Of a stretch of 64,000 bases of DNA, positions 1 to 64,000 are shown one piece after another. Location: contig VMEU01000001.1 of the NCBI GenBank assembly GCA_007375675.1, positions 40,458 to 104,457 on the forward strand, read 5' to 3'. The stretch is from Parcubacteria group bacterium Greene0416_39. Lineage in GTDB: Bacteria > Patescibacteriota > Minisyncoccia > Minisyncoccales > UBA10102. The stretch's first letter is position 1, and the number at the start of each line of letters is the position of its first letter. The position numbers were made by a program, and so were the translations under genes. The notes under the pieces are model-generated. The model had not been told where the DNA came from. It saw only the letters and a list, made by a program, of their open reading frames with translations, and did no database searches.

Positions 1-996
1 GCAAAAGAGATTGTCGCATACGCAGTGCAGAAAACCGCGGTGTCGCAGGCGCAAGAGATCACCACAAGTACTGTTGCGCTCCCTTCAGAGGATATAAAAG
101 GGAAGATCATTGGGAAGGAAGGAAGGAATATACGCTCTTTGGAGCGATTGGCAGGGGTTGAAATTGTGGTTGATGAAACCCCGGAAGCCGTGGTCATATC
201 TGGTTTTGACCCGGTGCGCCGCCACATTGCAAAAACCGCGCTGGAGCGCCTCATCAAAGACGGAAGAATTCACCCGGCAAGAATTGAAGAAGAGGTTGCC
301 AAGGCCGAGAAAGAAATAGACCAGCAGATGAAAGAAGCTGGGGAGGCAACCGCGTACGATTTGGGGATTATTGGTCTGGATCCCAAACTCGTTCAGTTGT
401 TGGGAAGGTTGAAGTTTCGCACGAGCTACGGCCAAAACGTTCTTCTGCATTCCCTTGAGGTTGCGTACTTATCTTCTGCTTTAGCTTCTGAAATTGGGGT
501 AAACGCAACAATTGCAAAGAAGGCAGGGCTATTCCATGACATTGGGAAAGCTTTGGATTACGAGGTTGAGGGTTCGCACGTTGACATTGGGATACGGGTG
601 CTAGAAAAGTTCGGAGTGGAAAAGGAGGTCATCATTGCCATGAAGTCCCACCACGAAGACTATCCGTATGAGTCTATTGAAGCTGTCATTGTGCAGACCG
701 CAGACGCAATTTCTGCGTCAAGACCTGGCGCGAGAAAAGACACTTTAGAAAACTATCTCAAGCGCATAGGGGAGTTGGAGAATTTGGCAAAATCTTTTCA
801 GGGCGTGGAGAAAGCGTACGCCATTCAGGCAGGAAGAGAAATCCGCGTGTTTGTAAAGCCAGGGGAAATTGACGACATTGCCTCAAAAAACATGGCGCGT
901 GACATTGCAAACCGAATTCAAGAAGAACTCCGCTACCCAGGAGAAATCAAAGTCACCCTCATTCGAGAGAATAGGTTTGTAGAAGTTGCAAGATAG
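1..996 (+). CDS. rny: Ribonuclease Y, 5'-truncated by the window start (KH domain + HD domain)
   Basis: KH motif IIGKEGRNIRSLERLAGV; HD motif LLHSLEVAYL...LFHDIGKA. Reading frame is open from nt 1. Confidence 0.85.
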   Translation, partial: AKEIVAYAVQKTAVSQAQEITTSTVALPSEDIKGKIIGKEGRNIRSLERLAGVEIVVDETPEAVVISGFDPVRRHIAKTALERLIKDGRIHPARIEEEVAKAEKEIDQQMKEAGEATAYDLGIIGLDPKLVQLLGRLKFRTSYGQNVLLHSLEVAYLSSALASEIGVNATIAKKAGLFHDIGKALDYEVEGSHVDIGIRVLEKFGVEKEVIIAMKSHHEDYPYESIEAVIVQTADAISASRPGARKDTLENYLKRIGELENLAKSFQGVEKAYAIQAGREIRVFVKPGEIDDIASKNMARDIANRIQEELRYPGEIKVTLIRENRFVEVAR

Positions 997-1005
997 AAGG
1001 ATCCT

Positions 1006-2616
1006 TTATACTCCGCAACCGCCGCCCCCTTGCTGTTGCGGAATAAGATTTGGAATCTTTGCGAGTTCCGCTTGAACGTTGCCGCTGCCCGAACCGCTCG
1101 AAAAATCTTTGCCCATTACCATTTTAGGGTCAACATTCTCCCAATCGGTGTTCTTCACCGCTTTAAAATACAACGCGGTTTGAATATAGTTATCGGGAAA
1201 CCAGAATGAGTTGAACGCGAGTGCTTCTCTGTAGAGTTCATCCTCAGTTAGTCCTTGAGTTGCGCCAAGCTGCAGGAGACCGAGAAGTGCCGATCCATGA
1301 TTGCAATCTTGGAAGAAGGTTGAGTTGTTACAACAAGGCCGGTAGGTATTTTGAGCGATTTTCGTAGCCAGTGCCTCGTGGTCTGGCGTAAGTTCCACAA
1401 TCTTGAATTTGTTGAAGTACGCGCCGCCATTTTCTTCTTTGCCCAAGTTCCAGCCGCCGGTTGATGCAAAATTGAAAAGCGATTTGCCGTTGATCGGGCT
1501 GTCTTTGTTTGACGACATATAATTGGTAAGTCCCAAGGGCCAGAGGAGATTCACGTAGTAGTTTGCGTTTTCTCTCGTCAAAAGCATAGGGTTCTCTGAC
1601 GGTTTGGTGAGCACGTCTTTCAGTTCAGGAGGTAGGCCACCGCGTTCTTCGTAGATGGCTTCAAATTTTCCCCGATCAATAACGCCATTTTCTACGAGCT
1701 TCATAACACTGTCACTCAATCGGATTTTGCTTTGAAACCCTTTTTCTGGCAGGACTTTAGCCACGACTTCATCAAATAACTTATTCCCTGTTTCTGAAAA
1801 ACTTGCGCTATTCAATCTATTGTCGCTGGTGGCAAGGAGCCGTGCAATTACTGGGTCGGTTTTGAGCATGCCCCAGGCAACGTGAGTTACTATCACAGTG
1901 AGAACCAATAACCCAATGAGCCAGTGCCTCTCATTTTGTTTCAAGAAAGGGTCTCGAGGCGCTGGGCAAACGCCCTTGGCGCAGTCAGACTCCAATTTCT
2001 TGATATCTTTTCTCGTCAACCAAATCGGCAATGCAAGAAGCCCCAACGAAAGCGCTTTGAGTTCCAATCCTCCCAAAGGAAAGACGGCGAGGCCGCCAGC
2101 GATGCCAATTGCAGAGAGAAGAGTTGAGCCGCACACAGGGCACGCAGAAGCCGCTATACCCAGGAGAGAGCCCAAACCCGTAGCGGGCCCGCCCTTGCTA
2201 AAGCTGCGGCGGGGAAAGCCAAATTTCCGCAGACGATAGACAACGAGCGAAACATTGATCCCGAACAGAACAATCGCGCCAACCGTAAGCACTACATACG
2301 GCCAGAAATACAAGGGCATGCCCTTAAAATCTCTTATGAAACTGCTAATGCTCGAATCGAGTCGGAGCACCCAATAGAGCGCAATAAAGAAAACAAGCGA
2401 AGCAAAAAAACCGATGAGACCGTAGAAGAGCTTGTTGAGGAACTTGACGTTGTCTGTAGATTCTTGCATAGCGTGAGATGTAATCTCTATATTACAACTG
2501 TTATGTTCTTTGCACCATGCCTCGCACTTTTCAGCCCATTCCCTTTCTTCATAACGAAATCCGCACTCCTCGCACTGATATAATTCTTTATTTTGTTGTG
2601 TGATTGTTTTGACCAT
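1006..2616 (-). CDS. Hypothetical membrane protein with N-terminal zinc-ribbon, CPVC-containing TM region and Cys-rich C-terminal domain
   Basis: 536-aa ORF: CxxC...CxxC at N-terminus, several hydrophobic helices, AASACPVCGS in membrane region, C-terminal PCCNNSTFFQDCNHG and GGGGCGV tail. Confidence 0.6.
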   Translation of the reverse strand: MVKTITQQNKELYQCEECGFRYEEREWAEKCEAWCKEHNSCNIEITSHAMQESTDNVKFLNKLFYGLIGFFASLVFFIALYWVLRLDSSISSFIRDFKGMPLYFWPYVVLTVGAIVLFGINVSLVVYRLRKFGFPRRSFSKGGPATGLGSLLGIAASACPVCGSTLLSAIGIAGGLAVFPLGGLELKALSLGLLALPIWLTRKDIKKLESDCAKGVCPAPRDPFLKQNERHWLIGLLVLTVIVTHVAWGMLKTDPVIARLLATSDNRLNSASFSETGNKLFDEVVAKVLPEKGFQSKIRLSDSVMKLVENGVIDRGKFEAIYEERGGLPPELKDVLTKPSENPMLLTRENANYYVNLLWPLGLTNYMSSNKDSPINGKSLFNFASTGGWNLGKEENGGAYFNKFKIVELTPDHEALATKIAQNTYRPCCNNSTFFQDCNHGSALLGLLQLGATQGLTEDELYREALAFNSFWFPDNYIQTALYFKAVKNTDWENVDPKMVMGKDFSSGSGSGNVQAELAKIPNLIPQQQGGGGCGV

Positions 2617-2627
2617 AGGATTTGTGG

Positions 2628-3116
2628 TTATTCGTACCGAATCTCAATCTGGTCTCCGTCTTTGACGAGATAGTTTTGGAACTCGGTGTTTGGTTCGCCG
2701 TTGACGAACATTTTGACCGCTCCTTCCGACCCATTGCAATGTTCAAGAATGCAGGAGCCGTCGAATTTCTTGCCCCATATCGCAAAAAAGCTTCCGAGAC
2801 GAACGTCCTCTTTTTTGACGGGTCCACTCATGACTTCCCAATGGAGCGTTCCCGAATCATCATGGGTATGGATATCCGTCATTCTCATCATGGGATCGTA
2901 GCGCGGGTACCCCGCATATTGCATGCCGATGCCTATATTTGCGGGAATTTTGGTTTCTTCTCCTTTGACAACGGTTTTCAATTCCGGGTGCCAGTGAATT
3001 CCTGTGCGGGAGATGATTTCGTCTTGTGGCACAGTGGTGCGAGTGCCAGAGTACCAGATGAGCGCGCCGAGCCCGCCAAGAACCAGCACACCCATAGCTA
3101 TTTGTAATTTTTTATT
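2628..3116 (-). CDS. Hypothetical membrane-anchored His-rich protein
   Basis: Start at MNKKLQIAMGVLVLGG (N-terminal TM anchor); repeated HWHPE / IHTHDD / LHWE motifs. GGAGG lies upstream of the internal ATG. Confidence 0.5.
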   Translation of the reverse strand, partial: NKKLQIAMGVLVLGGLGALIWYSGTRTTVPQDEIISRTGIHWHPELKTVVKGEETKIPANIGIGMQYAGYPRYDPMMRMTDIHTHDDSGTLHWEVMSGPVKKEDVRLGSFFAIWGKKFDGSCILEHCNGSEGAVKMFVNGEPNTEFQNYLVKDGDQIEIRYE

Positions 3117-3132
3117 CATAGCGCTTTGCAGT

Positions 3133-3465
3133 TTAGTATAGTTTTCCTCCAAGGGGAATATCCTTATCAGGAGCAATTAAGATACATTCGTGGTTTTCGT
3201 CGGGAATCCCAAGCGTCAAAACCTCAGATACCTCAGGCCCAATCTGTTTTGGTGGGAAGTTTACAACGCACAAAACTAATTTCCCTTTTAGTTGGTCTTT
3301 GGAGTAATTCTGTGACAATTGAGCACAGGATTTTTTGATCCCAGTTTCAGGCCCCAAATCGATTTTGAGTTTGTAGGTTGGCTTGCGTGCTTCTGGGAAA
3401 TCTTCTACCTGCACAATTTTTCCCACCCTGATATCCAGTTTTTGAAAATCTTCGTACGTTGCCAT
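3133..3465 (-). CDS. csaA: tRNA-binding protein CsaA/YgjH family (EMAP-like tRNA-binding domain)
   Basis: 110 aa; LDIRVGKIVQVEDFPEARKPTYKLKIDLG...LVLCVVNFPPKQIG is typical of the tRNA-binding domain. Confidence 0.75.
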   Translation of the reverse strand: MATYEDFQKLDIRVGKIVQVEDFPEARKPTYKLKIDLGPETGIKKSCAQLSQNYSKDQLKGKLVLCVVNFPPKQIGPEVSEVLTLGIPDENHECILIAPDKDIPLGGKLY

Positions 3466-3467
3466 GG

Positions 3468-3538
3468 AGCGGGCGAGGGGAGTTGAACCCCTGTCTTGAG
3501 ATTGGAAATCTCAGGTAATACCGTTATACGACGCCCGC
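3468..3538 (-). tRNA. tRNA-Gly(TCC)
   Basis: Cloverleaf read on the minus strand: acceptor GCGGGCG/CGCCCGC; anticodon stem TGAGA/TCTCA with loop TTTCCAA; T-loop GGTTCAACTCC; CCA encoded. Confidence 0.8.
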
Positions 3539-3547
3539 CTTCGCCTG

Positions 3548-3618
3548 TCGGGGTGCTCGGATTCGAACCGAGATTAAATCCTCCCAAAGGACTCGTGCTG
3601 CCGTTGCACTACACCCCG
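3548..3618 (-). tRNA. tRNA-Pro(TGG)
   Basis: Acceptor CGGGGTG/CACCCCG; D-stem GTGC/GCAC; anticodon stem AGTCC/GGATT, loop TTTGGGA; T-arm CTCGG-TTCGAAT-CCGAG. Confidence 0.8.
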
Positions 3619-3631
3619 ATATTTCTTTATT

Positions 3632-3746
3632 GTAGTCGCCTTTGGCAAACCCCGGGGAAACCTTTCTTATGCCGTCCCGCTACGCGGGACATGGCAATCA
3701 AGGTAGGTTTCCCGCCAAAACTCAAGCAGTTGAGTTTTGGCCCCAA
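3632..3746 (+). ncRNA. Conserved tRNA-associated structured element, copy A (unknown function)
   Basis: Shares architecture and sequence with 14664-14771 and 15758-15867: a 5' tetraloop hairpin; CCCGGGGAAACCT...AGGTTTCCCG long-range stem enclosing a TTATGCC/GGCA(T)A stem and a GTCCC/GGGAC hairpin; then CAAAA + CTCAAGCAGTTGAGTTTT terminator-like hairpin. Confidence 0.55.
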
Positions 3747-3775
3747 AGCACTCGTACTGCCGGTATACGACACCC
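3739..3775 (-). pseudogene. Partial duplicate of the tRNA-Pro 5' half (acceptor + D-arm + 5' anticodon stem/loop only)
   Basis: Minus-strand read GGGGTGTCGTATACCGGCAGTACGAGTGCTTTGGGG matches the first 36 nt of the adjacent tRNA-Pro at about 30/36 positions. No T-arm or 3' acceptor follows. Confidence 0.55.
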
Positions 3776-3894
3776 CGTAAAATCACCCCGTGGTGGAAAA
3801 ATAGGAACGAAGTGACGTAAGAAACCTAAGGTTTCTTAAGCTGGGGGTCGGGGTGATTTTTCTTTTATATCATTTTCTGTGGTATAATTCAAGA

Positions 3895-4860
3895 ATGAAT
3901 GTTCAGGGGTTGGTTGCCGAACTAAATCTTGCTGCAAAAGCGCGACAATACGGAGTTCCCTTATGGCAGCACCCGCAGTTCCTTTTCTTTGTGATGGGGG
4001 TTATCATCGCCGTTTCCAGCATCTTTTCGTATAGTTTGGGAAGGCGATACATCAGCGATCCTTACCTCGTTTCCCTTTCCGTTCTCTTCTTTACCGCGCT
4101 CTTCCTTGCCATTGCTTTTCTTATCACGAGAAGTTTTGAGAGATTGGCTGAAGCAGCAAGGTTAAAAACAGAGTTTTTGAACATAGTGTCTCATCAGCTC
4201 CGCTCGCCCTTGTCTAACCTGAAATGGACCTTGGAGGTGATGATGGAAGGAAAAAGTGAAAAAAGCGAGGCAGAAAAAGCAGAGTACTTCAGAATTCTCA
4301 AAGAGAACAGTGCCCGCATGCAAGAATTAGTGAATGACTTGCTCTTGGCTTCAAAGATTGAAGAAGGAAAACTTCAGTCAGAAAGAAAAGAATTCTCTTT
4401 GCTTGAGCTCGTGAAAGACGTGGCAGGAGAGTTTGCTCCTTGGACTCAAGCGTCAAACGTTACAATTGCGGTAGAAGGCGGATCACAGATCCAAAGAATT
4501 GTTTCAGATCCTTCTTTGGTGCGCCAGGTGCTTGGGAACCTCGTGGACAATGCCGTGCGCTACGCCTCGCAACAAGAAAGCGTTATTATAATTTCTTACA
4601 CAAAGCAAGGCAAGAACGTGAAGATTGAGGTGCAAGATAATGGCCTAGGCATTCCAGCCGGAGACCAGAAGTATATCTTTCAAAGATTTTTCCGATCCAG
4701 AAATGCTTCTCGCCAAGAAACCCAGGGGTCTGGCCTTGGCCTCTACATTGCCAAAGCCATGGTAAAGAGTTTAGGAGGAGACATAGGGTTTGAATCACAA
4801 GAACATAAAGGGTCGAAGTTTTGGTTCACTATTCCTTTTAACCAGAGTTCATCCGCATAA
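3895..4860 (+). CDS. Sensor histidine kinase (HisKA + HATPase_c)
   Basis: H-box FLNIVSHQLRSPLSN; G-boxes GLGLYIAKAMVKSLGG; N-terminal TM helices. Start taken at MNVQG, 6 nt after a TATAAT. Confidence 0.8.
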   Translation: MNVQGLVAELNLAAKARQYGVPLWQHPQFLFFVMGVIIAVSSIFSYSLGRRYISDPYLVSLSVLFFTALFLAIAFLITRSFERLAEAARLKTEFLNIVSHQLRSPLSNLKWTLEVMMEGKSEKSEAEKAEYFRILKENSARMQELVNDLLLASKIEEGKLQSERKEFSLLELVKDVAGEFAPWTQASNVTIAVEGGSQIQRIVSDPSLVRQVLGNLVDNAVRYASQQESVIIISYTKQGKNVKIEVQDNGLGIPAGDQKYIFQRFFRSRNASRQETQGSGLGLYIAKAMVKSLGGDIGFESQEHKGSKFWFTIPFNQSSSA

Positions 4861-4950
4861 ATCAGCTAAATCAGCATTAATCTGCGGGATGCGAAGAACA
4901 AGGTTAACCGCTGATCTATACTGATACTGCGGATTGATGCTGATAATACT

Positions 4951-5313
4951 ATGAAGACTATCTTGTTTATTGAAGACGAACAAGCTCTCCAGAAAACCGC
5001 CGGAGATACGCTGCGCGAAGCTGGGTTTGAGGTGATCTCGGCCTTGGACGGAGAGATCGGGCTCCGCCTTGCCAAAGACAAGAACCCAGATCTTGTTATC
5101 CTTGACTTGGTGCTTCCCAAGCTGGATGGATTTGAAGTGCTGAAAGCGTTCAAGGAAACGCAAGAAACCTCGCACATTCCTGTCATGGTTTTGACAAACC
5201 TTGAGGGTATAGAGGATATCCAAAAAGTGCTTAGCTTGGGAGCAACTACGTATTTGGTAAAAGCAAATTACACGTTGGCTGAGCTCGTAGAAAAAGTGAA
5301 AAGTGTTTTGTAG
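4951..5313 (+). CDS. Single-domain response regulator (CheY-like receiver)
   Basis: 120 aa; DLVILDLVLPKLDGFEVL; phospho-acceptor Asp context; conserved K near C-terminus. Confidence 0.85.
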   Translation: MKTILFIEDEQALQKTAGDTLREAGFEVISALDGEIGLRLAKDKNPDLVILDLVLPKLDGFEVLKAFKETQETSHIPVMVLTNLEGIEDIQKVLSLGATTYLVKANYTLAELVEKVKSVL

Positions 5314-5328
5314 ATTAGCATTATACTT

Positions 5329-7083
5329 ATGCATATTGAGTCTGAACAACTACAAGCGTTTCTGCTAGACGCAAACCTTGTGCCAAAAGGAAAGCTTGAG
5401 GGCGCAGTAAAGTCGGCACTAAAGGCAAAGAAGCGTCTTCGAGACGTGCTGTTGGAACAAAATCTTCTTACCGAGGAGACTTTATTGCGCATGGAGGCCT
5501 ACATCTTGGGCATTCCCTTTGTTGATCTTGAAAAAGAAAAAATTGACCCCACGGTCTTAAAAATAATTCCAGAGCCTATCGCAAAGTCGCACAACATTGT
5601 TGCGTTTCGCAGCAAGGAGCAAGACCTTGAGGTTGCAATGTTAGATCCTGACGACTTGGCGACCATTGATTTCATTCGCAAGAAATCAAACCTAAAGATT
5701 CTTCCTCGTCTCACAACAACCGCAAGCATTAAGCAAGTTCTGCGCCAGTACTCAAAGAGTTTGGAGGCGGAGTTTGGAGAGCTCATCCAAAAAGACGCAG
5801 TGGGAATCAAGGTAGTGAAGGAGGATGAAGCGCAGAAAAAGGAAGGCAAGGAAGACCTGAAAAAGGTTGCCGAGGAACTCCCTGTCATCCGCATTGTTGA
5901 TACGTTGATGCGCCACGCAATTTTGCAGAGAGCTTCAGACATTCACATTGAGCCAACGGAAAAGGAAGTCGTTGTCCGTTATAGGATTGACGGAATCCTA
6001 AGAGACGCAATGGTGCTTCCCAAAGCTGCTTCGTCAGGAATTGTTGCGCGCATCAAAGTGCTTTCTGACCTTCAGCTTGACGAGCACCGTCTTCCCCAAG
6101 ACGGGAGGTTCAAGGTGGAGACTGACGAGTACCGCTATTCCCTAAGAGTATCCATTTTGCCTGTGTTTGACGGAGAAAAAATTGTGATGCGCCTCCTTTC
6201 AGAATCTGCAAACGCGTTTACCTTAGAGCAGCTTGGATTCAGAGGAGAGGCATTGGAGCATATCCAAAAGAGTTTGAGAAAACCCGTGGGCATGATTTTA
6301 GTCACAGGCCCTACGGGTTGCGGGAAGACGACAACCCTGTATTCTATGATGGAGATTTTGAATACGCCGCAAGTGAATATCTCCACCGTGGAAGACCCAA
6401 TAGAATACCGCATGCCCCGAGTAAACCAGACCCAGGTGAATTCTAAAGTTGGCTTAACCTTTGCTTCAGGCCTCCGTTCATTGTTGCGCCAAGACCCCGA
6501 TATTTTAATGGTAGGAGAAATAAGAGACAAGGAAACCGCAGACCTTGCCATTAACTCCGCGTTGACCGGCCACCTGGTTCTTTCCACTCTGCATACCAAC
6601 AGCGCGGCAGGTTCTTTACCTCGCCTTGTTGACATGGGAGCTGAGCCCTTTCTCATTTCTTCAACCTTGAGCGTTATTGTTGGCCAGCGACTGGTGCGCA
6701 GGCTTTTGGAGGAAAAGGAGCCATACAAGCTCACAACAAAGGAGCTCGCGAGACTTACGCCCTACTGCAACGTTGAAAAGATAACAAGGATTCTTCAAGA
6801 GCAGAAACTTTTGAGCCCCAAAGGAAGGCTTCAAGATGTGGAGTTCTTTAAGCCGAAACCAACAAAAGATTTTCCTGACGGATACAAAGGGAGGGTTGGG
6901 ATTTACGAAGTATTGCCCATCACCGAGAGTATCAAACAGCTTCTTGTGCAGAAGGCAACGTCAGACCAGATTCAAGAACAGGCAGAGAAAGAAGGCATGC
7001 TCACCATGGTGGACGATGGCTTTATCAAGGCAGTGCAGGGATTAACAACCATTGAGGAAGTCCTCAGAGTTATTACAGAGTAA
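5329..7083 (+). CDS. pilB: Type IV pilus assembly ATPase PilB/GspE family
   Basis: Walker A VTGPTGCGKTTT; GspE N-terminal domain; Asp and His boxes; 584 aa. Confidence 0.9.
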   Translation: MHIESEQLQAFLLDANLVPKGKLEGAVKSALKAKKRLRDVLLEQNLLTEETLLRMEAYILGIPFVDLEKEKIDPTVLKIIPEPIAKSHNIVAFRSKEQDLEVAMLDPDDLATIDFIRKKSNLKILPRLTTTASIKQVLRQYSKSLEAEFGELIQKDAVGIKVVKEDEAQKKEGKEDLKKVAEELPVIRIVDTLMRHAILQRASDIHIEPTEKEVVVRYRIDGILRDAMVLPKAASSGIVARIKVLSDLQLDEHRLPQDGRFKVETDEYRYSLRVSILPVFDGEKIVMRLLSESANAFTLEQLGFRGEALEHIQKSLRKPVGMILVTGPTGCGKTTTLYSMMEILNTPQVNISTVEDPIEYRMPRVNQTQVNSKVGLTFASGLRSLLRQDPDILMVGEIRDKETADLAINSALTGHLVLSTLHTNSAAGSLPRLVDMGAEPFLISSTLSVIVGQRLVRRLLEEKEPYKLTTKELARLTPYCNVEKITRILQEQKLLSPKGRLQDVEFFKPKPTKDFPDGYKGRVGIYEVLPITESIKQLLVQKATSDQIQEQAEKEGMLTMVDDGFIKAVQGLTTIEEVLRVITE

Positions 7084-8307
7084 ATGCCAACATATTCTTA
7101 TGAGGCTATATCTTCAACCGGCGAGCGTATAGGAGGCAGGGAAGTCGCGGTCTCAGAAAGGGAACTCGGGCAACTCTTGAAAGCGCGCGGCTTGGTACTG
7201 GTGCAAGCCAGTAAAGAAGCAGAAAAAAAACAGGGATCTGCGTTTTCTGATTTTTTTGCAGGGTTTTTTGGAGTGTCTCTCGCAGAGAAGCTCATGTTCA
7301 CGAGAAACTTAAAGGTTATGGTAGGAGCCGGAGTTGCCTTGCCCAAGGCCCTTGAAATTTTAACGCTGCAGGCAAAAAACAAACAACTCCGCAAGGCCTT
7401 GGAAGACATGCGCCAAAAAATATTCCAAGGGCACACGCTTTCTCAAACAATGGAGGCGCACCCCGCAGTGTTCTCTGAGCTTTTTTCCAATATGGTGAAG
7501 GTAGGAGAGGAGTCAGGAACGTTAGGCAGCGTTCTCGCGCAGCTCGCCTTGCAGATGGGGAAGCAGTACGAACTCAAAAGCAGAATCCAAGGAGCGCTGA
7601 TGTATCCTGCCGTGATACTTTTGGCAATGATTGGCATTGGGGTTTTGATGCTCGTGGTGGTAGTTCCCCAACTGGCCCGTACCTTTAAAGAGCTTAACGT
7701 TCCTCTTCCCATTACCACGCGCTTTGTCATTGGGTTGGGAGAATTTTTCACTCAGCGCTGGTACGTGGCCGCCGTCCTCTTCATTGCGGGGATTGTTGGG
7801 TTTTGGAAATTTGGGAAGACCTCAAGAGGCAAGGCGTTAAAAGACGCTCTCTTTTTTCGTTTCCCCATAATTGCCGGTATTATCTTAAAAACCAATGCAG
7901 CAACTACGGTTCGTACCCTAAGTTCTCTTATTGCTTCGGGGGTTCCTATTGTGAGGTCTTTGGAGATTACTTCTCGAGTGCTGGGAAGCTCCAAGTTTCA
8001 GCAAGCCTTATCTTTGTCAGCTCTTGAGGTAGGCAAAGGAGTGAAGCTTTCTCAGGCCCTGCGCTCCTATACGAATCTTTACCCTTTGCTTGTGGTTCAG
8101 ATGCTGGAGGTTGGCGAAGAAACAGGCAAGAGCGCGGAAGTGCTCTCACAGCTCGCCGATTTTTATGAAGAGGAAGTTGGGAACGCAACAAAGAACGTTG
8201 CGTCCGTCATAGAACCCTTGCTCATGCTTTTTATTGGAGGCGTGGTTGGGTTCTTTGCCGTTTCCATGATCCAGCCCATGTATTCCATTCTCCAAACCAT
8301 TAAATGA
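7084..8307 (+). CDS. pilC: Type IV pilus inner-membrane platform protein PilC/GspF family
   Basis: 407 aa; two GspF repeats; three TM segments; immediately follows pilB. Confidence 0.85.
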   Translation: MPTYSYEAISSTGERIGGREVAVSERELGQLLKARGLVLVQASKEAEKKQGSAFSDFFAGFFGVSLAEKLMFTRNLKVMVGAGVALPKALEILTLQAKNKQLRKALEDMRQKIFQGHTLSQTMEAHPAVFSELFSNMVKVGEESGTLGSVLAQLALQMGKQYELKSRIQGALMYPAVILLAMIGIGVLMLVVVVPQLARTFKELNVPLPITTRFVIGLGEFFTQRWYVAAVLFIAGIVGFWKFGKTSRGKALKDALFFRFPIIAGIILKTNAATTVRTLSSLIASGVPIVRSLEITSRVLGSSKFQQALSLSALEVGKGVKLSQALRSYTNLYPLLVVQMLEVGEETGKSAEVLSQLADFYEEEVGNATKNVASVIEPLLMLFIGGVVGFFAVSMIQPMYSILQTIK

Positions 8308-8312
8308 ACACT

Positions 8313-8340
8313 TGACAGTGTATATACAATGAGTATACTT
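8313..8340 (+). promoter_or_regulatory. Sigma70-like promoter TTGACA-16nt-TATACT giving a near-leaderless transcript for the TA pair
   Basis: TTGACA at 8313-8318; TATACT at 8335-8340; ATG at 8346. Confidence 0.5.
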
Positions 8341-8345
8341 AAAAC

Positions 8346-8597
8346 ATGGGAACGCTTAATATAAGAATCGATAAAAACATAAAAACGAGAGCAGGAAAGA
8401 CACTTTCTGCTTTGGGTTTAGATACCTCAACCGCAGTGCGCATTTTCTTGCATCAAGTGGTGGCCGAGAAGGGGCTTCCCTTTACTCCCACAAGAAATTC
8501 TGCAACTATCCGTATGCAATGGGATAAAGAAGTTGCCATGGCCAAGGGGAATAGCCGCCGCTACAAAACCGCGAGGGAAGCATTAGCCGATCTTTAG
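8346..8597 (+). CDS. dinJ: DinJ/RelB-family antitoxin
   Basis: 83 aa; LNIRIDKNIKTRAGKTLSALGLDTSTAVRIFL is typical DinJ; 1-nt gap to a toxin ORF. Confidence 0.7.
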   Translation: MGTLNIRIDKNIKTRAGKTLSALGLDTSTAVRIFLHQVVAEKGLPFTPTRNSATIRMQWDKEVAMAKGNSRRYKTAREALADL

Positions 8598-8598
8598 A

Positions 8599-8883
8599 AT
8601 GTACAGCATTATCCGCACGAAAGCTTTTGAACGTTCCTACAAAAGGCTGAAGCAGTCAGGCATGAAAGAGCAGGTTATTGATAGTTTAAAGAATGTCATT
8701 GATACGTTGGCATCAGGTAAAACGCTAGCGTCAAACCATCGCGACCACAAGCTTACCGGGTATTTTAGCGAGTATCGTGAATGTCATGTACGACCAAACC
8801 TGCTTCTTGTATATCAAATTGATCACGGCAATCTCATACTCATACTCGTTGATATAGGATCGCATCCTTATTTATTTGGTTAA
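8599..8883 (+). CDS. yafQ: YafQ/RelE-family mRNA interferase toxin
   Basis: 94 aa; HRDHKLTG...ECHVRPNLLLVY...DIGSHPYLF matches YafQ catalytic motifs. Confidence 0.7.
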   Translation: MYSIIRTKAFERSYKRLKQSGMKEQVIDSLKNVIDTLASGKTLASNHRDHKLTGYFSEYRECHVRPNLLLVYQIDHGNLILILVDIGSHPYLFG

Positions 8884-8888
8884 ATTTC

Positions 8889-9788
8889 GTGACCATTAAT
8901 CTTAGACGAAAGAAATTGCGAAGAGGGTTTGGTCTTATTGAACTTTTGGTTACGATTGGGATTGTTGCGATTCTCGGCGCGATTGCTCTTCCTGTATCCC
9001 ACTATCTTGAGGAAGATGCGGCTCTGGGCAACACGGCAAAAGAAATTGCGGGAACTTTGCAACTTGCCCAAAGCAAGACCTTAGCTTCAGAGGGTGCAGA
9101 TTCCTACGGCGTGTTCTTTGACACAAATGCGAGCACCTACACTTTTTTCAAGGGAGCAAACTTTAGCCAGAGGGACACAGCTAGCGATGTAGTTTCCATT
9201 CTTCCCAAATCTATTGAGTTTTCCAGTGTTACGTTTCCCGCGGGGGAGGTGGTGTTTACAAAGATCACCGGATTTCCAAATTCTGCGGGAAGCCTTGGCC
9301 TTGGAGTAAAACAACGCCCTCAAAAAACCCAGAGCGTATTCCTTGGAAGTTCAGGAGAGATTAATACGTTAGTTTCTTCTATCCCCTCAGATCTTGCAAG
9401 GGTGAAAGATTCAAGGCACATGCACATTGCGTACGCAGGGAGAACCATTGCCACTGTGAGCGAAACCCTAAAGATTACCTTTCCAAACCAAGGAAGTCCT
9501 GTCTTCCAGAGTATCGTGATTGCAAATAACTTGGTACAGGGTCAGATTTTTTGGGAGGGAAGCGTGAACGTTGGAGTACAGGCCCAAAAACTCAAGATAC
9601 ATACTCATTTCTTAAATGACCCTGTTAACAACACGCTCTTTTCTATTCACCGAGACAAAAGGTTTAATACCAAAGGGTTTTTCCTTGAGCTTTCAGGCGA
9701 TAGCTCAGGCAACGTCATTACCTATGATGATCAAGGTCAAACAACCAAAGGAACTTCTATCTATGTTTCTTCACCTGAGTTACAGTAA
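8889..9788 (+). CDS. Type IV pilin-like / pseudopilin (prepilin-type N-terminal cleavage/methylation domain)
   Basis: MTINLRRKKLRRG|FGLIELLVTIGIVAILGAIALP is the class III signal. Confidence 0.75.
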   Translation: MTINLRRKKLRRGFGLIELLVTIGIVAILGAIALPVSHYLEEDAALGNTAKEIAGTLQLAQSKTLASEGADSYGVFFDTNASTYTFFKGANFSQRDTASDVVSILPKSIEFSSVTFPAGEVVFTKITGFPNSAGSLGLGVKQRPQKTQSVFLGSSGEINTLVSSIPSDLARVKDSRHMHIAYAGRTIATVSETLKITFPNQGSPVFQSIVIANNLVQGQIFWEGSVNVGVQAQKLKIHTHFLNDPVNNTLFSIHRDKRFNTKGFFLELSGDSSGNVITYDDQGQTTKGTSIYVSSPELQ

Positions 9789-10281
9789 AGGTTTCAGCGT
9801 AATCGAGATTCTCATCGCGATATTCGTCATCGTGGTGGCTTTGGGGAGCATTTTAAACGTGGCAGTTGTTTCGCTCAAGTCGTCTTTTAATGCCAGAACA
9901 GCACTTGAAGCCTCATCATACGCGCAAGAAGCCTTAGAAGCAGTAAGAAATTTCAGAGACGGAGTTGCCTGGAATGTAGACGACCCTGCAAACGAGTACG
10001 ACGGCCTTGGCGTTCTTGCAAAGGGAGTTGCATATCGCACAGCGCTTTCCTTAGGTAATCCTCCAAGATGGCGGCTTTTGCAGGGGCAAGAGACTTTGGG
10101 CGTTTTCACAAGAAGCATTGTGTTTGAACAAGGGCAGAGAGATAACCAGAACAATATTGTAGCTTCAGGAGGAAGCGCAGACCTTGATATGGTGAAAGTG
10201 ACTGTCACTGTTTCGTGGCTAGAGCAAGGAACAACAAGGCAGTCGCAGCTTATCACGTATTTTACGAATTGGGGGCCATGA
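9763..10281 (+). CDS. Type IV minor pilin-like protein
   Basis: Start at MFLHLSYSKG|FSVIEILIAIFVIVVALG; overlaps the upstream pilin gene by 26 nt in another frame. Confidence 0.65.
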   Translation: MFLHLSYSKGFSVIEILIAIFVIVVALGSILNVAVVSLKSSFNARTALEASSYAQEALEAVRNFRDGVAWNVDDPANEYDGLGVLAKGVAYRTALSLGNPPRWRLLQGQETLGVFTRSIVFEQGQRDNQNNIVASGGSADLDMVKVTVTVSWLEQGTTRQSQLITYFTNWGP

Positions 10282-10306
10282 ACCCCGCACCATTTTTCAT
10301 ATACTT

Positions 10307-10873
10307 ATGAGATTCTTTCAAACATACCACAAAAAATGGTGCGGGGTGAAAAAAGGCTTTACACTCATTGAGCTTATAGTCTACGTGGCAGTACTAGGCA
10401 TGGTGCTTGCTTCCTTACTCACGTTTTTGCTTTGGGCCGTGAAGTCTCAGACCAAGGCAAATGCAATGCGCCAGGTTCTTGCAGCAGGCCAGAGAGTCCT
10501 GGAAGTGATTTCCCGTGAAGCCGCGGGGGCGACAAGCGTCTACACTCCAACGAGCGTGTTTGGCGTATCACCTGGCCAGGTTTCGCTCCAAACCGGATCA
10601 TACGTTCCTGCGGGAGAAACATCCTCCTTTATTGATTTTTATAAATGCGCAGATACGCTGTGCATGAAAAGAGAATCTCAAAATCCCTTGGCAATTACGT
10701 CAGATAAAGTTTCCGTGACAAGTCTTATCTTTTCCCATGTGGTTACGGGGCAGAATCGTTCTTCTTTGCAGATAACAATAACCCTTGCGGCTAAGACTTC
10801 TTCTCCAAATGCTGAATATCAAGCGTCCATCACCCTAACAGATGCCGTAACTTTGAGATCGTATGCCCAGTAG
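10307..10873 (+). CDS. Type IV minor pilin-like protein (PilW-like)
   Basis: KKGFTLIELIVYVAVLGMVLASLL prepilin signal. Confidence 0.7.
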   Translation: MRFFQTYHKKWCGVKKGFTLIELIVYVAVLGMVLASLLTFLLWAVKSQTKANAMRQVLAAGQRVLEVISREAAGATSVYTPTSVFGVSPGQVSLQTGSYVPAGETSSFIDFYKCADTLCMKRESQNPLAITSDKVSVTSLIFSHVVTGQNRSSLQITITLAAKTSSPNAEYQASITLTDAVTLRSYAQ

Positions 10874-12101
10874 AAATAGACAACAAGGATTTTCTGCAAT
10901 CTATGTGAGTGTTTTGGTCGTATTCCTGACCTTGTCTATCGGCGCGAATATTTTTCTCTTAGCTTCAACATCCCAGAAAACCGTCGTAAACGAGCGGCTT
11001 TCCCTTCAGTCTTTGTACGCTGCAGAGTCAGGAGTTGAGGATGCCTTGTTACGCCTTAAGAAAGGAATAAGCTGGACCAATCCTTTATCTGTCCTTGTTG
11101 GGAATGCGCAAGCTCAGACAACAATTTCCAATCTCGTCGGGGGAGCAAGAACAGTTCTCGCCACAGGTAACTTGGCAAGCAGGACAAGGAGGGTTCAGGC
11201 AGTGTACGCAATTGACAGCTCCGTGCCCTCATTCTTTTACGGAGCCCAGGTGGGGACAGGAGGTGTCGTAATGGACAACTTGAGCAAGATCACAGGGAAT
11301 GTGTTTTCCAACGGAAACATCCAAGGATCGTCTGGCACCACGATTACAGGCACTGCAATAGTTGCAGGCCAAGCCAACACCATAACGAATGCTTCCATTA
11401 CGCAGGATGCCTATGTTCAGTCGTGCGTGAATTCTTCAGTGGGAGGAATCTTGCATGCCGCAGCGCAGTCAGGGTGTACCTTTGCTTCACTTACTGCTTT
11501 AGGGATTCCGGTCTCGTCTGCTCCTCTTCCCATTAGCCAGGCAGAAATTGATGAATGGAAGCAAGATGCCTTGGCAGGAGGCGTGATATCTGGAAACTAT
11601 GAATTGTCAGGAACCGAGAGCGCAACGCTTGGTCCTAAAAAGATTCAAGGCAGTCTTACTGTCCAGAATTTTGCCCAGCTAACTCTCGCTGGAACTTTGT
11701 GGGTGACAGGGAGTATAGAGGTGAAAAATTCTGCTCAGGTTCGCCTCGGCACTTCCTATGGAACTTTGAGCGGGGTTATCGTGAGCGACGGGAATATCAC
11801 GCTCCAAAACAACAGTATTTCTTCTGGTTCAGGCCAGCAAGGAAGCTACCTTATGTACCTTTCCACGTCACCGAGCGAAGAAGCAATAAGGGTCAAGAAT
11901 AATACGATTGCGGATATCCTCTACACGAGCCAAGGAGGCATAGATATAGAAAACAATATCCAGACTCGAGAGGTAACAGGGCACAGCCTTCATATACAGA
12001 ACAACTCCACGATTACCTATGAAACAGGCCTTCAGAACGCCGCATTTGTTTCAGGCCCAGGAGCAGGATGGAATGTGAAAAGTTGGAAAGAAGTTGAATA
12101 G
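10863..12101 (+). CDS. PilX-like pilus tip/minor pilin protein
   Basis: N-terminal QQGFSAIYVSVLVVFLTL helix, then a Gly/Thr/Ser-rich beta-rich domain; sits in the pilus cluster. Confidence 0.55.
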   Translation: MPSRNRQQGFSAIYVSVLVVFLTLSIGANIFLLASTSQKTVVNERLSLQSLYAAESGVEDALLRLKKGISWTNPLSVLVGNAQAQTTISNLVGGARTVLATGNLASRTRRVQAVYAIDSSVPSFFYGAQVGTGGVVMDNLSKITGNVFSNGNIQGSSGTTITGTAIVAGQANTITNASITQDAYVQSCVNSSVGGILHAAAQSGCTFASLTALGIPVSSAPLPISQAEIDEWKQDALAGGVISGNYELSGTESATLGPKKIQGSLTVQNFAQLTLAGTLWVTGSIEVKNSAQVRLGTSYGTLSGVIVSDGNITLQNNSISSGSGQQGSYLMYLSTSPSEEAIRVKNNTIADILYTSQGGIDIENNIQTREVTGHSLHIQNNSTITYETGLQNAAFVSGPGAGWNVKSWKEVE

Positions 12102-12108
12102 GAGATAC

Positions 12109-12177
12109 ACCCCGTAGTGAAACTTTGACTTGCTTTCGCAAACGAAGTTTGGTCAAAGTTCTACTACAGGGTACAAT
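12109..12177 (+). promoter_or_regulatory. Conserved inverted-repeat leader element (copy 1) upstream of pilM
   Basis: CCCCGTAGTGAAACTTTG ... CAAAGTTCTACTACAGGG forms a ~16-bp outer stem. Near-identical outer arms occur at 54645-54712; a half copy at 35221-35240. Confidence 0.5.
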
Positions 12178-12183
12178 AGAAGT

Positions 12184-13287
12184 ATGCTTGAATTTTTAAC
12201 ACTGCATCCCAACGCCTTTGGACTGGATATTTCTGACATGTCTTTGAAGTTTGTGTACCTCAAAAAAAGCGCACGGGGGGTTCACGTTGCTTCATTTGGC
12301 GAGTTTCCTATCCCAGAAGGTTTTATTGCGCAGGGAGAAATAAAAAAAGAAGAGGAACTTGCGGCTCTTATTAAAAAATCCCTGAGGACTCCTCAAGGAG
12401 AGAAGATTTCAACGAAACACGTGGTTGCTTCTCTTCCTGAAGAGCAGGCGTTCTTGCAGGTGATTCAGCTTCCTAAGATGGGTGTCAAAGAGTTGCAGGG
12501 AGCGGCTTCCTTTGAGGCGGAAAACTACATTCCCTACCCTCTGGAGACTGTGTACGTAGATTCTGAGTTTGTTGAGCCTGTCAAAGATCACTTAGATCAT
12601 GCCGACGTTCTTTTGGCGTCTCTTCCAAAAACAATCGTTGATTCGTATGTCAAAGTTTTTGAAAAGGCAGGGCTTCTTGTGCAAGCGCTGGAAATAGAAT
12701 CGCTCGCAGTGGCCAGAGCCCTGGTTCCGCAAGGGGTTTCCCTTGCGCCGCTGCTTCTTGTGGATTTTGGGGCAACGAGAACGAGCGTTCTCGTGTTTGT
12801 AGGGCATAGCATGAGGTTTACCGCGTCCATTCCTGTTGCTTCCCATCAGTTTACCGCCGCTATTTCTAAAGCCTTGGGCGTGAATTTTGCAAAAGCAGAA
12901 GAGTTAAAAAAAGCGTATGGCCTTAAACAAAGAGGAAAATCAGAAGGAGGCAAGGTGTTTGAATCCTTAGTGCCTTCGTTGGTTGACTTAGTGGAACAGG
13001 TGAAAAAATATATGGAATACTACGCGTCGCACGCAACTCATCAGCACCTGCTTAAAGAGGAGCGGACGATTCAGAAAGTACTCCTTACAGGAGGAGGGGC
13101 AAACCTTCCAGGCCTTCTTGAGTTTCTAGAGAGTGAATTAAACACAAAGGCGAGTATTGGAGACGCTTGGGTAAATATAGCGTCAAAGCCGTTCGGAAAA
13201 CTTCCTTCTCTCCCATTTGAGGAATCTCTCAGATACGCTACCGCCTTGGGGCTGGCGTTACGAGGGTTAGACAGTACCCATGATTAA
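12184..13287 (+). CDS. pilM: Type IV pilus assembly protein PilM (actin-like ATPase fold)
   Basis: FGLDISDMSLKFVYLKK...; typical PilM sequence and length; followed by pilN and pilO. Confidence 0.8.
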   Translation: MLEFLTLHPNAFGLDISDMSLKFVYLKKSARGVHVASFGEFPIPEGFIAQGEIKKEEELAALIKKSLRTPQGEKISTKHVVASLPEEQAFLQVIQLPKMGVKELQGAASFEAENYIPYPLETVYVDSEFVEPVKDHLDHADVLLASLPKTIVDSYVKVFEKAGLLVQALEIESLAVARALVPQGVSLAPLLLVDFGATRTSVLVFVGHSMRFTASIPVASHQFTAAISKALGVNFAKAEELKKAYGLKQRGKSEGGKVFESLVPSLVDLVEQVKKYMEYYASHATHQHLLKEERTIQKVLLTGGGANLPGLLEFLESELNTKASIGDAWVNIASKPFGKLPSLPFEESLRYATALGLALRGLDSTHD

Positions 13288-13801
13288 TCTTCTTCCTGCT
13301 TCGTACAAGAACCGTTTGCGTTTAGAAGAGAACTTCCGCCTTCTTCTTATTCTCTCCACCGCTTTGGGAGTTTTTTTAGTGTGTCTGGTCCTGCTCTTTT
13401 TTACGGTCCGAGTGTACCTTTGGGGCGAGATCCGGGGGCAAGAGTTTCTCGTAGCTTCCCTCAAAGAACAATCCTCGGCAAGGTCAGAGGAGCTCAAGAA
13501 CATTCAGGAGCTTAATGCGGAACTTCTTGCAATTTCAGGCCTCTATGAAAAACGGCTTTCTCCAACGAGCATACTGGAGGGTATTTCTTCTCATCTTAAA
13601 CAAGGCATGTACGTGAGTTCTCTGAATATAGCTGCACGAGGAAAGATTACTGTAACCGGATTCGCAAATGTAAGAGAGGATCTGTTTGAGTTCAGGGGAG
13701 ACCTCCAGAAAGACCCGCTGTTCAAAAATGCTTACTTCCCTCCTTCAAACTGGGTAAAGCCCGCGGATATCGTATTTTCTTTCAGCGCTGAACTACAATG
13801 A
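13280..13801 (+). CDS. pilN: PilN-like fimbrial assembly protein
   Basis: MINLLPASYKNRLRLEEN + single TM helix; position after pilM. Confidence 0.7.
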   Translation: MINLLPASYKNRLRLEENFRLLLILSTALGVFLVCLVLLFFTVRVYLWGEIRGQEFLVASLKEQSSARSEELKNIQELNAELLAISGLYEKRLSPTSILEGISSHLKQGMYVSSLNIAARGKITVTGFANVREDLFEFRGDLQKDPLFKNAYFPPSNWVKPADIVFSFSAELQ

Positions 13802-14322
13802 CCCCCAAACGAAAAATTTTCATCACGATTCTCTGTCTCCTAGGTTCTTTGATTGTTGTTTTGACGTTTGGGATAGCCCCCCTTATACGGGGTATTTCCA
13901 AGGACGCTGGCAAACTTCAAACTCAAAAACAGGAGCTTGAGATTTTTGAGAAGGAAACCCAGGAGATTGAAAACTTCAAAATGTTCTCTCAAGAGAGGAA
14001 AGCAGATGTAGAGGGGCTTCATCGCCTTTTCGTTTCTTCAGAAACGCCCATCCCCTTCATTGAGTTTTTGGAGCAGTATGCAAAGCCATTAGGTATTGAA
14101 CTGACTATTATTCCAGGCGAACCAAAAAAAATTAGAGAAGACTTCTGGCCCTCCCTGGATTTCCTCGTCTCTTCCAAGGCTTCGTATCCTGCAGCTTTTG
14201 CATTCTTGAGAGCAGTGGAAAACGCGCCTTTTGCCCTTGCCGTAGAAAACATCGCCTTTTTAAGTGTTCCTTTGTCTAGTGACGTTGCATTTACCATAAC
14301 TCTCAAGGCATACACGAAATGA
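13798..14322 (+). CDS. pilO: PilO-like pilus assembly protein
   Basis: N-terminal TM, coiled coil, position after pilN. Confidence 0.65.
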   Translation: MTPKRKIFITILCLLGSLIVVLTFGIAPLIRGISKDAGKLQTQKQELEIFEKETQEIENFKMFSQERKADVEGLHRLFVSSETPIPFIEFLEQYAKPLGIELTIIPGEPKKIREDFWPSLDFLVSSKASYPAAFAFLRAVENAPFALAVENIAFLSVPLSSDVAFTITLKAYTK

Positions 14323-14615
14323 GATTACGCATAGGGACATCAAAAGAATACCTAAAAAAAGTTCCCCACACGCTTGGAGAACACGCATTTTTGTTCACCC
14401 TGTTCCTTATTGCCTTGGCGGTAGGGATCAGCGCGCTCGTGTTTTTCTTCTCTGTTCTTTCCAATAAACCGAGAGAGACTGCAACGCAGACAGAGTCAGT
14501 AGAACTTCGCAAAGACGTTTTTGAACATATTCTCAAAGAACGAAGCCTCCAAGACCAGAAGGTACAAGACTCCAAGACCGTGCTTCCCAAAGACATCTTC
14601 CGCCTCAACAGGTAA
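14319..14615 (+). CDS. Small membrane protein at the pilP position (hypothetical)
   Basis: 98 aa, single TM helix; the paralogous position in cluster 2 is 57224-57517. Confidence 0.45.
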   Translation: MRLRIGTSKEYLKKVPHTLGEHAFLFTLFLIALAVGISALVFFFSVLSNKPRETATQTESVELRKDVFEHILKERSLQDQKVQDSKTVLPKDIFRLNR

Positions 14616-14663
14616 CATTGACCAGAGAGGAGATTGGGGGTATAACAATCATGTATCAAAGGT

Positions 14664-14771
14664 AGTTCACCTTCGGTGAACCCTGGGGCATTTCTTAACG
14701 GTTCGCCGTTCCGCTCTAAGCGGAACATGGCTCACCTGAAATGCCCGACAAAACACAAGCAGTTGTGTTTT
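14664..14771 (+). ncRNA. Conserved tRNA-associated structured element, copy B, directly upstream of tRNA-Arg(TCT)
   Basis: GTTCACC-TTCG-GGTGAAC hairpin; GGGCATTT...AAATGCCC stem enclosing GTTCCG-CTCTAAG-CGGAAC; then CAAAACACAAGCAGTTGTGTTTTG hairpin abutting the tRNA. Confidence 0.55.
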
Positions 14772-14843
14772 GTCTCCATAGCTCAATGGATAGAGCGGCT
14801 CTCTTCTAAAGAGCAAATCGAGGTCCGACTCCTCGTGGAGACA
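14772..14843 (+). tRNA. tRNA-Arg(TCT)
   Basis: Acceptor GTCTCCA/TGGAGAC; anticodon stem GCTCT/AGAGC, loop CTTCTAA; T-stem CGAGG/CCTCG. Confidence 0.8.
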
Positions 14844-14854
14844 CAAAAGGATAT

Positions 14855-14928
14855 GGTGGGCGTAGCTTAGCGGCTAAAGCGTCGCTCTGTGGCAGCGAAG
14901 ATCGCGGGTTCGAATCCCGTCGCTCACC
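14855..14928 (+). tRNA. tRNA-His(GTG) with encoded G-1
   Basis: G-1 + acceptor GTGGGCG/CGCTCAC; anticodon stem TCGCT/AGCGA, loop CTGTGGC; T-loop GGTTCGAATCC; discriminator C. Confidence 0.8.
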
Positions 14929-14936
14929 CCAAAATT

Positions 14937-15461
14937 ATGGGTCAAACATTTATCACAATTACAGAAGCTGCGCGGCTTACGGGGCAAAGCGATGCTGCCA
15001 TTATGCGCGTGATCAAAGACTGCCTTCAGCAGCCCGGAGTCAACCCCGAGGAGATTCTTAGAAAAGAGCCGAGAGGCAATGGCTTTCTTTACGTTGTGAA
15101 CAAGGAAGTGTTGCTCAGAGAGCTTGGAGGAACAAAGGAAGAGCAACAGCCTGCTCAAGAAACGAAAGAAGCCCCAGAGCTCAAGCAAACCCCTTCGACA
15201 GGTCGTTCAGACTCTGAAGAGTCCTCAGACTCGAAGAGTTCAGGGCAAGCAAGCTCAGGGCAAGCGCTTCTTGAGGCGAAAAATGAAATGATTGCAATGC
15301 TGCAGAAGGTAGTTGATACACAAGGAGGGCAGATTGAGGACTTGTCGGGAAAGGTCGACCAGCTCATTGAGCGCGACCGCGAGACAAACATTCTCCTCAA
15401 AACCCTTCAGGATAAACTTTTTCTTCTTTCCGGCAAAGGCGAGAACAAAAAGCACGCCTAA
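14937..15461 (+). CDS. HTH DNA-binding protein with acidic/coiled-coil C-terminal region (hypothetical)
   Basis: MGQTFITITEAARLTGQSDAAIMRVIKD is helix-turn-helix-like; sits directly 3' of tRNA-His. Confidence 0.5.
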   Translation: MGQTFITITEAARLTGQSDAAIMRVIKDCLQQPGVNPEEILRKEPRGNGFLYVVNKEVLLRELGGTKEEQQPAQETKEAPELKQTPSTGRSDSEESSDSKSSGQASSGQALLEAKNEMIAMLQKVVDTQGGQIEDLSGKVDQLIERDRETNILLKTLQDKLFLLSGKGENKKHA

Positions 15462-15477
15462 GAAAAATTACTTCTCT

Positions 15478-15636
15478 GGATCTTCCAAATCAATTCCCTC
15501 GTCGTCTTCGTCAGAGTTGGATTTTTCTGTTTCAACACTCTCGTCGTCAGATTCTTCTTCAGGTTCCTCTGTTATCTCGTTTTCATCTTCTGGGTTAGCA
15601 AAAGAGTCTATAAGTTTTTCGTATGCCATTGTTGAG
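15478..15636 (-). CDS. Small, highly acidic protein (52 aa), hypothetical
   Basis: Minus-strand ATG...TAA ORF encoding MAYEKLIDSFANPEDENEITEEPEEESDDESVETEKSNSDEDDEGIDLEDPEK; below the ORF-track length cut-off. Confidence 0.3.
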
Positions 15637-15757
15637 AGATAGGTCTTTTAAAACGACCTTTTAAATTACGAAGTTCATTATAGATAGCCAAGAACCCTTG
15701 TCAACCCCGTTGTCCACAGGCTTGCAAAAGACCGAATTTTTTGCTACATTTACAAGG

Positions 15758-15867
15758 TATCCGCCTTCGGCGGACCCAGGGAAACCTTCGTTATGCCGTC
15801 CCTCGCTAAGCTCGGGACATGGCATATCAAGGTAGGTTTCCCGACAAAAGCAAAGCAGTTTGCTTTT
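15758..15867 (+). ncRNA. Conserved tRNA-associated structured element, copy C, directly upstream of tRNA-Arg(CCT)
   Basis: CCGCC-TTCG-GGCGG hairpin; GGGAAACCT...AGGTTTCCC stem; GTCCC...GGGAC hairpin; CAAAAGCAAAGCAGTTTGCTTTTG hairpin abutting the tRNA. Confidence 0.55.
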
Positions 15868-15939
15868 GTCCCCGTAGCTCAACGGATAGAGTAGCTCACT
15901 CCTAACGAGCAGATACAGGTCCAATTCCTGTCGGGGACA
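15868..15939 (+). tRNA. tRNA-Arg(CCT)
   Basis: Acceptor GTCCCCG/CGGGGAC; anticodon loop CTCCTAA; T-stem ACAGG/CCTGT. Confidence 0.75.
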
Positions 15940-15949
15940 CAAAAAACGA

Positions 15950-16024
15950 GGGCCCATAGCTTAGAGGAAAAGCGTTAGTATGGCATACTAAAGATCGTGG
16001 GTTCGAGTCCCACTGGGTCCACCA
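15950..16024 (+). tRNA. tRNA-Ala(GGC)
   Basis: Acceptor GGGCCCA/TGGGTCC (G-U pair); anticodon stem TTAGT/ACTAA, loop ATGGCAT; T-arm GTGGG-TTCGAGT-CCCAC; CCA encoded. Confidence 0.75.
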
Positions 16025-16026
16025 GA

Positions 16027-16112
16027 GGAGGGTTGGCAGAACGGCTATTGCGTCCGCCCCGAAAGCGGATGGGAGCAATCCCTTGCAGGTTCAAATCCTG
16101 CACCCTCCGCCA
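16027..16112 (+). tRNA. tRNA-Ser(CGA), class II with long variable arm
   Basis: Acceptor GGAGGGT/ACCCTCC; anticodon stem TCCGC/GCGGA, loop CCCGAAA (C at position 33); variable hairpin GGGAGCAATCCC; CCA encoded. Confidence 0.7.
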
Positions 16113-16161
16113 ATACAGTTGATTTTTGGGGATTTTCGTGATACTCTACTAAAGACAAACT

Positions 16162-16527
16162 ATGTCTTTTTTTAGTACAGAAAAGAAAAAAACAGAAACT
16201 CCAAAAGAAACGCAAAAGCTTGTTGAGGAGCTGGGGAAGAGAGTTCAAGAACTTCAAAACGATTTGGCAGGATACAAAAAGGCAATGAAAAGCGCGGTGA
16301 CGAAAGTGGGAATCGTCAGGTTTAATCCGTTCCACGAAATAGGGTCTGACCAGAGTTTTTCCTTGGCGTGCTTAGACCAGGAGAAGAACGGATTTGTTCT
16401 CACGAGCCACTATCTGAAAGATCATAATCGCGTATACGCAAAGCCCTTGAAAGAAGGCAAGTCGGAGTATTCACTGTCTGAAGAAGAAAAGGAAGCAATA
16501 GCGAAAGCAACGACCAATGACCAATAA
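16162..16527 (+). CDS. DUF4446-like small protein (hypothetical)
   Basis: 121 aa; VGIVRFNPFHEIGSDQSFSLACLDQEKNGFVLTS matches the DUF4446 core as I recall it. Confidence 0.45.
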   Translation: MSFFSTEKKKTETPKETQKLVEELGKRVQELQNDLAGYKKAMKSAVTKVGIVRFNPFHEIGSDQSFSLACLDQEKNGFVLTSHYLKDHNRVYAKPLKEGKSEYSLSEEEKEAIAKATTNDQ

Positions 16528-16543
16528 CCAATAATGGATACCA

Positions 16544-18001
16544 ATGACAAGACCACCCATCGTAGTTGTACTAGGGCATGTCGATCATGGCAAAAGCTCT
16601 CTTTTGGAAGCAATTCGGGAGGATTTTAAGATTACTTCAAAAGAGTCTGGCGGCATCACCCAACACATTGGAGCATACCAGGTTGAGCACCAGGGGAAGC
16701 AGATCATTTTTATTGATACGCCCGGCCACGAAGCGTTTTCTGCAATGAGAAGCAGAGGAGCAAGGGTTGCAGATATTGCAGTTCTTGTTGTTGCTGCAGA
16801 CCAGGGCGTACAGCAACAGACCAGAGAAGCAATCTTAGTAATTCAAGAAGCAGGAATCCCCATGATTGTTGCGCTCAACAAAATAGACAAGCCAGGGGCA
16901 GATGAGGAAAAAGTGAAACGAGAACTTTCTCAGAATAATGTATTTGTGGAATCGTTGGGAGGAAGTGTTCCTTGTGTGAATACATCAGCAACTGCAAAAC
17001 AGGGAATTGGAGAGTTGCTTGAGATGATTCTCCTTGTTGCAGATCTTGCGCAGTTAATCTCTGATCCGCGAAAGTCAGCTCAGGGCATGGTCATTGAAAC
17101 TTCTCTTGACAGCAAACGAGGAAACTCAGCGACTCTTCTTGTAAAAGACGGGACGTTGAGGGCTGGAGACATCGTGGGGACGAGAAGCGCGTGGGGCAAG
17201 GCAAAGATTCTGCAGAACTTTGAGGGAGCATCTGTACAGGAAACTTCTTGTACACCAGTTGTCATGGTGGGCTTTGAAGAACATCCCCACATTGGAGAAG
17301 AGTTTCAGGTATTTGACAGTGAAGATAGCGCCCGGGCGTTTCTTTCCTCTAAGGTAAAAAAAGAAAGTACAGAGGTTTCTTCATTGTCTGGCAGAAACTT
17401 TCTTAACATAGTACTCAAGGCAGACGTGGCAGGATCTCTGGAGGCTTTAGAAGGTATGCTGTCTGTTCTTCCTCAAGAGAAGATTGTTTTGAGAATCGTA
17501 AACTCTGGGGTTGGAGATATTGGGGAAGGAGACGTTCGTCTGGCGCAAGGCACTAATGCAAGGGTTTTGGGATTTCGCACAAAGGTGAATGCGAGCGCGA
17601 AAGAGTTTGCAGAAAGGGAGAGCATCCCCCTAGAAACGTTCGACGTTATTTATGATCTCATTCAACGCGTTCGTGAAGTCATGGAGAAAAGCCAAGAGTC
17701 CCAGCTCATAAGAAAAGACATTGGAAGTTTGAGAGTGTTAGCGGTATTCTTGCGAGAAAAAGACAGGCAGATTATTGGAGGCAGGGTTGTTGACGGAGAA
17801 GTTACCAAAGGCGTTAGCGTGGAAGTAGTGCGCAACGGAGAAATTGCAGGCCAAGGCCGCGCTCTCAATGTTCAAAAGAACAAAAAAGACGTAGACAAAG
17901 CTCTCAAGAGCGAGGAGTGCGGCCTGCTTTTTGTGGGGAGTATCCAGGCAGAGGCGGGAGACATCCTCCAATTTCACATTCTTGCCCCTAATACTATATA
18001 G
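16544..18001 (+). CDS. infB: Translation initiation factor IF-2, short form beginning at the G domain
   Basis: [19 protein letters not shown] (G1), DTPGHEAF (G3), NKID (G4); C-terminal beta-barrel domains; rbfA follows. Confidence 0.9.
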
Positions 18002-18003
18002 CA

Positions 18004-18348
18004 ATGACCAAAAATAGAACTTTGCGAGTGAGCAAGCTCTTCAAACGAGAGCTTGCAAATATCTTTCTCCACGAGCTCGATTTTCCCGACGGAACGTTCG
18101 TTACCATACTGGATGTTGAAGTTTCCCCAAACTTGCAGCAAGCGAAAGTTTATATTACGATTACCCCAGTAGAGAGATCAAAGCAAGTGTTCCTCATTCT
18201 TAAGAGAAACATCTTTGCAATTCAGCAGAACTTGAACAAACGCCTCAAGATGCGGCCTACCCCAAAGATTTCTTGGGTTCAGGGAGATTATGCCTCCCGC
18301 GCTCAGAGAATTGAGGAGCTCTTAGAACAAATTGAGAAGAATAAATAG
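18004..18348 (+). CDS. rbfA: Ribosome-binding factor A
   Basis: 114 aa; RVSKLFKRELANIFLHEL...VTILDVEVSPNLQQAKVYIT. Confidence 0.85.
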   Translation: MTKNRTLRVSKLFKRELANIFLHELDFPDGTFVTILDVEVSPNLQQAKVYITITPVERSKQVFLILKRNIFAIQQNLNKRLKMRPTPKISWVQGDYASRAQRIEELLEQIEKNK

Positions 18349-18349
18349 C

Positions 18350-18420
18350 GGCGCCTTGGCCGAGCGGCTAGGCAGGGGACTGCAAATCCTCGTACGGCGG
18401 TTCAACTCCGCCAGGCGCCT
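18350..18420 (+). tRNA. tRNA-Cys(GCA)
   Basis: Acceptor GGCGCCT/AGGCGCC; anticodon loop CTGCAAA; T-arm GGCGG-TTCAACT-CCGCC. Confidence 0.75.
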
Positions 18421-18431
18421 CAAACAAGAAT

Positions 18432-18514
18432 GCCGCGGTGATGGAACGGTAGACATAAGGGGCTTAAAACCCCTTGAGGGTAACCTCGTGAGAGTTCGAC
18501 TCTCTCCCGCGGCA
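18432..18514 (+). tRNA. tRNA-Leu(TAA), class II
   Basis: Acceptor GCCGCGG/CCGCGGC; anticodon stem AGGGG/CCCCT, loop CTTAAAA; long variable arm; T-arm GAGAG-TTCGACT-CTCTC. Confidence 0.75.
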
Positions 18515-18520
18515 CTAAAC

Positions 18521-18560
18521 GCAAAAGCGGTCTCGCCTCATTAGCGGACCGCTTTTGTCC
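18521..18560. terminator. Bidirectional intrinsic terminator hairpin
   Basis: AAAGCGGTC...GACCGCTTT 9-bp stem, A-rich upstream and TTTTGTCC downstream; between convergent units. Confidence 0.6.
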
Positions 18561-18570
18561 TATCTGCGTC

Positions 18571-19044
18571 CTATCCTTCTAACACCTCAATGTAGGTACG
18601 TTTGGCTCCGAAGTTGAGTGCTTGCCAATAATCTGGGAACCAGATATCTACGATAAAGTTTTTACTTGGGTGCATGCGGTCTTCTACCACAAACACCTGG
18701 TCGCCGTAGAGATCCGGGAGCTTAATTTTTGTTCCCATAGGAAGAAAGTTTGCTGCCACAATCCCTTCCCGAACTGTGGTTCCTGCTGCTGTGATAAACG
18801 GCGTGTCGTCGGTCTGCCAGATAGTGGAAGAGTACGCGGTTACCACCACCTTGATTGTTTCCGCTACTATTTCTGGCGTTTGGGGCGAAGAAACCGGCAG
18901 GAAAGCACTCGAACTCACGAGAATTCCATTGTCCAGGTCATTTCCTACCCCTTGGGCTAATCCTTTTGTTCCAAACGTCGCAAGTGCTGCTCCAAGAAAG
19001 AGTCCGGCAACCAAGGCTAGCGCGTGCTTTTGAACGTGTTGCAT
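18571..19044 (-). CDS. Secreted 3D-domain protein (MltA/YocH-like cell-wall hydrolase domain)
   Basis: Start at MQHVQKHALALVAGLFLGAALA (signal peptide); C-terminal GTKIKLPDLYGDQVFVVEDRM...IDIWFP is the 3D-domain signature. Confidence 0.7.
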   Translation of the reverse strand: MQHVQKHALALVAGLFLGAALATFGTKGLAQGVGNDLDNGILVSSSAFLPVSSPQTPEIVAETIKVVVTAYSSTIWQTDDTPFITAAGTTVREGIVAANFLPMGTKIKLPDLYGDQVFVVEDRMHPSKNFIVDIWFPDYWQALNFGAKRTYIEVLEG

Positions 19045-19160
19045 ATAAAAACCCCTTTTAGGGGCACACACAGTATAGAATAGGGAAGAGGAAAAGTCAA
19101 TACCTGCGCCTTGCGGCAAGTTACCAGAGGGGAACAAGCGATTGTATGGGATACCCTGAT

Positions 19161-19169
19161 TTATCCACA
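19161..19169 (+). promoter_or_regulatory. Perfect DnaA box TTATCCACA just upstream of the nrdR-nrdJ promoter
   Basis: TTATCCACA at 19161-19169, 8 bp upstream of a TTGACA(19178)-N17-TAAAAT promoter facing nrdR. Confidence 0.5.
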
Positions 19170-19177
19170 GGGTTCGT

Positions 19178-19212
19178 TTGACAGTCTTTACTGGAGTGCT
19201 AAAATTCAATCC
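19178..19212 (+). promoter_or_regulatory. Sigma70-like promoter for nrdR-nrdJ
   Basis: TTGACA ... TAAAAT with ~17-nt spacer. Confidence 0.45.
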
Positions 19213-19277
19213 TGGATGGGTTACTTTTCTTGTATGGTTAAGACGGTCTTCTATACAATATATTGGATAGTTGGAAC

Positions 19278-19730
19278 ATGAATTGCCCAATGTGTCAAAG
19301 TTCTTCAAAGGTTATAAACTCCAGGAGCGCAGACCATGGGAAAACCGTAAAAAGGCGCAGGGTTTGCATGAAATGCGCCAGGAGATTCACCACATATGAG
19401 CGCATAGAGCTTGTAAATGTCACGGTCTTAAAGCGCAGCGGGGCAAAAGAGCCTTACATGCGCCACAAGCTTCAGCTTGGGATGAGAAAGGCCTTGGAGA
19501 AGAGGCCGTATACCGAGCAGCAATTTGAAAGATTGGTCTCTGGGGCAGAAAATGATATTTTTAACAGGGAACACGATGTCATCTCTTCCGAACAAATTGG
19601 CCAGATTGTTCTTGCGCATTTGAAAGTATTTGATAAGGTTGCCTATCTGCGTTTTGCTTCCGTGTACCGGAGATTTGGGAGCACGAAAGCGTTTGAAAAA
19701 GAGATTGAAAAACTCGAAAAGGGAAAATGA
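19278..19730 (+). CDS. nrdR: Transcriptional repressor NrdR (zinc ribbon + ATP-cone)
   Basis: MNCPMCQSSSKVINSR...RRRVCMKCARRFTTYERIE; ATP-cone follows. Confidence 0.9.
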   Translation: MNCPMCQSSSKVINSRSADHGKTVKRRRVCMKCARRFTTYERIELVNVTVLKRSGAKEPYMRHKLQLGMRKALEKRPYTEQQFERLVSGAENDIFNREHDVISSEQIGQIVLAHLKVFDKVAYLRFASVYRRFGSTKAFEKEIEKLEKGK

Positions 19731-22700
19731 CTTCCATGCAAAAAAATCTTCTTGTACTCTCAAACAAAGAAAAGGGCGCGGTGAACGCCAGATTTTCTGA
19801 AAATGCTCTCAAGATGCTGCGCAAGCGCTATCTTGCTGTTGACGAGAAGGGAGTGCAGGAAACTGCAGCCGATATGTTTGCAAGAGTCGCAAGCGCGTTG
19901 GCAGCAGTGGAGAAAAACTACGGCAAGAAAGAACAGGATGTTAAAAAAGTCGCGCGGGATTTTTTTAACATCATGTCAACAAAAGAATACACTCCTGCGG
20001 GCCGCACGATCACCAATGGAGGAGGCGAAACCCCGGTTATTGCAAACTGCGTTGTCTTGCCTATTCATGATTCTATGGAGAGCATTTTTCAAACCCTCAA
20101 AGACGCGGCCTTGCTGCAGCAGGCAGGTTGCGGCCTTGGCTTTGATCTTTCTGAAATGCGGCCTGCTGACTTCCCTACAAGAAAATCTAGAGGGAGAGCT
20201 TCGGGTCCCGTTACTTTTTTGAAGGTGTATGACTATGCGTTTGGAACCATTAAGCAGCAGGGCAGGCACGGCGCGAATATGTCAATGATGAGGGTAGATC
20301 ACCCAGATGTTTTGGATTTTATTCATTGCAAAGAAGTGGAGGGTGAAATCCACAACTTCAACATTTCAGTCACCGTCACAGACGAGTTCATGGAACAGTT
20401 AGAGAAGAACCCCAACAAGCAGTGGTGGTGCGTATTCAATAACAAGAAATATAAGCCCAGAAAAGTGTTGCGCCATCCCAATGGGAGTGTGTACGGAACA
20501 GAGGAGGTAGATATTAGCGCAAAAGAGGTTTTTGACGAGTTGGTGAAAGGAGCGTGGACAAACGGAGAACCTGGCATTGCGTTTATTGACACGGTGAACA
20601 AAACCAATCCGCTTCCAGGTCTTGGCCCAATCGCAACGTCTAACCCGTGCGTGACAGGAGATACTCTCATACCCACTGAGCAAGGTTTTCTGACAATGGA
20701 GGAGCTCGTAGAGAGGTATGGCAAGGGCGGTGTCAAAATCGCAATCGATGTTCGTGTTCCCAAAACCATTGCCACTTCTCTTGTTGTGGAAAGTCTTATT
20801 GGCAATGGAGGAGAAGAAACAGTTCCTGTGCTGAATCTTTCGTTGTATGGAGAAGAAGGAGTGGGAGAAGTATCTAAAGCATGGAAGACAGGGGTGAAAG
20901 CAGTGTATAAGCTTACGACTCGTTCTGGCTACGAACTTGAAGCAACCGCGGAGCATGAAATTTTTACACCAAAAGGAAAGGTTCCTCTTGGGGAACTTCA
21001 GAAAGGAGATACGTTACTTCTTCAGTCGCGAGAAGGTCTTTGGAGCAACGAAGCGAAATTGCCCTTTACGTTTTCTAACGAGGTTCGAGGACGAAATGGC
21101 CACACGTATCGGTATAACTTTCCGACTGAATGGAGTCAACAGCTCGGGCAAGCCTTAGGATGGCTTATCGGAGACGGCTGGATACGAGAAAAACCAAAAC
21201 AAAACTGCGTAGGTTTTACCTTTGCAGAGGAAGATAAAAAAGTTTTACTGTATCTCAAAGAGATTTTAAACAAGTGGTATCGCAATAGCACTTCTCAAGA
21301 AATCAAAAGGCACAACGGAGTGTACCATTTAGTGTATGGTTCGAAAGATTTTATGCAATATATGAAGAACTTGGGAGTGAAAGCGGTACGTGCCCAAGGG
21401 AAAGAGGTGCCCTCTACTTTATGGAAAGCACCTAGAGAAGCAGTCATCGGATTTCTTCAGGGACTTTTTAGTTCCGACGGGACCATTAATATTTTTGAAC
21501 CAAATCAAACTCGGTATATCCGTCTCACCTCCAAGTCTGAGAAACTCCTCAAGGGAGTACAGCTCTTGCTACTGAATCTTGGCATTCGTTCAACCGTATA
21601 CAATAGAAGTAGGAAACCGAGTATGAAACTTGGATACCCCAACGACGGCGTACTCTTTGAGTTGCAGATTACGAAGACGAACATTCCGATATTCCTTAAG
21701 AAGATCGGATTTCTTGGAACCCATTACACAAAGAAAGCAGAGATACTTAGAACGTGCTCCTACTATCGAGAAACCTTTGAAGACAAGGTGAAAGAAATTC
21801 GGTTTGTTGGAACAAAGAAGGTGTATGACCTTACAGAATCCCTCTCCCATTCTTTGGTTGCAAATGGAATTGTCATATCAAATTGCGGCGAACAATATTT
21901 GCATCCGTATGACAACTGCAACTTGGGATCCATTAATCTTGCGGCATTTGTAAAACAGGGAAAAGTGGATTGGGCAAGACTCCGTTTTGTCACGAGAACC
22001 GCAACACGGCTCATGGACAATGTGATAGACGTTTTTGACTTTCCCGTAAAAGAAGTGACTGACTTAGCCAAGAATAACAGGAGGATTGGCTTGGGCATCA
22101 TGGGTTTTGCTGATATGCTCTATCAGCTTGGGGTGCGCTATGATTCCAAACAAGGATTTGCGTTAGGAGAAAAAGTTATGGGCTTTATTACTAATGAGGC
22201 CCATACAATGTCTGAGGAGTTGGCAAAAGAAAAAGGCGCATTTCCTAACATTGCAAAGAGCGTGTTTGCCAGATCCAAGAAAAAGATGCGCAACGCTGCC
22301 CTTACCACGGTTGCTCCCACAGGTTCTATCTCCATGATGTTTGACTGTTCTTCTGGCATTGAACCAAACTTTGCTCTTTCTTATGTGAAACAAGACAAAG
22401 ACGGCGTCCAATACCACTACCTTAACAAATACTTTGAGGAAGCGGTTGCCAAGTTGAAGCTTGCGGCAAAAGAAAAAGACGAGATTCTCCAGGAGGTTGT
22501 GGGAAAGGGGACCATACAGCATATTGGAAAGCTTCCAAAGGCATTGCGGGATACGTTCGTGATCTCCATGGATATTGTGGGACTTGACCATATGAAAATG
22601 CAGGCTGCGTTTCAGAAGCACGTTGATAACTCTATTTCCAAAACCGTCAACTTCCCAAATTCTGCGACCAGAGAAGATGTTGCCGGAAGTTTTGTAGCGG

Positions 22701-23377
22701 CTTGGAAGTTAGGGTGCAAATCAGCAACCGTGTATCGTGAAGGAAGCAGGGTGGTGCAGATTCTCAACCTTGGCACTGGAGAAAACCTTATTGCTCCCAC
22801 TGCGCTTGGAGTTGGGAAAGACAGCATAGAGAAACTCGACTTGCGCATGGACCAGCAACGTTTGGCCTCAAGGCCAAGGCCAGAGGTGATGACAGGCAAA
22901 ACCTACCGTGTGAAAACAGGGTACGGGAATCTATACGTTACCGTGAACAACGATGAAAAAGGAGTGCCTTTTGAGGTTTTTGCAACCATTGGGAAAAATG
23001 GAGGGTTTTTCCAGGAACAGTCAGAGGCCATATGCAGAATGATCTCTCTTGTGTTAAGAACAGGGGTAAAAATTGAAGAAGTGGTGGAGCAACTAAAGGG
23101 CATTAGAGGGCCAATGCCCATATTCACAGACAAAGGCACTATTCTTTCTCTGCCTGACGCCTTAGGCCGTATTCTTGAAGACCACGTGAAGTTTGCTCCA
23201 AGAGTGGAAGAAGCAGTTGCGAGGCCCGAGAGACAGGAAGTACTTCCTTTTATAGAAAAAAAACAGACCATTGCTGAAATGGGTTTTATGCCAGGATGCC
23301 CTGACTGCGGCTCCCCTTTACTGATGTCTGAAGGATGCATTAGCTGCAAGGAGTGCGGATTTAGCCGCTGTATGTAA
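19727..23377 (+). CDS. nrdJ: Class II (adenosylcobalamin-dependent) ribonucleotide reductase NrdJ, interrupted by an intein
   Basis: RNR catalytic motif split as ...ATSNP | intein | CGEQYLHPYDNCNLGSINL; C-terminal zinc ribbon CPDCG...CKECG; 1216 aa including a 412-aa intein. Confidence 0.9.
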   Translation: MTSMQKNLLVLSNKEKGAVNARFSENALKMLRKRYLAVDEKGVQETAADMFARVASALAAVEKNYGKKEQDVKKVARDFFNIMSTKEYTPAGRTITNGGGETPVIANCVVLPIHDSMESIFQTLKDAALLQQAGCGLGFDLSEMRPADFPTRKSRGRASGPVTFLKVYDYAFGTIKQQGRHGANMSMMRVDHPDVLDFIHCKEVEGEIHNFNISVTVTDEFMEQLEKNPNKQWWCVFNNKKYKPRKVLRHPNGSVYGTEEVDISAKEVFDELVKGAWTNGEPGIAFIDTVNKTNPLPGLGPIATSNPCVTGDTLIPTEQGFLTMEELVERYGKGGVKIAIDVRVPKTIATSLVVESLIGNGGEETVPVLNLSLYGEEGVGEVSKAWKTGVKAVYKLTTRSGYELEATAEHEIFTPKGKVPLGELQKGDTLLLQSREGLWSNEAKLPFTFSNEVRGRNGHTYRYNFPTEWSQQLGQALGWLIGDGWIREKPKQNCVGFTFAEEDKKVLLYLKEILNKWYRNSTSQEIKRHNGVYHLVYGSKDFMQYMKNLGVKAVRAQGKEVPSTLWKAPREAVIGFLQGLFSSDGTINIFEPNQTRYIRLTSKSEKLLKGVQLLLLNLGIRSTVYNRSRKPSMKLGYPNDGVLFELQITKTNIPIFLKKIGFLGTHYTKKAEILRTCSYYRETFEDKVKEIRFVGTKKVYDLTESLSHSLVANGIVISNCGEQYLHPYDNCNLGSINLAAFVKQGKVDWARLRFVTRTATRLMDNVIDVFDFPVKEVTDLAKNNRRIGLGIMGFADMLYQLGVRYDSKQGFALGEKVMGFITNEAHTMSEELAKEKGAFPNIAKSVFARSKKKMRNAALTTVAPTGSISMMFDCSSGIEPNFALSYVKQDKDGVQYHYLNKYFEEAVAKLKLAAKEKDEILQEVVGKGTIQHIGKLPKALRDTFVISMDIVGLDHMKMQAAFQKHVDNSISKTVNFPNSATREDVAGSFVAAWKLGCKSATVYREGSRVVQILNLGTGENLIAPTALGVGKDSIEKLDLRMDQQRLASRPRPEVMTGKTYRVKTGYGNLYVTVNNDEKGVPFEVFATIGKNGGFFQEQSEAICRMISLVLRTGVKIEEVVEQLKGIRGPMPIFTDKGTILSLPDALGRILEDHVKFAPRVEEAVARPERQEVLPFIEKKQTIAEMGFMPGCPDCGSPLLMSEGCISCKECGFSRCM
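20648..21883 (+). mobile_element. Intein in NrdJ with LAGLIDADG homing-endonuclease domain
   Basis: Begins Cys (CVTGDTLI, Hint block A); ends ...GIVISN with +1 Cys; two LAGLIDADG motifs LGWLIGDGWI and FLQGLFSSDGTI. In frame: 20648-19727=921 and 21884-19727=2157. Confidence 0.85.
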
Positions 23378-23459
23378 AATAATGCGAATCTACAAATCCA
23401 TGCGAATGTACAAATCTATTATATTCGCGGCATTCGCACATCATTTGTAGATTTGCATT
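23378..23459. repeat. 85-nt quasi-palindromic GCGAAT/ATTCGC-rich intergenic element, copy 1
   Basis: AATGCGAATCTACAAAT ... ATTTGTAGATTTGCATT outer inverted repeat; inner TGCGAATG / TATTCGCGGCATTCGCA. Fills the nrdJ stop to pduO start gap exactly. Confidence 0.7.
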
Positions 23460-24029
23460 ATGCTATTCTATACGGGCAAAGGAGACAAGGGGAGTTCTGT
23501 TATCGGGAAAAAGAAGTTTCCCAAAGATTCTCCTGTGCCCGAGGTCTTAGGCGAGCTCGACGAACTAAACAGCTTGATAGGACTTTTCAAAAGTACTGAA
23601 AAAGGGAAACCATTTTTTTTAAAACTTACCAAGGTTCAGGAGACTCTCTTTATCATTCAAGCGAGAATAGCGTGGATTCTCTATCCAAAATTCTCCTCTC
23701 CCCAGGTCTTAGGAGAAAAAATAAAGGAGCTTGAAAAAGAGATTGAGAGAGCTGAAAAAACAATACATCCTGAGCGCGGTTTTGTGATTTCTGGAACCAA
23801 TGAAACTTCCTCATGGCTTGATTATCTGCGGGCCGTAGCGAGAAGAGTGGAAAGGAGGGCGTATACTCTTTCCCGCCTTCGCCAAGGCTACGGCGGGCAG
23901 GCCAAAAAATATGCAGTTCCAAAAGAAATACTTGCGTATCTCAACCGGCTTTCAAGTTATCTGTACGCTTTAGCTCGGCTTGAGATTCACAAGAAAAAAC
24001 TCAAAGAACCAAAACCAAGTTATAAATAA
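23460..24029 (+). CDS. pduO: PduO-type ATP:cob(I)alamin adenosyltransferase
   Basis: N-terminal MLFYTGKGDKGSS (consensus is YTRTGDKG); 189 aa; sits beside the B12-dependent RNR. Confidence 0.75.
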   Translation: MLFYTGKGDKGSSVIGKKKFPKDSPVPEVLGELDELNSLIGLFKSTEKGKPFFLKLTKVQETLFIIQARIAWILYPKFSSPQVLGEKIKELEKEIERAEKTIHPERGFVISGTNETSSWLDYLRAVARRVERRAYTLSRLRQGYGGQAKKYAVPKEILAYLNRLSSYLYALARLEIHKKKLKEPKPSYK

Positions 24030-24113
24030 TAATGCAAATCCACAAATGACTGCGAATGTACAAATACGAGTATTCGCGGCATTCGCATATTATTCGTAGA
24101 TTCGCATTTTACT
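24028..24113. repeat. 85-nt quasi-palindromic intergenic element, copy 2
   Basis: Same organisation as copy 1; ATG of the downstream gene follows directly. Confidence 0.7.
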
Positions 24114-24650
24114 ATGAACCGCACCCTTTTTGCCTTCCTTTTACTTATAGCAATCGGCACTATCACAGTAAGACTTCTCCCTCATATGCCAAACTTTACT
24201 CCCATGGGGGCGCTTGCGCTTTTTGTTGGGGTATACCTCGCAAAGGCTCACAAAGCCGCTCTGTTACTCCCGTTGCTTGCGATGTTCTTATCCGATCTTT
24301 TCATTGGATTCTACGATGCAAAGCTTATGGCAGTGGTGTACGGAAGCTTTCTATCTTATGGCGTTATTGGAATGTTGGTTGTCAAACAAAAAAACGCTCA
24401 AACAGTTTTGCTCGGCAGCATTGGAGGAGCAGTGATATTCTACCTTACAACAAACTTTGCCGTATGGGCGTTTTCCAGCTGGTATCCCCATACGCTTTCA
24501 GGCTTGATGCTTTCTTACACGCTCGCGCTTCCTTTTTTCAAGTATACCCTGTTGGGGGATGTGTTTTTCTCCGCGCTTTTCTTTGGCGCGTACGAGTTTG
24601 CGAAGACGTACATGGTACAGCGCGAAGCGAAGATCGCGGTGGTTCCTTAG
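24114..24650 (+). CDS. Small polytopic membrane protein; possible solitary ECF-type S component (cobalamin?)
   Basis: 178 aa, ~5 TM helices, RLLPHMPNFTPMGALALFVG N-terminal motif reminiscent of ECF S components. The substrate guess rests on genomic context only. Confidence 0.4.
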   Translation: MNRTLFAFLLLIAIGTITVRLLPHMPNFTPMGALALFVGVYLAKAHKAALLLPLLAMFLSDLFIGFYDAKLMAVVYGSFLSYGVIGMLVVKQKNAQTVLLGSIGGAVIFYLTTNFAVWAFSSWYPHTLSGLMLSYTLALPFFKYTLLGDVFFSALFFGAYEFAKTYMVQREAKIAVVP

Positions 24651-24667
24651 GAGCGGGATAATAGTAG

Positions 24668-25876
24668 ATGAAGACAGTCAAGTCTTTTGTAAAAGAATCT
24701 CTTGAGTATTCATTTTTTGGGACGCAAAGGTTCGCCATTGAAGCGCTCACGAAAACTCAGTCTCAGCAATGGCACAGGTTTGATATTTTGCGCAGGCTGA
24801 GCCTGAACCTTATTTTCCTTGGAATTTACGGATTCATCGTATGGCAGACATTCCAAGGGAAATTTACCTTAGGAGAAATGACCCTGCTCATTCAGCTTGC
24901 AACACAAACGCAGTTTCCCTTGTTTGCCTCCTCCTTTATTGTTGAACAAGTTCAAAAAGCTCAAACAGGGAGTAAAGACTTTTTTGAAACTCTCGCGTTA
25001 GAGCCTGCCATTAAAGACAGACCTAAGGCAAAAGAGCTGCAGGTTGTGAAGGGCAAAGTGGAGTATCAAAACGTGTCATTTCAATACGAAAAGGGCGCAA
25101 CAGTTTTGCAGAGAATATCTTTTGCCATACCTCCTGGAACAAAGCTCGCTTTGGTAGGAGAAAGCGGAGAAGGGAAAACCACCATCGCAAACCTTCTCCT
25201 GCGCTTGTACGAGCCCTTTGAGGGCGAGATCCTTATTGACGGCATGAATATTAAAGAAGTAACCCAATCCTCTCTGCGAAAGAATATTGCGGTTGTATTT
25301 CAATCTCCCTCTTTATTTTCAGGCACTGTCCGAGAAAGTATTGCGTATGGCACAGACGAGGCAATAGAAGACAAGATCGTGCGCGCCGCAAAAGCGGCAA
25401 ATGCCCACGACTTTATCATGAAGCTTCCTCAAGGGTATGACACCTTGATTGGAGAACGGGGAGTAAAGCTGTCAGGAGGGCAGCAGCAAAGAGTCGCCAT
25501 TGCAAGAGCAGTGTTGAAAAACGCCCCACTATTGATTCTGGACGAAGCAACAAGTTCTTTGGACAGCAGGTCAGAGAGAGAAGTCCAAGGAGCATTGGAA
25601 GTGTTGATGCAGGGCCGCACCACTCTTATTATCGCGCACCGCCTCTCAACCATTCAAAACGTAGACACTATTGTTACCCTCAAAGAGGGGAGGGTAGATG
25701 AAATAGGAACGCCCGGGGAGTTGGCCTCAACAAAGGGCATTTACGCGCAACTGCTTTCGCTCCAGCAAATGCCTTTGCTTTTGAGGAAACAAAAACTCAA
25801 GCAGTACGACATTGAGAGCGGGCCGCCCTCGCCCAAAGGGCGGGGCGAGCCTCGCTCAAATTTCGCAGAAATTTGA
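24668..25876 (+). CDS. ABC transporter ATP-binding protein with only a partial transmembrane domain (N-terminally truncated type I exporter)
   Basis: Walker A GESGEGKTT; signature LSGGQQQRVAIARA; Walker B ILDEATSSLD; H-loop. Only ~130 aa (2 TM) precede the NBD. Confidence 0.75.
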   Translation: MKTVKSFVKESLEYSFFGTQRFAIEALTKTQSQQWHRFDILRRLSLNLIFLGIYGFIVWQTFQGKFTLGEMTLLIQLATQTQFPLFASSFIVEQVQKAQTGSKDFFETLALEPAIKDRPKAKELQVVKGKVEYQNVSFQYEKGATVLQRISFAIPPGTKLALVGESGEGKTTIANLLLRLYEPFEGEILIDGMNIKEVTQSSLRKNIAVVFQSPSLFSGTVRESIAYGTDEAIEDKIVRAAKAANAHDFIMKLPQGYDTLIGERGVKLSGGQQQRVAIARAVLKNAPLLILDEATSSLDSRSEREVQGALEVLMQGRTTLIIAHRLSTIQNVDTIVTLKEGRVDEIGTPGELASTKGIYAQLLSLQQMPLLLRKQKLKQYDIESGPPSPKGRGEPRSNFAEI

Positions 25877-25946
25877 GCGGGTGATGGGAATCGAACCCAC
25901 GTGCCTTGATTGGCAACCAAGTGTACTGCCATTGTACTACACCCGC
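25876..25946 (-). tRNA. tRNA-Gly(GCC)
   Basis: Acceptor GCGGGTG/CACCCGC; D-stem GTAC/GTAC; anticodon stem CTTGG/TCAAG, loop TTGCCAA; T-arm GTGGG-TTCGATT-CCCAT. Confidence 0.75.
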
Positions 25947-25969
25947 ACTTCGGCCTTCTGGCCTCAGTG

Positions 25970-26251
25970 TGCCGCGGGGGTGAATTGAACACCCGACGCC
26001 AGCCTCTTCCAAAGGCCGTTTTGGACTATCTCATCTCCCTTGAAAGGGAGTTGGGCGCTATTTGCAGGATTATTGTTGGGACTCACCCGCTAGTCTCTAC
26101 ACCTTCCGAGAAACTACTACCCTTCTCGGCTTGGCTCGGGATTGATCGTCCCAGACGATTTTTCCCCGAATTCACCCAATTTTTCAATCCGCCTTACGAC
26201 GGAAAGCCCCAAAGAGTTTAGGGCTGCGCTCTACCACTGAGCTACCGCGGC
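25970..26251 (-). tRNA. tRNA-Phe(GAA) interrupted by a 210-nt group I intron (exons 26220-26251 and 25970-26009)
   Basis: 5' exon GCCGCGGTAGCTCAGTGGTAGAGCGCAGCCCT; 3' exon GAAGAGGCTGGCGTCGGGTGTTCAATTCACCCCCGCGGCA. Joined, the anticodon loop is CTGAAGA. Confidence 0.8.
26010..26219 (-). mobile_element. Group I self-splicing intron in the tRNA-Phe anticodon loop (between nt 33 and 34)
   Basis: P1 pairs exon AGCCCU with intron GGGGCU, with U.G at the 5' splice site. P/Q/R/S-like elements AATTCGGGGAAA, AATCCCGAGC, GTGTAGAGACTAGCG, GAGATAGTCC. Terminal omega-G. No ORF inside. Confidence 0.8.
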
Positions 26252-26261
26252 ATCTGACAGT

Positions 26262-26960
26262 TTATGCAAAGAGCTGCTTTATGCCCTCTATCCATCCCAT
26301 AATCCGGTGGAAATTCTGTGTATCTCCTACACTAATCTGAATTGTCCCAAATGGCAAGCGGTTGTAAGGTCTTTTCCCCAAGCTCGATTTACTAATTCCG
26401 TAGTAAACTTTCTCAAATTGATTTTTAGGTAACCCAGTAATCTCTTGCCAATATTTTAATGCTGTTTGTTCGTTAGTATGTTTAAATATTCTTACGCCTG
26501 CTCTTACTCTAGATTCGGGTATTTTTAAGATGTTCTTTAAAAACTCTAGGAATACTTTAACCAGTATAGGGTCTGTATTACTTAAACTAATCTTATGGTA
26601 GGTACGCTCTTTTCCATTTTTGATTATTGGCTTTTTATATCCTTCTCCCCAGTAAAGCGCAGTTCCTATTAATAAAAGTTCTCTTTGCGACAGTTTTTTG
26701 ATTACTAACTTTGCATCTTTGCGTATTTGTTTTGCTTGCTGTTGGGCTAAGTGAGTTTGAAGTTGATTTTTCTTTATTAATCCTCTTAGAGATCCTTCGT
26801 GAACCCGCCGCTGAATTCTCGCATGAGCTTTTTCTGATAAAACAAGTCCGGTAAACCAGCCCGAAAGCGTAGCTTTCGGAATTCCAAGCTTGGTTGTAAT
26901 CTCGTTATAGCTATACCCCTGAAGACGTAGCGAGAGCGCCTTTTCCTTATCACTGCGCAT
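26262..26960 (-). CDS. HTH + LAGLIDADG-like protein; possible free-standing homing endonuclease
   Basis: 232 aa; N-terminal HTH YSYNEITTKLGIPKATLSGWF; LLLIGTALYWGEGYK resembles a LAGLIDADG motif. Lies 10 nt upstream of, and co-oriented with, the intron-containing tRNA-Phe. Confidence 0.4.
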   Translation of the reverse strand: MRSDKEKALSLRLQGYSYNEITTKLGIPKATLSGWFTGLVLSEKAHARIQRRVHEGSLRGLIKKNQLQTHLAQQQAKQIRKDAKLVIKKLSQRELLLIGTALYWGEGYKKPIIKNGKERTYHKISLSNTDPILVKVFLEFLKNILKIPESRVRAGVRIFKHTNEQTALKYWQEITGLPKNQFEKVYYGISKSSLGKRPYNRLPFGTIQISVGDTQNFHRIMGWIEGIKQLFA

Positions 26961-26991
26961 TACATATACTATAGCACAGCCAGTTCAGGTT

Positions 26992-27447
26992 TCAATATGG
27001 ATAACCCTGGAAGTAGTATTGCACCGCTTCCTTATAGGTATTTTCAAACTCTATACTATCAACTTCTTCTTTTGTTATCCACTTGAAAGCCTGATGTTCC
27101 GGGCTCAGCTGTATTTCTCCTTTTTGATAAGCACATTGAAAACCTACAAGGAAAATACAAAAATCGTTATCCCTGTACTGTGATTTTGTATCTTTAATAG
27201 GGTCAGGTTTTCGAATCCACGCGTGAAAGATTGGGCCAATTTCGTATTGCAGCGCCTCCCCTAATTCTTCTTTTGCTTCCCGCGCCAAGATTTCCCGCAA
27301 ATCTTTATGGATTTCTGATTTTTCCGTTCTGCCCCCAGGGAGCTCCCAAAGCCCTTCAGTATCTTGAAGGATCAAAAGTTTCTCGCCGTCTGCTATAAAG
27401 GCTTTCAGGCCGACATGGAAGGTTTGGTGTTCCCGTTTTTCTGGCAT
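26992..27447 (-). CDS. NUDIX hydrolase
   Basis: Nudix box GGRTEKSEIHKDLREILAREAKEELG. Confidence 0.8.
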   Translation of the reverse strand: MPEKREHQTFHVGLKAFIADGEKLLILQDTEGLWELPGGRTEKSEIHKDLREILAREAKEELGEALQYEIGPIFHAWIRKPDPIKDTKSQYRDNDFCIFLVGFQCAYQKGEIQLSPEHQAFKWITKEEVDSIEFENTYKEAVQYYFQGYPY

Positions 27448-27454
27448 GGTATTT

Positions 27455-27529
27455 TGGTGGGCAGCAGAGGATTCGAACCTCTAACCCCCGCGATGTAAAC
27501 GCGATGCTCTGCCGTTGAGCTAGCTGCCC
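27455..27529 (-). tRNA. tRNA-Val(TAC)
   Basis: Acceptor GGGCAGC/GCTGCCC; anticodon stem TCGCG/CGCGG, loop TTTACAT; T-arm AGAGG-TTCGAAT-CCTCT; CCA encoded. Confidence 0.75.
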
Positions 27530-27542
27530 CAATTCTGGTGGG

Positions 27543-27625
27543 TGCGCGGGAGAGGATTTGAACCTCCAAGCCTTGCGGCACTAGGCCCTCGACCTAGCGT
27601 GTTTACCGGGTTTCACCACCCGCGC
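27543..27625 (-). tRNA. tRNA-Leu(GAG), class II
   Basis: Acceptor GCGCGGG/CCCGCGC; anticodon stem CTAGG/CCTAG, loop TCGAGGG (C33); long variable arm; T-loop GGTTCAAATCC. Confidence 0.7.
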
Positions 27626-27630
27626 GTGCT

Positions 27631-28089
27631 CTACTTTGGAGGGTACAGTACTGTACCCTCCTTTGCTGGTTCCCCGCCCGCCTCACCCGCCAACATCTCC
27701 GAAGTTGTGGCGGGTTGGGCGGGTTCTGCCACTGCAATTCCTAATTCTTTTGCCTTGAGCTTTGCCCTCTTGCCTTTAGCTGTTCGCAAGTAGAAAAGCT
27801 TTGCCCTCCTCACTTTTGCGTGTTTCACCAGCTCAATTTTCTCAATGAGAGGGGAGTGGAGAGGGAAAATTCTTTCCACTCCTACGCCTTCAGCAACCTT
27901 TCTCACGGTTATGGTTCCTTGTATTCCTTTGCCGTGTTTGGCCGCAAGCACAAGGCCCTCAAATACCTGGATTCTTTCTTTATCTGTCTCTTTTACTTTT
28001 TGGTGCACCCTAACTATGTCGCCAGGCCGGACTTCAAGGAGGTCTTTTCTCAAATACTGTTGTTTGAATGTTTCAAGTTTAGTGGTCAT
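27631..28089 (-). CDS. rplS: 50S ribosomal protein L19 with a ~45-aa C-terminal extension
   Basis: MTTKLETFKQQYLRKDLLEVRPGDIVRVHQKV... is canonical L19. The last codons run through a perfect 24-nt palindrome at 27638-27661. Confidence 0.8.
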   Translation of the reverse strand: MTTKLETFKQQYLRKDLLEVRPGDIVRVHQKVKETDKERIQVFEGLVLAAKHGKGIQGTITVRKVAEGVGVERIFPLHSPLIEKIELVKHAKVRRAKLFYLRTAKGKRAKLKAKELGIAVAEPAQPATTSEMLAGEAGGEPAKEGTVLYPPK

Positions 28090-28744
28090 AGTTTTGTGTG
28101 TTACGAGATACAAGATTCTCTAAAACTTTCTGTAAATCTTGGGGCAGTTCTGACTTAAACTCTTTTTTACTTCCATCTCTCATACCTATCTTCAAGAAGG
28201 TTGCGTGGAGAAACTGCCGCTTGAGGCCTTGAGGGATGCTTTGGCCCTTGAAAGCGTAGAGTTTATCTCCTGCAATGGGGTGGCCAATGTGCGCAAGATG
28301 CGCTCTAATCTGGTGCTTTCTCCCGGTCTTTGGCGTTACCTCCAAGAGGGTGTATTTTTCAAAGCGCTGAAGAACCTCAAAGGAGCTTATAGCTTCTCGT
28401 TTCCCTTCAGATCCCGGTTCTCCTGCAAGATATACTTTTTGTTTCCTCTTGTCTCCCTTTGACCTTCCTACCAATGTTTCAATTGTTCCCTTGTTTTCCT
28501 TGACGTTGCCTTCCACAAGACAAACGTATTTTTTCTCCACCTTCCTTTGCTGGAATTGTTTTTGGAGAAAATCAAGAGTTTCTGGATTTTTGGCGACAAG
28601 GAGAACCCCTGAAGTATCCTTGTCGAGCCGGTGAGCTGGAAAGGAACCCTTCGGCAAGGCATTCTTGATCCCCTCAATATCAATACCAGCCGGCTTATCT
28701 ACAACCAGTAGCGTATCATCTTCATAGAGAATTTTCAAGTTCAT
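28079..28744 (-). CDS. RluA-family pseudouridine synthase
   Basis: Catalytic motif HRLDKDTSGVLLVAKN; start at MNLKILYEDDTLLVVDKPAG. Confidence 0.8.
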   Translation of the reverse strand: MNLKILYEDDTLLVVDKPAGIDIEGIKNALPKGSFPAHRLDKDTSGVLLVAKNPETLDFLQKQFQQRKVEKKYVCLVEGNVKENKGTIETLVGRSKGDKRKQKVYLAGEPGSEGKREAISSFEVLQRFEKYTLLEVTPKTGRKHQIRAHLAHIGHPIAGDKLYAFKGQSIPQGLKRQFLHATFLKIGMRDGSKKEFKSELPQDLQKVLENLVSRNTQNYDH

Positions 28745-28749
28745 GATGG

Positions 28750-28823
28750 TGGACGCACCCCGGCTCGAACGGGGGACCTTCACAATGTCAATGTGACGCT
28801 CTAACCAGCTGAGCTATGCGTCC
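28750..28823 (-). tRNA. tRNA-Val(GAC)
   Basis: Acceptor GGACGCA/TGCGTCC; anticodon stem TCACA/TGTGA, loop TTGACAT; T-loop GTTCGAGCC; CCA encoded at 28747-28749. Confidence 0.75.
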
Positions 28824-28827
28824 ATGG

Positions 28828-28900
28828 TGGGCGTGGATGGACTCGGACCATCGACCTCGGCCTTATAAGGACCTTGCTCTGACCACTGAGCTACACGCCC
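28828..28900 (-). tRNA. tRNA-Ile(TAT) candidate (AUA decoder); anticodon arm has a 27-43 A.G mismatch
   Basis: Acceptor GGGCGTG/CACGCCC; D-arm GCTC-AGTGGTCA-GAGC; anticodon stem AGGTC/GGCCG (4 pairs), loop CTTATAA; T-arm GATGG-TCCGAGT-CCATC; CCA encoded. Confidence 0.5.
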
Positions 28901-31900
28901 CCATTATACTTTTCTTGCCAATCAACCTTTCAAACTCTTCTCGCTCCAATGTTTCCTTTTCTATCAGGGCTTTGGCTATCTTGACAAGCGTTGGCCTTTT
29001 TTGTTTCAAAACGTTCTCCGCCTTTTTTCTCGCGACTTCTACAAGGCCAGATACCTCTTTATCTATTTCTTCGGCAAGTTTTTGGGAATAGTTCACATAT
29101 TCTCCAATGTGCGCGAACGGGTGCTCCTCCCTTTCTCCAAAAGTTACGGGTCCCAGCGATTCAGACATGCCGTATTCTTTCACGAGGCGCCGTGCAAGAT
29201 CTGAAGCCTGCTGAAGATCATTGCTCGCTCCCGTGGTCACATCTTTGAATACCAACTTCTCTGCGCAGTATCCTCCAAGAAACGTTGCGAGTTCATCCAA
29301 AAATTCTGCTCTGCTCTTTAAATGTTTTTCTTCTGAAGGGAGTTTCAAAGTGTATCCTCCAGCTCTTCCTCGGGATATGATGGAAACTTTGCGCACCGGG
29401 TCTGCGTGGGGGAGCGAAGAAGCAACCAAAGCATGGCCTGCTTCATGGTACGCGGTGATCTCTTTTTCTTTTTTGGAAAGAATGTGGCTTTTCCTTTCAG
29501 GGCCCAAGAGCACCTTGTCTATGGATTCCAGAAGTTCTTCTTGGGAGACTATGGTTTTGTTGCGCCTCGCAGTAAGAATTGCTGACTCGTTCATAAGGTT
29601 GGCAAGGTCTGCCCCTGAAAATCCTGGGGTTCTCTCTGCAATTTCCCGTAAAGAGGTTTTGGGAGCCAATGGTTTGCCCAAGGAATGAATCTTGAGGATT
29701 TCTTCCCTGTCATTCACGTCAGGAAGGTCAAGAACGATTCTTCGGTCAAAGCGTCCTGGCCTCAAAAGAGCAGAATCCAACACGTCAGGGCGATTGGTAT
29801 TGTGAAGTAGGATAGGGCTTTCTCCTCCAAAGAAAGCTTCATTCTCGCAGCCACAGAAATCGTAGACGTAACCGTCATAAGGCAACTTCCTGATCGACTT
29901 CACAATCGCTCGTTTCGTGCTTGCTTTTCCGATTTTTGGATCGAGGGGATTTTGTGTTTTCCCAAATCCAAGCCGATATGCCTTGGTTTCTTGGAGTGGC
30001 TTCCCATCCCTAATTTTTCTTCCCGCTTTCACCGTAAATTCACGAATATAGCTTTTGAATCCGTGCATTCGAGAAAGCCAGTTTAATCCAAGGATTAGAC
30101 GCTTGCTTACCGAAGTAAGCTCGAGGCGTCCTCGTGTATCGGTGTAACCGTCTCCTGCTGCATATCCTTTGAGAAATTCAGTGTAGTATTCCTTTGGAGC
30201 TTCAAAAAGGAACTGGGGCACCTGTTTATTTTTTGCGCCTTTCCCACAGTGAAACGCAAGGAAGCTTGCGACAGGCTTGCAGTGGTACACAATATTTATG
30301 GCGTTTTTGGTAATATGACGTTCCCGATCTGGTTCAAGGTGAAAGATGGTTTTCATCAGATATCTCACGTCTTCTATGTATTCCTTTTCCTTCTCATTGA
30401 AACAAAAATCGAGTTCTTTCCTGGCATAACCCTCGGCGGTATAGTATCCAAAAAGCCTCATCAATTCTGGGCTTACTTCCACTGTTTCTGGAAGTTGATC
30501 TTTATATTGGTAGTAATTCCTACTTAGCGCTCGCGGCACACAAATACCCTGTTGCCATTTTCCAATAGTTCTTTGAGAGAACCCCAGCATATTGCCAAGC
30601 TCTGTTTGCGACGTTTCTCCCTCATGAGTACGAGCAAATTGATACGCATACTCTACTGACTGAAAAGGCATAAAGAGTGGTTCCCATAGCTGGAGTTGGA
30701 GCTCGAGTTTCTGGCTAAACTTATGGCCCCGTATTTCTCTCCTGTTTTTATTGGTGCGATTTACTTTATATGGAAGATCTACAAGAATGTCCCCTGGTTT
30801 AATTTCACATACAGGTTTTGGAACCAGCCCTTGAGCATTCGTTCGTATAAATACAGAGTGATTCCCAGTAGTTCTGATAGTTCCTCCCATATATTCTACT
30901 TCGTAAATCTCCTGTACTTTGTGACGGAATACGCTCCGCACTTTCTTAAATGCGCTGTTCTGGAGATACGTCTTTTTTTGCGCAGAAAATCCTTTTCCAA
31001 TTTTCTTTTCAAACCCAAGCACCTCTAATCTTTGCGACGGTTTTTCTACTCCTTCTTCGCCCTCTTGATAGTAGGGGTCTATGACTTGATCGATAGGAAG
31101 AAGCTTATCCTCCCCATTTTCTCGAATTAGTACAGGAGTATCACCGGTAACGCTTGCACCCATCACTATGCGTTGATCGTCTCGCTCAAAGCCGTCCATT
31201 TCCACTAAGATTTGGTTTAAGGTTTGTTCTCGTTCCTCGTGTCCGCCCGTGAATCCAGAGCCCCTCGTGCGGCCAATGGCGTCTAATTCGTCAATAAAGA
31301 TAATGCTTCTCCCAGCCCTTTTTGCAGTAGAAAAGAGATCCCGAACTCTCGAGCTTCCCACACCCACGAACATTTCCACGAATTCAGAACCTGAAGCAGA
31401 AAAGAATGCGACTCCAGCTTCGTTGGCCACAGCTCTTGCCAACAGGGTTTTCCCTGTGCCGGGCGCCCCTACCAAAAGCACTCCTCTTGGGATGCGAGCT
31501 CCCATGTCTAGATACTTTTTTGGGTTCTTCAAAAAATCCACTACTTCCTGGAGCTCTTCTTTTGCTTCTTTGAGACCTGCAACGTCTTTGAACGTGACTT
31601 TTTCTTTTGTCTGGCCGTCTGCTCCAAATAACCTGGCGCGAGACTTTGTGAACTCAAACGCCTGCCCGAGTCCAGCTCTTGCCTGGCGGAACATCATCAA
31701 AAAGAAGAACACGAAAAAGAGCATGGGAAGAATCACAAACAGAAAAGGCGAAATCCAGGCCCCAATGCCGCCTTCCTTTCTCTGCTCAATTGTTACATTG
31801 TTTAATTGTTCTTTATCAACTCCTAAGTTGAGAAGCGTTTGGGAAAGAGAGGAATCAGACTCTTTGAGAGCAGCAACTTCAGAGCCGTCTTCCAAAGTTA

Positions 31901-32081
31901 CCTTGAGCGCAGTCCCCTCAAGAACAATGCTTTTGGTATTCCCCTTGTTGATGTCTTGCACAAGCTCGCTCAAGGAGATCTGCTTTTGAGCTTCAAACGG
32001 CCGTGCAAAAAGCGAAAACAGCGCCGAGAGCACCAGGAGCGCCACAAACGCAACAAGAAGGTTTTTAGAAAAGTTTTTCAT
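28863..32081 (-). CDS. ftsH: ATP-dependent zinc metalloprotease FtsH, interrupted by a 452-aa intein
   Basis: N-terminal TM; Walker [16 protein letters not shown]; Walker [10 protein letters not shown]; sensor-1 region split as IVMGA | intein | TNRPDVLD; protease HEAGHALVA. 3' end overlaps the tRNA at 28828-28900. Confidence 0.9.
29799..31154 (-). mobile_element. Intein in the FtsH AAA module (Ser1 ... Asn, +1 Thr) with degenerate LAGLIDADG-like endonuclease region
   Basis: [15 protein letters not shown] start; ...[10 protein letters not shown]|TNRPD end; [14 protein letters not shown] and [13 protein letters not shown] motifs; 1356 nt, in frame. Without it FtsH is ~620 aa. Confidence 0.8.
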
Positions 32082-32121
32082 GGCAGAAGTATTCTATATG
32101 AAATAAGGTAAAATTTCAAGA

Positions 32122-32159
32122 GAAAAAAATGAGGCCCCATTGCTGGCAACAATGGGGCC
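32122..32159 (-). terminator. Intrinsic terminator for the 32180-33307 gene
   Basis: GGCCCCATTG...CAATGGGGCC 10-bp stem followed, on the minus strand, by TTTTTTTCTC. Confidence 0.65.
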
Positions 32160-32179
32160 TATTAGGGTTATTGAGATGC

Positions 32180-33307
32180 TTAGTGCATCTTTACTTGGAT
32201 AGCCCTGCACCTTAGGAGTGCAAAGTTGTACCAGCGGCACTGGTTCTTTAGCGTTGAGGTACATATCCCTTCCCTGCATCTCTCTTGCCGAGAGGGTTCA
32301 AACCCGCCTTCCAGGCACATCTTCACGGTTTCCACGATCGTGTCCAGGGGTATCTTGGTGGCTGGGATATCAGGGCGAGAGCGTCCTCCATTAAGGATAT
32401 TGTTGGTCTCCTTGTGGAAGAACCATGTGGGATAATCTTTGAGCGCCCCCTCCTGCTCAATTTGCTTCCAGGGTATGTCGAGTTTGTTTCCCCGAGCCCA
32501 CTCTTCGCGAGATCTAAGGACGCGGACCACGTCTCGCATGTCAAGGCGTAGATGACTGGTAGGGAGGATCTGAATGTGACCGCTCGGATTCTTTACCACT
32601 ACCACTGCAGCGCCGAGGAAGCGCGCAAATGCGGGAGCTTTGGGGTCGTCCCCCTCTATCACCGTAATCCACTGCTGTTTGCCATTGAGTTGAAGCTCCA
32701 CCTGTCTCATGGGAAGGAGAGATGTGGCCGCGAACTGGTCCGCCTTTTTCAAATGTGCGTTTAGGGTCATCTCCGTATACTGGAGAACAGCATGCAGTCC
32801 CCAGCCTTGGAGCTGAAATTCCATGACTGTTACCGAGAGATCTAGCGCAAGGTTCGGTGGATTTTTGTCCGTGTGGAGGACTGCTCTTAAGATCTTCCTC
32901 CACCGGAACTCCTGGTCAAGCCCCAGGAACTTGGCAGCCAGGGTTGCGGCGCACTCGTTTTTCTGCGTCTGGTCGCCAGTGACAACATGTTCATCAACGA
33001 TCCTGTGCTTGTTGCCTTCGTCCCTAAATGCGGCACCAAGCCCAAGAAGAACGGTGTCCTCTCTTTGCGCGAGCTCCTCGACGTTGTCTTGTGCAGTGAG
33101 GCAGCGAAACTGCGCTGTGTTTACCCCAGGCAGCTTTTCTTCTCCATGTTGTTGAAGGAGAAGTACTGCCACCAACTCGTCCAGATGCGCTGGGCTTCCA
33201 TGAGTGACGATTTCTGTAATCATCAACCTCCCCCTTGTTGTAAACTCGAGGAGTAAGTCTTGTCCTCGGCTAGCCTTGCTTATATCATGTTCTGTAAGCT
33301 TTGTCAA
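32180..33307 (-). CDS. MYG1/UPF0160-family metal-dependent hydrolase (putative exonuclease)
   Basis: THGSPAHLDELVAVLLL matches the MYG1 N-terminal THxGxFHxDEALAxxLL signature; 375 aa. GC is visibly higher than in neighbouring genes. Confidence 0.55.
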   Translation of the reverse strand: MTKLTEHDISKASRGQDLLLEFTTRGRLMITEIVTHGSPAHLDELVAVLLLQQHGEEKLPGVNTAQFRCLTAQDNVEELAQREDTVLLGLGAAFRDEGNKHRIVDEHVVTGDQTQKNECAATLAAKFLGLDQEFRWRKILRAVLHTDKNPPNLALDLSVTVMEFQLQGWGLHAVLQYTEMTLNAHLKKADQFAATSLLPMRQVELQLNGKQQWITVIEGDDPKAPAFARFLGAAVVVVKNPSGHIQILPTSHLRLDMRDVVRVLRSREEWARGNKLDIPWKQIEQEGALKDYPTWFFHKETNNILNGGRSRPDIPATKIPLDTIVETVKMCLEGGFEPSRQERCREGICTSTLKNQCRWYNFALLRCRAIQVKMH

Positions 33308-33356
33308 TGTTTTTTATCGTTCAATACCTTGGAATCACTCCATGATATACTGAAAT

Positions 33357-34136
33357 ATGAAAATACTTGTTCTGTTACCATGTTTGTTTTTTCCTTTCTT
33401 GGCGTTTGCCCAGCCTATTCTCATCAATGAGATTGCTTGGATGGGGAGTTCAGTTGAGGGCGTTGATGCAAACCAGTGGTGGCGCTACGAATGGGTGGAG
33501 TTGTACAACAATGCAGATACTGTTGGAATGGTAGACGGTTGGATGTTGGAATTGTATCGCGACAAATTGGACTTTCGTATTCCCCTCAAAGGAGCAATTG
33601 AACCAAAAGGATATTTTTTGATTGGAGCTTCAGAGAAAATTAAGAATCTCAACCTCAACTACGCGAATCTTGCGGGAAAATTCGTGAACTCCGGACAAAA
33701 AATCGTTTTGAAAAACAGCGCAGGCGAAATTGTAGACGAGGTTGACCCCGTTAGAAGCGAGGCTTCTAACGGGGTTGATGCAACAAAAGGCTGGCCCGCA
33801 GGGGATAATGAAACTAAACGCACCATGGAGCGTGTAGCTGGGACTGTCCCAGCTACGTGGCAGACGAGCAGGGACTCGGGAGGAACGCCAAAGGCTCAAA
33901 ACAGCAGCGGAGCGGCGGCGAAGCTCATGGCGCAGAAGCTTAGCTTCCCTGGGAAGCTAAGCTTCAACAGCAAAGCCGTGGCTTTGAAGCCGAGCGAAAC
34001 AAAAAAAGACATTTCCATGTCTTCTGACGAAGAATCTCAAGACCTTTTCAATTCTACTGGTCTTGTTGCGTTGGTTCTTGCTCTAGGGTCGTCTGCTGCT
34101 GCGGTTCTGCTGCGGCGGCGCTTGTCGCGAGTCTAA
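33357..34136 (+). CDS. Secreted lamin-tail-domain (LTD) protein with C-terminal hydrophobic anchor
   Basis: Signal peptide; INEIAWMGS...EWVELYN...GWMLELY...GYFLIG is an LTD signature; C-terminal LVALVLALGSSAAAVLLRRRL. Confidence 0.7.
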   Translation: MKILVLLPCLFFPFLAFAQPILINEIAWMGSSVEGVDANQWWRYEWVELYNNADTVGMVDGWMLELYRDKLDFRIPLKGAIEPKGYFLIGASEKIKNLNLNYANLAGKFVNSGQKIVLKNSAGEIVDEVDPVRSEASNGVDATKGWPAGDNETKRTMERVAGTVPATWQTSRDSGGTPKAQNSSGAAAKLMAQKLSFPGKLSFNSKAVALKPSETKKDISMSSDEESQDLFNSTGLVALVLALGSSAAAVLLRRRLSRV

Positions 34137-35160
34137 GGGACATTCGGTGCTCCTGGGGGCTAACCTCCAAAATCTGGAAGGCATAAGTTTCCCCAACGTT
34201 CACGGTTTCTTCCATTTTTGTTTTAGTTCCAAACTCTGAAATGTGGCACAAGGCCTGGATTTTAGGCTCAATCTCCACAAACGCTCCAAAAGGATTCAGT
34301 TTTGTTACTCTCCCCTGAACCATGCCTAGCTTTGCATACTTTTTCTCAACCTCTTTCCAAGGATCTTCCTTGAGCGCCTTAAGCGAGAGAGAAACTCTTC
34401 CATTTGCAATATCAATGATCTTTGCTTGTATTTTATCTCCTATCTTAAGAAACTTTGAAAGGTCTTCAATAATTTGCCAGTCAACCTCTGAAATATGTAT
34501 TAACCCTTCAATAGGTTCGGGGGCGCCAAATTGCATGAACGCCCCAAAGTCAACAACTCCGGTGATTTCTCCCTCTACCACGTCTCCCAGTTTGTAAGAA
34601 GAGAGAAGCTCTTTCAATTTATTTTTCTCTTTTGATTTCTCTGAGAGAATGATTTTTTGGTCTCTTGGGTCAAGGTCAAGGATTTCAACCTCAAGCTCTT
34701 GGCCCATGAATTTCTGCAGCTCTCTCAAAATCTTTGTAGGGTCTCCTCCCTCTACCTTTGGATAATGCTCTTGCGATAACTGGGAAACCGGCAAGAACGC
34801 CTGAATGCCGTTGAGTTCAGCCAAGAGGCCGCCCTTGTTTGCTCCCACAACCTTCACTTTCATGATTTCTTCCGATTCTTTCTTCTCCTGGAGTTCTTTC
34901 CAAGAAAGTTCTCTTCCTGCTTGTCCGAGAGAAAGCTCAATGTAGCCCTCTTCGTTTTCAAGCTCCACGATTTTTGAGGCAAGAGCGTCTCCAACAACAA
35001 CTCCTTTTAATTTGGTTTTTTCCACCAGGAATTCTCTTCCATAGATAATGCCCGTGCCTCTTGGCCCCAAGTCTAAATAAATGGCAGAACGGCCAGTTCC
35101 AATGACTTTTCCCTCAACAATTTCTCCCAAACGAAAAGGCTTTAAGTATTCCAATTCCAT
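34054..35160 (-). CDS. rpsA: 30S ribosomal protein S1 (four S1 domains)
   Basis: Repeated S1-domain pattern (GEIVEGKVIG..., GDVVEGEITGV..., GMVQGRVTKLNPFGAFVEI); 368 aa. 3' end overlaps the convergent LTD gene by 83 nt. Confidence 0.8.
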   Translation of the reverse strand: MELEYLKPFRLGEIVEGKVIGTGRSAIYLDLGPRGTGIIYGREFLVEKTKLKGVVVGDALASKIVELENEEGYIELSLGQAGRELSWKELQEKKESEEIMKVKVVGANKGGLLAELNGIQAFLPVSQLSQEHYPKVEGGDPTKILRELQKFMGQELEVEILDLDPRDQKIILSEKSKEKNKLKELLSSYKLGDVVEGEITGVVDFGAFMQFGAPEPIEGLIHISEVDWQIIEDLSKFLKIGDKIQAKIIDIANGRVSLSLKALKEDPWKEVEKKYAKLGMVQGRVTKLNPFGAFVEIEPKIQALCHISEFGTKTKMEETVNVGETYAFQILEVSPQEHRMSLRLATSAAAAEPQQQTTLEQEPTQQDQ

Positions 35161-35220
35161 ACCGTTTTACTTATACTCTCCCTTGCGCACGCTGTCAATA
35201 ATTGATATACTGAAGTATTA

Positions 35221-35240
35221 ATTCAAATTTCTACTACAGG
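35221..35240 (+). promoter_or_regulatory. Half copy (3' arm) of the pilM leader element, 3 nt before the ATG at 35243
   Basis: CAAATTTCTACTACAGGG compared with CAAAGTTCTACTACAGGG at 12160-12177 and 54695-54712. Confidence 0.4.
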
Positions 35241-35242
35241 GT

Positions 35243-35896
35243 ATGCAGATATTTTGGAAAGGCCAGGCGTGCTTTCAGATTCTCACATCCCGCGGCAAAG
35301 ACAGCCAGCTTTCAATTGTTGTTGATCCTTACGAGGAATCCATTGGGTTAAAACTTCCAAGCCTTCAGGCCGACATTCTTTTGGTTACGCACAATCATTT
35401 CGACCACAACAATGCAAAAGACGTGAAAGGATCCCCCTTTGTCATTTCAAATCCAGGAGAGTATGACGTGAAAGGCGTGTTCGTGCAAGGGATCTTTTCA
35501 TTTCATGACGATACCCAAGGCAAAGAAAGAGGCAGTAACACCATATACCGTATAGAAGTTGAGGGCATGAGGATTTGTCATTTGGGCGATTTGGGCCAAA
35601 AAGAGCTTACCCAAGAACAGCTCAACCAAATAGGTGATGTGGACATTTTGTTTGTTCCAGTAGGGGGCGTGTATACCATAGACGGCAAAGAAGCTGCGCG
35701 CATTGTAAGCCAGCTTGAGCCAAAGATTGTTATCCCCATGCACTATGCATTGCCAAAGCTCAAGGTGAAGCTTGAAGGCGTGGAAGAGTTTCTCAAACCC
35801 ATGGGAGCAAAAAATGCAGTGGCTGAACCCAAACTCCTAGTGAAAGAACGTGATCTTGTGAATGAAGAAAGGAGAGTGGTGGTCTTGACGCCATGA
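35243..35896 (+). CDS. MBL-fold metal-dependent hydrolase (UPF0173/YtkL-like)
   Basis: LLVTHNHFDHNN metallo-beta-lactamase motif; 217 aa. Confidence 0.75.
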   Translation: MQIFWKGQACFQILTSRGKDSQLSIVVDPYEESIGLKLPSLQADILLVTHNHFDHNNAKDVKGSPFVISNPGEYDVKGVFVQGIFSFHDDTQGKERGSNTIYRIEVEGMRICHLGDLGQKELTQEQLNQIGDVDILFVPVGGVYTIDGKEAARIVSQLEPKIVIPMHYALPKLKVKLEGVEEFLKPMGAKNAVAEPKLLVKERDLVNEERRVVVLTP

Positions 35897-38800
35897 TCAA
35901 AGAAAACAAACCGAGCGCCATAGGCAAGGTTGAGCCAAGAGAAATTGTGCAGGAGATGAAAACTGCGTATTTAGATTACGCAATGTCTGTTATTGTTGCA
36001 AGAGCTTTGCCTGACGTAAGAGATGGATTAAAACCAGTTCACCGGAGAATTCTGTACGCAATGTACGAAATGGGGTTGACCCACGGAGCGAAATTAAGAA
36101 AATCAGCTGGCGTGGTAGGAGAAGTGCTTGGAAAGTACCATCCTCACGGAGACATTTCCGTGTACGACGCTTTGGTTCGCATGGCCCAAGATTTTTCCAT
36201 GCGCTACCCCTTAATAGACGGCCAAGGAAATTTTGGTTGTTTCACAAAAGATACCGAAATCCAACTGACCGATGGGAGAGCCCTCTCTTTTGGACAACTA
36301 ATTGAGGAACAGAAAAAAGGGGAAAGGCATTGGACCTTCTCATTTAATCAAAAAGAAGAAAAAATTGAGATAGCGGAAATTAAGCGTCCCCGCCTGACGA
36401 GAGAAAACGCAGAATTAGTGGAGGTGGTGCTTGATAACGGAGCACAAATTCGATGTACCCCAGATCATCGATTTATGCTTCAAAACGGAACATACCAGGA
36501 AGCCCGTTATCTTTCTCAGGGGGATTTTTTGATGTCGATGCTGGAATATACAAAAAACAAAACATCCGCTTTTGAGGCGGAAGTTTTGGGAGTCGCAGAT
36601 AGTACCGGTGCTTCGGAGTTGTCGTCTATTCCTATACTAGCAAACCAAGCAGTTCTGTCAAGTGTGTCCACGGAGCCGTGGACGGCACGGGAATTGCACC
36701 CGTCGACTTCTGGACGACAACTCCGAAGCCGGGACTACCCGCCGCCCACGGCCCCTCTATTATACCTACGAAAAGTAGAATGTATCAAGGTGAACAATGT
36801 AAGATTCCTTGAAGAAAAGACAGATGTGTACGACATCACAGTAGATCCTTGGCATAACTTTGCACTTGCAGCAGGTATTTTTGTTCACAACTCAATTGAC
36901 GATGACCCTGCGGCGGCAATGCGTTATACGGAAAGCCGCATGTCTCGGGCAGGGGAAGAACTGCTCGAAGACATTGAGAAAAATACCGTTGACTTCATTG
37001 ATACATACGACGGAATGAGGCAAGAACCCAAGGTTCTTCCTTCTCCTTTGCCCCAACTTTTGTTGAACGGCACCTTGGGAATCGCGGTGGGAATGGCAAC
37101 CAACATTCCTCCGCATAACTTAGCAGAGGTTGCAGACGCAGTAGCCTTCCTTATTGAAAATCCCAAGGCAGACACCGAAGATTTATTTCAATTTATCAAG
37201 GGGCCGGATTTCCCGACTGGCGGAACCATTTTTAACAAACAAGAAATGATTGCGGGCTACTCACAGGGCAAAGGCCCTATTGTGGTGCGAGGCAAAGCAG
37301 AAGTGGTGGAGAATGACAAGAAGAATCAGATCATCATTAGCGAGATTCCTTTCCAGGTGACCAAGTCTACTCTTGTGGAACAGTTTGCAAACCTTGTGCA
37401 GGAAAAGAAAATTGAGGGAATTAGAGACATCCGCGACGAGTCAGACAAAGACGGCATGCGAATTGTGTTTGACCTTGCAAGAGAAGCCCAGCCCCAGAAA
37501 ATTTTAAACCGGCTCTACAAATTTTCAGACCTGCAAAAAACATTTCACTTAAACCTTCTTGCCTTGGTAGACGGCATTCAGCCCAAGGTTCTTTCTTTGG
37601 CTGAAATCCTTCTGCTTTTTCTTGAGCACAGAAGGAATGTGGTTTCAAGGAGAACCCAGTGGGAGTTAGACAGAGCCAAAGAGAGAGCGCATATCTTAGA
37701 AGGCCTTGTAAAATGTCTTGGCAGCATTGACGAAGTTATTAAAATTATCAGACGGTCAGATGACCGGGACGACGCCAAAAAGAACCTCATGGCGCGCTTT
37801 AAGCTTACTGAAATCCAGGCAAACGCAATCCTAGACACAAAGCTTAGCCAACTGGCAAAGCTTGAGCGAAAGAAAATAGAAGAAGAATTAGTTGCGCTGA
37901 AAGCAACAATCAAAGAACTAACCTTAATTCTTGCAAACCCCAAGGAAATTGACCGCATCATTGCAAAAGAACTTGAGGTCGCCAAGGCAGCCTATGGAGA
38001 CCAGAGGAGAACCAAAGTGGTGGTGCAGGGCCTTGGCGAAATTGCAGAAGAAGATTTAATCCCCCAGGAAGACACGGTCATCACCTTAACCCAGGGAGGG
38101 TACATTAAGCGTATTAATCCCGCCACCTACAAAATTCAAAAGAGAGGAGGAAAGGGCATTGTGGGCATGAAAACCATGGGGGAAGACATTGTAGAGCACT
38201 TCCTGTATGGCCAGACCCACGACTCTTTAATGGTGTTTACCGATTCAGGCAAGGTGTTTCAAATACCCGTGTATGAAGTCGCAGAGGGAACAAGGGTTTC
38301 TAAGGGCAGAGGTCTTCTCAACTTTATTGACCTTACTCCTCAAGACAAGGTATTGACCCTTTTTGCCATTGGCAAAGAAGACATTGTGGCTGGCAAAAAA
38401 TATCTGGCCATGATTACCAAAGACGGAATAATGAAAAAAACCCTTTTGGACGACTTCAAAAACGTGCGGCGTTCAGGACTTATTGCAGTAACCCTTAAAA
38501 AGGGAGATCGTCTGCAGGGAGCGCAAAAAACCACTGGCGAAGACGATATCATTATTGTGACAAAACACGGCAAATCCATTCGCTTCAAAGAATCGCAGGT
38601 GAGAGCAATGGGAAGGCAGGCCGCAGGAATCCACGCCATACGCCTCAAAAAAGGGGATGAGGTTATGGGGATGGACATTATCCCTGGTTTGCCGTCGCGA
38701 CTCTTTATACTTTCAGAAAATGGGTATGGGAAAAGCACTGACGTGAAAGAATACCGGATACAGAGCAGGGGAGGGTCTGGAATCAAAACCGCAAACGTTA

Positions 38801-38994
38801 CCTCAAAAACAGGCAATCTCGTGTTTGCCAAAGTTCTTGAGGGCCCAGAAGAAGACTTAATCGTGATTTCAAGAAAAGGCCAGGTAATACGAACTCCTGT
38901 TACGTCTATTCCTAAGATAAGCCGCTCCACGCAAGGCGTGCGTTTCATGAGGCTTGATGAGGGAGACAAGGTTGTGTCGGCCGCTTGCATGTAA
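35893..38994 (+). CDS. gyrA: DNA gyrase subunit A, interrupted by a 218-aa mini-intein
   Basis: RALPDVRDGLKPVHRRILYAM; GQGNFG | intein | SIDDDPAAAMRYTES; C-terminal beta-pinwheel repeats; 815 aa without the intein. Confidence 0.9.
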   Translation: MIKENKPSAIGKVEPREIVQEMKTAYLDYAMSVIVARALPDVRDGLKPVHRRILYAMYEMGLTHGAKLRKSAGVVGEVLGKYHPHGDISVYDALVRMAQDFSMRYPLIDGQGNFGCFTKDTEIQLTDGRALSFGQLIEEQKKGERHWTFSFNQKEEKIEIAEIKRPRLTRENAELVEVVLDNGAQIRCTPDHRFMLQNGTYQEARYLSQGDFLMSMLEYTKNKTSAFEAEVLGVADSTGASELSSIPILANQAVLSSVSTEPWTARELHPSTSGRQLRSRDYPPPTAPLLYLRKVECIKVNNVRFLEEKTDVYDITVDPWHNFALAAGIFVHNSIDDDPAAAMRYTESRMSRAGEELLEDIEKNTVDFIDTYDGMRQEPKVLPSPLPQLLLNGTLGIAVGMATNIPPHNLAEVADAVAFLIENPKADTEDLFQFIKGPDFPTGGTIFNKQEMIAGYSQGKGPIVVRGKAEVVENDKKNQIIISEIPFQVTKSTLVEQFANLVQEKKIEGIRDIRDESDKDGMRIVFDLAREAQPQKILNRLYKFSDLQKTFHLNLLALVDGIQPKVLSLAEILLLFLEHRRNVVSRRTQWELDRAKERAHILEGLVKCLGSIDEVIKIIRRSDDRDDAKKNLMARFKLTEIQANAILDTKLSQLAKLERKKIEEELVALKATIKELTLILANPKEIDRIIAKELEVAKAAYGDQRRTKVVVQGLGEIAEEDLIPQEDTVITLTQGGYIKRINPATYKIQKRGGKGIVGMKTMGEDIVEHFLYGQTHDSLMVFTDSGKVFQIPVYEVAEGTRVSKGRGLLNFIDLTPQDKVLTLFAIGKEDIVAGKKYLAMITKDGIMKKTLLDDFKNVRRSGLIAVTLKKGDRLQGAQKTTGEDDIIIVTKHGKSIRFKESQVRAMGRQAAGIHAIRLKKGDEVMGMDIIPGLPSRLFILSENGYGKSTDVKEYRIQSRGGSGIKTANVTSKTGNLVFAKVLEGPEEDLIVISRKGQVIRTPVTSIPKISRSTQGVRFMRLDEGDKVVSAACM
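36238..36891 (+). mobile_element. Mini-intein in GyrA (no endonuclease domain), inserted between GQGNFG and SIDDDP
   Basis: CFTKDTEIQLTDGR (block A) ... FALAAGIFVHN|S (blocks F/G); in frame (345 and 990 nt from the CDS start); low-complexity linker in the middle. Confidence 0.8.
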
Positions 38995-38995
38995 T

Positions 38996-41900
38996 ATGAT
39001 AAAGAAAATGAGAGCCCACTCGTTATCTCTTCTTCTTGCAGTAATTCTTCTTTTTGTTGCGGGCGGTTCTGTCTTATCAGCGCCGCGCACAGATATTCCC
39101 GCACCCTCCAGCCCTTCTCCTCAAAACAACGGAAGCGCAACAATCCCTGTAACCTTGCAATGGAGCAAGGTAACATTTCCTTTTGGCCTTGCTGGCGGGT
39201 ATCTTTTGGAGGTGGTAGGCGGAGGCGTGAATCGGTCAGGAGTAAACAGCATATGGACTTCAGCAAATTCCTCTGTTTTGCCAGAACAGCTTGTGTCTTT
39301 GGCAGGGCAAACATACCAATGGCGAGTGCGCGCGTGCCTTGGAGCTATGCTTCCTACATCTGGAACAGAAGACAGCGTATGCGGCAATTGGGGCAGCGGC
39401 ATCGCTGGATTCTGGACTTTTACTACCGCGCTTTCAAAACCCATTCTCCTTTTGCCAAAAAATAATGAACTTGCGTTTCTCCAGCCAATAGCTCCCAGTT
39501 CCACGGTTGATTCTGTAAAACTTGAATGGCAAAAAGTGCCGGGATTTATAGATAGTTATAAGATTATTCTTTCAAATTCCCAATTCGCTCAACCTTTTGA
39601 GTTCAAAACCCAGCGTACGGCATCAGGCACAGGATCATTAGAACCCGCAACATCTTTCTGGATTCCCAAACAACTCGTCTTTGTGCATAGTGAACCCTAT
39701 TCCTGGAGAGTTGTTCCCATTCAGGGGGTAACCACCGGGCCCTCGTCTGATACGTGGAAGTTCATGATTTCGTTAGGAGAGGCAGAACCAGTGAAGCCAA
39801 AACCAGATACGCAGGCACCATATCCTTTAGTTCTTGAGTGGTCAAAGGTTTCTGGAGCCAGTAGGTATGCGTTTCAGGTCACAGATTCTAAGGGGGAGAC
39901 AATTCCCGCAGACACTCCCCAGTTGTCTTTTCCCTTTCCCGCGGGCGCAAGGAATGATTTCTTTCGTATTGGAGAAAATTATACCTGGCAGGTGACTGCG
40001 TGCCAGACTCTTTCTCTGTGTGGCGTTCCTGGCGGGCCTTGGCGGTTTACGTTAGGGCTTGCCTCTCCCACACTGGAGAATCCAAAAGAAGGGTCTACCA
40101 TTTCAAGCTCTTCTCCCACATTCAAATGGAGTAGGCCTCCGGCGCCACCCGGGGATCTTCGTTACTCCCTGGAAGTGGAAGGACCAAAAACCATTTCAGT
40201 AAACAAGTCTAGCGGCACAACACCAGTTACCTTTAATGTTTCTTCACTTGTTCCTGGTTCTTATATCTGGCGAGTGCGCGCGTGTAAAACTGACGGAAGC
40301 GCGTGCAGCAACTGGAGCGCGGACGCAACATTCAAGGTCCCCACCCCTGTTACAGAAATCGCTGGTCCTACAACTCCTACTTCAGGCGCCCCACCAACTT
40401 CACAAGAACCTTTTTCCCCTCTTAATGCTCCCTCTCTTATTTCTCCTGCGAACAACGCAAACGATGCCACAACCGCTTTGCCCCTCACGCTTACGTGGAA
40501 CACGGTAGATTTTGAAGGGCTTAAAGGAGGTTATGCCGTTGAGCTGTTGAAAGCAGGGGATAATAAACCATTAAAGTCTGAGTGGGTCAAGAGTGACAAA
40601 CATTCTTTAGATAACCTTTCTACCCCTCTTTTGAAAATAGGAACAACCTATAGATGGAGAGTTCAGGCGTGCTTGGGTGATTCCGCGCCTACTATTCCTC
40701 TTATCTGTAGTAACTGGGGTAGCGGTTCAGGATTTTGGGACTTCACTCCTACCCTCGTTAAACCCGTTCTTCGTTTCCCTGCAGACAAAAGTAATACTTT
40801 CCTGGAGAAAGATTCTTCAGGAACGAAGTCTGTTCATCTGGAGTGGAACGTAGTTGCAGGGGCAGAAAGTTACGTCGTTTCTCTACGTAATCTTAGTGAA
40901 TCAAATGTGAAGGATTTTCCTGCTGGCACAAACGATGTTTGGATTAAACCCGAACTCCTCACGGTTAATAATCAATATACTTGGAAGGTCAAGGCTTTAT
41001 CTGGCACCAATAAAAGTCCTGATTCTGCAACTCGGAGGTTTACTGTTCTTAACGAGCTTCCTGCGTCTGAAATTACTGCCCCTACTGAAAATCAGCAAAT
41101 AACGGCTCCCGCATCGTTTACTTTCAAATGGAAGAGACCGTCAACTCTTTCCAATGATCCTCTGAAGTATAAATGGGCTATTTTGGAAGATTCAGGTTCC
41201 CCGAGTTTTTCTGGTGAGGTTCCAGCAACCGCAAGTTCCACAATGGAATTGCCTAACCAGCAATTGACGAAATTGGGCCAGTACACGTTTTATGTACAGG
41301 CGCTTGGTGCAGATGGCAGTGGAGCTGGTCAGTTAGGCAAGGTAACATTTTCCGTGGTTGAGCCAATCTCTGGTCAGCTTCTCATTTTCGACCCGGAGGC
41401 AGTTGATTACACAGTCCAAGGGGAAAGCCATACATTTACGCTAAAGGCGTTATCGAAAGTAGAAGCAAGAGCATTTCCACTAAGGGGGAATATAACCACG
41501 TTTATTCAAGGGGAATTCGTTCCTTTTCCCTCAAACGGCAAAAGAACCCCAGAGGGTTTTAGCTGCGTAAGCGGGTGTACATACAGTTTTAATAGGCAAG
41601 ACGAACAGCACTCTGTTGTTATTGATTTTATTCTTCCCGGACAGACAGGGGATGTTCTTGGGTTTGCATCAACCCAACACGGAGGTCGTGTAGACCTTTT
41701 GGGGCAAGGCAACATTCTCTCAGCTTCAATAAAGCGTTTGGGAGCGTCTTGCGATCTCACAGGCAAGTCGGATCGGTGTGCCTCAGGTCTTGAATGCAAA
41801 GCAGAAGGTGGGGGAGCAGCGATCTGTAAAGCCTCGGCGACTGCAACAGCTCCAACAGCGCCGGGGGTAACTGCTCCTTCTTCAACAATTTTTTCTGTTG

Positions 41901-42421
41901 CTGACAAAGCCCTGAACGTTGCTTTTACTGCCCTGCTCATTGCTGCTTCGCTATTCGTGTTGCTTGCGGCGTTTCAGTTTGTCACTGGAGGAGACAATCC
42001 AGAGATGATTGCTGAAGCCAGGGGTAAACTTGCATGGGCTGCAGTAGGAATTGGCGTTGCATTGGTTGCCAAAGGAGCGGCAAAGATTTTGCAGGAGATT
42101 CTTTTGCCGTCTGAAGGCGGAGGTGCTCCTAAAGACCTCTGTCCTGGAATAACAAAATCTGCTGACGCTATTCAGAATCCTCTAAAAACACTCTGTTTCA
42201 GCGGGATTCTTGACAGCATTCTTAATGTTATTTTTACACTTTCTTTAATTGTGGTTCCTTTTGTGGTAATATATGCTGGATTCCTTTATGTGACAGGCGG
42301 AAGCAATCCAGCGCAGATTACCAAGGCCCGTGATACCTTGATCTGGACAGCAATTGGCTTTGGAGTTATACTGATTGCAAAGGGTTTGCCGTTTATTCTA
42401 AAGGACATCCTTGGGATTTAA
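38996..42421 (+). CDS. Giant secreted repeat protein (about seven Cys-containing ~100-aa repeats) ending in two tandem VirB2/TrbC-like double-TM modules
   Basis: Signal peptide MIKKMRAHSLSLLLAVILLFVAGGSVLSA. Repeats with Y.W(R/K)V.AC...C.NW...F pattern. C-terminus holds two copies of the module seen in the 42473-42820 protein: AAFQFVTGGDNPEMIAEARGKLAWAAVGIGVALVAKG and AGFLYVTGGSNPAQITKARDTLIWTAIGFGVILIAKG. Confidence 0.7.
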   Translation: MIKKMRAHSLSLLLAVILLFVAGGSVLSAPRTDIPAPSSPSPQNNGSATIPVTLQWSKVTFPFGLAGGYLLEVVGGGVNRSGVNSIWTSANSSVLPEQLVSLAGQTYQWRVRACLGAMLPTSGTEDSVCGNWGSGIAGFWTFTTALSKPILLLPKNNELAFLQPIAPSSTVDSVKLEWQKVPGFIDSYKIILSNSQFAQPFEFKTQRTASGTGSLEPATSFWIPKQLVFVHSEPYSWRVVPIQGVTTGPSSDTWKFMISLGEAEPVKPKPDTQAPYPLVLEWSKVSGASRYAFQVTDSKGETIPADTPQLSFPFPAGARNDFFRIGENYTWQVTACQTLSLCGVPGGPWRFTLGLASPTLENPKEGSTISSSSPTFKWSRPPAPPGDLRYSLEVEGPKTISVNKSSGTTPVTFNVSSLVPGSYIWRVRACKTDGSACSNWSADATFKVPTPVTEIAGPTTPTSGAPPTSQEPFSPLNAPSLISPANNANDATTALPLTLTWNTVDFEGLKGGYAVELLKAGDNKPLKSEWVKSDKHSLDNLSTPLLKIGTTYRWRVQACLGDSAPTIPLICSNWGSGSGFWDFTPTLVKPVLRFPADKSNTFLEKDSSGTKSVHLEWNVVAGAESYVVSLRNLSESNVKDFPAGTNDVWIKPELLTVNNQYTWKVKALSGTNKSPDSATRRFTVLNELPASEITAPTENQQITAPASFTFKWKRPSTLSNDPLKYKWAILEDSGSPSFSGEVPATASSTMELPNQQLTKLGQYTFYVQALGADGSGAGQLGKVTFSVVEPISGQLLIFDPEAVDYTVQGESHTFTLKALSKVEARAFPLRGNITTFIQGEFVPFPSNGKRTPEGFSCVSGCTYSFNRQDEQHSVVIDFILPGQTGDVLGFASTQHGGRVDLLGQGNILSASIKRLGASCDLTGKSDRCASGLECKAEGGGAAICKASATATAPTAPGVTAPSSTIFSVADKALNVAFTALLIAASLFVLLAAFQFVTGGDNPEMIAEARGKLAWAAVGIGVALVAKGAAKILQEILLPSEGGGAPKDLCPGITKSADAIQNPLKTLCFSGILDSILNVIFTLSLIVVPFVVIYAGFLYVTGGSNPAQITKARDTLIWTAIGFGVILIAKGLPFILKDILGI

Positions 42422-42472
42422 AAAGCAAAGGTCGCAGTTTTTAAGAAAGAATTTTCTATATAACAAATCACC

Positions 42473-42820
42473 ATGAAAAAAAGCTTACTAATTGGACTTC
42501 TGGCTTCTGTAATGTTTCTGTCTTTTGCCAGCTTGGTATTCGCACTTCCGACCGACATCGAGACGCTTCCTGAGGTGACTAAAGCAACTCTCTTTGGGGA
42601 CACAGGGCTCATTAATAAAGCGGCAAATCTCATATTTACTGGATTGCTCATCGTTTCGACGTTCTTTATTTTGATAGCAGCGTTTCAGTTTGTCACTGGA
42701 GGAGGAAACGCAGAAGCTCTTGAAAAGGCGCGAGCCATGCTTATCTGGGCAGTAGTAGGAATTGCCGTTGCATTTCTTGCAAAGGGGTTGCCAACGATAA
42801 TCTTTGGCGTATTGAAATAA
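42473..42820 (+). CDS. Small secreted VirB2/TrbC-like (conjugative-pilin-like) protein: signal peptide + two hydrophobic helices
   Basis: 115 aa; signal MKKSLLIGLLASVMFLSFASLVFA; then LIVSTFFILIAAFQFVTGGGNAEALEKARAMLIWAVVGIAVAFLAKGLP. Paralogous to the two C-terminal modules of the upstream protein. Confidence 0.55.
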   Translation: MKKSLLIGLLASVMFLSFASLVFALPTDIETLPEVTKATLFGDTGLINKAANLIFTGLLIVSTFFILIAAFQFVTGGGNAEALEKARAMLIWAVVGIAVAFLAKGLPTIIFGVLK

Positions 42821-42870
42821 TAATAGAAATGAGAATAGAATAGAGTGGAAAATCAAAAGATGATTTCCGG

Positions 42871-42906
42871 CCCGCCAGGTACAGGACTGTACCTGGCGGG
42901 TTTTGT
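42871..42906 (+). terminator. Intrinsic terminator
   Basis: CCCGCCAGGTACAG-GA-CTGTACCTGGCGGG followed by TTTTGTTT. Confidence 0.7.
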
Positions 42907-42970
42907 TTCTTGCCATTCATTGTACTTGAGCTCCAAATGAGGTAGACTTTTCTTGCGAGCCTCCGTGTTT

Positions 42971-43052
42971 GTCGGAGTGGCGGAACTGGAAGACGCGCTG
43001 GCCTTAGAAGCCAGTGGGGCAACCCGTGAGAGTTCGACTCTCTCCTTCGACA
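42971..43052 (+). tRNA. tRNA-Leu(TAG), class II
   Basis: Acceptor GTCGGAG/CTTCGAC (G-U); anticodon stem CTGGC/GCCAG, loop CTTAGAA; variable hairpin; T-arm GAGAG-TTCGACT-CTCTC. Confidence 0.7.
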
Positions 43053-43054
43053 CA

Positions 43055-44269
43055 ATGAAAAACTTTTGCAAAGACTGCGGATATTCAAACTTCTATCATC
43101 TCACTACGTGGCTCCAAGATTTGACGAGCCGTTTCCTGTGGCTTCCAAAACTGCCAAAGAAAATTGAAGATTTTTTTGACGGTTTTCTCGCAACAGTTTT
43201 TACCGTTTTGAGGATAGCCAAATTCAGGGCTGATTTTACGGCACAAGACGTTCAATTGCGGTCTTTTTGTTTTTTGGAAGAGATGAAAAAACGAGGAGTA
43301 ACGTGTTATGCGTTGAAAACAATTTTTGGCTACACCAATCACTTCAAGATGCGTATTGGGGAAAAAGTGTTTCATTTTGAAATGCTGCCAACCGCAGGGT
43401 TCAAAAGCAAATATACAAATCGTGTTGTTGACGACAAACAGCTAACCAAAGAATTTTGCAAAGAAGGTAATTTCCCTATTAGCCAAGGCCAATCATTTTG
43501 GTTTTGGCAAAAACAAAAAGCAGTTCAGTTTGCCCATCAGATTGGCTTCCCCGTTGTTGTGAAACCCAGAGGTGGATCTGTAAGCCGGCACGTTACCACA
43601 AATATAGAAGGCGTTGAGCAGTTGGAGTGCGCAATACGGAAAGCAACAGCGTATTCGCCCGCATTCATTGTCGAAAAATTTATTCCAAACACCTTTGTGT
43701 ACAGGGCAACAGTTGTAGATTTTGATTTTGTAGTATGCGTACAGCAGCTTCCGGCAAATGTTGTGGGCAATGGTATCTTAACAGTACGCGAACTGATTGA
43801 TAAGAAAAATAACAGTCCCAACAGAGGCCCGCTTCGCTCTCGCGAAGGCGAGGCGAGCAAGCCCCATCAAAAAGAGCATACGCTCTATACGATAGTTGAA
43901 AACGCAGTGACCGAAACATTATTGAGCAAAAAGGGATATACTTTTTTCAGTGTGCCGAAAGAAAGTGAGGTGGTGTTTTTACAATACGATCCATTTCTTA
44001 AGTTAGGGGGCGATTTGGTTGAAGTGACAAACACAGTGCACCCCGACAACCTTACACTCGTAAAGCAAGCCGCCAGATACTTTGATATTAGGGTTGTGGG
44101 AATAGACTTTTTGGCGCAAGATATTTCCCGATCTTGGAAAGAGCAGCAATGCGCCATTCTTGAGTTAAACAGCGCTCCGTGCATTGAGTTGCACCATTTT
44201 CCGTCTGCGGGAGAACCCACAAATCCAGCCAAAGCATTGGCTGACATGTTTTTTAAATATTATACATGA
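43055..44269 (+). CDS. ATP-grasp family ligase (cyanophycin-synthetase/RimK-like fold)
   Basis: Start MKNFCKDCGYSNFYHL immediately after the tRNA; FPVVVKPRGGSVSRHV ATP-grasp motif; 405 aa. Confidence 0.6.
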   Translation: MKNFCKDCGYSNFYHLTTWLQDLTSRFLWLPKLPKKIEDFFDGFLATVFTVLRIAKFRADFTAQDVQLRSFCFLEEMKKRGVTCYALKTIFGYTNHFKMRIGEKVFHFEMLPTAGFKSKYTNRVVDDKQLTKEFCKEGNFPISQGQSFWFWQKQKAVQFAHQIGFPVVVKPRGGSVSRHVTTNIEGVEQLECAIRKATAYSPAFIVEKFIPNTFVYRATVVDFDFVVCVQQLPANVVGNGILTVRELIDKKNNSPNRGPLRSREGEASKPHQKEHTLYTIVENAVTETLLSKKGYTFFSVPKESEVVFLQYDPFLKLGGDLVEVTNTVHPDNLTLVKQAARYFDIRVVGIDFLAQDISRSWKEQQCAILELNSAPCIELHHFPSAGEPTNPAKALADMFFKYYT

Positions 44270-44290
44270 AGAATGTAAAATTCTAACGGG

Positions 44291-44812
44291 ATGAATATCC
44301 TTTTATTGTTCCTTTATGGCTCCTTTAGTGTTTTTACGCTGCTTTTCCTTATTATAATGATAGAGTCTTTACTGCGAGGACACGACTTGCCAACAAATAG
44401 CAAGACAACTGAAAGTATTTGTAAAATTATATCAGAGTATAAACGTGAAGCCAGTAATTTTTACGATTTAGGGTGCGCCAGAGGCGCGCTCGCAATTCGC
44501 ATAAAAAGAAGGTTTCCCAACCTTTCTGTTTATGCGTTCGACAATAGCGGTATACGTATTGTATGTGCTAAGCTGAGAGCCCTATTGGTAAGGGCAGACA
44601 TACGCTTTGCGCAAGAAAACATTTTTGACGTGGATTTAGGCAACTCAGATATTGTCTACACGTATCTTTGGTATGACACAATGCCTTTGCTTGAGAAAAA
44701 ATTGCAAAAGGAGTTAAAAAAAGGCGCCCTGGTAATTGCGAACACCTCGCATTTTCCCAATTGGGAGCCCATAAAACAAATCGAAACTTTATTTATCTAC
44801 CGTAAAACTTAA
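44291..44812 (+). CDS. Class I SAM-dependent methyltransferase with N-terminal TM helix
   Basis: Motif I FYDLGCARGALAI; 173 aa. Confidence 0.6.
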   Translation: MNILLLFLYGSFSVFTLLFLIIMIESLLRGHDLPTNSKTTESICKIISEYKREASNFYDLGCARGALAIRIKRRFPNLSVYAFDNSGIRIVCAKLRALLVRADIRFAQENIFDVDLGNSDIVYTYLWYDTMPLLEKKLQKELKKGALVIANTSHFPNWEPIKQIETLFIYRKT

Positions 44813-44829
44813 AAAATTGCAGTTGAGTT

Positions 44830-45321
44830 TCAGCCTCTTATCTTAATTTTGCGTACCTTCTGGCGTTCCATTTTAGGAAGGCGCAAGGTGAAAATGCCGT
44901 CTTTGAGAGATGCCTCAATTCTGTTTATGTCAACTTCTTCAGGGAGAATGATCTGGCGGGAAAACGGCCCCCAGTAGCATTCCTGATAAAAGTAGTTTTT
45001 TTCTTCTTCTGGGTTGGGGTTGTTTCTTGTTCCTGAAATAGTCACCACGTCATTCTCCATGTTGATATCCAAATCGTCTGGGCCTACCCCCGCAACAGTA
45101 GACTGAATAACAATTTCTTGGTCTGTTTGGTACACGTCAACAGCGAGCTCTCCTTCTGGTTCAAACCATTCCTTTTCCTTTTTACTCATCTTCACCTCAA
45201 TCTTTTTGCCTTTCTTAGGCTGCTTCTCTTCTTTGTTTTCCGTTTCTTCTTCCTCTTGCTTTTCTTTAACCTCCTCAGCCTCAACTCCCATGCTGTTCTT
45301 TAGTTTGTTAAAAAATCCCAT
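44830..45321 (-). CDS. Hsp20/alpha-crystallin small heat-shock protein
   Basis: ACD region AVDVYQTDQEIVIQSTVAGV...FSRQIILPEEVD...ASLKDGIFTLRLPK; Lys/Glu-rich N-terminus. Confidence 0.8.
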   Translation of the reverse strand: MGFFNKLKNSMGVEAEEVKEKQEEEETENKEEKQPKKGKKIEVKMSKKEKEWFEPEGELAVDVYQTDQEIVIQSTVAGVGPDDLDINMENDVVTISGTRNNPNPEEEKNYFYQECYWGPFSRQIILPEEVDINRIEASLKDGIFTLRLPKMERQKVRKIKIRG

Positions 45322-45325
45322 ACGT

Positions 45326-46048
45326 TTAGAGTTTGCAGACGCCTTTCATCTTTTTTACCTGTGAAATGATAAAGAAGAGAAAGATCGCTGTGCTACAAAT
45401 TATGATGAGGGGAATGCCAAAGTGCATCCATCCCCCTCCTTTTATTATAAACAAGTTGAAGAAACCATGCAAGAGCGTGCTCAAAGAAAGGCCTGCTGCA
45501 AGAGTGAAGAATGATGGTTTGCGCCTACGGCTGGAAAGTACGAGAAAATAGCCCAGCATTCCAGAAGCTAAGGTATGAAGAAATGTTGCCCCAATAAATC
45601 TGAAAGCGCTCAAGGCGGCAATATGAGAAGGAAGCGCAAAAGGGCCAAGGCCAGCTAATATTAAGACATTCTCAAGCGCGGCAAATCCCAGAGCAGAGAT
45701 TATCATGTATAGTATGAGGTCTAGCGGTTCGTCAAGCGCCGAGACCGAGTTTGAAAACACTTTCCATTTCACCACAAGGAATTTGAGCACCTCCTCTACC
45801 AAGGCAATGCCAAAGAATACATACAGAATGAAAAGGAGCTGGGGAGAGAGCAAAGAAAGCTTGAGCATGGGGCGCAGCGCGAGCTCAATGCCAATTGCAG
45901 GAATGGTAGCAGCCATGCCCCAGAAAAATACGCGAAGGATCATAGGGTTGGGTTCTGGGTGCACATCTTTTCTCAAGTAAAAGAGGAGCCACACGATGCT
46001 GGGCGCAAATCCAAAAAATATAAACAAAGGATAATTTATACTGGCCAT
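45326..46048 (-). CDS. PrsW-family intramembrane metalloprotease
   Basis: Multi-TM; EEVLKF and GFAALEN PrsW motifs. Confidence 0.7.
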   Translation of the reverse strand: MASINYPLFIFFGFAPSIVWLLFYLRKDVHPEPNPMILRVFFWGMAATIPAIGIELALRPMLKLSLLSPQLLFILYVFFGIALVEEVLKFLVVKWKVFSNSVSALDEPLDLILYMIISALGFAALENVLILAGLGPFALPSHIAALSAFRFIGATFLHTLASGMLGYFLVLSSRRRKPSFFTLAAGLSLSTLLHGFFNLFIIKGGGWMHFGIPLIIICSTAIFLFFIISQVKKMKGVCKL

Positions 46049-48171
46049 TTTTCAATCATGAGTGTTTCTTTCTTGTTTTTCAAAGGAAGCTGCTGATAGA
46101 TTTCTTCGGTTACAAAAGGAATAAAAGGATGAAGCATCTTTATTATATCTTTAAAGATTGATAAAAGCACGTACTGCCTTGCGGTTTTTCGTTTGGGGTT
46201 TTGGAGAATTGCTTTTGACTCCTCAAGGATTTTGTCTGCAAACGTGTGCCAGAGATAATGGTATAGGGTTTCTGCTGCATGAGAGAATCGAAACTTTTCA
46301 ATGTAGCTTGTGGTTTTCTTTGCCACGAGAGAGAATTCTTTTTGTATCTTTCGGTCTTGCGTGGTGAGGCGGGGGATCGTCTTTCGATCGTAGTCCTGGG
46401 CGTTAAGGAGCAGGAATCTCGCAACGTTCCATACTTTGTTCACAAAGTTTCTGTATCCCCTTATCTTTTCTTCTGAAAGAATAGTATCTTTGCCTGGCAT
46501 ATTCCCGATAGTTAAGGCCATGCGCAGTGCATCGGTACCATACTGTTCAGTAATGCCAAGAGGATCTACTACGTTGCCCTTGGACTTTGACATTTTCTGC
46601 CTGTCTTTATCGCGCACGAGGCCGTGAAGGTACACGGTTTCAAAAGGTACTTTTCCCGTACAGTAGAGTCCAAGCATGATCATGCGTGCCACCCAGAAGA
46701 ATAAAATATCCCAGCCCGTTTCCAGTACGGAGGTAGGGTAGAATGTTTTGAAATCTTTTCCGTTGGGAAAGCCCAAGGTAGCAAACGGCCACTGCCCAGA
46801 AGAAAACCACGTATCAAACACGTCAGGATCTTTTGTGAGGTTTGAAGAGTTGCATTTTGAACATTGCGTCGGTTCTTTGCCTTCGGTAGTAACCCAAGAA
46901 AAGCATTCATTGCATTGCCAGGCGGGTATTGCAATGCCCCACCAGTTTTGGCGGGATATGTTCCAGTCTCTGATGTTTTTCATCCAATGGGAGAATATCT
47001 TTTCTTGGTTTTTGGGGATGATGGCGATTTTTTTTCTTTTCACAGCTTCTGTTGCTGCTTTTGTCAAAGGTTCTACCCTCACAAACCACTGAGCCATGAG
47101 CATTGGTTCAATGACGCTGTTGCATTTGTAGCAGAGGGCAACGGTATGAGTATAATTTTGGTCTATCTTTTCCATGAGCCCTTTTATTTGCATGTCCTCT
47201 GCGACTTTCTGGCGTGCTTCAAGAACTTTCATTCCCGCATAAGGCCCAGCGACTTGGGTAAGTTTTCCATCTTGCGCTATAACCCGAATGGGCCCTGGAA
47301 TTTCTTGTTTGTGCCTCTGCCACGTTTCAAAATCATTAAAGTCGTGCGCCGGTGTTACTTTTACTGCTCCAGTCCCGAATTCAGGATCTACTGATTCATC
47401 TGCGATAACTTTGATTTTTTTCTTTCCGAGCACTGTCTCTACTTCAAGCTCTTTGCCAATATATTGCAGGTACCGTTTGTCTTTTGGGTGAACCGCAATT
47501 GCAGTATCTCCGAATTTTGTTTCAGGACGAACAGTAGCCAATGTGATTGGCCCATACTTCATATAGTAGAGAGGGTCTTTTCTTTCTTCGTGTTTGATTT
47601 CAAGCTCTGAAAATGCAGTTCTGTGTTTGGTGCAGTAATTGACCAATCGTTCTCCGCGGTAGATTAGTCCCTCATCGAACATTCTCTTGAACGTGCCGTA
47701 CACGGTTTTTACGATGGCGGGATCAAGCGTAAATGTATCGCGAGACCAGTCGCAAGAAGCGCCAAGTTTTTTAATCTGATTTCGCACCACTGCTCTGTTC
47801 TCCTGGGTATACCGCCATACTTCTTCGTAAAACTGTTGTCGAGTCATTTGAAACCGCGCCCTTCCTTCTTTTTCCAATTTCTTTTCGTATACCACTTGAG
47901 TCTCAAAGCCGGCATGGTCTTCCCCGGGGAGCCATAGCGTCTTTTCCCCTTTCATGCGGTGATATCGGATTATGATATCTTCCAATGCAATCATTACTGC
48001 GTTGCCAGCGTGGAGAGGATTGGATGCATTAGGAGGAGGCATTAAAATAGTAAAGGGTTTCTTGTGGTTCCTGGGGAGATTGTCTGGATTAAAAAATCCG
48101 CTCTTTTCCCACAAGGCATAGATTTTATCCTCCACCCGTTTGTGATCGTATGTCTTTGATAGTTCTTTCAT
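46036..48171 (-). CDS. valS: Valine--tRNA ligase (short form lacking C-terminal coiled coil)
   Basis: PFTILMPPPNASNPLHAGN (HIGH-like), WLPGEDHAGFETQ, KMSKSKGN; 711 aa. Confidence 0.8.
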   Translation of the reverse strand: MKELSKTYDHKRVEDKIYALWEKSGFFNPDNLPRNHKKPFTILMPPPNASNPLHAGNAVMIALEDIIIRYHRMKGEKTLWLPGEDHAGFETQVVYEKKLEKEGRARFQMTRQQFYEEVWRYTQENRAVVRNQIKKLGASCDWSRDTFTLDPAIVKTVYGTFKRMFDEGLIYRGERLVNYCTKHRTAFSELEIKHEERKDPLYYMKYGPITLATVRPETKFGDTAIAVHPKDKRYLQYIGKELEVETVLGKKKIKVIADESVDPEFGTGAVKVTPAHDFNDFETWQRHKQEIPGPIRVIAQDGKLTQVAGPYAGMKVLEARQKVAEDMQIKGLMEKIDQNYTHTVALCYKCNSVIEPMLMAQWFVRVEPLTKAATEAVKRKKIAIIPKNQEKIFSHWMKNIRDWNISRQNWWGIAIPAWQCNECFSWVTTEGKEPTQCSKCNSSNLTKDPDVFDTWFSSGQWPFATLGFPNGKDFKTFYPTSVLETGWDILFFWVARMIMLGLYCTGKVPFETVYLHGLVRDKDRQKMSKSKGNVVDPLGITEQYGTDALRMALTIGNMPGKDTILSEEKIRGYRNFVNKVWNVARFLLLNAQDYDRKTIPRLTTQDRKIQKEFSLVAKKTTSYIEKFRFSHAAETLYHYLWHTFADKILEESKAILQNPKRKTARQYVLLSIFKDIIKMLHPFIPFVTEEIYQQLPLKNKKETLMIEKWPV

Positions 48172-48194
48172 CCTGGTATCATTCTAACATTCTC

Positions 48195-49361
48195 TCATTC
48201 CAACCGTAAATTGGGCTTGGCAGCAATACGACTGAGGGCTTTGCCATGTTTTTTCTTTGAGAGATTGAAAAACCCTGCTAAAGCGGGCATCAAACCATTG
48301 TCAGTACACAGCCCAGGAGGAGCGACTAAAACTTGTATTTTGTATTTAGTATCTTGTATTTTGTATCGTAACTGTCTCCGGAGTTCTTCGTTTGCAGCGA
48401 CGCCGCCGCCAAGAACGATGCTTTTTGCGTTGTATTCGTAGGCGGCGCGCAGAGTTTTTGCTATCAATACGTCAATAATGGCTTGCTGAATTTCTTTTGC
48501 CATTGCACGGGTATATTCTTTTGATTTTCTTACTTTTTCTGGGCGTGACTTCCAGTCGTAGAGCACTGCAGTTTTCAAGCCGGAAAAGCTGAAGTCGTAA
48601 TCTTTCGTGTGCATCATTGGCCTAGGTAATTTAGGCAGAGAAAACGAAATTTTAGAAAACGTTTCCCCCCTTCCTCGCTTCGCTCGGAAGCCGCGCCCAC
48701 CCCCCACGTTTTCAAAATTTGTTTTCTCTGCCTCTTTGGCAATTGCTGGCCCGCCTGGATACGGAAGACCCAAAATTCTCGCGGTTTTATCAAAACATTC
48801 TCCTGCCGCGTCGTCTCTTGTTTCGCCTAGAATTTTATATTCTCCAAGCCCCGTTACCAACACCAGCTGGGTGTGTCCTCCAGAGACGAGCAAAGCAATA
48901 GCGGGGAAAGTGTTTTTAGTATTTAGTATTTTGTATTTAGTATTTTGTATTTGTTTCGGATTTTCATTTCCATAGAAAAACAGGGAAATGAGCATGTGTC
49001 CTTCCATGTGATCTATGGGAACTAGAGGAACGTTCCATTTTTTGGCAAGGTCTTTTGCAAACTCAATCCCAGTCCATAGACATGGATCAAGTCCAGGACC
49101 ATACGTAACCGCAATAACATCAATTGCGGGCTGTGCGAAGACGCCGGCCTCTTGGAGAGCGCGCTCGAGCACAACCGGCAAGTTTTTTATGTGTTCTCGT
49201 TTTGCGAGCGATGGGTACACCCCTCCGTATTTTGCATGAAGTTTTGCCTGGGAAGCAATAACGTTTGAGAGAATGCGAAAACGAGGGTTTTTCTTCCCTT
49301 GAATCTCTAAAACTGCGATAGCAGTTTCGTCGCACGAAGTTTCAATACCTAATATTCGCAT
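48195..49361 (-). CDS. tsaD: tRNA N6-adenosine threonylcarbamoyltransferase TsaD, carrying two in-frame low-complexity insertions
   Basis: MRILGIETSCDETAIAV...GVYPS...; insertions IQNTKYKILNTKNT and KIQDTKYKIQV are encoded by AT-rich tandem repeats at 48913-48952 and 48332-48368. Confidence 0.85.
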   Translation of the reverse strand: MRILGIETSCDETAIAVLEIQGKKNPRFRILSNVIASQAKLHAKYGGVYPSLAKREHIKNLPVVLERALQEAGVFAQPAIDVIAVTYGPGLDPCLWTGIEFAKDLAKKWNVPLVPIDHMEGHMLISLFFYGNENPKQIQNTKYKILNTKNTFPAIALLVSGGHTQLVLVTGLGEYKILGETRDDAAGECFDKTARILGLPYPGGPAIAKEAEKTNFENVGGGRGFRAKRGRGETFSKISFSLPKLPRPMMHTKDYDFSFSGLKTAVLYDWKSRPEKVRKSKEYTRAMAKEIQQAIIDVLIAKTLRAAYEYNAKSIVLGGGVAANEELRRQLRYKIQDTKYKIQVLVAPPGLCTDNGLMPALAGFFNLSKKKHGKALSRIAAKPNLRLE

Positions 49362-49425
49362 ATCCTTGAGCATAAGCGAAGTATTGATTTTTTGCAATTT
49401 TTGAGGTAGAATTGGAATACTCTAG

Positions 49426-49503
49426 GGCCCCATCGTCTAGCCCGGTCTAGGACATCTCCTTTTCAAGGAGGTAACACGAGTTCGAATCTCGTTGGGGCCA
49501 CCA
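49426..49503 (+). tRNA. tRNA-Glu(TTC)
   Basis: Acceptor GGCCCCA/TGGGGCC; anticodon stem TCTCC/GGAGG, loop TTTTCAA; T-arm ACGAG-TTCGAAT-CTCGT; CCA encoded. Confidence 0.8.
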
Positions 49504-49504
49504 C

Positions 49505-51592
49505 TTATTCAAGGTGGAGTTTTGCTCGGAGCTCTTGGATTTTTTGTTTGAGCAGAGGATATTTTTTGAGAGCAATGTCTTCGTCAAGAATCTTTGTAGC
49601 TGCGTCCCTTGTTTCTTGCACGAGCTCAAGGTTGGTGAGCTGGGTCATTGCAAAGTCTGGAATGCCCCACTGTTTGGTTCCTGCAAAATCGCCAGGGCCT
49701 CGGATTTTCAGGTCTTGTTCGGCTAACTCAAATCCGCTGTCTAACTGCTCCAAGGCCTTGAGGCGCGCCCTTGCATTTGGGGAGTTTGATTCTGCAAACA
49801 GCAGGCAATACGATTGATGTTCTGCTCTGCCAACTCTGCCTCGAAATTGGTGGAGCTGGGCTAAACCAAATCGATCTGCTCCTTCAATCATCATCACAGC
49901 GGCGTTTGGAATATCAACTCCAACCTCCACAACAGACGTTGAGACTAAAATATCTGTTTTGCCTTGCCTGAACTTCTTCATCACCTCCTCTTTTTCTCTG
50001 GAGCTCAGCTTCCCGTGGAGCATGCCAACGCGCAGGTCGGGGAATACCTCTTTGGAAAGTTTTTCATACTCTTCTTTTACTGTTTTTATGTCTTCTCCTT
50101 CTGCCGTGTGCTCGGTCCTCTCAATGCGAGGACAAATCACAAACACCTGCCTTCCTTTTTGTACTTGCTTAGCAATAAACCCGTACGCGCTTTTCCTTGC
50201 AGAAGGAGGAACTACTTTTGTGATTATCTTTTTTCTCCCCTCAGGGAGTTCTTTAATAAGCGTGAGGTCTAAGTCTCCATATAGAGTAAGAGCAAGAGTT
50301 CTTGGGATTGGAGTTGCAGTCATTGATAAGAGGTGGGGGATGAGAACTGAACGACGAAGAAGCTTGGCCCGCTGCTTGATTCCAAAGCGGTGCTGCTCGT
50401 CAACCACCAAAAGGCCCAGGTTCTCAAACTTCACTTTATCTTCAATCAAGGCATGGGTGCCAATAAGAATATCAATGTCTCCTTCCAAGGTTTTTTTGAG
50501 AAGTCGGGCTCTTGAGATTTCAATCACATCATTGGGAAGTTTGGGGGAGACAAACCGGTCTGCGCTCCCTGTAAGCAAGCCAATCGTAACCTTAAACTTT
50601 TGGAGGATTTCACTCACTGTTTTAAAATGCTGTTTTGCAAGAATTTCCGTTGGAGACAGAAAGGCAACCTGCAGCCCTGCCTTCATTGCTCCAAGGGCTG
50701 CCATTGTAGCAACTATTGTTTTGCCAGAGCCTACGTCTCCTTGGAGCAACCGGTTCATGGGCCTTGGTTTTTCCAAGTCTTTCAAGATAACCCAGGCAGC
50801 TTTTTTTTGGGAGTCTGTTAACTGGAAAGGCAAAGAATTGGTGAGGCGCTTCATGAGAGGCGGATCAAAGGGTATGGCAGGAGCTTTCACCTCTGCTATT
50901 TTTTTGCGTTCCGCGAGAACAAAGAGAAGAATATAAAAAAGTTCTTCAAATGCAAAGCGTTTTGCGGCGGTATCTGCGCTCTCCATAGAATTTGGGAAAT
51001 GGATTTGCCACAAGGCCTGCTTTACAGGAAGGAAGCGTTTCTCTCTTACAATTGATTCTGGGAGCGTTTCTGGAATCTCTGATATTGTTGCCAACACCCG
51101 TTTGATAATAGTTCTTAGCCATCGTGAAGAAAGCCCTCTTGTTTCAGGGTACACAGGAATTATTCTTCCCACATGGGTGAGTGAGGAACGGTCTTTCTCA
51201 TGAGATGGGTTGACAAACGCAATCCCGTCTTTATCTCGTGTGACTTTTCCTGCGACAAGGACGACGTCACCATTAGTAAAGTATTCTGCAAGATACGGTT
51301 GGCTGAACCACACTATTCTCAAGGATCCTGTTGCATCTTTGAGTATTGCAGATGTGAGAGAGAACCGTTTTTTGAACGTCTGAGTCTTTTTAAGGTTTGT
51401 CAGTTCTCCCTTCACGCAATACGTTCCTCCCTCTTTAATGTCTGAAATCTTGGTGATGCGAGAGAAATCTACATAGGTGCGGGGGAAGTAAAACAAAAGA
51501 TCTCGTACATTTGCAATGCCGAGCTTCTTTAATTTCTGGGAGAATGAGGGCCCTACGCCCAAAACTTCAGAGAGGGGAGTTGAGAATGTCAT
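49505..51592 (-). CDS. recG: ATP-dependent DNA helicase RecG
   Basis: Wedge domain; Walker A GDVGSGKTIVA; DEAH-like VVDEQHRFG; 695 aa. Confidence 0.85.
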   Translation of the reverse strand: MTFSTPLSEVLGVGPSFSQKLKKLGIANVRDLLFYFPRTYVDFSRITKISDIKEGGTYCVKGELTNLKKTQTFKKRFSLTSAILKDATGSLRIVWFSQPYLAEYFTNGDVVLVAGKVTRDKDGIAFVNPSHEKDRSSLTHVGRIIPVYPETRGLSSRWLRTIIKRVLATISEIPETLPESIVREKRFLPVKQALWQIHFPNSMESADTAAKRFAFEELFYILLFVLAERKKIAEVKAPAIPFDPPLMKRLTNSLPFQLTDSQKKAAWVILKDLEKPRPMNRLLQGDVGSGKTIVATMAALGAMKAGLQVAFLSPTEILAKQHFKTVSEILQKFKVTIGLLTGSADRFVSPKLPNDVIEISRARLLKKTLEGDIDILIGTHALIEDKVKFENLGLLVVDEQHRFGIKQRAKLLRRSVLIPHLLSMTATPIPRTLALTLYGDLDLTLIKELPEGRKKIITKVVPPSARKSAYGFIAKQVQKGRQVFVICPRIERTEHTAEGEDIKTVKEEYEKLSKEVFPDLRVGMLHGKLSSREKEEVMKKFRQGKTDILVSTSVVEVGVDIPNAAVMMIEGADRFGLAQLHQFRGRVGRAEHQSYCLLFAESNSPNARARLKALEQLDSGFELAEQDLKIRGPGDFAGTKQWGIPDFAMTQLTNLELVQETRDAATKILDEDIALKKYPLLKQKIQELRAKLHLE

Positions 51593-51617
51593 GGTTTACA
51601 CTGAGCTTGTCGAAGTG

Positions 51618-51829
51618 TGTCCCCATGTGGAATCGAACCACAATTTTAGCCTTCGCCCCGCACCGTTTCTGTGCGTCCACGAGGAATCGAACCTCGATTT
51701 CAGCCTTCGCAGGGCTGCGCTCTATCCGTTGAGCTATGAACGCATAAAGGTGCGGGGCAGGCAGGGCTATTTACCCCGTACCGAGCTTTGCTCTGGTACG
51801 GGGCGCTCTATCCGTTGAGCTATGGGGAC
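51618..51829 (-). tRNA. Split/outer tRNA-like gene: acceptor + D-arm + 5' anticodon stem (51797-51829) and 3' anticodon stem + T-arm + acceptor (51618-51660) separated by ~140 nt that contain a complete tRNA
   Basis: 5' part GTCCCCATAGCTCAACGGATAGAGCGCCCCG; 3' part CGGGGCGAAGGCTAAAATTGTGGTTCGATTCCACATGGGGACA. Acceptor halves GTCCCCA/TGGGGAC and anticodon-stem halves CCCCG/CGGGG are perfectly complementary. The 5' part resembles the tRNA-Arg genes at 14772 and 15868. Confidence 0.45.
51672..51743 (-). tRNA. tRNA-Arg(GCG) (unusual anticodon), nested inside the split tRNA-like gene
   Basis: Acceptor GCGTTCA/TGGACGC; D-arm GCTC-AACGGATA-GAGC; anticodon stem CAGCC/GGCTG, loop CTGCGAA; T-arm CGAGG-TTCGATT-CCTCG. 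Confidence 0.65.
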
Positions 51830-51901
51830 GTACATTTTTTATAGCATACAACGCGACCCGTTGGTATAGGCAAGTTTGTATGCTTGTGATAGTATGGAGG
51901 T

Positions 51902-52906
51902 ATGGCTGAAATGGTAAATTCTAAAAGGGCAAAGTTCCCTAGAGGGCTACAAAGAAGGTTCATTCAGAAAGTTCTCATAAACCTTTCTTTTGAGAAAGTC
52001 GCAGGTCTTTGTGGAGTTTCTCAGCGTACCATAAGAGATTGGCGCCGCGAAAAGTTTTTAATGGATTTTAGTGCCGTCAAGGTATTATGCAACAGAGCAA
52101 AGCTGCCATTCCCGCAACATATCAAGCTCAAGGATCGTTATTGGTATACTTCAAAAGGAGCCAAGTATGGCTGGAGTTTGGTGCTCAAAAAATATGGGAG
52201 GATTCCTTTAGATGAAGAGTATCGTAAAGAGAAATGGTATGAATGGTGGGAACGGGAGGGAAGGTATAAAAGGCATCCTATCATAAACGTTTCCAAACCA
52301 ATCCGAAAACCCGCTTTTTCCAAGGAGCTTGCCGAATTTGTAGGTATTGTGTTAGGTGATGGTGGCATAAGTAAAAGGCAGATTACGGTATCTTTACACA
52401 GTATCGATGACAAAGAATATTCACATTATGTTTCTGCATTAATCAAAAAGCTTTTCCTTGTTCCTGTTTCAATTCGTCCAGATAAAAACGCTAAAGTTGT
52501 AGATCTTGTTATTTCTCGTACGGAGTTGATACGTTTCTGTACCCAGACATTAGGCTTACGAATCGGCAACAAAGTAAAACAGCAAGTAGATGTTCCTCAT
52601 TGGATTAAACACAATAAGAGCTATATTCTTGCCTGCACCAGGGGACTTGTTGATACCGATGGTTCCGTATATCTTCACAGATACAAGGTAAATGGGAAGT
52701 GGTATACGTATTCAAAACTTTCGTTTTCTAATCGTTCCATGCCACTTCTTCAGTTTGTGCTTTGTACCTTTAAAACGCTTGGCATGAATCCTCGTTTAAC
52801 CAAGTATAACGAGGCCGTACGTTTAGAAAGTAAAAACGACATGAAATCATATTTTGGTTTAATAGGAACTCATAACCCGAAATATTTGAAGAAATACAGG
52901 AATTAG
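51902..52906 (+). CDS. Free-standing LAGLIDADG homing endonuclease (two motifs)
   Basis: FVGIVLGDGGISKRQ and ACTRGLVDTDGSVYLH LAGLIDADG motifs; 334 aa; divergent from the nested tRNA locus 70 nt away. Confidence 0.75.
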   Translation: MAEMVNSKRAKFPRGLQRRFIQKVLINLSFEKVAGLCGVSQRTIRDWRREKFLMDFSAVKVLCNRAKLPFPQHIKLKDRYWYTSKGAKYGWSLVLKKYGRIPLDEEYRKEKWYEWWEREGRYKRHPIINVSKPIRKPAFSKELAEFVGIVLGDGGISKRQITVSLHSIDDKEYSHYVSALIKKLFLVPVSIRPDKNAKVVDLVISRTELIRFCTQTLGLRIGNKVKQQVDVPHWIKHNKSYILACTRGLVDTDGSVYLHRYKVNGKWYTYSKLSFSNRSMPLLQFVLCTFKTLGMNPRLTKYNEAVRLESKNDMKSYFGLIGTHNPKYLKKYRN

Positions 52907-52924
52907 GATATAATTAGATATAAG

Positions 52925-53012
52925 GGAGGAGTCGCATAGTTGGCCTATTGCGGCACTTTGCTAATGTGCTTGGGGAGAAATCCCCTCGTGGGTTCGAATC
53001 CCACCTCCTCCG
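52925..53012 (+). tRNA. tRNA-Ser(GCT), class II
   Basis: Acceptor GGAGGAG/CTCCTCC; anticodon loop TTGCTAA (31-39 U.U); variable hairpin GGGGAGAAATCCCC; T-arm GTGGG-TTCGAAT-CCCAC. Confidence 0.7.
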
Positions 53013-53029
53013 CAGCAAATGAAATACGT

Positions 53030-53422
53030 ATGGAGATGACGAACGAAGAACTCATTGAAAAAGCAAGGTCTATTGTAAAGCCAAAAAAGATGAGGCATGG
53101 TTTTACCACCGCAGATTGCGCTTGCGTTTTGGTTACAGAGAAAGGAAATGTGTACCTTGGCGTGAGCATAGATACTTCTTCTAGTATGGGATTTTGTGCT
53201 GAGCGTAGTGCTCTTGCGGCTATGGTTACCAATCAGGAGTTTAAGATTAAGAAGATAGTTGCTGTTCTTGAGGACGGTACTGTTCTTTCCCCCTGTGGCG
53301 TGTGCCGAGAGTTTATGTATCAAATCGATAGAGATAACTTAGATGCGGATGTGATAGTAGAAAAAGATAAAGTGGTTAAACTCAAAGATTTACTCCCTTT
53401 TCCATGGGATGAGAGCTTGTAA
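53030..53422 (+). CDS. cdd: Cytidine/deoxycytidine deaminase (tetrameric Cdd type)
   Basis: Zinc ligand motifs GFCAERSALAAM and SPCGVCREFM; start MEMTNEEL after the tRNA. Confidence 0.75.
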   Translation: MEMTNEELIEKARSIVKPKKMRHGFTTADCACVLVTEKGNVYLGVSIDTSSSMGFCAERSALAAMVTNQEFKIKKIVAVLEDGTVLSPCGVCREFMYQIDRDNLDADVIVEKDKVVKLKDLLPFPWDESL

Positions 53423-53535
53423 AGGGTTCCAACATAGTCCCGGGCGTTAAGCACTCAGCGTTTAACGGTTCACATATGATGGCAAAAATTTCAAAAGCCC
53501 TTGGTATTCCAATGGAAAGTTTATTGAAATAATTT

Positions 53536-54051
53536 ATGAAAATTTTAGTTTTTCTACAAGGCACACTGATAATGCATAAAAACGCGGTTGGGAAAACCCG
53601 CGAGGAAATCATTGAGCAAGTAAAAGCTCAAGGAGAATCAGTTCGTGATTTTAGTTCCTATGTTCCTATCGGTAATGCCGTGGATAAACTGAAAAAATGG
53701 ACAAAGCAGGGCGCAGAGATTTTTTATTTAAGTGCTTTAACTGAGGACAAAAAAGCGAGAGGCGATGAAATTATTGGCAAGGAGGGTATAAAAGTAGACC
53801 AGGAAATTTTGAACAGGTATGGGTTCCCCAAAGGAGAAATTTATCATCGCCAAAAAGGGGAAAGTTATGCTCAAATAGCTGAAAAGATTGTGCCGGATAT
53901 TTTAATTGAAGATGATTGTGAGAGTATAGGCGGAGAAAAAGCAATGACGATTACTTTTGTTAGGCCAGAAATCAAGAAAATGATAAAATCCGTAGTAGTA
54001 AAAGAATTTAGCGGAGTTGACCACTTGCCCGATAATATCAAGGATTTATAG
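53536..54051 (+). CDS. Hypothetical protein
   Basis: 171-aa ORF, no confident motif; start uncertain. Confidence 0.4.
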   Translation: MKILVFLQGTLIMHKNAVGKTREEIIEQVKAQGESVRDFSSYVPIGNAVDKLKKWTKQGAEIFYLSALTEDKKARGDEIIGKEGIKVDQEILNRYGFPKGEIYHRQKGESYAQIAEKIVPDILIEDDCESIGGEKAMTITFVRPEIKKMIKSVVVKEFSGVDHLPDNIKDL

Positions 54052-54086
54052 GAATTTGCCGCCACATCCTTCGCTAAAGCTACGGA

Positions 54087-54482
54087 GTGCAATGCAAAGA
54101 AAAACTTGAAATGCGCAAAAACTACACAAAGACCTACCATATTATTTTTGACTCGTTTGGAGTAGACAAGAAACTGCTCAACAGCGAAGAGTTTGTATTT
54201 GGGCTTCTTCTGGCAATTCCCAAACTCATTGGCATGAGAGTGCTGTCTGGGCCCAATGTGGTGCGGGATTATGACAAGGGACACGAAGGCGTTACAGGCT
54301 TTGCCATCATTGACTTTTCTCATATTTCAGTGCATACCTTTGTTGATACCAAAGAAGCATTTGTAGACATATTTTCGTGCAAGAAGTTTGACTACAAGAA
54401 AGCGCGCTCATATCTATATAAAACACTCAAGGTGAAACCAAAACAGGTTGAGACGCTAGAAGTAAAGTATCCGTGGGAATGA
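54087..54482 (+). CDS. speH: S-adenosylmethionine decarboxylase proenzyme (pyruvoyl-dependent, SpeH type)
   Basis: Self-cleavage site region GFAIIDFSHISVHTF and DIFSCK motif; 131 aa. Confidence 0.75.
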   Translation: MQCKEKLEMRKNYTKTYHIIFDSFGVDKKLLNSEEFVFGLLLAIPKLIGMRVLSGPNVVRDYDKGHEGVTGFAIIDFSHISVHTFVDTKEAFVDIFSCKKFDYKKARSYLYKTLKVKPKQVETLEVKYPWE

Positions 54483-54483
54483 A

Positions 54484-54565
54484 GGAGGGTTGGCAGAACG
54501 GCAATGCACCGCTCTTGAAAAGCGGCGGGCGAAAGCCCTTAGAGGTTCGAGCCCTCTACCCTCCG
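54484..54565 (+). tRNA. tRNA-Ser(TGA), class II
   Basis: Acceptor GGAGGGT/ACCCTCC; anticodon stem CCGCT/AGCGG, loop CTTGAAA; variable hairpin GGGCGAAAGCCC; T-arm AGAGG-TTCGAGC-CCTCT. Confidence 0.75.
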
Positions 54566-54644
54566 CAGTGTAATAAATTCGCAGAGTTGTTGCAAAGTTC
54601 TTGACATGGTATACTGATGCGGTAATCATTTCCAAACCCCGTAG

Positions 54645-54712
54645 TGAAACTTTGGCATGTGGTTCCCAAAGGAAACACATCGTTGCTGAAAGCAGCCAAA
54701 GTTCTACTACAG
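54645..54712 (+). promoter_or_regulatory. Conserved inverted-repeat leader element (copy 2) upstream of the second pilus cluster
   Basis: CCCCGTAGTGAAACTTTGG ... CCAAAGTTCTACTACAGGG with a different internal hairpin pair; preceded by TTGACA at 54600. Confidence 0.5.
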
Positions 54713-54769
54713 GGAAAGGTCGAGAGGAATATAGCAGTGATGCAAGATATTTTTTCGTAAAATCGAACT

Positions 54770-54922
54770 ATGAACAAGAAAGTCCTTATCATCGGCGTTA
54801 TTGTAGTTATTGCGGTGGTGGTTTACTTAATGCAAGGTCAAGGCGGCACAGGAACTCCAACGCCAACCCCAACACCAACCCCAACAGAAGCCCCAGCTCC
54901 AGAACCAACACCTGCTCAGTAG
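54770..54922 (+). CDS. Small membrane protein with Pro/Thr-rich tail (50 aa), hypothetical
   Basis: MNKKVLIIGVIVVIAVVVYLMQGQGGTGTPTPTPTPTPTEAPAPEPTPAQ; below the ORF-track cut-off. Confidence 0.35.
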   Translation: MNKKVLIIGVIVVIAVVVYLMQGQGGTGTPTPTPTPTPTEAPAPEPTPAQ

Positions 54923-55031
54923 AATTGAAAGTTTATGCACTTAGAAGCCGAGCTCCTAATTAAGGAGCTCGGCTTCTTAAGTTTGTTATGGTATGTAAAT
55001 TTCTAATGGGATGAGGTATGATATACTATAC

Positions 55032-56087
55032 ATGAAATTCATCCCATTTCGGTTCGTTCCAAAAAGTTTCCTGGGAGTAGACATTGGCACATCTGCAATA
55101 AAAATTGTAGAGCTTCAGAGTTGGGGTTCTCGCAAGAGCTTGAAAAACTACGGAGAGCTCCAATCATCTTCTCTCTATGACAAACCCTTTCGATCCCTTG
55201 AAAAGAATACGCTCGTGCTTTCTTCAAAAGATATAGCGAGAGCGATAAAAGGCATTCTGTTGGAATCCTCCAGCGAGACTAAACGGGCAGTATTTTCAAT
55301 CCCCGATTTTTCAAGCTTTTTCACCCATTTCTCGCTTCCTCCTATGACCAAAGAAGAACTTGGGGAAGCGGTGAAGTTTGAAGCACGCAAGCACATTCCT
55401 TTGCCCTTGTCTGAAGTCACCATTGACTGGCAAATAGCGCAGGGCCGTGTTGACAGCAAAACGCCATTTCAAATTCTTTTGGTTGCAGTTCCAAACGAGG
55501 TTATCAATCAGTACCAGGAGATAGCTTCTTTTGCGGGGCTCCAGCTTATTGCCTTGGAGGCTGAAGTATTCGGGCTCGTTCGCTCGTGCTTGGCGCCAAC
55601 GAGAAGCCCGGTCGTGCTCTTAGATATTGGAGCGCAGAGCACCACGGTAAACGTTATTGTGAACAACGTTCTCAAAATATCCCACAGCACTGATATTGCA
55701 GGGAACAACCTTACCGAGAGAATCAGCCAGTCTTTGTCTCTTGACAAAAAGAGCGCGCAAGAGCAAAAACACGCAAAAGGCATGTTGCCGCAAGACCTTG
55801 GCGTGATTCTTTCTCCGCTTATTGATATGATAGGGGCAGAGGTTGAAAAGATCTCCCAGGAGTTTTTCCAAATTGAAGGAAAAGAAGTAGAACGGGTGGT
55901 ACTGGCAGGGGGATCCGCGCTGCTCAAGGGTTTGAGAGAATACTTTGAAACAAATCTCAAAAAGCCAGTTGACATCGCAGATCCATTTGGCAGAATCTTT
56001 TATCCCCCCATTTTGGAGCCCACAATTAAAGAACTTGGAGTTTCATACGCCGTGGCCCTAGGCATGGCCCTCCGAGGATTAGAATAA
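55032..56087 (+). CDS. pilM: Type IV pilus assembly protein PilM, paralog 2
   Basis: FLGVDIGTSAIKIVELQ...; PilM-like throughout. Confidence 0.8.
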   Translation: MKFIPFRFVPKSFLGVDIGTSAIKIVELQSWGSRKSLKNYGELQSSSLYDKPFRSLEKNTLVLSSKDIARAIKGILLESSSETKRAVFSIPDFSSFFTHFSLPPMTKEELGEAVKFEARKHIPLPLSEVTIDWQIAQGRVDSKTPFQILLVAVPNEVINQYQEIASFAGLQLIALEAEVFGLVRSCLAPTRSPVVLLDIGAQSTTVNVIVNNVLKISHSTDIAGNNLTERISQSLSLDKKSAQEQKHAKGMLPQDLGVILSPLIDMIGAEVEKISQEFFQIEGKEVERVVLAGGSALLKGLREYFETNLKKPVDIADPFGRIFYPPILEPTIKELGVSYAVALGMALRGLE

Positions 56088-56172
56088 TGCAAATCTACGA
56101 ATGACTTCGAATGCCGCAAATAAATACTATTCGTACATTCGCATATAATTTGTAGATTCGCATTATACTATT
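56085..56172. repeat. 85-nt quasi-palindromic intergenic element, copy 3, inverted relative to copies 1, 2 and 4
   Basis: Matches the reverse complement of copy 2 over its whole length: CGAATGCCGCAAATA core on the left, TACATTCGCA on the right. Confidence 0.7.
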
Positions 56173-56688
56173 ATGGTTGACCTTATTCCAAAACAAGCTT
56201 TCGCCTATCCAAAAAGAACAACACTATTTTTTTACGGAGGGCTTTTTCTGCTTATTGCAGTTGTCGCGGGATTTTGGTTCTTAAAAGTTCTTGGAACCAG
56301 GACTTTCTCAGAGATTACAAGCATTGAAGAACAGCTTTCAAGAGAAAAAACTCCAGAAGAACGAACGCTTGAAAAAACGGCGCTCACGTATGAGGAAAAA
56401 CTCAAAGATTTTGCTTCTCTTGTAAAAAGCCGCGAGAACGTTTTGCCCTTTTTTGCGTTTCTTGAAGAGAATACCCACCCTGCCGTGTTTTTCACAAGTT
56501 TTACCCTCACCGTAAAAGAAAGAAAAATTTCTCTTTTAGGAGAAGCCCTGGATTTTAAAACTCTAGATCAGCAGCTCACGATATTTCGCGCAAGCGAAAA
56601 GGTCGCGTTCTCGGAAGTATCAGATATTGCCATTGGAGACAAAGGGAGGGTCACGTTTCAATTCGTTCTTCTTCTTAACAAACTATGA
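56173..56688 (+). CDS. pilN: PilN-like protein, paralog 2
   Basis: Single N-terminal TM; position after pilM. Confidence 0.65.
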   Translation: MVDLIPKQAFAYPKRTTLFFYGGLFLLIAVVAGFWFLKVLGTRTFSEITSIEEQLSREKTPEERTLEKTALTYEEKLKDFASLVKSRENVLPFFAFLEENTHPAVFFTSFTLTVKERKISLLGEALDFKTLDQQLTIFRASEKVAFSEVSDIAIGDKGRVTFQFVLLLNKL

Positions 56689-57194
56689 ATCGCCCATTGT
56701 TTAGCATTGTATTCTTAGTAGGGGCCGTTCTTGCAGCCGTATTTTTCACGTGGCCGGCTTTGCAAGATTTGAAGTTTCTCCAAATGGAGAAACGCTCAAA
56801 GCTTGCCGATTTTGAAAACCGGGAAGAATATTTTACAAATATCAGGAACCTTACCGTACAGCTCAAAAACTTTGAACCAGAGCTTGGCAAACTTGACCAT
56901 GCCTTGCCTGAAGATACTTTTCTTCCTTCTCTGTACCAGCTTGTGCAGGAGGTTGCCTCAAGTTCCGGGGTTGTGCTCAAGTCCATTGCCTCCTCGGTTC
57001 AAAAAGGAGAATCTCCTGTCAAGACCATTGACCTTCAGCTCAAGGTTGCGGGCGTCTACGAAAGCCTAAAATCATTCCTTGAAAACAGCCAGAATGCCTG
57101 GAGGCTGCTTTCTATTGATTCTGTTTCTTTTGTTTCTCCCAAAACAGGATCTTCGTTTGAGGTTTCTTTTCGCATGCAAGCCCATTCCTATTAA
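56685..57194 (+). CDS. pilO: PilO-like protein, paralog 2
   Basis: N-terminal TM + coiled coil; position. Confidence 0.65.
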   Translation: MNRPLFSIVFLVGAVLAAVFFTWPALQDLKFLQMEKRSKLADFENREEYFTNIRNLTVQLKNFEPELGKLDHALPEDTFLPSLYQLVQEVASSSGVVLKSIASSVQKGESPVKTIDLQLKVAGVYESLKSFLENSQNAWRLLSIDSVSFVSPKTGSSFEVSFRMQAHSY

Positions 57195-57223
57195 GCTCAA
57201 AACGAGGTATGATACACTAAGCT

Positions 57224-57517
57224 ATGGCAATTACATTTTCAAAAGGAGGAACGTTCACTTCTCAGAAAAAGAGAGACCAAGTGCTCATTCTTCTTTTCTT
57301 TGGCGCGCTTCTTGCAACAAGCATTGTTCTCTGGCAGGGATTTTTCAAAAAAGGCGCAGAGATTCCTTTCTCAAAACCCGCAGCCGCTGCTCCAAAAAAG
57401 GTTGAGATTCGCTTTGACGTGCTCAAAGGGGAAGAGTTGCAAGGGCTTCAAACAAGACCCGGCCTTTCTCCTTTGCCAGAAAAGATTGGAAGAGAAAATC
57501 CATTCGTCCCATTTTAA
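57224..57517 (+). CDS. Small membrane protein at the pilP position (hypothetical)
   Basis: 97 aa, one TM; paralogous position to 14319-14615. Confidence 0.45.
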   Translation: MAITFSKGGTFTSQKKRDQVLILLFFGALLATSIVLWQGFFKKGAEIPFSKPAAAAPKKVEIRFDVLKGEELQGLQTRPGLSPLPEKIGRENPFVPF

Positions 57518-59256
57518 TGGATATTATTGAACTCTTAGTACAAAAAAATATTCTCTCGGCAGAAAAAGCAAAGGAGGTGCAAGACGAGGTCAAAAAATCC
57601 TCCAAGAGAGCAGAGGAGGTTGTCCTTGGAGAAAAACTCATAGACGAGGAACTCTTGTTTTCTTTAAAATCAGAAGCTTTGGGCATCCCCCTCAAGACCC
57701 CAGACGTTGGAGAAGTTTCTCTTAAAGTTCTGGAGCTTGTCCCCGAAGATTCTGCAAAATATTACCACATGGTTCCTTTATTTCACGCGGGGAATACGCT
57801 GGAGATTGGCATGGTGTACCCGGAAGACCTCAATGCCCAGGAAGCGTTAAAGTTTCTTGCAAGGCAAGGCAGTTTTTCTTACAAGGCGTTTCTCATACGT
57901 CTTAGCACTTTTGAAAATTTGATGAAGCAATACCGGAGCCTCAAGGAGGAAATGAAAGAAGCTTTGCGCGAATTGGAAAAGGAAATAGAAGCAGAAGGCG
58001 TACAGATAAGGGAAGGAAAAGGCGTTGGCCTCCAGCGTTTGGTTCAAGAAGCTCCGGTGACAAAAATGGTTGCGGTAATTTTGCGCACGGCAGTGGAAGG
58101 AAACGCTTCAGACATTCACATTGAACCTGCGAAAGAAAATGTCAGGGTGCGGTTCCGCTTTTTGGGAGAGCTTCATTCTTCTCTCGTTTTGCCCTTGAGA
58201 GTTCAACAGGCAATTGTCGCGAGAATTAAAATTTTATCCTCTCTTCGCATTGACGAGATGCGGATTCCCCAAGACGGCAGGTTTTCTGCTCCTGTTGAAG
58301 GGAGAATGATTGACTTTCGCGTGTCCACGTTTCCCACCGCGCTGGGAGAAAAAGTTGCAATCAGGGTATTAGATCCTGCCACAGGGCTCAAGGGCTTGGA
58401 CGAGCTTGGCCTGGAAGGAGCAAACCTTGCAAAGGTGAAGGCAGCTGCCCAAAGGCCATACGGTTTGATTCTCGCAACCGGGCCCACGGGATCGGGCAAA
58501 ACAACAACCTTGTACGCCATTTTGCAGCTTTTGAACCGGGAAGGTTTAAACATTGTGAGCCTTGAAGATCCAATTGAATACCTCGTAGCCGGAGTAAACC
58601 AGTCTCAAGTGAGGCCCGAAATCGGGTATGACTTTGCTTCTGGGCTCCGCCAGATTTTGCGCCAAGACCCCAACATTATTATGGTAGGCGAGGTGCGAGA
58701 CAAAGAGACCGCCTCTTTGGTTATTCACGCGGCGTTGACCGGGCACATCGTTCTTTCAACCTTGCATACAAACAATGCCCAGGGAGTGATCCCAAGGCTT
58801 GTTGACATGGGCATTGATACATACTTAATTCCTTCAACGTTGAGCGTTGCAATGTCTCAACGGCTCGTGAGGAGACTGTGCGAGGAGTGCAAAGAAAAGG
58901 TTGTGGCTCAAAAGCCCATGCAGCAGCTTATTGAACAAGAACTTGCCTTAGCTTCTCTTCAAGTGAAAAAGCAGGCAGAAGGCTTGCGGGGAAAGGGCAA
59001 AGAGTTTTTTGTGTACAAAGCTCGTGGCTGCAAGAAATGCGCGAGTTCTGGCTATTCAGGGAGGATTGCTATTTTTGAAGTATTGAGCATGACCCCGGAG
59101 TTATCCGAGATTGTTCTCAATAAGGTTTCAGAGAACGCCATTGCAAAAGAGGCCAAAAGGCAAGGCATGGCGTCTATGCGCCAAGACGGAATTCTGAAAG
59201 CATTAGACGGCCTCACCACGCTTGAAGAAATAGTGAGGGTAAGCGACGAACCATGA
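57517..59256 (+). CDS. pilB: Type IV pilus assembly ATPase PilB/GspE, paralog 2
   Basis: Walker A ATGPTGSGKTTT; GspE N-domain; zinc-binding CxxC...CxxC (CEECKEK...CKKC). Confidence 0.9.
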   Translation: MDIIELLVQKNILSAEKAKEVQDEVKKSSKRAEEVVLGEKLIDEELLFSLKSEALGIPLKTPDVGEVSLKVLELVPEDSAKYYHMVPLFHAGNTLEIGMVYPEDLNAQEALKFLARQGSFSYKAFLIRLSTFENLMKQYRSLKEEMKEALRELEKEIEAEGVQIREGKGVGLQRLVQEAPVTKMVAVILRTAVEGNASDIHIEPAKENVRVRFRFLGELHSSLVLPLRVQQAIVARIKILSSLRIDEMRIPQDGRFSAPVEGRMIDFRVSTFPTALGEKVAIRVLDPATGLKGLDELGLEGANLAKVKAAAQRPYGLILATGPTGSGKTTTLYAILQLLNREGLNIVSLEDPIEYLVAGVNQSQVRPEIGYDFASGLRQILRQDPNIIMVGEVRDKETASLVIHAALTGHIVLSTLHTNNAQGVIPRLVDMGIDTYLIPSTLSVAMSQRLVRRLCEECKEKVVAQKPMQQLIEQELALASLQVKKQAEGLRGKGKEFFVYKARGCKKCASSGYSGRIAIFEVLSMTPELSEIVLNKVSENAIAKEAKRQGMASMRQDGILKALDGLTTLEEIVRVSDEP

Positions 59257-59621
59257 CGAAAATTCTTCTTGTTGAAGACGACCCAATGCTGCAAGACATT
59301 TATCTCACGAAATTGAAAGAAGTGGGATTTGACGTTTCCTTGGCTGGGGACGGTGAAAAAGTAATGCCAGAGCTCCACAAGGCAAAGCCAGACATTATGC
59401 TTTTAGACATTGTTCTTCCCTTGAAAGACGGCTGGGAAGTGCTTTCTGAAGTGCGAAAAGATCCAAAGTGGAATAGCGTGAAAATCGTTGTCCTTTCAAA
59501 CATTGGCGAGGCACAAGACGTGGAAAAAGGATTTGCCCTGGGAGCAGACCTCTACCTTATTAAAGCGCACTTCACTCCGAGCCAGGTCGTTGGCGAAATT
59601 AACAAACTTTTATCTTCATAA
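59253..59621 (+). CDS. Single-domain response regulator (CheY-like)
   Basis: DIMLLDIVLPLKDGWEVL; 122 aa; paralog of 4951-5313. Confidence 0.85.
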   Translation: MTKILLVEDDPMLQDIYLTKLKEVGFDVSLAGDGEKVMPELHKAKPDIMLLDIVLPLKDGWEVLSEVRKDPKWNSVKIVVLSNIGEAQDVEKGFALGADLYLIKAHFTPSQVVGEINKLLSS

Positions 59622-59625
59622 TTCT

Positions 59626-60690
59626 ATGCCAGAAAAAAAATCCATTGACGAATTATTTGAAATAGCATTCAAGGAGCGCGCGTCTGACCTTCACATTTCC
59701 TTGGGCCATGCTCCTGCGCTTCGCGTGGAAGGCCGCCTCGTTCCTTTGATGAAGCAAAAGGTATTGTCTGCTTCAGACATAGAAGGCCTTGTGGCGCCGC
59801 TCCTTTCTTCAGAACAGCATGCAAGATTAAAGGCAGAAAAAGACATTGATTTTTCGTATGATTTTCAAGGGCGGGCAAGGTTCCGAGTAAACGTATTCTT
59901 CCAGCAGGGCTCTTTGAGCCTTGCCTCGCGCCTCATTCCCTCGCGAATTCAAACTATGGAAGAGCTCAACCTTCCTGAAGTTTTGCATGAATTCACCAGA
60001 GCAACCCAGGGGTTTGTCATTATCACAGGGCCTTCAGGCCACGGGAAAAGCACAACCTTAGCCGCGCTTATTGACGAAATAAACCATTCCAGAGCAGATC
60101 ACATCATCACCATAGAAGACCCCATTGAATACGTGTTTGAAGACGATAAGGCAATTATTGACCAAAGAGAGGTGAACCAAGATACCTTGAGTTTTGCCAA
60201 AGCGTTGAGGGCTACCTTTCGCCAGGATCCAGACGTTATCATGGTAGGAGAAATGCGAGACCCTGAAACCATGGCAACCGCGATCACCGCCGCTGAAACC
60301 GGGCATTTGGTATTTGCAACCTTGCACACAAACTCTGCCTCTCAAACCGTGCACCGGATTGTCGATTCTTTCCCGGCAGAGCAGCAGGGCCAAGTGAGAG
60401 CGCAGCTTTCCGCCTCTTTGCTTGGAGTAGTTGCCCAAAAACTTGTTCCAAGAATCAAAGGCGGGCTTATCCCAGCGTGTGAAATCCTTTTAGCCAATGC
60501 CGCGGTGAGCAACCTCATACGAGAAAACAAAATCCACGAGATTCCCCTGGTCATTGAGACTGGAGCAGAAGCTGGAATGATTTCTCTGAACCGTTCGTTA
60601 GCAAACCTTGTGAAGGGTAAAGAAATCAGCTTTGAGAACGCGCTGTCTTATTCTTTGAACCCCAATGAACTTCGCTCCCTTGCGAGATAA
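59626..60690 (+). CDS. pilT: Twitching-motility/retraction ATPase PilT
   Basis: Start MPEKKSIDELFEIAFKERASDLHIS; Walker A GPSGHGKSTT; 354 aa, typical PilT size. Confidence 0.85.
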   Translation: MPEKKSIDELFEIAFKERASDLHISLGHAPALRVEGRLVPLMKQKVLSASDIEGLVAPLLSSEQHARLKAEKDIDFSYDFQGRARFRVNVFFQQGSLSLASRLIPSRIQTMEELNLPEVLHEFTRATQGFVIITGPSGHGKSTTLAALIDEINHSRADHIITIEDPIEYVFEDDKAIIDQREVNQDTLSFAKALRATFRQDPDVIMVGEMRDPETMATAITAAETGHLVFATLHTNSASQTVHRIVDSFPAEQQGQVRAQLSASLLGVVAQKLVPRIKGGLIPACEILLANAAVSNLIRENKIHEIPLVIETGAEAGMISLNRSLANLVKGKEISFENALSYSLNPNELRSLAR

Positions 60691-60777
60691 CATAATGCAA
60701 ATCCGCAAATGACTGCGAATGTACAAATACGAGTATTCGCGGCATTCGCATAGTATTTGTAAATTCGCATTATATGT
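60690..60777. repeat. 85-nt quasi-palindromic intergenic element, copy 4
   Basis: Fills the pilT stop to pilC start gap exactly; same orientation as copies 1 and 2. Confidence 0.7.
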
Positions 60778-61983
60778 ATGAAGTTTAACTATCAGGCAAG
60801 AGACGCAAAGGGACAGACTCAAATAGGCCAAGTGGAGGCTTCTTCGCAAGACGCTGCCTTGGAGGTTCTTTCAAGGAGCAGCCTGTATGTCACGCTCCTG
60901 GAAGAAGCTGCAAAAAAACCCGTCTACGCCAAGCGCATTTCGTTTTTTGAAAAGGTTTCTGTAAAAGACGTGATGTTGTTTTCCCGCCAGCTTGCCATTA
61001 TGTTCAAGTCGCAGGTTTCGCTTTTGGAAGCGCTGAGAACCTTAGCCGTGCAAACCAAAAACCAGAGCTTTAAAGAAAAGATTTTTGATATGGCAGAGCA
61101 GGTGGAGGCCGGCACCCCTTTGTCCCAGGCCTTAGCTTTGCATTCAGCAATTTTCTCCCCATTTTATATTGCCATGGCAAAATCAGGCGAGGCTTCCGGA
61201 ACTCTTGCCAAATCTTTGGAGTATTTAGCAGACCATCTTTCTCGAGAGTATGAGTTGACGAGCAGGGTGAGGGGAGCGTTAGTGTACCCGGCGTTTGTTG
61301 TCGCGGTCGCGTTCCTGGTGCTGTTTTTAATGATGTTCTTTGTGATCCCCAACATGACCAAGGTGTTAGAGGGTCTGGGCCAGCAGCTCCCTCTGTTAAC
61401 AAGAATTGTCATATCCACGGCCGATTTTCTGCGCAGCAAGTGGTGGCTTCTCTTACTGCTCCTTGCCTTATCGGGAACCTTTTTGTTTAGGTACGTGAGA
61501 ACGCCAGAAGGCAAAAGATTTTTGAATTCTGCGTTTTTGAGTTTTCCGCTTCTGGGTCCTCTGCTTTCTATGGTGTATCTTGCGAGGTTTGCAGAGAACC
61601 TTTCCACTCTTGTGGCTGGCGGCATTCCTATTGTGCAGGCTTTAGATATTACAGGGTCTGTGGTGGGGAATACCGTGTACCGCAAGATCATTTCTGAAGC
61701 GCGAGACGAAGTGAAAAAGGGGAGGAATATAAGCGAGGTTTTGCAAAGGCATCCCAAAGAGTTTCCGCCCTTGTTCACGCAGATGGTGCTCGTTGGGGAG
61801 AAGTCTGGAACATTAGATACGAGCCTTCTCAATATTGTGGAGTTCTATCAAAAAGAGGTTGCCAGAACCGTTGACAGCTTCCTCTCTTTGATAGAGCCTA
61901 TGTTAATTGTTGTGCTTGGGCTCATGATTGGAGGGCTCATGGCGTCAGTTCTTCTGCCCTTGTATCAGATTTCCGCGCTCTAA
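60778..61983 (+). CDS. pilC: PilC/GspF platform protein, paralog 2
   Basis: 401 aa, two GspF repeats, 3 TM. Confidence 0.85.
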   Translation: MKFNYQARDAKGQTQIGQVEASSQDAALEVLSRSSLYVTLLEEAAKKPVYAKRISFFEKVSVKDVMLFSRQLAIMFKSQVSLLEALRTLAVQTKNQSFKEKIFDMAEQVEAGTPLSQALALHSAIFSPFYIAMAKSGEASGTLAKSLEYLADHLSREYELTSRVRGALVYPAFVVAVAFLVLFLMMFFVIPNMTKVLEGLGQQLPLLTRIVISTADFLRSKWWLLLLLLALSGTFLFRYVRTPEGKRFLNSAFLSFPLLGPLLSMVYLARFAENLSTLVAGGIPIVQALDITGSVVGNTVYRKIISEARDEVKKGRNISEVLQRHPKEFPPLFTQMVLVGEKSGTLDTSLLNIVEFYQKEVARTVDSFLSLIEPMLIVVLGLMIGGLMASVLLPLYQISAL

Positions 61984-62045
61984 AAGTTTTTCCACAGGCT
62001 TGCCTTGTTGACAGGTAGTCATTGGTCTATACTATACTTATGTAT

Positions 62046-62531
62046 ATGAAAAAAGGTGGTGCTGGATTTACACTCATTGAACTGCTTGTTGTGATTGCGG
62101 TCATTGGCATGTTAGCTTCCATTGTGCTCGTTTCTTTGGGCCCCACGAGGGCAAAGGCAAGAGACTCAAAAAGGATAGCAGAAGTGCGCCAAATGGGTTT
62201 GGCTTTAGAACAAGAAGCCGCAGACGGGGGAGAGGCAATTGCAGGATGCGCAGGAGATCAGGTTGACGCGAAAACGTGCACTGGCCCTGGAGTTGCGAAT
62301 TTTGCGAATTTCAACGATCCTTCAACGCCTGGAACTCCTTGCCCTGCAGGCGCGGGAACTGTTACGTGTCAGTACTCTATTGCTACAAACGCGGGCCTAT
62401 TAGGCGCGAGATCAGACGATTACCAGATTTGTTTTGTGTTAGAACAAGGAATTGGCACCATCACAGGGTTGAGTTCCCCGGGAAAATACCAGATTGAAAC
62501 AGGAGGAAATTTCAAGGCAGGATGTGAATAA
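62046..62531 (+). CDS. Type IV major pilin candidate (prepilin)
   Basis: MKKGGAG|FTLIELLVVIAVIGMLASIVLVSL class III signal; four Cys in the C-terminal domain. Confidence 0.8.
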   Translation: MKKGGAGFTLIELLVVIAVIGMLASIVLVSLGPTRAKARDSKRIAEVRQMGLALEQEAADGGEAIAGCAGDQVDAKTCTGPGVANFANFNDPSTPGTPCPAGAGTVTCQYSIATNAGLLGARSDDYQICFVLEQGIGTITGLSSPGKYQIETGGNFKAGCE

Positions 62532-62578
62532 TCCGAAAGGTCGATGAATGCGAAAGGTTAGTGATACTCTACACGATT

Positions 62579-63061
62579 ATGAAATTCACAAAAGGTTTTA
62601 CGTTAATTGAACTACTCGTTGTTATCGCGGTCATTGGCATGTTAGCTTCTATTGTGCTCATTTCTTTGGGCCCCACAAGGGCAAAGGCAAGAGACTCCAA
62701 AAGAATAGTTGAAGTGCGCCAAATGGGCTTGGCTTTAGAGCAAGAAGCCGCAGACGGAGCAGAGGCAATCACTGGATGTGTCCTCGATCAGGTTGACGCC
62801 TCCACGTGTACTGGCCCTGGAGCCGCAAACTTTGCAAACTTCAAAGATCCTTCAGCGCCAGCAACTCCATGCCCTGCAGGAGCTGGAACTGCTACGTGTC
62901 AGTACTCTATTGCTACAAATGCGGGAGTTGCGGGAGCAAAAACAGACGACTACCAAATTTGTTTTGTATTAGAGCAAGGAGTTGGCACCATCACAGGGTT
63001 GAGTTCCCCGGGAAAATATCAGATTGAAACAGGAGGAAATTTCAAGGCAGGATGTGAATAA
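62579..63061 (+). CDS. Type IV pilin, tandem near-duplicate of 62046-62531
   Basis: MKFTKG|FTLIELLVVIAVIGMLASIVLISL; ~85-90% identical to the upstream gene, including the 3' spacer TAATCCGAAAGGTCGATGAAT. Confidence 0.8.
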   Translation: MKFTKGFTLIELLVVIAVIGMLASIVLISLGPTRAKARDSKRIVEVRQMGLALEQEAADGAEAITGCVLDQVDASTCTGPGAANFANFKDPSAPATPCPAGAGTATCQYSIATNAGVAGAKTDDYQICFVLEQGVGTITGLSSPGKYQIETGGNFKAGCE

Positions 63062-63107
63062 TCCGAAAGGTCGATGAATTTGAAAGACTAGTGATACCAT
63101 AAGCAAC

Positions 63108-63617
63108 ATGCAATCTATACAAAAAAAGGGGTTTACCCAAGCACCACTTTTTTGCAAAAAAGGTGGTGCTGGGTTTACGTTGATTGAACTGCTCGTTGTT
63201 ATTGCGATTATTGGCATATTGGCAGGAATTGTCCTTGTTTCTCTTGGAGGTGCTCGTACTTCAGCCAGAGACGCAAAACGGCAGGCAGACATAAGGGGCG
63301 TGAACACCGCAATGGTGTTGTGCTATGACGATGCAAACTGCGGAGCTGCGCAAGCGTACATTCAGTCAGTAGCAGCGCCGGCAGCCATTGGAACGCACCT
63401 TACACCCATGCCCAAAGATCCCGGGAGCGGCAACCCAGCATACGGCTGGGTGAACAACACTGCCACAGGAACCAACACCACCCAGTCATACTGTTCGTAC
63501 GCAATTCTTGAACGGACTTCTGGAACCGCGGGAAATGAATGGTACTTTTTTTCCGATCCCAAGGGCGTGAGAGAGTCAGACCAGGCAGCTCCTCCAACAA
63601 CCACGCCTTGCAACTAA
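63108..63617 (+). CDS. Type IV pilin paralog 3 (divergent globular domain)
   Basis: KKGGAG|FTLIELLVVIAIIGILAGIVLVSL. Confidence 0.75.
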   Translation: MQSIQKKGFTQAPLFCKKGGAGFTLIELLVVIAIIGILAGIVLVSLGGARTSARDAKRQADIRGVNTAMVLCYDDANCGAAQAYIQSVAAPAAIGTHLTPMPKDPGSGNPAYGWVNNTATGTNTTQSYCSYAILERTSGTAGNEWYFFSDPKGVRESDQAAPPTTTPCN

Positions 63618-63658
63618 TCGTATTACGATAACTAAGTTTATCGCACTACTATACAGGA

Positions 63659-63684
63659 GACGCCCCTCACGGGGCGTTTTCTCG
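63659..63684 (+). terminator. Intrinsic terminator after the pilin genes
   Basis: GACGCCCC-TCAC-GGGGCG + TTTTCTC. Confidence 0.6.
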
Positions 63685-63726
63685 TGTCCCCATGCCTCTG
63701 TCTATTTATCCTTAAGCCGAGCTTAG

Positions 63727-63760
63727 TTATCCACACCTAAGCTCGGCTTAGTTATCCACA
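63727..63760 (+). promoter_or_regulatory. Two perfect direct-repeat DnaA boxes (TTATCCACA) embedded in an inverted repeat, overlapping the pilD promoter
   Basis: TTATCCACA at 63727-63735 and 63752-63760, each preceded by AAGCCGAGCTT / AAGCTCGGCTT arms. TATAAT at 63768-63773 and ATG at 63780 (near-leaderless). Confidence 0.55.
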
Positions 63761-63779
63761 TAAGAGGTATAATGAAAGA

Positions 63780-64000
63780 ATGATTTCTTTTGCAGTTTTT
63801 GTATTTGGGTTGGCTATTGGAAGTTTTTTGAACGCGGTTATCTATCGTTTGGAAAGAGGAGAAAGCGCGTTCCGCGGCAGATCGTACTGCCCCCGTTGCA
63901 AACATACGCTCGCTTGGCACGACTTAGTTCCCGTTGTGAGCTTTCTTTTCTTGCAAGGCAAATGCAGATACTGCAAAGAAAAGATTTCCTGGCAATATCC
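63780..64000 (+). CDS. pilD: Prepilin peptidase PilD (A24 family), 3'-truncated by the window end
   Basis: MISFAVFVFGLAIGSFLNAVIYRL...CPRCKHTLAWHDLVPVVSFLFLQGKCRYC is the N-terminal zinc-binding domain of prepilin peptidases. Confidence 0.75.
   Translation, partial: MISFAVFVFGLAIGSFLNAVIYRLERGESAFRGRSYCPRCKHTLAWHDLVPVVSFLFLQGKCRYCKEKISWQY

Follow-up and report, generated by a model that had tools for sequence, protein, structure and literature searches.

The 64-kb stretch of Parcubacteria DNA analysed here (the window) raises the question of how tRNA-Phe(GAA) can be obtained from a gene that is broken in its anticodon loop. The interruption is very probably a group I intron that is spliced out to yield the tRNA, splicing and autocatalysis both being deduced from sequence features that are set out below together with the relatives of the intron and with a neighbouring gene that accompanies it in other genomes.

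A large-phage origin of the window, prompted by the presence of twenty tRNAs in 64 kb, was considered and rejected, as the cellular genes FtsH, GyrA, and RecG are present. The window also encodes ribonucleotide reductase, a class I aminoacyl-tRNA synthetase, ribosomal protein L19, a type IV secretion-like pilin and a T2SS/T4P ATPase, and its gene layout is that of contig VMGR01000003.1 of assembly GCA_007376645.1. A blastn search against a phage collection returned a sole match (73 nt, 78% identity), which lies over tRNA-Gly(GCC), and none for the intron. Inteins were detected in ribonucleotide reductase (19727–23377, plus strand), FtsH (28863–32081, minus strand) and GyrA (35893–38994, plus strand), those of the first two containing LAGLIDADG_3 domains; self-splicing and homing elements abound in the window.

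The Interrupted tRNA-Phe Gene

The gene is read on the minus strand, where a 32-nt 5′ exon (26220–26251; GCCGCGGTAGCTCAGTGGTAGAGCGCAGCCCT) with U33 as its last base and a 40-nt 3′ exon (26009–25970; GAAGAGGCTGGCGTCGGGTGTTCAATTCACCCCCGCGGCA) with G34 as its first base are separated by 210 nt (26219–26010), as had been reported in a preliminary description of this DNA. The exon limits are given by ARAGORN in its intron mode, together with stem pairing for the 5′ exon and junction identity for the 3′ exon. At default settings ARAGORN detected 19 tRNAs in the window and missed tRNA-Phe; with introns allowed, it recovered tRNA-Phe(gaa) with an intron of 210 nt, and the joined halves form the canonical cloverleaf with loop CUGAAGA that had been described. 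The discriminator base is an A (25970) and CCA is not encoded. No second tRNA-Phe was found in the 64-kb window by ARAGORN, in default or intron mode, or by Rfam, and ARAGORN with introns allowed found no other intron-containing tRNA in the window.

The ligated junction, AGAGCGCAGCCCU joined to GAAGAGGCUGGCGUC, occurs at 120 or more metagenome contig loci, all of them uninterrupted tRNA-Phe genes with an identity of 28 nt across the junction, and these provide independent support for the position of splicing. The closest uninterrupted genes among the matches listed show 1–3 differences from the predicted 72-nt tRNA (the nearest differs at 1 of 72 nt), and with exons so nearly the same in both forms of the gene the presence or absence of the intron is evidently polymorphic.

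The gene belongs to a conserved tRNA cluster, Leu(GAG)-Val(UAC)-Phe-Gly(GCC), of which tRNA-Gly(GCC) (25875–25946, minus strand) lies 23 nt downstream of tRNA-Phe. A perfect 11-bp inverted repeat (GCUCAAAUUUC...GAAAUUUGAGC; 25851–25885, minus strand) begins within the 3′ end of tRNA-Gly(GCC), at which a convergent ABC-transporter gene ends as well; the repeat may be a bidirectional terminator, though it has no U-run. Elsewhere in the window, the 5′ part of a tRNA-Ile gene with anticodon UAU (28825–28900, minus strand) shares bases with the last part of the FtsH ORF, whose stop lies at 28863; tRNA-Ile(UAU) is an uncommon bacterial means of reading AUA.

The 282-nt pre-tRNA is identical in four independent assemblies, GCA_007378945.1 and GCA_007376645.1 (NCBI MAGs) and two from ENA, and is therefore not an assembly artefact. 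It is hardly credible that the locus is an assembly chimera or owes its appearance to chance resemblance: two short Logan contigs do stop at the 5′ splice site or 4 nt short of it, but four longer assemblies span the junctions with identical sequence, and the Rfam E-value of the intron (4e-14) speaks against chance. The ends of the Logan contigs (L140 from SRR8863439 and L141 from SRR8863435) mark a branch point of the assembly graph, for which it is a sufficient explanation that exon 1 is common to species with different introns; mixed intron-plus and intron-minus alleles may also occur.

Anatomy of the Intron

The Rfam group I intron model RF00028 (Intron_gpI), proposed in the preliminary description as a check, matches 26229–26000 of the minus strand over its full length (model positions 1–253) with 64.6 bits, against a gathering threshold of 50, and an E-value of 4.2e-14 over the window. 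Together with ARAGORN and covariation, this match places the intron at 26010–26219 (minus strand, as for all features of this section). No homing endonuclease ORF, nor any other ORF, was found within its 210 nt, and it ends in an omega-G at 26010, both as first noted. The minimum free energy (MFE) fold of the intron has a z of -3.3, with 0 of 200 shuffles as stable, and contains P1, P2, P4, P5, P6a, and P8.

P1 (26205–26225) is formed by the last six bases of the exon, AGCCCU (26225–26220), and the guide GGGGCU (26210–26205), with U33.G at the splice site, in the form already proposed; it is supported by covariation, and an AAA/UUU extension is possible. The intron strand of P10, UCUUU (26211–26215), pairs with GAAGA of the 3′ exon (26009–26005). 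P2 is a hairpin with a GNRA loop, CCGUC-GUAA-GGCGG (26189–26202), in which 5 of 5 pairs change on both sides and 99% of cells are paired. The catalytic core, P3-P8 (26024–26179), follows in the canonical order and comprises P3 (26179–26173/26057–26051), P4 (26169–26164/26141–26136), P5 (26159–26154/26150–26145), P6 (26135–26133/26103–26101), P6a (26129–26123/26112–26106), P7 (26095–26091/26028–26024), and P8 (26050–26045/26040–26035); P7 is invariant and the other helices covary. The P/Q/R/S-like stretches that had been picked out align with the P4, P4′, P7, and P7′ regions of the RF00028 model.

Between P7 and P3′ lies an extra helix of 5 bp, GCGGG/CCUGC (26064–26090), with the 17-nt loop UGAGUCCCAACAAUAAU, in which 3 of 5 pairs covary, including GC:30/AU:28 and AU:37/GC:26. 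This helix is P7.1-like, as in subgroup IA, and the intron appears to be IA-like, of the family typical of Patescibacteria tRNA genes, the P7.1/P7.2 mark of the subgroup being represented here by one covarying 5-bp helix (26090–26064), not two. Only 13 nt are left after P7′ and there is consequently no P9 hairpin.

Distribution and Covariation

At least 119 loci were detected when the GTDB species, each represented by one genome, were scanned with a pattern covering P7 and the extra helix. By intron-aware ARAGORN, the motif lies within a tRNA-Phe(GAA) gene in at least 73 GTDB species representatives, and about 27 more among the matches listed are tRNA-Asn genes, some of them miscalled as Thr. 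Once a 1-nt ambiguity is resolved, all 73 of the 73 listed tRNA-Phe loci fit an intron that ends in G and is inserted between U33 and G34, the insertion site originally assigned to the window intron. Intron length in the retrieved tRNA-Phe set ranges from 203 to 336 nt, and no GTDB member among the matches listed exceeds 78% identity to the window intron. The record titles name many lineages of Patescibacteria: Moran-, Magasanik-, Falkow-, Wolfe-, Yanofsky-, Jorgensen-, Doudna-, Berkel-, Peregrini-, Gracili-, and Saccharibacteria.

The retrieved sample is biased to the sub-family of the window intron. Another tRNA-Phe 33/34 intron (L264:1075–1387) has a longer and different P7/P3′ insertion that looks like two hairpins, and since the search pattern would miss an intron of this type, the figure of 73 species is an underestimate. 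The P7/extra-helix motif was also seen in 16 viral-labelled IMG/VR contigs (L001–L016), in which ARAGORN found no tRNA around the motif. Rfam group I introns occur in clusters in such contigs, with four within 3 kb in L003 (L003:911–3711) and two each in L001 and L004, and presumably sit in protein-coding genes.

In an alignment of the window with 67 retrieved pre-tRNAs (alignment A2, 68 sequences in total), standard pairs occupy 90.3% of pair cells, versus 75.4% in shuffled and at most 48% in partner-slid controls, and both-side changes are found in 50 of 82 pairs. The acceptor, D, and T stems are paired in about 99–100% of cells, the splice-site U.G is present in 68 of 68 sequences and omega-G is invariant. 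The two P1 pairs adjoining the U.G (GC:40/CG:27 and AU:34/CG:34) track the anticodon stem of the exon, and the P10 pair with tRNA position 37 is UA:34/CG:33. The tRNA-Phe of the window has G37 (26006, minus strand; column 444 of the alignment), and the retrieved set divides into 34 with G37 and 36 with A37, the P10 intron strand covarying, C against U. Compensatory changes are seen in P2, P3, P4, P6a, P8, and the extra helix; P7, being invariant, gives no covariation evidence either way, and because the search pattern fixed part of P7 and the extra-helix loop, their invariance is partly circular.

At one locus of the comparison, L078 (about 6190–6460; CAVRXN010000002.1), directly after an intact intron-less tRNA-Phe come the truncated 3′ half of an intron, whose omega-G has become an A, and a further tRNA-Phe 3′ exon, as though an intron-bearing copy had lost its 5′ part to replacement. 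The existence of such a decayed copy speaks for the reading that the window locus, too, is a decaying pseudogene whose intron no longer splices while another tRNA-Phe serves the cell. For the window this is very improbable, as its catalytic elements, U.G and omega-G are all intact, compensatory changes are found in the helices over 68 species, the same sequence is found in four assemblies, and no other tRNA-Phe lies within the window.

Relationship to Described Introns

Neither the host, the site nor the size of the intron is as rare as the preliminary description had implied. The tRNA group I intron classes were expanded from 4 to 21 by Williams (2020; bioRxiv 10.1101/2020.01.27.920355), whose seed alignment includes ‘Mba55.Phe.2Ug’, and “Phe (GAA) 33/34” is listed for Doudnabacteria GCA_016699995.1 in Table 1/S3 of Nakagawa et al. 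(2026; mSystems, PMC13011429); that no tRNA-Phe host was named earlier is owed to the older literature. Introns of tRNA-fMet usually sit at position 33/34, and 210 nt lies within the reported range of 184–894 nt (both PMC13011429) as well as within that of the tRNA-Phe set given above.

The Phe.2Ug seed comes from another genome and shares with the window intron the tRNA-Phe host, the site after U33, U-1/omega-G, P1 (GCCCU...GGGGC), the core, the extra helix (annotated there) with loop UGAGUCCCAACAAUAAU and the short 3′ tail AAGUUUGCCUUG. The Doudnabacteria intron (211 versus 210 nt) has the same site and architecture, clear sequence homology, no P9 and a tail that complements its own anticodon stem (GACGC/GCGUC), but it differs in exon sequence and accordingly in P1 and P10. 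Among 95 complete genomes it was the single case of the tRNA-Phe 33/34 class (PMC13011429).

The tRNA-Asn(GUU) 35/36 intron of Patescibacteria GCA_016700035.1, a member of the subgroup IA family, matches the window intron almost base for base in P6a, P7, the extra helix with its loop, P3′ and J8/7, but differs in its tRNA, in its site and in the presence of a P9 hairpin. It self-splices in vitro, the published self-splicing assays on Patescibacteria tRNA introns being those with Asn and Asp introns, and some members of the tRNA-Asn 35/36 group carry HNH endonuclease genes inside the intron (PMC13011429). That survey assigns almost every Patescibacteria tRNA intron to IA and none to IC (PMC13011429).

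The window intron is a further member of the described tRNA-Phe 33/34 class, which is common in Patescibacteria. The same anticodon-loop insertion position is used by the cyanobacterial tRNA-fMet 33/34 intron, which belongs to subgroup IC3 and encodes I-Ssp6803I, a PD-(D/E)XK enzyme that targets the anticodon region of the tRNA gene. The Azoarcus tRNA-Ile and Anabaena tRNA-Leu introns are likewise small, ORF-less ribozymes (about 205–250 nt) located in the anticodon loop; they have an IC3 core with P9 and no P7/P3′ helix.

A Tail Helix in Introns Without P9

The 3′ tail of the window intron, CGGCC (26018–26014), pairs with the 3′ strand of the anticodon stem, GGCUG (26004–26000), in a helix spanning 26000–26018 of the minus strand that encloses omega-G and the 3′ splice site in its loop, with no P9 hairpin, and that is also present in the MFE fold. 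P1 uses four bases of the anticodon-stem 5′ strand, so that the 3′ strand would otherwise be left unpaired. The Anabaena intron is said, from work of Zaug and colleagues in 1993, to require the anticodon stem formed between its exons, whereas in the window intron the 5′ strand of the stem is taken up by P1 and the 3′ strand by the intron tail.

The tail ends 1–3 nt before omega-G, and because this spacer varies the register of the helix is lost in the MAFFT alignment; a scripted comparison of own with foreign stems was used in place of a formal pair count. In 33 P9-less sequences (the window and 32 related loci), which comprise 26 distinct tail/stem combinations, the tail is a perfect match to its own stem in 18 of 26 cases, versus 30 of 512 (6%) for foreign stems, the own pairs including GGCAU/AUGCU, GGCGG/UCGCU, GCGUG/CACGC, GGCGA/UCGCC, GGAUG/UAUCC, and GCGUC/GACGC. 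Where the tail departs from the sequence of the true 5′ strand, the changes are wobble-compatible transitions, a pattern that suggests selection for RNA pairing. No description of a tail/anticodon-stem helix was found in the text of the literature.

Proposed Splicing Pathway

The determinants of both transesterification steps, namely P1 with its U.G, P10, omega-G, and an intact P7, are present in the window intron, which would be expected to self-splice with exogenous guanosine by analogy with its Asn and Asp relatives. The gene would probably be transcribed jointly with the ORF that precedes it and the tRNA-Gly that follows. In the transcript, the intron would fold into the P3-P8 core and the guide would pair with the last six exon bases, four of which belong to the anticodon-stem 5′ strand; the resulting P1 would place U33.G at the cleavage site, where free guanosine would attack. 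The guide would then pair with G34-A38 (P10) and omega-G (26010) would enter the G-binding site of P7, and ligation of the exons would produce the 72-nt tRNA with loop CUGAAGA. In the P9-less subclade, the five tail bases may serve to hold the 3′ strand of the anticodon stem during these steps.

A Linked Gene Family, ORF232

Upstream of tRNA-Phe, and ending with its stop codon 10 nt before it, lies ORF232 (26262–26960, minus strand), which encodes a protein of 232 aa with an N-terminal HTH and a C-terminal domain containing the invariant motif G..LYW.EG.K. Homologues were found within 400 nt of the intron-bearing tRNA-Phe at 39 of the 73 GTDB loci listed, either upstream, on the same strand (8–46 nt) or the opposite strand (about 110–155 nt), or downstream on the same strand (41–92 nt). 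When the comparison is confined to loci whose two flanks measure at least 900 nt each, an ORF232-type neighbour is present at 22 of 43 intron-bearing versus 4 of 56 intron-less tRNA-Phe loci (Fisher p = 1.3e-6), and at 10 of 22 versus 4 of 56 (p = 2.5e-4) for the window exon type alone; the four intron-less cases involve distant homologues (about 30% identity). A homologue is contained in only 1 of the 46 GTDB loci listed but not called tRNA-Phe.

The association also holds when one starts from the protein. Eight homologues (55–60% identity) that lie on longer contigs, representing nine genomic contexts and including the published Doudnabacteria genome, gave together with the window 10 loci, and at 10 of 10 an intron-containing tRNA-Phe lies within about 115 nt of the ORF. 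The usual order at the protein-side loci is Val - Phe(intron) - ORF - Gly(GCC); in Doudnabacteria the homologue, P0098, is 77 nt downstream of the tRNA, whereas the window ORF is upstream. Intron-bearing loci with no ORF between Phe and Gly also occur (spacing 2–71 nt), which indicates that the ORF is an insertion polymorphism in a conserved tRNA cluster. No paralogues of ORF232 were found next to the window's other tRNA clusters. The same tRNA cluster of Doudnabacteria CP064996.1 contains, between tRNA-Leu(GAG) and tRNA-Val(UAC), a free-standing double-motif LAGLIDADG gene (L262:294–944, minus strand; PF14528, 38.9 bits) that is unrelated in sequence to ORF232.

Members of the ORF232 family are uniform in length (about 231 aa) and have a weak N-terminal HTH and the motif LYW(A/G)EGYK. 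A profile search assigned 4,904 clusters at 50% identity to the wider superfamily (E ≤ 1e-3), in which no characterised member was found. Pfam and NCBIfam returned only weak N-terminal HTH matches for ORF232, and no significant match to a LAGLIDADG profile; Pfam searches with ten distant superfamily members likewise gave HTH alone. No LAGLIDADG match was obtained in a PDB sequence search, hhalign gave a probability of 0.2 against I-CreI and nothing against the LAGLIDADG gene of the Doudnabacteria locus, and a Foldseek search of the PDB yielded only weak OmpA-like matches. The C-terminal domain is possibly LAGLIDADG-like. Three distant members lie inside tRNA clusters, one by tRNA-Arg(CCU), one by tRNA-Val and one between tRNA-Arg(UCU) and tRNA-His, and no introns are present at these three clusters.

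Tentatively, and at somewhat less than an even chance, ORF232 may represent an undescribed family of free-standing, tRNA-gene-associated endonucleases that combine an HTH with a divergent LAGLIDADG-like domain, its nearest subfamily being the mobility partner of the ORF-less tRNA-Phe intron, or else the maturase of that intron. As an endonuclease, it would cut intron-less tRNA-Phe genes at the palindromic DNA of the anticodon stem-loop, and the intron would shield its own genome from cleavage, in a form of collaborative homing. With P9 absent and an ORF constantly nearby, a second proposal can be entertained, in which the intron is real but needs protein for splicing in vivo and ORF232 is a maturase encoded in trans. 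This is an unlikely alternative given that no such ORF is nearby in 21 of the 43 intron-bearing loci with enough flank, that related ORF-less Asn and Asp introns splice alone in vitro, that distant superfamily members adjoin intron-less tRNA genes, and that an invariant acidic residue of the motif, E106, fits a nuclease better. ORF232 might alternatively be a DNA-binding regulator of tRNA operons.

The endonuclease reading has precedents in collaborative homing by an ORF-less intron and a free-standing endonuclease, as described for F-CphI and psbA in cyanophage S-PM2 and for mobE/I-TevIII in T4 (PMC3984707, PMC2790892, PMC6083498). These systems resemble the present one in combining an ORF-less intron with a conserved free-standing gene that adjoins the interrupted gene in variable position and orientation, but they are phage systems, whereas ORF232, a putative nuclease, resides in a cellular genome.

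Implications for Patescibacteria tRNA Introns

What the intron itself adds to biology is only the commonness of its class, tRNA-Phe 33/34 introns being far commoner in draft Patescibacteria genomes than the survey of 95 complete genomes suggests. As default tRNA finders miss the interrupted gene, such genomes seem to be without tRNA-Phe and completeness estimates are distorted, an annotation problem due to missed tRNA genes that published surveys have already raised. Of greater interest are the covarying tail/anticodon-stem helix and especially the linked ORF family. The 2026 survey sought endonuclease genes only inside introns larger than 500 bp, and the word “free-standing” is never used in it (PMC13011429). 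Should ORF232 prove to be the partner endonuclease, Patescibacteria tRNA introns without an internal endonuclease would not thereby be immobile, contrary to the inference drawn in that survey (PMC13011429), and the ORF232 family would offer a testable handle on how ORF-less tRNA introns persist and spread in reduced genomes.

Follow-up and report, generated by a model that had tools for sequence, protein, structure and literature searches.

Pilin-family modules fused to a large FN3/Ig-like ectodomain in a gyrA-linked gene array of Parcubacteria

Why should a secreted protein of 1141 residues end in two pilin-like modules and be encoded directly behind a gyrase gene? The question is raised by a 64,000-nucleotide stretch of DNA, hereafter the window. 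The source bacterium is one of the ultrasmall Parcubacteria (CPR). All features described here lie on the plus strand of the window, where gyrA with its intein (35893..38994; Pfam DNA_topoisoIV, Intein_splicing and DNA_gyraseA_C) is followed by the gene for the 1141-aa protein (38996..42421) and then by a gene for a 115-aa protein (42473..42820). The ATG of the 1141-aa ORF lies 1 nt past the gyrA stop, and gyrA and the pilin genes probably share an operon. This transcription unit is closed by an intrinsic terminator (42869..42912; a 15-bp stem with nine G-C pairs, then a T run), and a tRNA-Leu (UAG) recognised by ARAGORN (42971..43053) forms the downstream boundary. Both type IV pilus clusters of the window are 12 kb or more away, one ~24.7 kb on the upstream side of the pilin genes and the other ~12.2 kb on the downstream side, and genuine type IV pilins are present elsewhere in the window. 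The preliminary description of this DNA had placed the pair of genes between gyrA and a terminator and tRNA, outside both type IV pilus clusters and with no VirB4, VirD4 or VirB6 gene nearby. The placement was confirmed throughout, and a Pfam scan that covered 32 ORFs of the window, all those of at least 500 aa among them, found none of the three T4SS components.

The 1141-aa protein matches a hypothetical protein of Parcubacteria group bacterium Greene1014_47 with 100% identity. Behind its signal peptide come seven FN3/Ig-like repeats, then a domain that was modelled poorly, a 4-Cys knot and, at the C-terminus, two modules of the helical-hairpin type. The Sec-type signal peptide (aa 1-29; 38996..39082) was recognised by a hydrophobic segment at aa 4-32. 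Repeats R1-R4 (aa 33-449; 39092..40342) are separated from R5-R7 (aa 475-788; 40418..41359) by a Pro/Thr-rich linker identified in the sequence (aa 450-474; 40343..40417; pLDDT <50). The repeats measure ~95-115 aa each (aa 33-146, 147-261, 262-354, 355-449, 475-586, 587-685 and 686-788) and share 15-45% pairwise identity, R5 resembling R1 (45%) and R6 resembling R2 (32%). Repeat alignment, AF2 and Foldseek support both blocks, and Pfam in addition supports R1-R4: FN3 scored 48 bits (cutoff 25; E 1.2e-12), and R4 matched both fn3 and Ig_Rha78A_N (the latter at E 2.1e-9). In the AF2 model aa 33-788 are all-beta, with R1-R4 folded as beta-sandwiches at pLDDT 60-88, and Foldseek matched this rod to multi-FN3/Ig chains with E values of 1e-19 to 1e-13, among them gp130, contactin, fibronectin FN3 7-10 and Aureispira GhpA. 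By profile and by fold, aa 33-788 are tandem FN3/Ig-like beta-sandwich repeats. A signal peptide followed by about seven Ig/FN3-like repeats of ~100 aa had been proposed before, and the ORF, the repeat alignment, Pfam, AF2 and Foldseek all agree with it, except that the Cys pair ascribed to each repeat is present in four of the seven (R1, R3, R4 and R5) and the W.V.A motif in five.

The rod is followed by a domain at aa 789-915 and the 4-Cys knot at aa 916-945 (together 41360..41830), both modelled at pLDDT <35; no Pfam match was obtained for aa 789-945. Cys-rich segments resembling the knot also precede the pilin module in two related proteins (P0002 and P0003) and at three related loci (L005, L007 and L012). 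Neither the 1141-aa nor the 115-aa protein has a lipobox, a class III type IV pilin signal or a C-terminal LPXTG; an LPTSG at aa 119 of the larger protein is internal only, and its C-terminus reads ...KDILGI. Likewise, neither protein gave an N_methyl match in Pfam or contains a G-F-T-L-I-E-like motif, the marks sought for a type IV pilin.

The C-terminal part of the chain consists of pilin module 1, of a kind that we call type B (aa 955-1035; 41858..42100; AAFQFVTGGDNP...ARGKLAWAAVGIG), a linker that sequence and topology predict to be extracytoplasmic (aa 1036-1060; 42101..42175), and pilin module 2, of type A (aa 1061-1141; 42176..42418; AGFLYVTGGSNP...ARDTLIWTAIGFG), which carries an NPL motif and the C-terminal ILGI. 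The linker holds Cys1049, and its possible partner, Cys1067, sits in module 2. The 115-aa protein is a stand-alone type B pilin with a signal peptide at aa 1-24, followed by helix alpha1 and a helical hairpin at aa ~39-115. Pfam family PF18895 (T4SS_pilin), whose curated gathering threshold is 26.6 bits, matched the 1141-aa protein over two stretches with 52 bits (E 7.3e-14) and the 115-aa protein with 27.8 bits. A family profile gave E values of 1.3e-31 for module 1, 4.5e-29 for module 2 and 3.8e-39 for the 115-aa protein, and detected no further copy of the module in the 64-kb window. All three modules belong to PF18895, which bears out the two tandem C-terminal modules and the small secreted protein with a single module that had been described.

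Module 1 groups with stand-alone pilins; its identity to the 115-aa protein is 51%, and the 115-aa protein in turn shares 62% identity over the module core with the pilin in the same position at locus L007. Module 2 groups with those modules that bear ectodomains and come first in the arrays of other genomes. AF2 placed the hairpin helices of the 115-aa protein at aa 46-76 and 80-114 (pLDDT 75); in the 1141-aa protein it placed helices at aa 968-997, 1002-1035, 1068-1100 and 1105-1140, with low confidence across the C-terminal third. Foldseek with the hairpin model returned generic helical hairpins only, and no solved structure related to the hairpin was detectable by sequence.

We then asked how closely these modules are tied to conjugative pilins. 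PF18895-type relatives amount to 29,820 representative proteins at E<=1e-3, mostly small secreted ones, and lone pilins of at most 165 aa account for 62 of 166 classified sequences, namely the best 150 hits and homologues found earlier. Neither an unrelated family nor a lack of small stand-alone homologues was thus encountered. All 58 aligned relatives matched PF18895, and 10 of these 58 close relatives also matched PF04956 (TrbC; best E 8e-6); neither window protein matched PF04956 in Pfam at E<=1. Alignment by hhalign with seven annotated VirB2/TrbC proteins was in register but weak (probability 4.7-18%). In addition, module 2 matched NCBIfam NF045849, the Mbov_0395 family of pilin-like conjugal transfer proteins from Mycoplasma ICEs, over 67 of 80 profile positions (E 4.8e-8; 32.6 bits, below the cutoff of 40). 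A wall-less or monoderm organism is common to both cases, whereas the ICE protein is a small one whose gene is part of a mobile element. Judging by these profiles, the tie of the modules to classical TrbC/VirB2 appears indirect but present. The earlier assignment to VirB2/TrbC-type pilins stands as membership in the PF18895 T4SS pilin family, but not in its DUF4134 part, since DUF4134 matched neither protein in Pfam at E<=1 and is absent from the 25 most frequent families listed for the 58 relatives. The proteins share with VirB2, TrbC and TraA a signal peptide, a short amphipathic helix and two hydrophobic helices with a short turn between them; unlike the VirB2 genes used for comparison, which adjoin virB3/virB4, the window's pilin genes do not. 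We know of no VirB2 pilin fused to a large domain.

The locus recurs in relatives. Two to six PF18895 genes follow gyrA in the genomes of 14 species and in several contigs from metagenomes, within a conserved order (S1 <- MBL -> gyrA -> pilin array ... Hsp20 <- PrsW <- aaRS <- TsaD <- RecG). Type A, marked by an NPL motif ahead of helix alpha1 and by an ...ILGI end, is the first pilin gene wherever gyrA immediately precedes the array, except in the lineage of loci L003 and L020, and type B genes, mostly bare ~115-aa pilins, are placed after it. The type A ectodomains range from ~50 to 1000 residues and contain Big_13, PKD, K319L-PKD, HYDIN-like Ig, TIG and FN3 domains according to Pfam; a LamG domain was found on the C-terminus of one type B module. 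Between lineages the ectodomains are unalignable, while the ~80-aa modules, in which the T-G-G, A-R, W and G positions are invariant, retain 40-49% identity. The B and A modules are covalently joined in the 1141-aa protein, in P0007 and in P0028. This last protein, a close homologue, bears only two repeats plus a TIG domain, attached to the same pair of B and A modules at 71% identity. In the lineage of L003, L004 and L020, the type A gene lies after pilM-N-O, and a pilin-LamG gene follows gyrA and is itself followed by pilB, pilT and pilC.

Taking these data together, we favour, with a probability of roughly 0.55, the reading that an array vertically inherited in Paceibacteria encodes an adhesin, directed at a host or a surface, that is built into a VirB2-like pilin assembly. 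Both proteins would be exported by Sec, as their signal peptides suggest. Hydropathy and models predict that the hairpins are inserted in the cytoplasmic membrane so that the GG(D/N)P...AR turn faces inwards and both ends face outwards; the rod on the N-terminal side and the linker between the modules would then also lie outside. Type A and type B hairpins may pack side by side in one lipid-embedded VirB2-like assembly, which is suggested by their constant co-occurrence and by the single B-A chain, a Rosetta-stone fusion; both the polymerisation of PF18895 modules and the A-B contact are putative. Type A would then be a conserved socket for swappable Ig-like, PKD, TIG or FN3 ectodomains. The seven-repeat FN3 rod, estimated at ~25-30 nm from 3.5-4 nm per FN3 domain, would project through the wall and, to judge from its domain type, bind a host cell or surface, with the rapidly exchanged ectodomain presumably setting specificity. 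The locus probably serves attachment to a host. The surface filament or adhesin system suggested in the preliminary description gains from the fusion of a pilin-like module to large extracellular repeats and from the other Ig-like ectodomains carried by orthologous first-position genes, while its filament would be a step beyond these observations. As for the assembler, the structure could be a short pilus extruded by the VirB4 T4SS that the genome encodes at another locus, or a T4SS-independent, membrane-proximal one, and we give these two sub-cases of the favoured reading roughly even odds.

As a canonical T4SS pilus, which we regard as a tentative possibility, type B would be the major VirB2-like pilin and the 1141-aa protein a minor or tip pilin bearing an adhesin, and the VirB4 machine would take both from the pool in the membrane and polymerise them. 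The family is indeed named and used as a T4SS pilin: arrays of PF18895/VirB2-like pilin genes occur widely across Patescibacteria, they are essential in Southlakia epibionticum (PMC12102498, PMC10633639, PMC12857230), where the essential pilins lie inside the T4SS cluster, and of 1948 assemblies in published work 1135 have such genes close to virB4. A search for VirB4 elsewhere in the genome had been suggested, and a published table lists it as present for GCA_007376645.1, taken as the window's genome. The TrbC matches among relatives and the weak match to the ICE pilin-like family point the same way. However, the array is never beside T4SS genes in ~18 loci, none of them having a T4SS gene within 10 kb, and it forms an apparent operon with gyrA. 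Moreover, three Wildermuthbacteria assemblies listed as VirB4-negative keep arrays of 3-6 genes with large fusions, and the family includes single chains of 2-8 tandem hairpins without internal signal peptides; chains of up to eight hairpins are hard to reconcile with one-at-a-time membrane extraction of pilins.

These same poly-hairpin chains may instead suit a T4SS-independent structure, in which the hairpins would stay in the membrane as a hetero-oligomeric ring or raft holding the adhesins on the cell surface. Such chains resemble fused c-ring subunits. The linkage to housekeeping genes, the lack of T4SS neighbours and the retention of arrays in a lineage largely without VirB4 are all in keeping with this. 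The published table gives VirB4 as 'No' in 13 of 15 Wildermuthbacteria rows and mostly as 'Yes' in sister groups, although these absence calls come from draft MAGs and the HMM thresholds of one paper. Such a structure has no precedent, and VirB4 is reported for the window's own genome, and we hold this form of the assembly, too, only tentatively.

Could the hairpins simply tether a surface protein, the 115-aa protein being unrelated? C-terminal hydrophobic segments would suffice for such an anchor, yet one helix would do, and a specific 80-aa module is kept while the ectodomains change; it always co-occurs with bare copies, which dominate the family. We consider a plain anchor improbable. It is still less probable that the chain is a polyprotein precursor, cut for instance by signal peptidase after an in-to-out helix to free pilins and a soluble ectodomain. 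Each second helix is oriented like a signal peptide, with small residues (AKGAA-K) next in the chain, and classical TrbC/VirB2 proteins are processed; but no conserved A-x-A site is evident between the modules of tandem proteins, and no hydrophobic helix lies ahead of module 1, which leaves the ectodomain-pilin junction without a signal-peptidase context. Least probable of all is a role as accessory to the type IV pilus machinery instead of a T4SS, since the pil gene neighbours that speak for it occur in one lineage only, the window's own clusters are at least 12 kb away and the signal peptides are of the Sec type, not class III.

What, then, is new in the favoured reading of an adhesin plugged into a VirB2-like assembly? 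The PF18895 family and its arrays in Patescibacteria have been published (PMC12102498, PMC10633639), so the earlier statement that the arrangement is undescribed holds for the ectodomain-pilin fusion and the gyrA-linked array, which appear to be new in that we found no published description of either. The known arrays, as in Southlakia epibionticum (Quinonero-Coronel et al. 2025; Wang et al. 2023), comprise 2-11 genes and agree with ours in Pfam family, in the size and topology of the 115-aa protein, in their tandem divergent paralogues and in phylum. In contrast, the gyrA-linked arrays sit among housekeeping genes instead of a T4SS cluster and have two fixed paralogue types with large swappable ectodomains on the first, and the 1141-aa protein holds two modules in one chain; the published accounts of PF18895 arrays that we consulted make no mention of the gyrA linkage, the fixed A and B types, the swappable ectodomains or the two-module chain. 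It is possible, though less likely than not, that Paceibacteria use VirB2-like hairpins from a gyrA-side housekeeping operon to form a T4SS-independent surface or membrane structure with type A as universal socket for rapidly exchanged host-recognition adhesins. If so, the conjugative-pilin fold would serve as the building block of a new class of cell-surface organelle, one that persists in lineages that lost VirB4.

Modular type IV pilins, such as PilB/PilC of Streptococcus sanguinis, carry a functional domain grafted onto a pilin module. The principle is the same as here, a conserved polymerisation or anchor module with a grafted adhesive domain and plain pilins encoded alongside, whereas the modules are unrelated, with a single N-terminal helix and class III signal there and a two-helix hairpin and Sec signal here. 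One published study found no PrgB-like adhesin in Patescibacteria (PMC12102498). The T4SS adhesins VirB5, TraN and PrgB share with the 1141-aa protein a presumed role in target-cell contact for a T4SS-related apparatus, but they are separate proteins, whereas here the adhesin is covalently part of a pilin-like subunit.

The large protein joins an Ig/FN3-like ectodomain to two pilin hairpins, and both it and the small protein are members of Pfam PF18895 ('Type IV secretion system pilin'). Their genes lie where the preliminary description placed them, at 38996-42421 (+, 1141 aa) and 42473-42820 (+, 115 aa). The ATG of the first is located one base past the gyrA stop codon, and the second is followed by a strong intrinsic terminator (42869-42902) and a tRNA-Leu identified by ARAGORN (42971-43053), in agreement with the neighbours originally named. 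The pilin array apparently sits in a constitutive operon with gyrA. Inside the large gene, at its 3' end and about 100 nt before the start of the small one, lies a promoter-like site (42344-42372, +), a consensus match only (10/12 matches); it could allow the bare pilin to be expressed separately and at a higher level. By sequence search, the large protein matches at 100% identity a hypothetical protein from 'Parcubacteria group bacterium Greene1014_47', a CPR/Patescibacteria MAG of the class Paceibacteria with 508,855 bp and 596 CDS (Table S1, PMC12102498). The ORF of the large protein is uninterrupted under code 11, and a read-through artefact was therefore rejected. Both proteins carry an N-terminal Sec-type signal peptide, and no lipobox, class III pilin signal or C-terminal LPXTG was detected in either. 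Identities as a holin, a lipoprotein, a sortase substrate or a type IV pilin were rejected on sequence features.

The ectodomain contains seven repeats of 95-115 aa each (aa 33-146, 147-261, 262-354, 355-449, 475-586, 587-685 and 686-788), which align on the common pattern P..P...(L/F)xW..V...Y...YxWxVxA. About seven had been proposed at first, but the Cys pair and the W.V.A motif attributed to each repeat are present in only four and five of them, respectively. Their Ig/FN3-like nature is confirmed by Pfam matches to fn3 (E 1.2e-12) and Ig_Rha78A_N, by an AF2 model that is all-beta over aa 33-788 (pLDDT mostly 60-88), and by the Foldseek resemblance of the large protein to multi-FN3/Ig chains (E 1e-19 to 1e-13), including gp130, contactin, fibronectin repeats 7-10 and the Aureispira grappling-hook protein. 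We infer that this FN3 rod acts as an adhesin for a host or a surface. Beyond aa 789-915, which are unassigned and poorly modelled, a 4-Cys knot (aa 916-945) lies just before the first hairpin. Since its alignment had 8 sequences only, the whole-protein model is of low confidence over aa 789-986 and in the hairpins, and the packing of the two hairpins cannot be read from it.

The two helical hairpins occupy the C-terminus of the large protein (aa ~955-1035 and ~1061-1141, with a linker of 25 residues), and the small protein is a stand-alone third copy, as had been noticed from the sequence. All three modules were assigned to PF18895, with 52 bits for the large protein and 27.8 bits for the small one against a gathering score of 26.6. 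A family profile made from the three window modules and nine relatives (A1) recovers the window modules at E 1e-29 to 4e-39, finds no further copy in the whole window, and retrieves 29,820 relatives at E<=1e-3 from 1.84 billion representative proteins. Homologue searches gave one match with module 2 alone and at least six with the whole large protein. For the small protein, AF2 (pLDDT 75) predicts a signal helix and a hairpin whose two helices span aa 46-76 and 80-114.

The modules had been described as VirB2/TrbC-type pilins. Their membership of PF18895 favours this assignment, as do matches to PF04956 in 10 of 58 close relatives (best E 8e-6), but neither window protein matches PF04956 in Pfam, and the link to classical VirB2/TrbC is indirect. 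Module 2 matches the NCBIfam Mycoplasma-ICE 'pilin-like conjugal transfer protein' at E 4.8e-8, under the family cutoff. With hhalign, the comparison to seven annotated plasmid VirB2/TrbC proteins gave weak probabilities of 4.7-18%, in which alpha1 and the first transmembrane helix are in register, a suggestive alignment rather than proof. Among PDB folds, Foldseek matched the 115-aa hairpin model only to generic helical hairpins (E above 0.7), with conjugative pilins absent, an uninformative outcome given that the hairpin fold is so simple. A profile search of PDB sequences likewise gave nothing meaningful.

The array beside gyrA is conserved. The order S1 protein (<-), MBL-fold hydrolase (->), gyrA (->), two to six PF18895 genes, and then, further on, Hsp20, PrsW, class I aaRS, TsaD and RecG (all <-) recurs in 14 GTDB species genomes and several metagenome contigs. 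Clustering of the module cores divides the pilins into type A, type B and an intermediate class. Type A modules bear the signature AP..AG..F.TA/GGDP..AR..L.WT..GFG.IL.SKGL..ILG-COOH, ahead of which stands an invariant NPL motif, often together with a Cys-rich knot; with their N-terminal extensions they form proteins of 124 to 1059 aa. In all loci where gyrA is visible, the pilin gene that comes first after it encodes type A, with one exception, the L003/L020 lineage. Type B modules (AAFQFVTGGGDP..ARQKLIWAAVGIG) are encoded by the genes that follow and are for the most part bare pilins, while the intermediate class supplies the second pilin gene of four loci (L008, L011, L013 and L019). In the window, module 2 falls into type A, and module 1 into type B together with the 115-aa protein. 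In one lineage (L003/L004/L020; 1760-2101 and 10001-15787), PF18895 genes lie in among type IV pilus genes, in the orders pilM-N-O, type A pilin and gyrA, pilin-LamG, pilB, response regulator, pilT, pilC. Another housekeeping context for a PF18895 fusion gene is seen at locus L028 (10001-11014), where a pilin-LamG fusion, P0012, lies directly behind rpoB-rpoC-ftsK-recA.

Ectodomains have been exchanged on the conserved type A module. Orthologous type A proteins have the module alone in common with the window protein, at 40-49% identity; except in close relatives, their ectodomains cannot be aligned to that of the window and belong to Big_13, PKD, K319L-like PKD, HYDIN/VesB-like Ig, Big_3, TIG and fn3 families. 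The close homologue P0028 keeps a B-A module pair that is 71% identical yet has only two repeats and a TIG domain, indicating that the ectodomain changes fast on a stable base. Some type B modules (P0012, P0013) carry a C-terminal LamG domain, and fusions at either end of the module fit a topology with both termini outward. Tandem hairpins are a real architecture as well: among the best-scoring family members, 64 of 166 contain 2-8 hairpins in one polypeptide with short linkers and no internal signal peptides, a fraction that is not representative because the ranking is biased to multi-module proteins. Examples are P0026 (seven) and P0027 (eight). Gene-calling read-through was rejected for such proteins, since neither internal signal peptides nor start-like segments occur within the chains. 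P0026, P0027, P0029, P0038 and P0094, none of them in the window, have 4-8 tandem PF18895 hairpins with up to about 16 transmembrane helices, and P0094 has an extra 375-aa Cys-rich C-terminal domain; we found no published account of such 'poly-pilins'.

T4SS genes are locally absent. Pfam scanning of 32 window ORFs, including all ORFs of at least 500 aa, gave housekeeping genes and two type IV pilus clusters only, with no VirB4, VirB6 or VirD4. Both points agree with the preliminary description, and the clusters lie apart from the pilin genes at 5329-14322 (PilB/PilC/pilin/PilM-N-O) and 55011-63617 (PilM/PilB/PilT/PilC). Similarly, no T4SS gene occurs within 10 kb in any related locus with Pfam-annotated genes. 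Types A and B constantly co-occur, they are covalently fused as B-A in the window lineage, and bare copies abound, which together suggest that the hairpins co-assemble. We give roughly equal weight to two forms of such an assembly, a pilus extruded by the unlinked VirB4 machine and a T4SS-independent, membrane-proximal structure. VirB4 is listed as present in the Greene1014_47 assembly (Table S1, PMC12102498). In the same table, it is listed as absent from three Wildermuthbacteria assemblies with the same arrays (L013, L014 and L015) and from 13 of the 15 Wildermuthbacteria rows examined, and neighbouring Paceibacteria groups are mostly 'Yes'; as these are draft MAGs searched with one HMM protocol, absence of VirB4 is a lead, not proof. 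The gyrA-linked arrays are kept and expanded in L013, L014 and L015. Their persistence in lineages reported without VirB4, together with chains of up to eight fused hairpins, suggests that the VirB2 fold may live outside T4SS. That the hairpins are a plain membrane anchor is unlikely, since a whole 80-aa module is conserved and has bare partners beside it.

The pilin family and its arrays were already known: VirB2-like pilins, detected with PF18895 and PF04956, are reported from 1,948 Patescibacteria assemblies, near virB4 in 1,135, and form 441 arrays with 2-11 divergent genes each (PMC12102498). Southlakia epibionticum has an essential pilin array inside its T4SS cluster (PMC10633639), whereas the window array lies beside gyrA without local T4SS genes. 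A pilus is treated in reviews as a possibility, not an established fact (PMC12857230). The preliminary description had seen no account of the arrangement; none was found here for the fusion, but the family and its arrays are published. The texts of these three papers contain no large-ectodomain fusion, gyrA linkage or tandem modules per chain, and literature searches found no description elsewhere of an adhesin-pilin fusion or a gyrA-linked array. Four features were thus not found described: a covalent fusion of adhesin and pilin, a gyrA-linked array of two paralogue types, the B-A tandem in one chain, and array retention in VirB4-poor lineages. A novel CPR pilus (PamA/PamB, 2026 preprint) belongs to an unrelated system that uses donor-strand exchange, occurs in other classes and does not involve these modules. 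Whether a monoderm T4SS builds a VirB2-type pilus is open in recent T4SS reviews, and the locus bears on this question.

Patescibacteria (CPR) presumably live attached to host cells, yet to our knowledge the determinants of host recognition are largely unknown outside a few cultivated Saccharibacteria. With its type A socket, hypervariable Ig-like ectodomains and adjoining bare partner pilins, the locus is a concrete, widely conserved candidate for host recognition. If so, the host range of uncultivated Paceibacteria could be predictable from the kind of ectodomain they carry.

The interval from the pilin array to Hsp20 contains, in the window, the tRNA-Leu, an ATP-grasp-like gene and a methyltransferase (42971-44812); other genomes have other inserts there (PAP2, secreted proteins, ABC genes), so the spot seems variable. 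Upstream of the S1/MBL/gyrA block, a 375-aa protein without Pfam match and a lamin-tail-domain (LTD) protein (32180-34136) are conserved, in the same position in L007, L009 and L010-L013. Three housekeeping genes within the 64-kb window contain inteins, and a free-standing LAGLIDADG ORF is also present (intein-related regions 35893-38994, 19727-23377, 28863-32081 and 51902-52906): gyrA (35893-38994) encodes 1033 aa versus ~830 aa in relatives, ribonucleotide reductase has Intein_splicing and LAGLIDADG domains, and FtsH, with an intein and LAGLIDADG, has 1072 aa versus 613 aa in L005. Finally, ARAGORN located a tRNA-Ile with anticodon UAU, an uncommon means of reading AUA, at 28825-28900 (-), adjoining a tRNA-Val.

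Follow-up and report, generated by a model that had tools for sequence, protein, structure and literature searches.

A complete tRNA-Arg(GCG) gene lies within a three-piece tRNA-Arg(GCG) gene in a Wildermuthbacteria-like bacterium: a probable self-compensating disruption

A complete tRNA-Arg(GCG) gene is nested within a second tRNA-Arg(GCG) gene in a 64,000-nucleotide stretch of contig VMEU01000001.1 (the window), which belongs to an ultra-small, Wildermuthbacteria-like CPR bacterium (Parcubacteria), bacterial by its RecG, TsaD and type IV pilus genes. Sequence comparison identifies the outer gene and the inner tRNA-Arg(GCG) as paralogues, the outer one being separated into three pieces by two insertions. 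We consider it probable that the resident tRNA-Arg gene was disrupted at the DNA level and replaced from inside by the inner tRNA, and a DNA insertion is more likely here than a new kind of intron. The nested arrangement is rare and apparently undescribed.

The locus occupies positions 51618–51829 on the minus strand, where all the sequence blocks quoted by an earlier sequence-only reading were found. Piece 1 of the outer gene (51804–51829, minus strand) carries positions 1–26, that is the 5′ strand of the acceptor stem (GTCCCCA), the D-arm and G26. It is abutted by the upstream “AAAAAATGTA” region, as is the single tRNA of relatives, and it matched at 100% (E = 1e-8) positions 1–26 of the intact tRNA of L097, one of the loci (given L numbers) from relatives and other metagenomes used for comparison. 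Insertion 1 (34 nt, 51770–51803, minus strand) lies between positions 26 and 27 and consists of a hairpin, CCCCGTACC-A-GAGC-AAA-GCTC-GGTACGGGG, followed by TAAA. Its inverted repeat is complementary at 9/9 positions, it folds at −23 kcal/mol (z = −7.0), its boundaries as given by the reconstruction are unique, and it is absent from the intact L097 allele. Piece 2 (51762–51769, minus strand; TAGCCCTG) corresponds to positions 27–34, the 5′ strand of the anticodon stem and the start of the loop, with a boundary that can be shifted by ±1 nt. It matches L097 exactly and is needed to rebuild the L097 sequence.

Insertion 2 (106 nt, 51656–51761, minus strand) lies within the outer anticodon loop, where 33/34, 34/35 and 35/36 are equivalent boundaries. 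It reads CCTG, the arm CCCCGCACC, TTTAT, the inner tRNA, CAGAAAC and the arm GGTGCGGGG, contains no ORF and has a fold of −48.3 kcal/mol (z = −4.6) in which a stem of 9–12 bp is topped by a cloverleaf. It interrupts the outer gene, and a tRNA is re-formed at neither junction. Piece 3 (51618–51655, minus strand) provides positions 35–72 and the discriminator (CGAA, GGCTA, AAAT, the T-arm TGTGG/CCACA, TGGGGAC and A). It is the only genuine orphan T-arm of the window, it matched L097 positions 34–73 at 100% over 51656–51617 (E = 5e-17), and the recG leader that comes after it is also that of L082. The exons are thus 26, 8–9 and 38 nt long and the insertions amount to 34 + 106 = 140 nt. Removal of both insertions leaves a perfect 72-nt tRNA-Arg(GCG), the joined pieces reading GAGCG-TAGCCCTG-CGAAGGCTAAAATTGTGG across the two sites.

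The complete 72-nt inner tRNA-Arg(GCG) that had been read from the letters (51672–51743, minus strand) was confirmed by ARAGORN, which called it Arg(GCG), and by Rfam (RF00005, 68.9 bits against a threshold of 29). It has the acceptor stem GCGTTCA/TGGACGC, a 7-nt anticodon loop and the pattern GCGTTCA...CGAGG...TGGACGCA. Its paralogy with the outer gene shows in two repeats, one of 41 nt (80% identity) and one of 22 nt (100%), and the D-arm of piece 1 is identical to that of the inner tRNA at 22/22 positions. The two copies present 13 differences, all in stems and with pairing kept, while their loops and D-arm are identical. The outer gene, whose cloverleaf is not contiguous in the genome, was not detected in place as a tRNA by either ARAGORN or Rfam. 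In the minimum-energy fold of the whole 212-nt precursor (−108.8 kcal/mol, z = −8.4), a cloverleaf forms inside a cloverleaf and the true outer anticodon stem is paired, TAGCC (51769–51765) with GGCTA (51651–51647).

These boundaries change part of what had been proposed for the outer gene. GTCCCCA/TGGGGAC, the D-arm and the T-arm TGTGG-TTCGATT-CCACA do belong to one tRNA, the intact L097 tRNA matching both ends at 100%. CCCCG and CGGGG, however, are not its anticodon stem: the former starts the left arm of insertion 1 and the latter ends the right arm of insertion 2. Nor is there a 13-nt variable region, according to the paralogy with the inner tRNA and to the L097 allele; by the same paralogy, “GCGAAGGCT” represents the anticodon and 3′ stem of the outer tRNA. 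The view that the outer halves form a single tRNA gene, broken by some 140 nt in which a complete tRNA lies, was right, except that the interruption is not single, as one insertion lies at 26/27 and the other in the anticodon loop.

A contiguous version of the outer gene, the lack of which would have spoken against the earlier reading, was found. L097, from another metagenome, carries next to recG an uninterrupted tRNA-Arg(GCG) that is identical to the joined outer pieces at 72/72 positions and scores 68.7 bits against the Rfam tRNA model. About 50 relatives, including those with 91% and 88% RecG identity, have one contiguous tRNA-Arg(GCG) at this site, and in about 1 Mb of fetched loci the present gene is the only split tRNA with both halves retained. 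These comparisons indicate that the interruption is derived and lineage-specific, seen in one species-level lineage. The order tRNA-Ser(GCT)/tRNA-Arg(GCG)/recG is conserved and marks the resident tRNA-Arg site. The ends of the outer gene abut flanks common to L081, L082 and L092, and L001, L005, L007, L008 and L011 have orthologues with the same acceptor stem, L003 differing at one position. On these grounds, the outer gene is the resident tRNA-Arg(GCG) of the site. The GCG anticodon, which had been regarded as unusual, is the rule here: it was found in 48/48 tRNA-Arg at the locus in relatives, and ACG in none.

Which allele is found at this locus does not follow from how closely the genomes are related. 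The RecG of L097 is only 66% identical despite identical outer exons, and positions 7–66 of the inner tRNA are identical to the resident tRNA of L092 (88% RecG identity). The L092 tRNA resembles a chimera, with an outer-type acceptor stem and an inner-type body, which makes the history of the alleles more tangled than a resident plus an incomer.

Since the data are metagenomic and strain-level indels are present elsewhere in the contig, tRNA-Arg alleles of co-existing strains could have been mis-joined into a nested chimera. We regard this artefact as practically negligible. Two ENA assemblies and an independent Logan assembly from another run give the same 309-nt intergenic sequence, and this base-for-base identity in three independent assemblies argues that the nested locus is not an assembly artefact. 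The gene adjacent to the split locus is moreover carried by 7 contigs, and mis-assembly does not yield perfect inverted arms together with an 8-nt middle exon. The strain-polymorphic indels were also considered as members of the helix family described below and were rejected, since they lie in coding sequence or in another repeat.

Both insertions carry at their ends one 9-bp inverted repeat, CCCCGYACC/GGTRCGGGG, and belong to a small family of insertions specific to the lineage; a third copy bounded by this helix was found at 10283–10346 (no strand assigned). It consists of CCCCGCACC, 46 nt of AT-rich DNA and GGTGCGGGG, its arms extend to 15 bp, and it folds at −25 to −31 kcal/mol (z about −7). 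This 64-nt copy is present in both NCBI strains and lies between two intact pilin-like genes, flanked by a direct TGAA repeat. Deletion of the copy and of one TGAA gives ATGAAAAAAGGCTTT, encoding MKKGF..., which resembles other pilin starts. Comparison of this pilin site with L081 was too diverged to show an empty site. In its location between intact pilin genes with a clean 4-bp direct repeat, copy 3 behaves like a DNA insertion.

Helix pairs number three in the window and 0 in 645 kb of relatives, and extending the source contig by about 19 kb revealed no further copies. The arms are perfect over 9 bp in all three copies, extend to 12–15 bp in copies 2 and 3, and differ among copies by one compensatory pair, T-A versus C-G. 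Only the arms are common to the copies: the interiors (a 12-nt loop, the tRNA and 46 nt of AT-rich DNA) are unrelated, and the junctions present a 4-bp TGAA direct repeat (copy 3), a 2-nt GC overlap (insertion 2) or neither (insertion 1). Models with a single junction rule, namely a 4-bp target duplication, a serine-recombinase dinucleotide or an IS200/IS605-type target, were rejected, none fitting all three copies. A candidate fourth copy (7675/7760) falls within the coding sequence of a PilC-like protein and is a chance match. The 9-mer inside recG (51476–51484) also occurs once in L082, at what we judged to be the corresponding recG coding site, and is probably a chance match as well.

The helix-bounded units resemble REPINs and MITEs in that short inverted arms form a hairpin around a spacer that varies, that the genome has several copies, one of them intergenic with a 4-bp direct repeat, and that the arms differ by a compensatory change. 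They differ in that only three copies are known here, without common interiors and with apparently inconsistent target duplications. MITE copies match the ends of an autonomous element in the genome; here, no transposase is found in the 83 kb. Precomputed Pfam annotations of this DNA (about 83 kb, the window plus its flanks) include no transposase, integrase, recombinase or RAYT. To our knowledge, no REPIN or MITE has been described that carries a whole tRNA gene or lies inside one, and a literature search found no such case. The units could be REPIN/MITE-like non-autonomous elements, or stubs of a larger integrative element that has been deleted. Several observations run against the preferred reading of a DNA-level disruption. 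The roughly 83 kb yielded no mobilising enzyme, the junctions appear to follow no single rule, and the three copies have no common internal sequence, which is atypical for MITEs. The chimera-like L092 tRNA and the presence of the left arm alone in L088 and L091 (below) also count against it.

Broken tRNA-Arg genes also occur at other loci. In L088, a 5′ half broken after position 35 (TTGC) is followed by TTGCCCCGTAAT... and then by a complete tRNA-Arg(GCG), the junction adjoining a decayed fragment of a recombinase zinc ribbon (PF13408, E = 2e-5). In L091, from a different metagenome, a 5′ tRNA fragment is followed by CCCCGCACC and a complete tRNA-Arg(GCG). These two unrelated metagenomic contigs contain the left arm only, and since they keep only a 5′ remnant, the old gene is clearly lost there. 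In this clade tRNA-Arg(GCG) is an integration hot-spot, L090 carrying three serial 3′ remnants of it and a type III restriction-modification island. In 11 metagenome loci, tRNA-Arg is preceded by a conserved ORF, which was considered as a mobility gene and rejected because its sequence reads as that of a small membrane protein with two TM segments.

Insertion 2 might be the stub of a much larger integrative element, a phage or an island with a serine or tyrosine recombinase, of which attL, the tRNA and attR remain and the rest has been lost. We find this origin unlikely, and we attach the same low probability to its details, in which the element entered the anticodon loop without rebuilding the tRNA, brought its own tRNA-Arg(GCG) and left the inverted arms as element-side half-sites. 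The mechanism is documented in actinobacteriophages, L088 has the same junction at the same anticodon position beside the recombinase fragment, and the hot-spot is illustrated by L090. In addition, recombinase att sites have inverted repeats as their element-side half-sites, and both junctions have a 2-nt GC in common. However, there is no recombinase in the window or its flanks, and the palindrome obtained from the joined ends is not centred on the common GC dinucleotide. A stub leaves unexplained both insertion 1, a 34-nt hairpin without cargo, and copy 3, with its 64 nt and 4-bp direct repeat. Searches with the locus, the 3′-half pattern and the arm-plus-tRNA pattern gave no phage or viral match. 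The serine-recombinase lead from L088 was dropped, as its fragment has a single homologue, likewise decayed and not close to any tRNA.

The outer gene had also been read as a possible intron-containing tRNA. Scanning of the locus for group I structure revealed no such core, RF00028 giving no match at the gathering threshold or at E ≤ 10 over 51560–51900, while the same scan returned the tRNA-Phe group I intron noted earlier (26000–26229, 64.6 bits), which is thus real. In group I introns, a U that pairs with an internal guide sequence closes the 5′ exon and a G closes the intron; the 33/34 boundary of insertion 2 gives U|G...G|G, no complementary guide sequence was found, and 72 of the 106 nt are tRNA. 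A BHB motif, defined as two 3-nt bulges containing the splice sites and separated by a 4-bp helix, was sought by hand and by script for all tRNA-regenerating splice pairs; at most 3 of the 4 central pairs formed, without a flanking exon helix. Neither a splicing endonuclease (EndA) nor an RtcB ligase is present among the Pfam annotations of the ~83 kb.

Patescibacteria are unusually intron-rich, and their tRNA group I introns average 257 bp with a ribozyme core detectable by Rfam (Nakagawa et al., 2026; PMC13011429). The present case shares with them the phylum, the anticodon-loop region (33/34–35/36) and the fact of being missed by standard tRNA finders, but insertion 2 has 106 nt, 72 of them tRNA, and no RF00028 signal, and insertion 1 lies outside the anticodon loop. 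Archaeal disrupted tRNAs (Sugahara et al., 2012; PMC3293823) likewise occur in three pieces with insertions at the non-canonical 26/27 position and in the anticodon loop, and in the mobile-element model proposed there for Caldiarchaeum tRNA-Thr, integration of the element leaves a 5′ fragment next to the new copy, the situation seen in L088 and L091. Archaeal multiple-intron and split tRNAs differ, however, in having a BHB cut by the splicing endonuclease, whereas no BHB is found here and the host is bacterial. In the literature we found no archaeal example of a complete tRNA inside the intron of its own isoacceptor.

The outer gene could still be functional if a protein-dependent pathway recognised the 9-bp helix, removed both insertions and ligated the three exons, which would represent a new class of bacterial tRNA intron, one member of which hosts a co-released tRNA. 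This is quite improbable in our judgment. Consistent with it, every outer stem is intact, the exons match a bona fide allele exactly, a strong helix joins the ends of each insertion as in archaeal and rRNA intervening sequences, the arms contain one compensatory change, insertion 2 occupies the position of Patescibacteria tRNA introns (33/34–35/36), and the phylum is intron-rich (PMC13011429). Against it stand the lack of a group I core and of a BHB for any tRNA-regenerating splice choice, the absence of EndA- or RtcB-type genes in ~83 kb, and the same helix element between two protein genes, where splicing is unneeded. The arrangement is further confined to one species-level lineage, L088 and L091 retain only the 5′ remnant, and the inner tRNA has the same anticodon, so that the outer tRNA is not required. 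The fuller proposal, in which the outer tRNA is made by bacterial protein-dependent excision and ligation as a third bacterial intron class and the helix in the pilin operon is an RNA-processing site, we hold to be very improbable. Splicing of the outer tRNA would overturn the view of bacterial tRNA introns as self-splicing only, and would provide a bacterial counterpart to archaeal multi-intron tRNAs.

The LAGLIDADG ORF close to the locus is real, but the mobile-intron link that had been drawn to it does not hold. In several Parcubacteria, its homologues stop 12–30 nt ahead of tRNA-Ser(GCT), and tRNA-Arg is intact in those that also show the recG side (L112, L113 and L114). The gene is unrelated to the PaaX-like gene that occupies its spot in L081. 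As its homologues are tied to tRNA-Ser(GCT) and adjoin intact tRNA-Arg genes, we rejected it as the driver of the disruption. The same result bears on a scheme without any mobile element, in which aberrant replication or repair (template switching at hairpins, or repair of a homing-endonuclease double-strand break) produced a nested duplication in situ that subsequently diverged. The inner tRNA body is identical to the resident tRNA of the close relative L092, the D-arm and loops are identical between the copies, and homing-type elements are plentiful in this genome (a group I intron, three inteins and the LAGLIDADG ORF). Yet the 9-mer arm recurs at the unrelated pilin locus and at the tRNA-Arg junction of L091, which means that they did not arise as a local by-product; at 72/72 positions the outer allele equals that of L097 and so did not diverge in place; and LAGLIDADG homologues adjoin intact tRNA-Arg genes. 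We consider in situ duplication highly improbable.

Disruption by inserted DNA, which had been named earlier as an alternative to an intron, is thus the reading we favour, with two insertions rather than the single one then assumed. The inserted DNA would have destroyed an essential tRNA gene while supplying a replacement with the same anticodon. Insertion 2 probably came first, because the spare tRNA copy comes with it, and insertion 1 would have entered later, into a gene that was already dispensable. The inner tRNA is presumably the working gene and the functional CGY decoder. A simple promoter/terminator scan found nothing; since the inner tRNA has no discernible promoter of its own and only ~60 nt of hairpin DNA in front of it, we infer that the 212-nt unit is transcribed from the promoter of the old gene. 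Its precursor would fold as a cloverleaf inside a cloverleaf, from which RNase P with RNase Z or exonucleases would free the inner tRNA. The three outer pieces would then be leader and trailer RNA that is not rejoined, and the outer gene a recently inactivated relic. The outer pieces are undecayed, with all stems perfect and exons identical to the L097 allele. This lack of decay fits a very recent event; it would also fit continued selection on the outer tRNA.

A precedent for a compensating tRNA is the tRNA-dependent lysogeny of actinobacteriophages (Guerrero-Bustamante & Hatfull, 2024; PMC10865867). As there, the tRNA gene is not rebuilt on integration, and a replacement tRNA-Arg(GCG) is found within insertion 2. 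Those prophages, however, are ~50 kb long, with a tyrosine integrase, attP arm sites, a common core of 8–10 bp and the tRNA located elsewhere in the phage, whereas the insert described here is 106 bp without integrase, filled by a tRNA and reliant on the transcription of the disrupted gene. The second, cargo-less hairpin insertion 8–9 nt away is a further difference.

For annotation, the locus illustrates that tRNA finders report the inner gene alone and miss the three-piece shell, and that a reading from sequence only can easily lead to an intron being called wrongly. Should the favoured reading be true, no smaller self-compensating disruption of an essential tRNA gene than this one, at about 100 bp, would be known, and the locus would offer a snapshot of tRNA allele exchange at a fixed chromosomal site in CPR bacteria.

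Within 51618-51829 on the minus strand, where every sequence block quoted in the sequence-only reading was found, ARAGORN and Rfam detect one tRNA only, a tRNA-Arg(GCG) at 51672-51743 (68.9 bits). The repeat finder identified the pieces flanking this inner tRNA as its paralogues: over 22 nt of the D-arm, inner tRNA and outer piece match at 100%, and identity is 80% over the 3' 41 nt, a stretch containing GCGAAGGCT (anticodon, AA and 3' anticodon stem). Because of this paralogy, the outer anticodon stem CCCCG/CGGGG and the 13-nt variable arm proposed in that reading cannot be right. Exon and insertion boundaries were set by a homology-based re-parse against the inner tRNA, which gave three exons and two insertions on the minus strand. 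Exon 1 (51829-51804, tRNA positions 1-26) is followed by insertion 1 of 34 nt (51803-51770, CCCCGTACC-AGAGCAAAGCTC-GGTACGGGG-TAAA), exon 2 (51769-51762, TAGCCCTG, tRNA positions 27-34), insertion 2 of 106 nt (51761-51656, CCTG-CCCCGCACC-TTTAT-inner tRNA-CAGAAAC-GGTGCGGGG) and exon 3 (51655-51618), the rest of the outer tRNA. Insertion 1 has a single possible placement and insertion 2 three equivalent ones (33/34, 34/35 or 35/36). Joined, the exons form a perfect 72-nt tRNA-Arg(GCG), collinear with the inner tRNA and identical to it at 59/72 positions; all 13 differences lie in stems and keep the pairing. The predicted fold of the 212-nt unit is a cloverleaf within a cloverleaf (-108.8 kcal/mol, z=-8.4).

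The 309-nt spacer from recG to the LAGLIDADG gene shows no differences among two ENA assemblies and a Logan assembly made from another run; the neighbouring gene was found on seven contigs. When metagenomes were scanned with a degenerate pattern for the 3' half, 23 contiguous tRNA-Arg(GCG) genes were returned. One of them is a contiguous counterpart of the outer tRNA: on the metagenomic contig L097, a tRNA-Arg(GCG) directly upstream of recG (68.7 bits) matches the reconstructed outer tRNA at 72/72 positions. BLAST aligned its positions 1-26 (E=1e-8) and 34-73 (E=5e-17) without mismatch (100%) to the two outer pieces. The middle exon (8-9 nt) lies in the correct order between them, with a chance probability of about 5e-4 (4^-9 x ~130 possible positions).

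The relatives of this CPR bacterium, which are Wildermuthbacteria, share the gene order tRNA-Ser(GCT), tRNA-Arg(GCG), recG, with a single uninterrupted tRNA-Arg(GCG) in all those examined. The ends of the outer gene adjoin flanks common to the closest relatives, and its acceptor stem GTCCCCA/TGGGGAC is the same as in the orthologues of L001, L005, L007, L008 and L011, with one position different in L003. Because flanks and acceptor stem match those of relatives whose gene is uninterrupted, the comparison indicates that the outer gene is the resident copy and the interruption the derived state. The interruption is limited to one species-level lineage, being absent from relatives at 91% and 88% RecG identity, and no second split tRNA of this kind turned up across about 1 Mb of related sequence. 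The GCG anticodon, thought unusual in the sequence-only reading, is normal here, with 48 GCG and 0 ACG genes in 835 kb of fetched loci chosen around this locus.

At the recG-proximal site, tRNA-Arg(GCG) alleles do not mirror the relatedness of the genomes. L097, whose RecG is only 66% identical to that of the window, carries the outer allele, whereas those of L081 (RecG 91%) and L082 (88%) match it at 47/72 and 48/72 positions. The gene of L092 (RecG 88%) has an outer-type acceptor stem and an inner-type body, and looks like a chimera of the two window copies. This discordance suggests frequent replacement, exchange or recombination of tRNA-Arg alleles at this site.

Both insertions are bordered by the inverted repeat CCCCGYACC/GGTRCGGGG, and their arms differ by one compensatory pair. 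A third copy of this helix element, with the exact arm pair and arms extending to 15 bp, is located at 10283-10346, precisely at the junction of two pilin-like genes, after the stop of the first and before the start of the second, with TGAA/TGAA on its flanks. Its deletion in silico restores an overlap of stop and start (ATGA) and a protein start, MKKGFTLIEL, that resembles those of the other pilins. The insertion leaves both genes intact: the upstream gene retains its TGA stop from the left TGAA copy, while the downstream one, because of the insertion, apparently starts with GTG (10345-10347, the arm's last G plus TG) rather than the reconstructed ATG. The arm pair was found at three places in the window but at none in 645 kb from relatives; L081 and L082 lack it, and so do 19 kb of additional flank on the source contig. 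Since a single 72-bp gene holds two of the three copies (chance ~2e-6, 3 x (72/83000)^2), tRNA-Arg is favoured as a target or as a source of these elements. Movement of the units as a REPIN/MITE-like hairpin element would agree with copy 3 and with the compensatory arm change, but it fits only in part, as it fails to account for all junctions.

Another intergenic repeat family (...AATGTACAAATACGAGTATTCGCGGCATTCGCATA...), in which ATTCGCA motifs are frequent, has two copies on the plus strand (24030-24110 and 60700-60780), both with strain-polymorphic indels of about 22-27 nt compared to GCA_007378945.1. The same assembly lacks a 55-nt block (27375-27429) found in the window where a NUDIX ORF begins, just 3' of tRNA-Val(TAC); since 55 is not divisible by three, the strains differ in the start of this gene.

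Similar junctions were found on two unrelated metagenomic contigs, where a 5' tRNA-Arg remnant is joined via a (Y)TGCCCCGYA / CCCCGCACC motif to a different, complete tRNA-Arg(GCG). In L088 (plus strand, ~1-400), the 5' half stops at position 35 (TTGC) and is followed by TTGCCCCGTAAT... and the complete gene, where the window has CTGC followed by CTGCCCCGCACC; in L091 (plus strand, ~1700-1830), CCCCGCACC separates the 5' fragment from the complete gene. The 3' half of the old tRNA was not seen downstream within either contig. A decayed recombinase zinc-ribbon fragment (PF13408, E=2e-5) adjoins the incoming tRNA of L088, convergent with it. On contig L090 (10284-10833), three 3'-end tRNA remnants in series and a type III restriction-modification island lie downstream of a tRNA-Arg(GCG), the typical trace left when integrases have inserted DNA repeatedly at the 3' end of this gene. 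The units could be the remains of a deleted integrative element, in agreement with L088 and the shared GC dinucleotide; this explanation too fits in part and leaves some junctions unaccounted for.

The outer gene had been proposed to be either intron-containing or disrupted. Rfam gave no group I signal at the split tRNA-Arg even at E<=10, compared to 64.6 bits for the tRNA-Phe intron of the same window, and no splice choice that regenerates the tRNA forms a bulge-helix-bulge. In insertion 2 (106 nt), 72 nt belong to the inner tRNA. Precomputed Pfam annotations of the whole window and 19 kb of flank contain no splicing endonuclease, RtcB-type ligase, transposase or integrase, and no precedent for nested tRNAs or for MITEs in tRNA genes was found in the literature searched. 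Moreover, the same helix element lies between two protein genes, where splicing is not needed. These points favour, but do not prove, an insertion at the DNA level over an intron. The sequence-only interpretation is therefore partly right: what we see is a tRNA gene that has been disrupted, and no intron of a known type. Splicing of the outer tRNA from RNA, with its exons rejoined, would be highly novel if true; we consider it quite improbable.

The genome is indeed rich in selfish elements, and both the LAGLIDADG ORF and the tRNA-Phe group I intron are real. The link drawn between that ORF and the interruption did not hold, as an intact tRNA-Arg(GCG) faces its homologue in L112, L113 and L114, with no correlation. 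The HTH-LAGLIDADG ORF (51902-52906, plus strand; LAGLIDADG_3 at E=7e-8, plus HTH) has >1,300 Parcubacteria homologues, many on ~1.2-kb contigs, and ends 12-30 nt upstream of tRNA-Ser(GCT) in every context examined, among them L113, L114, L116, L117 and the window. It may be a tRNA-Ser(GCT)-linked, site-specific free-standing homing endonuclease or a domesticated regulator. The tRNA-Phe(GAA) (25969-26251, minus strand), 23 nt from tRNA-Gly(GCC), carries a 210-nt group I intron in its anticodon loop, at position 33 according to ARAGORN (RF00028, 26000-26229, 64.6 bits), which fits the published Patescibacteria pattern. On another CPR contig (L105, 4182-4632), ARAGORN predicts a tRNA-Gly(GCC) with a 359-nt intron, probably a further group I case. 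Precomputed Pfam annotations place inteins in ribonucleotide reductase (19727-23377, plus strand; Intein_splicing and LAGLIDADG_3), FtsH (28863-32081, minus strand; Intein_splicing and a faint LAGLIDADG_3) and GyrA (35893-38994, plus strand; Intein_splicing). With inteins in three essential genes, the density of selfish elements is high for a small genome. ARAGORN also calls a tRNA-Ile (28825-28900, minus strand) beside tRNA-Val(GAC), and the FtsH ORF, with its stop at 28863, runs into this tRNA-Ile at its 3' end on the same strand. The anticodon of the tRNA-Ile, TAT (UAU), is uncommon in bacteria.

No separate promoter for the inner tRNA is detectable at the locus, and only ~60 nt of GC-rich hairpin DNA precede it, from which we infer that the resident promoter drives transcription of the whole unit. 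Release of tRNAs from polycistronic transcripts by nucleases is established bacterial tRNA processing; here, RNase P and RNase Z or exonucleases would release the inner tRNA, with the outer pieces serving as leader and trailer. CCA, encoded by neither copy, would be added after release. Insertion 2 is probably earlier than insertion 1. The perfect outer exons argue for recent events or, alternatively, for an outer tRNA still under selection, which is the main caveat.

The structure is rare, and no description of it was found in the literature searched; we classify it as a tRNA gene disrupted by inserted DNA in a self-compensating way. The insertion would have broken an essential tRNA gene, the one that decodes CGY, and replaced it, the break-and-replace logic of tRNA-dependent lysogeny (PMC10865867), here in ~100 bp.
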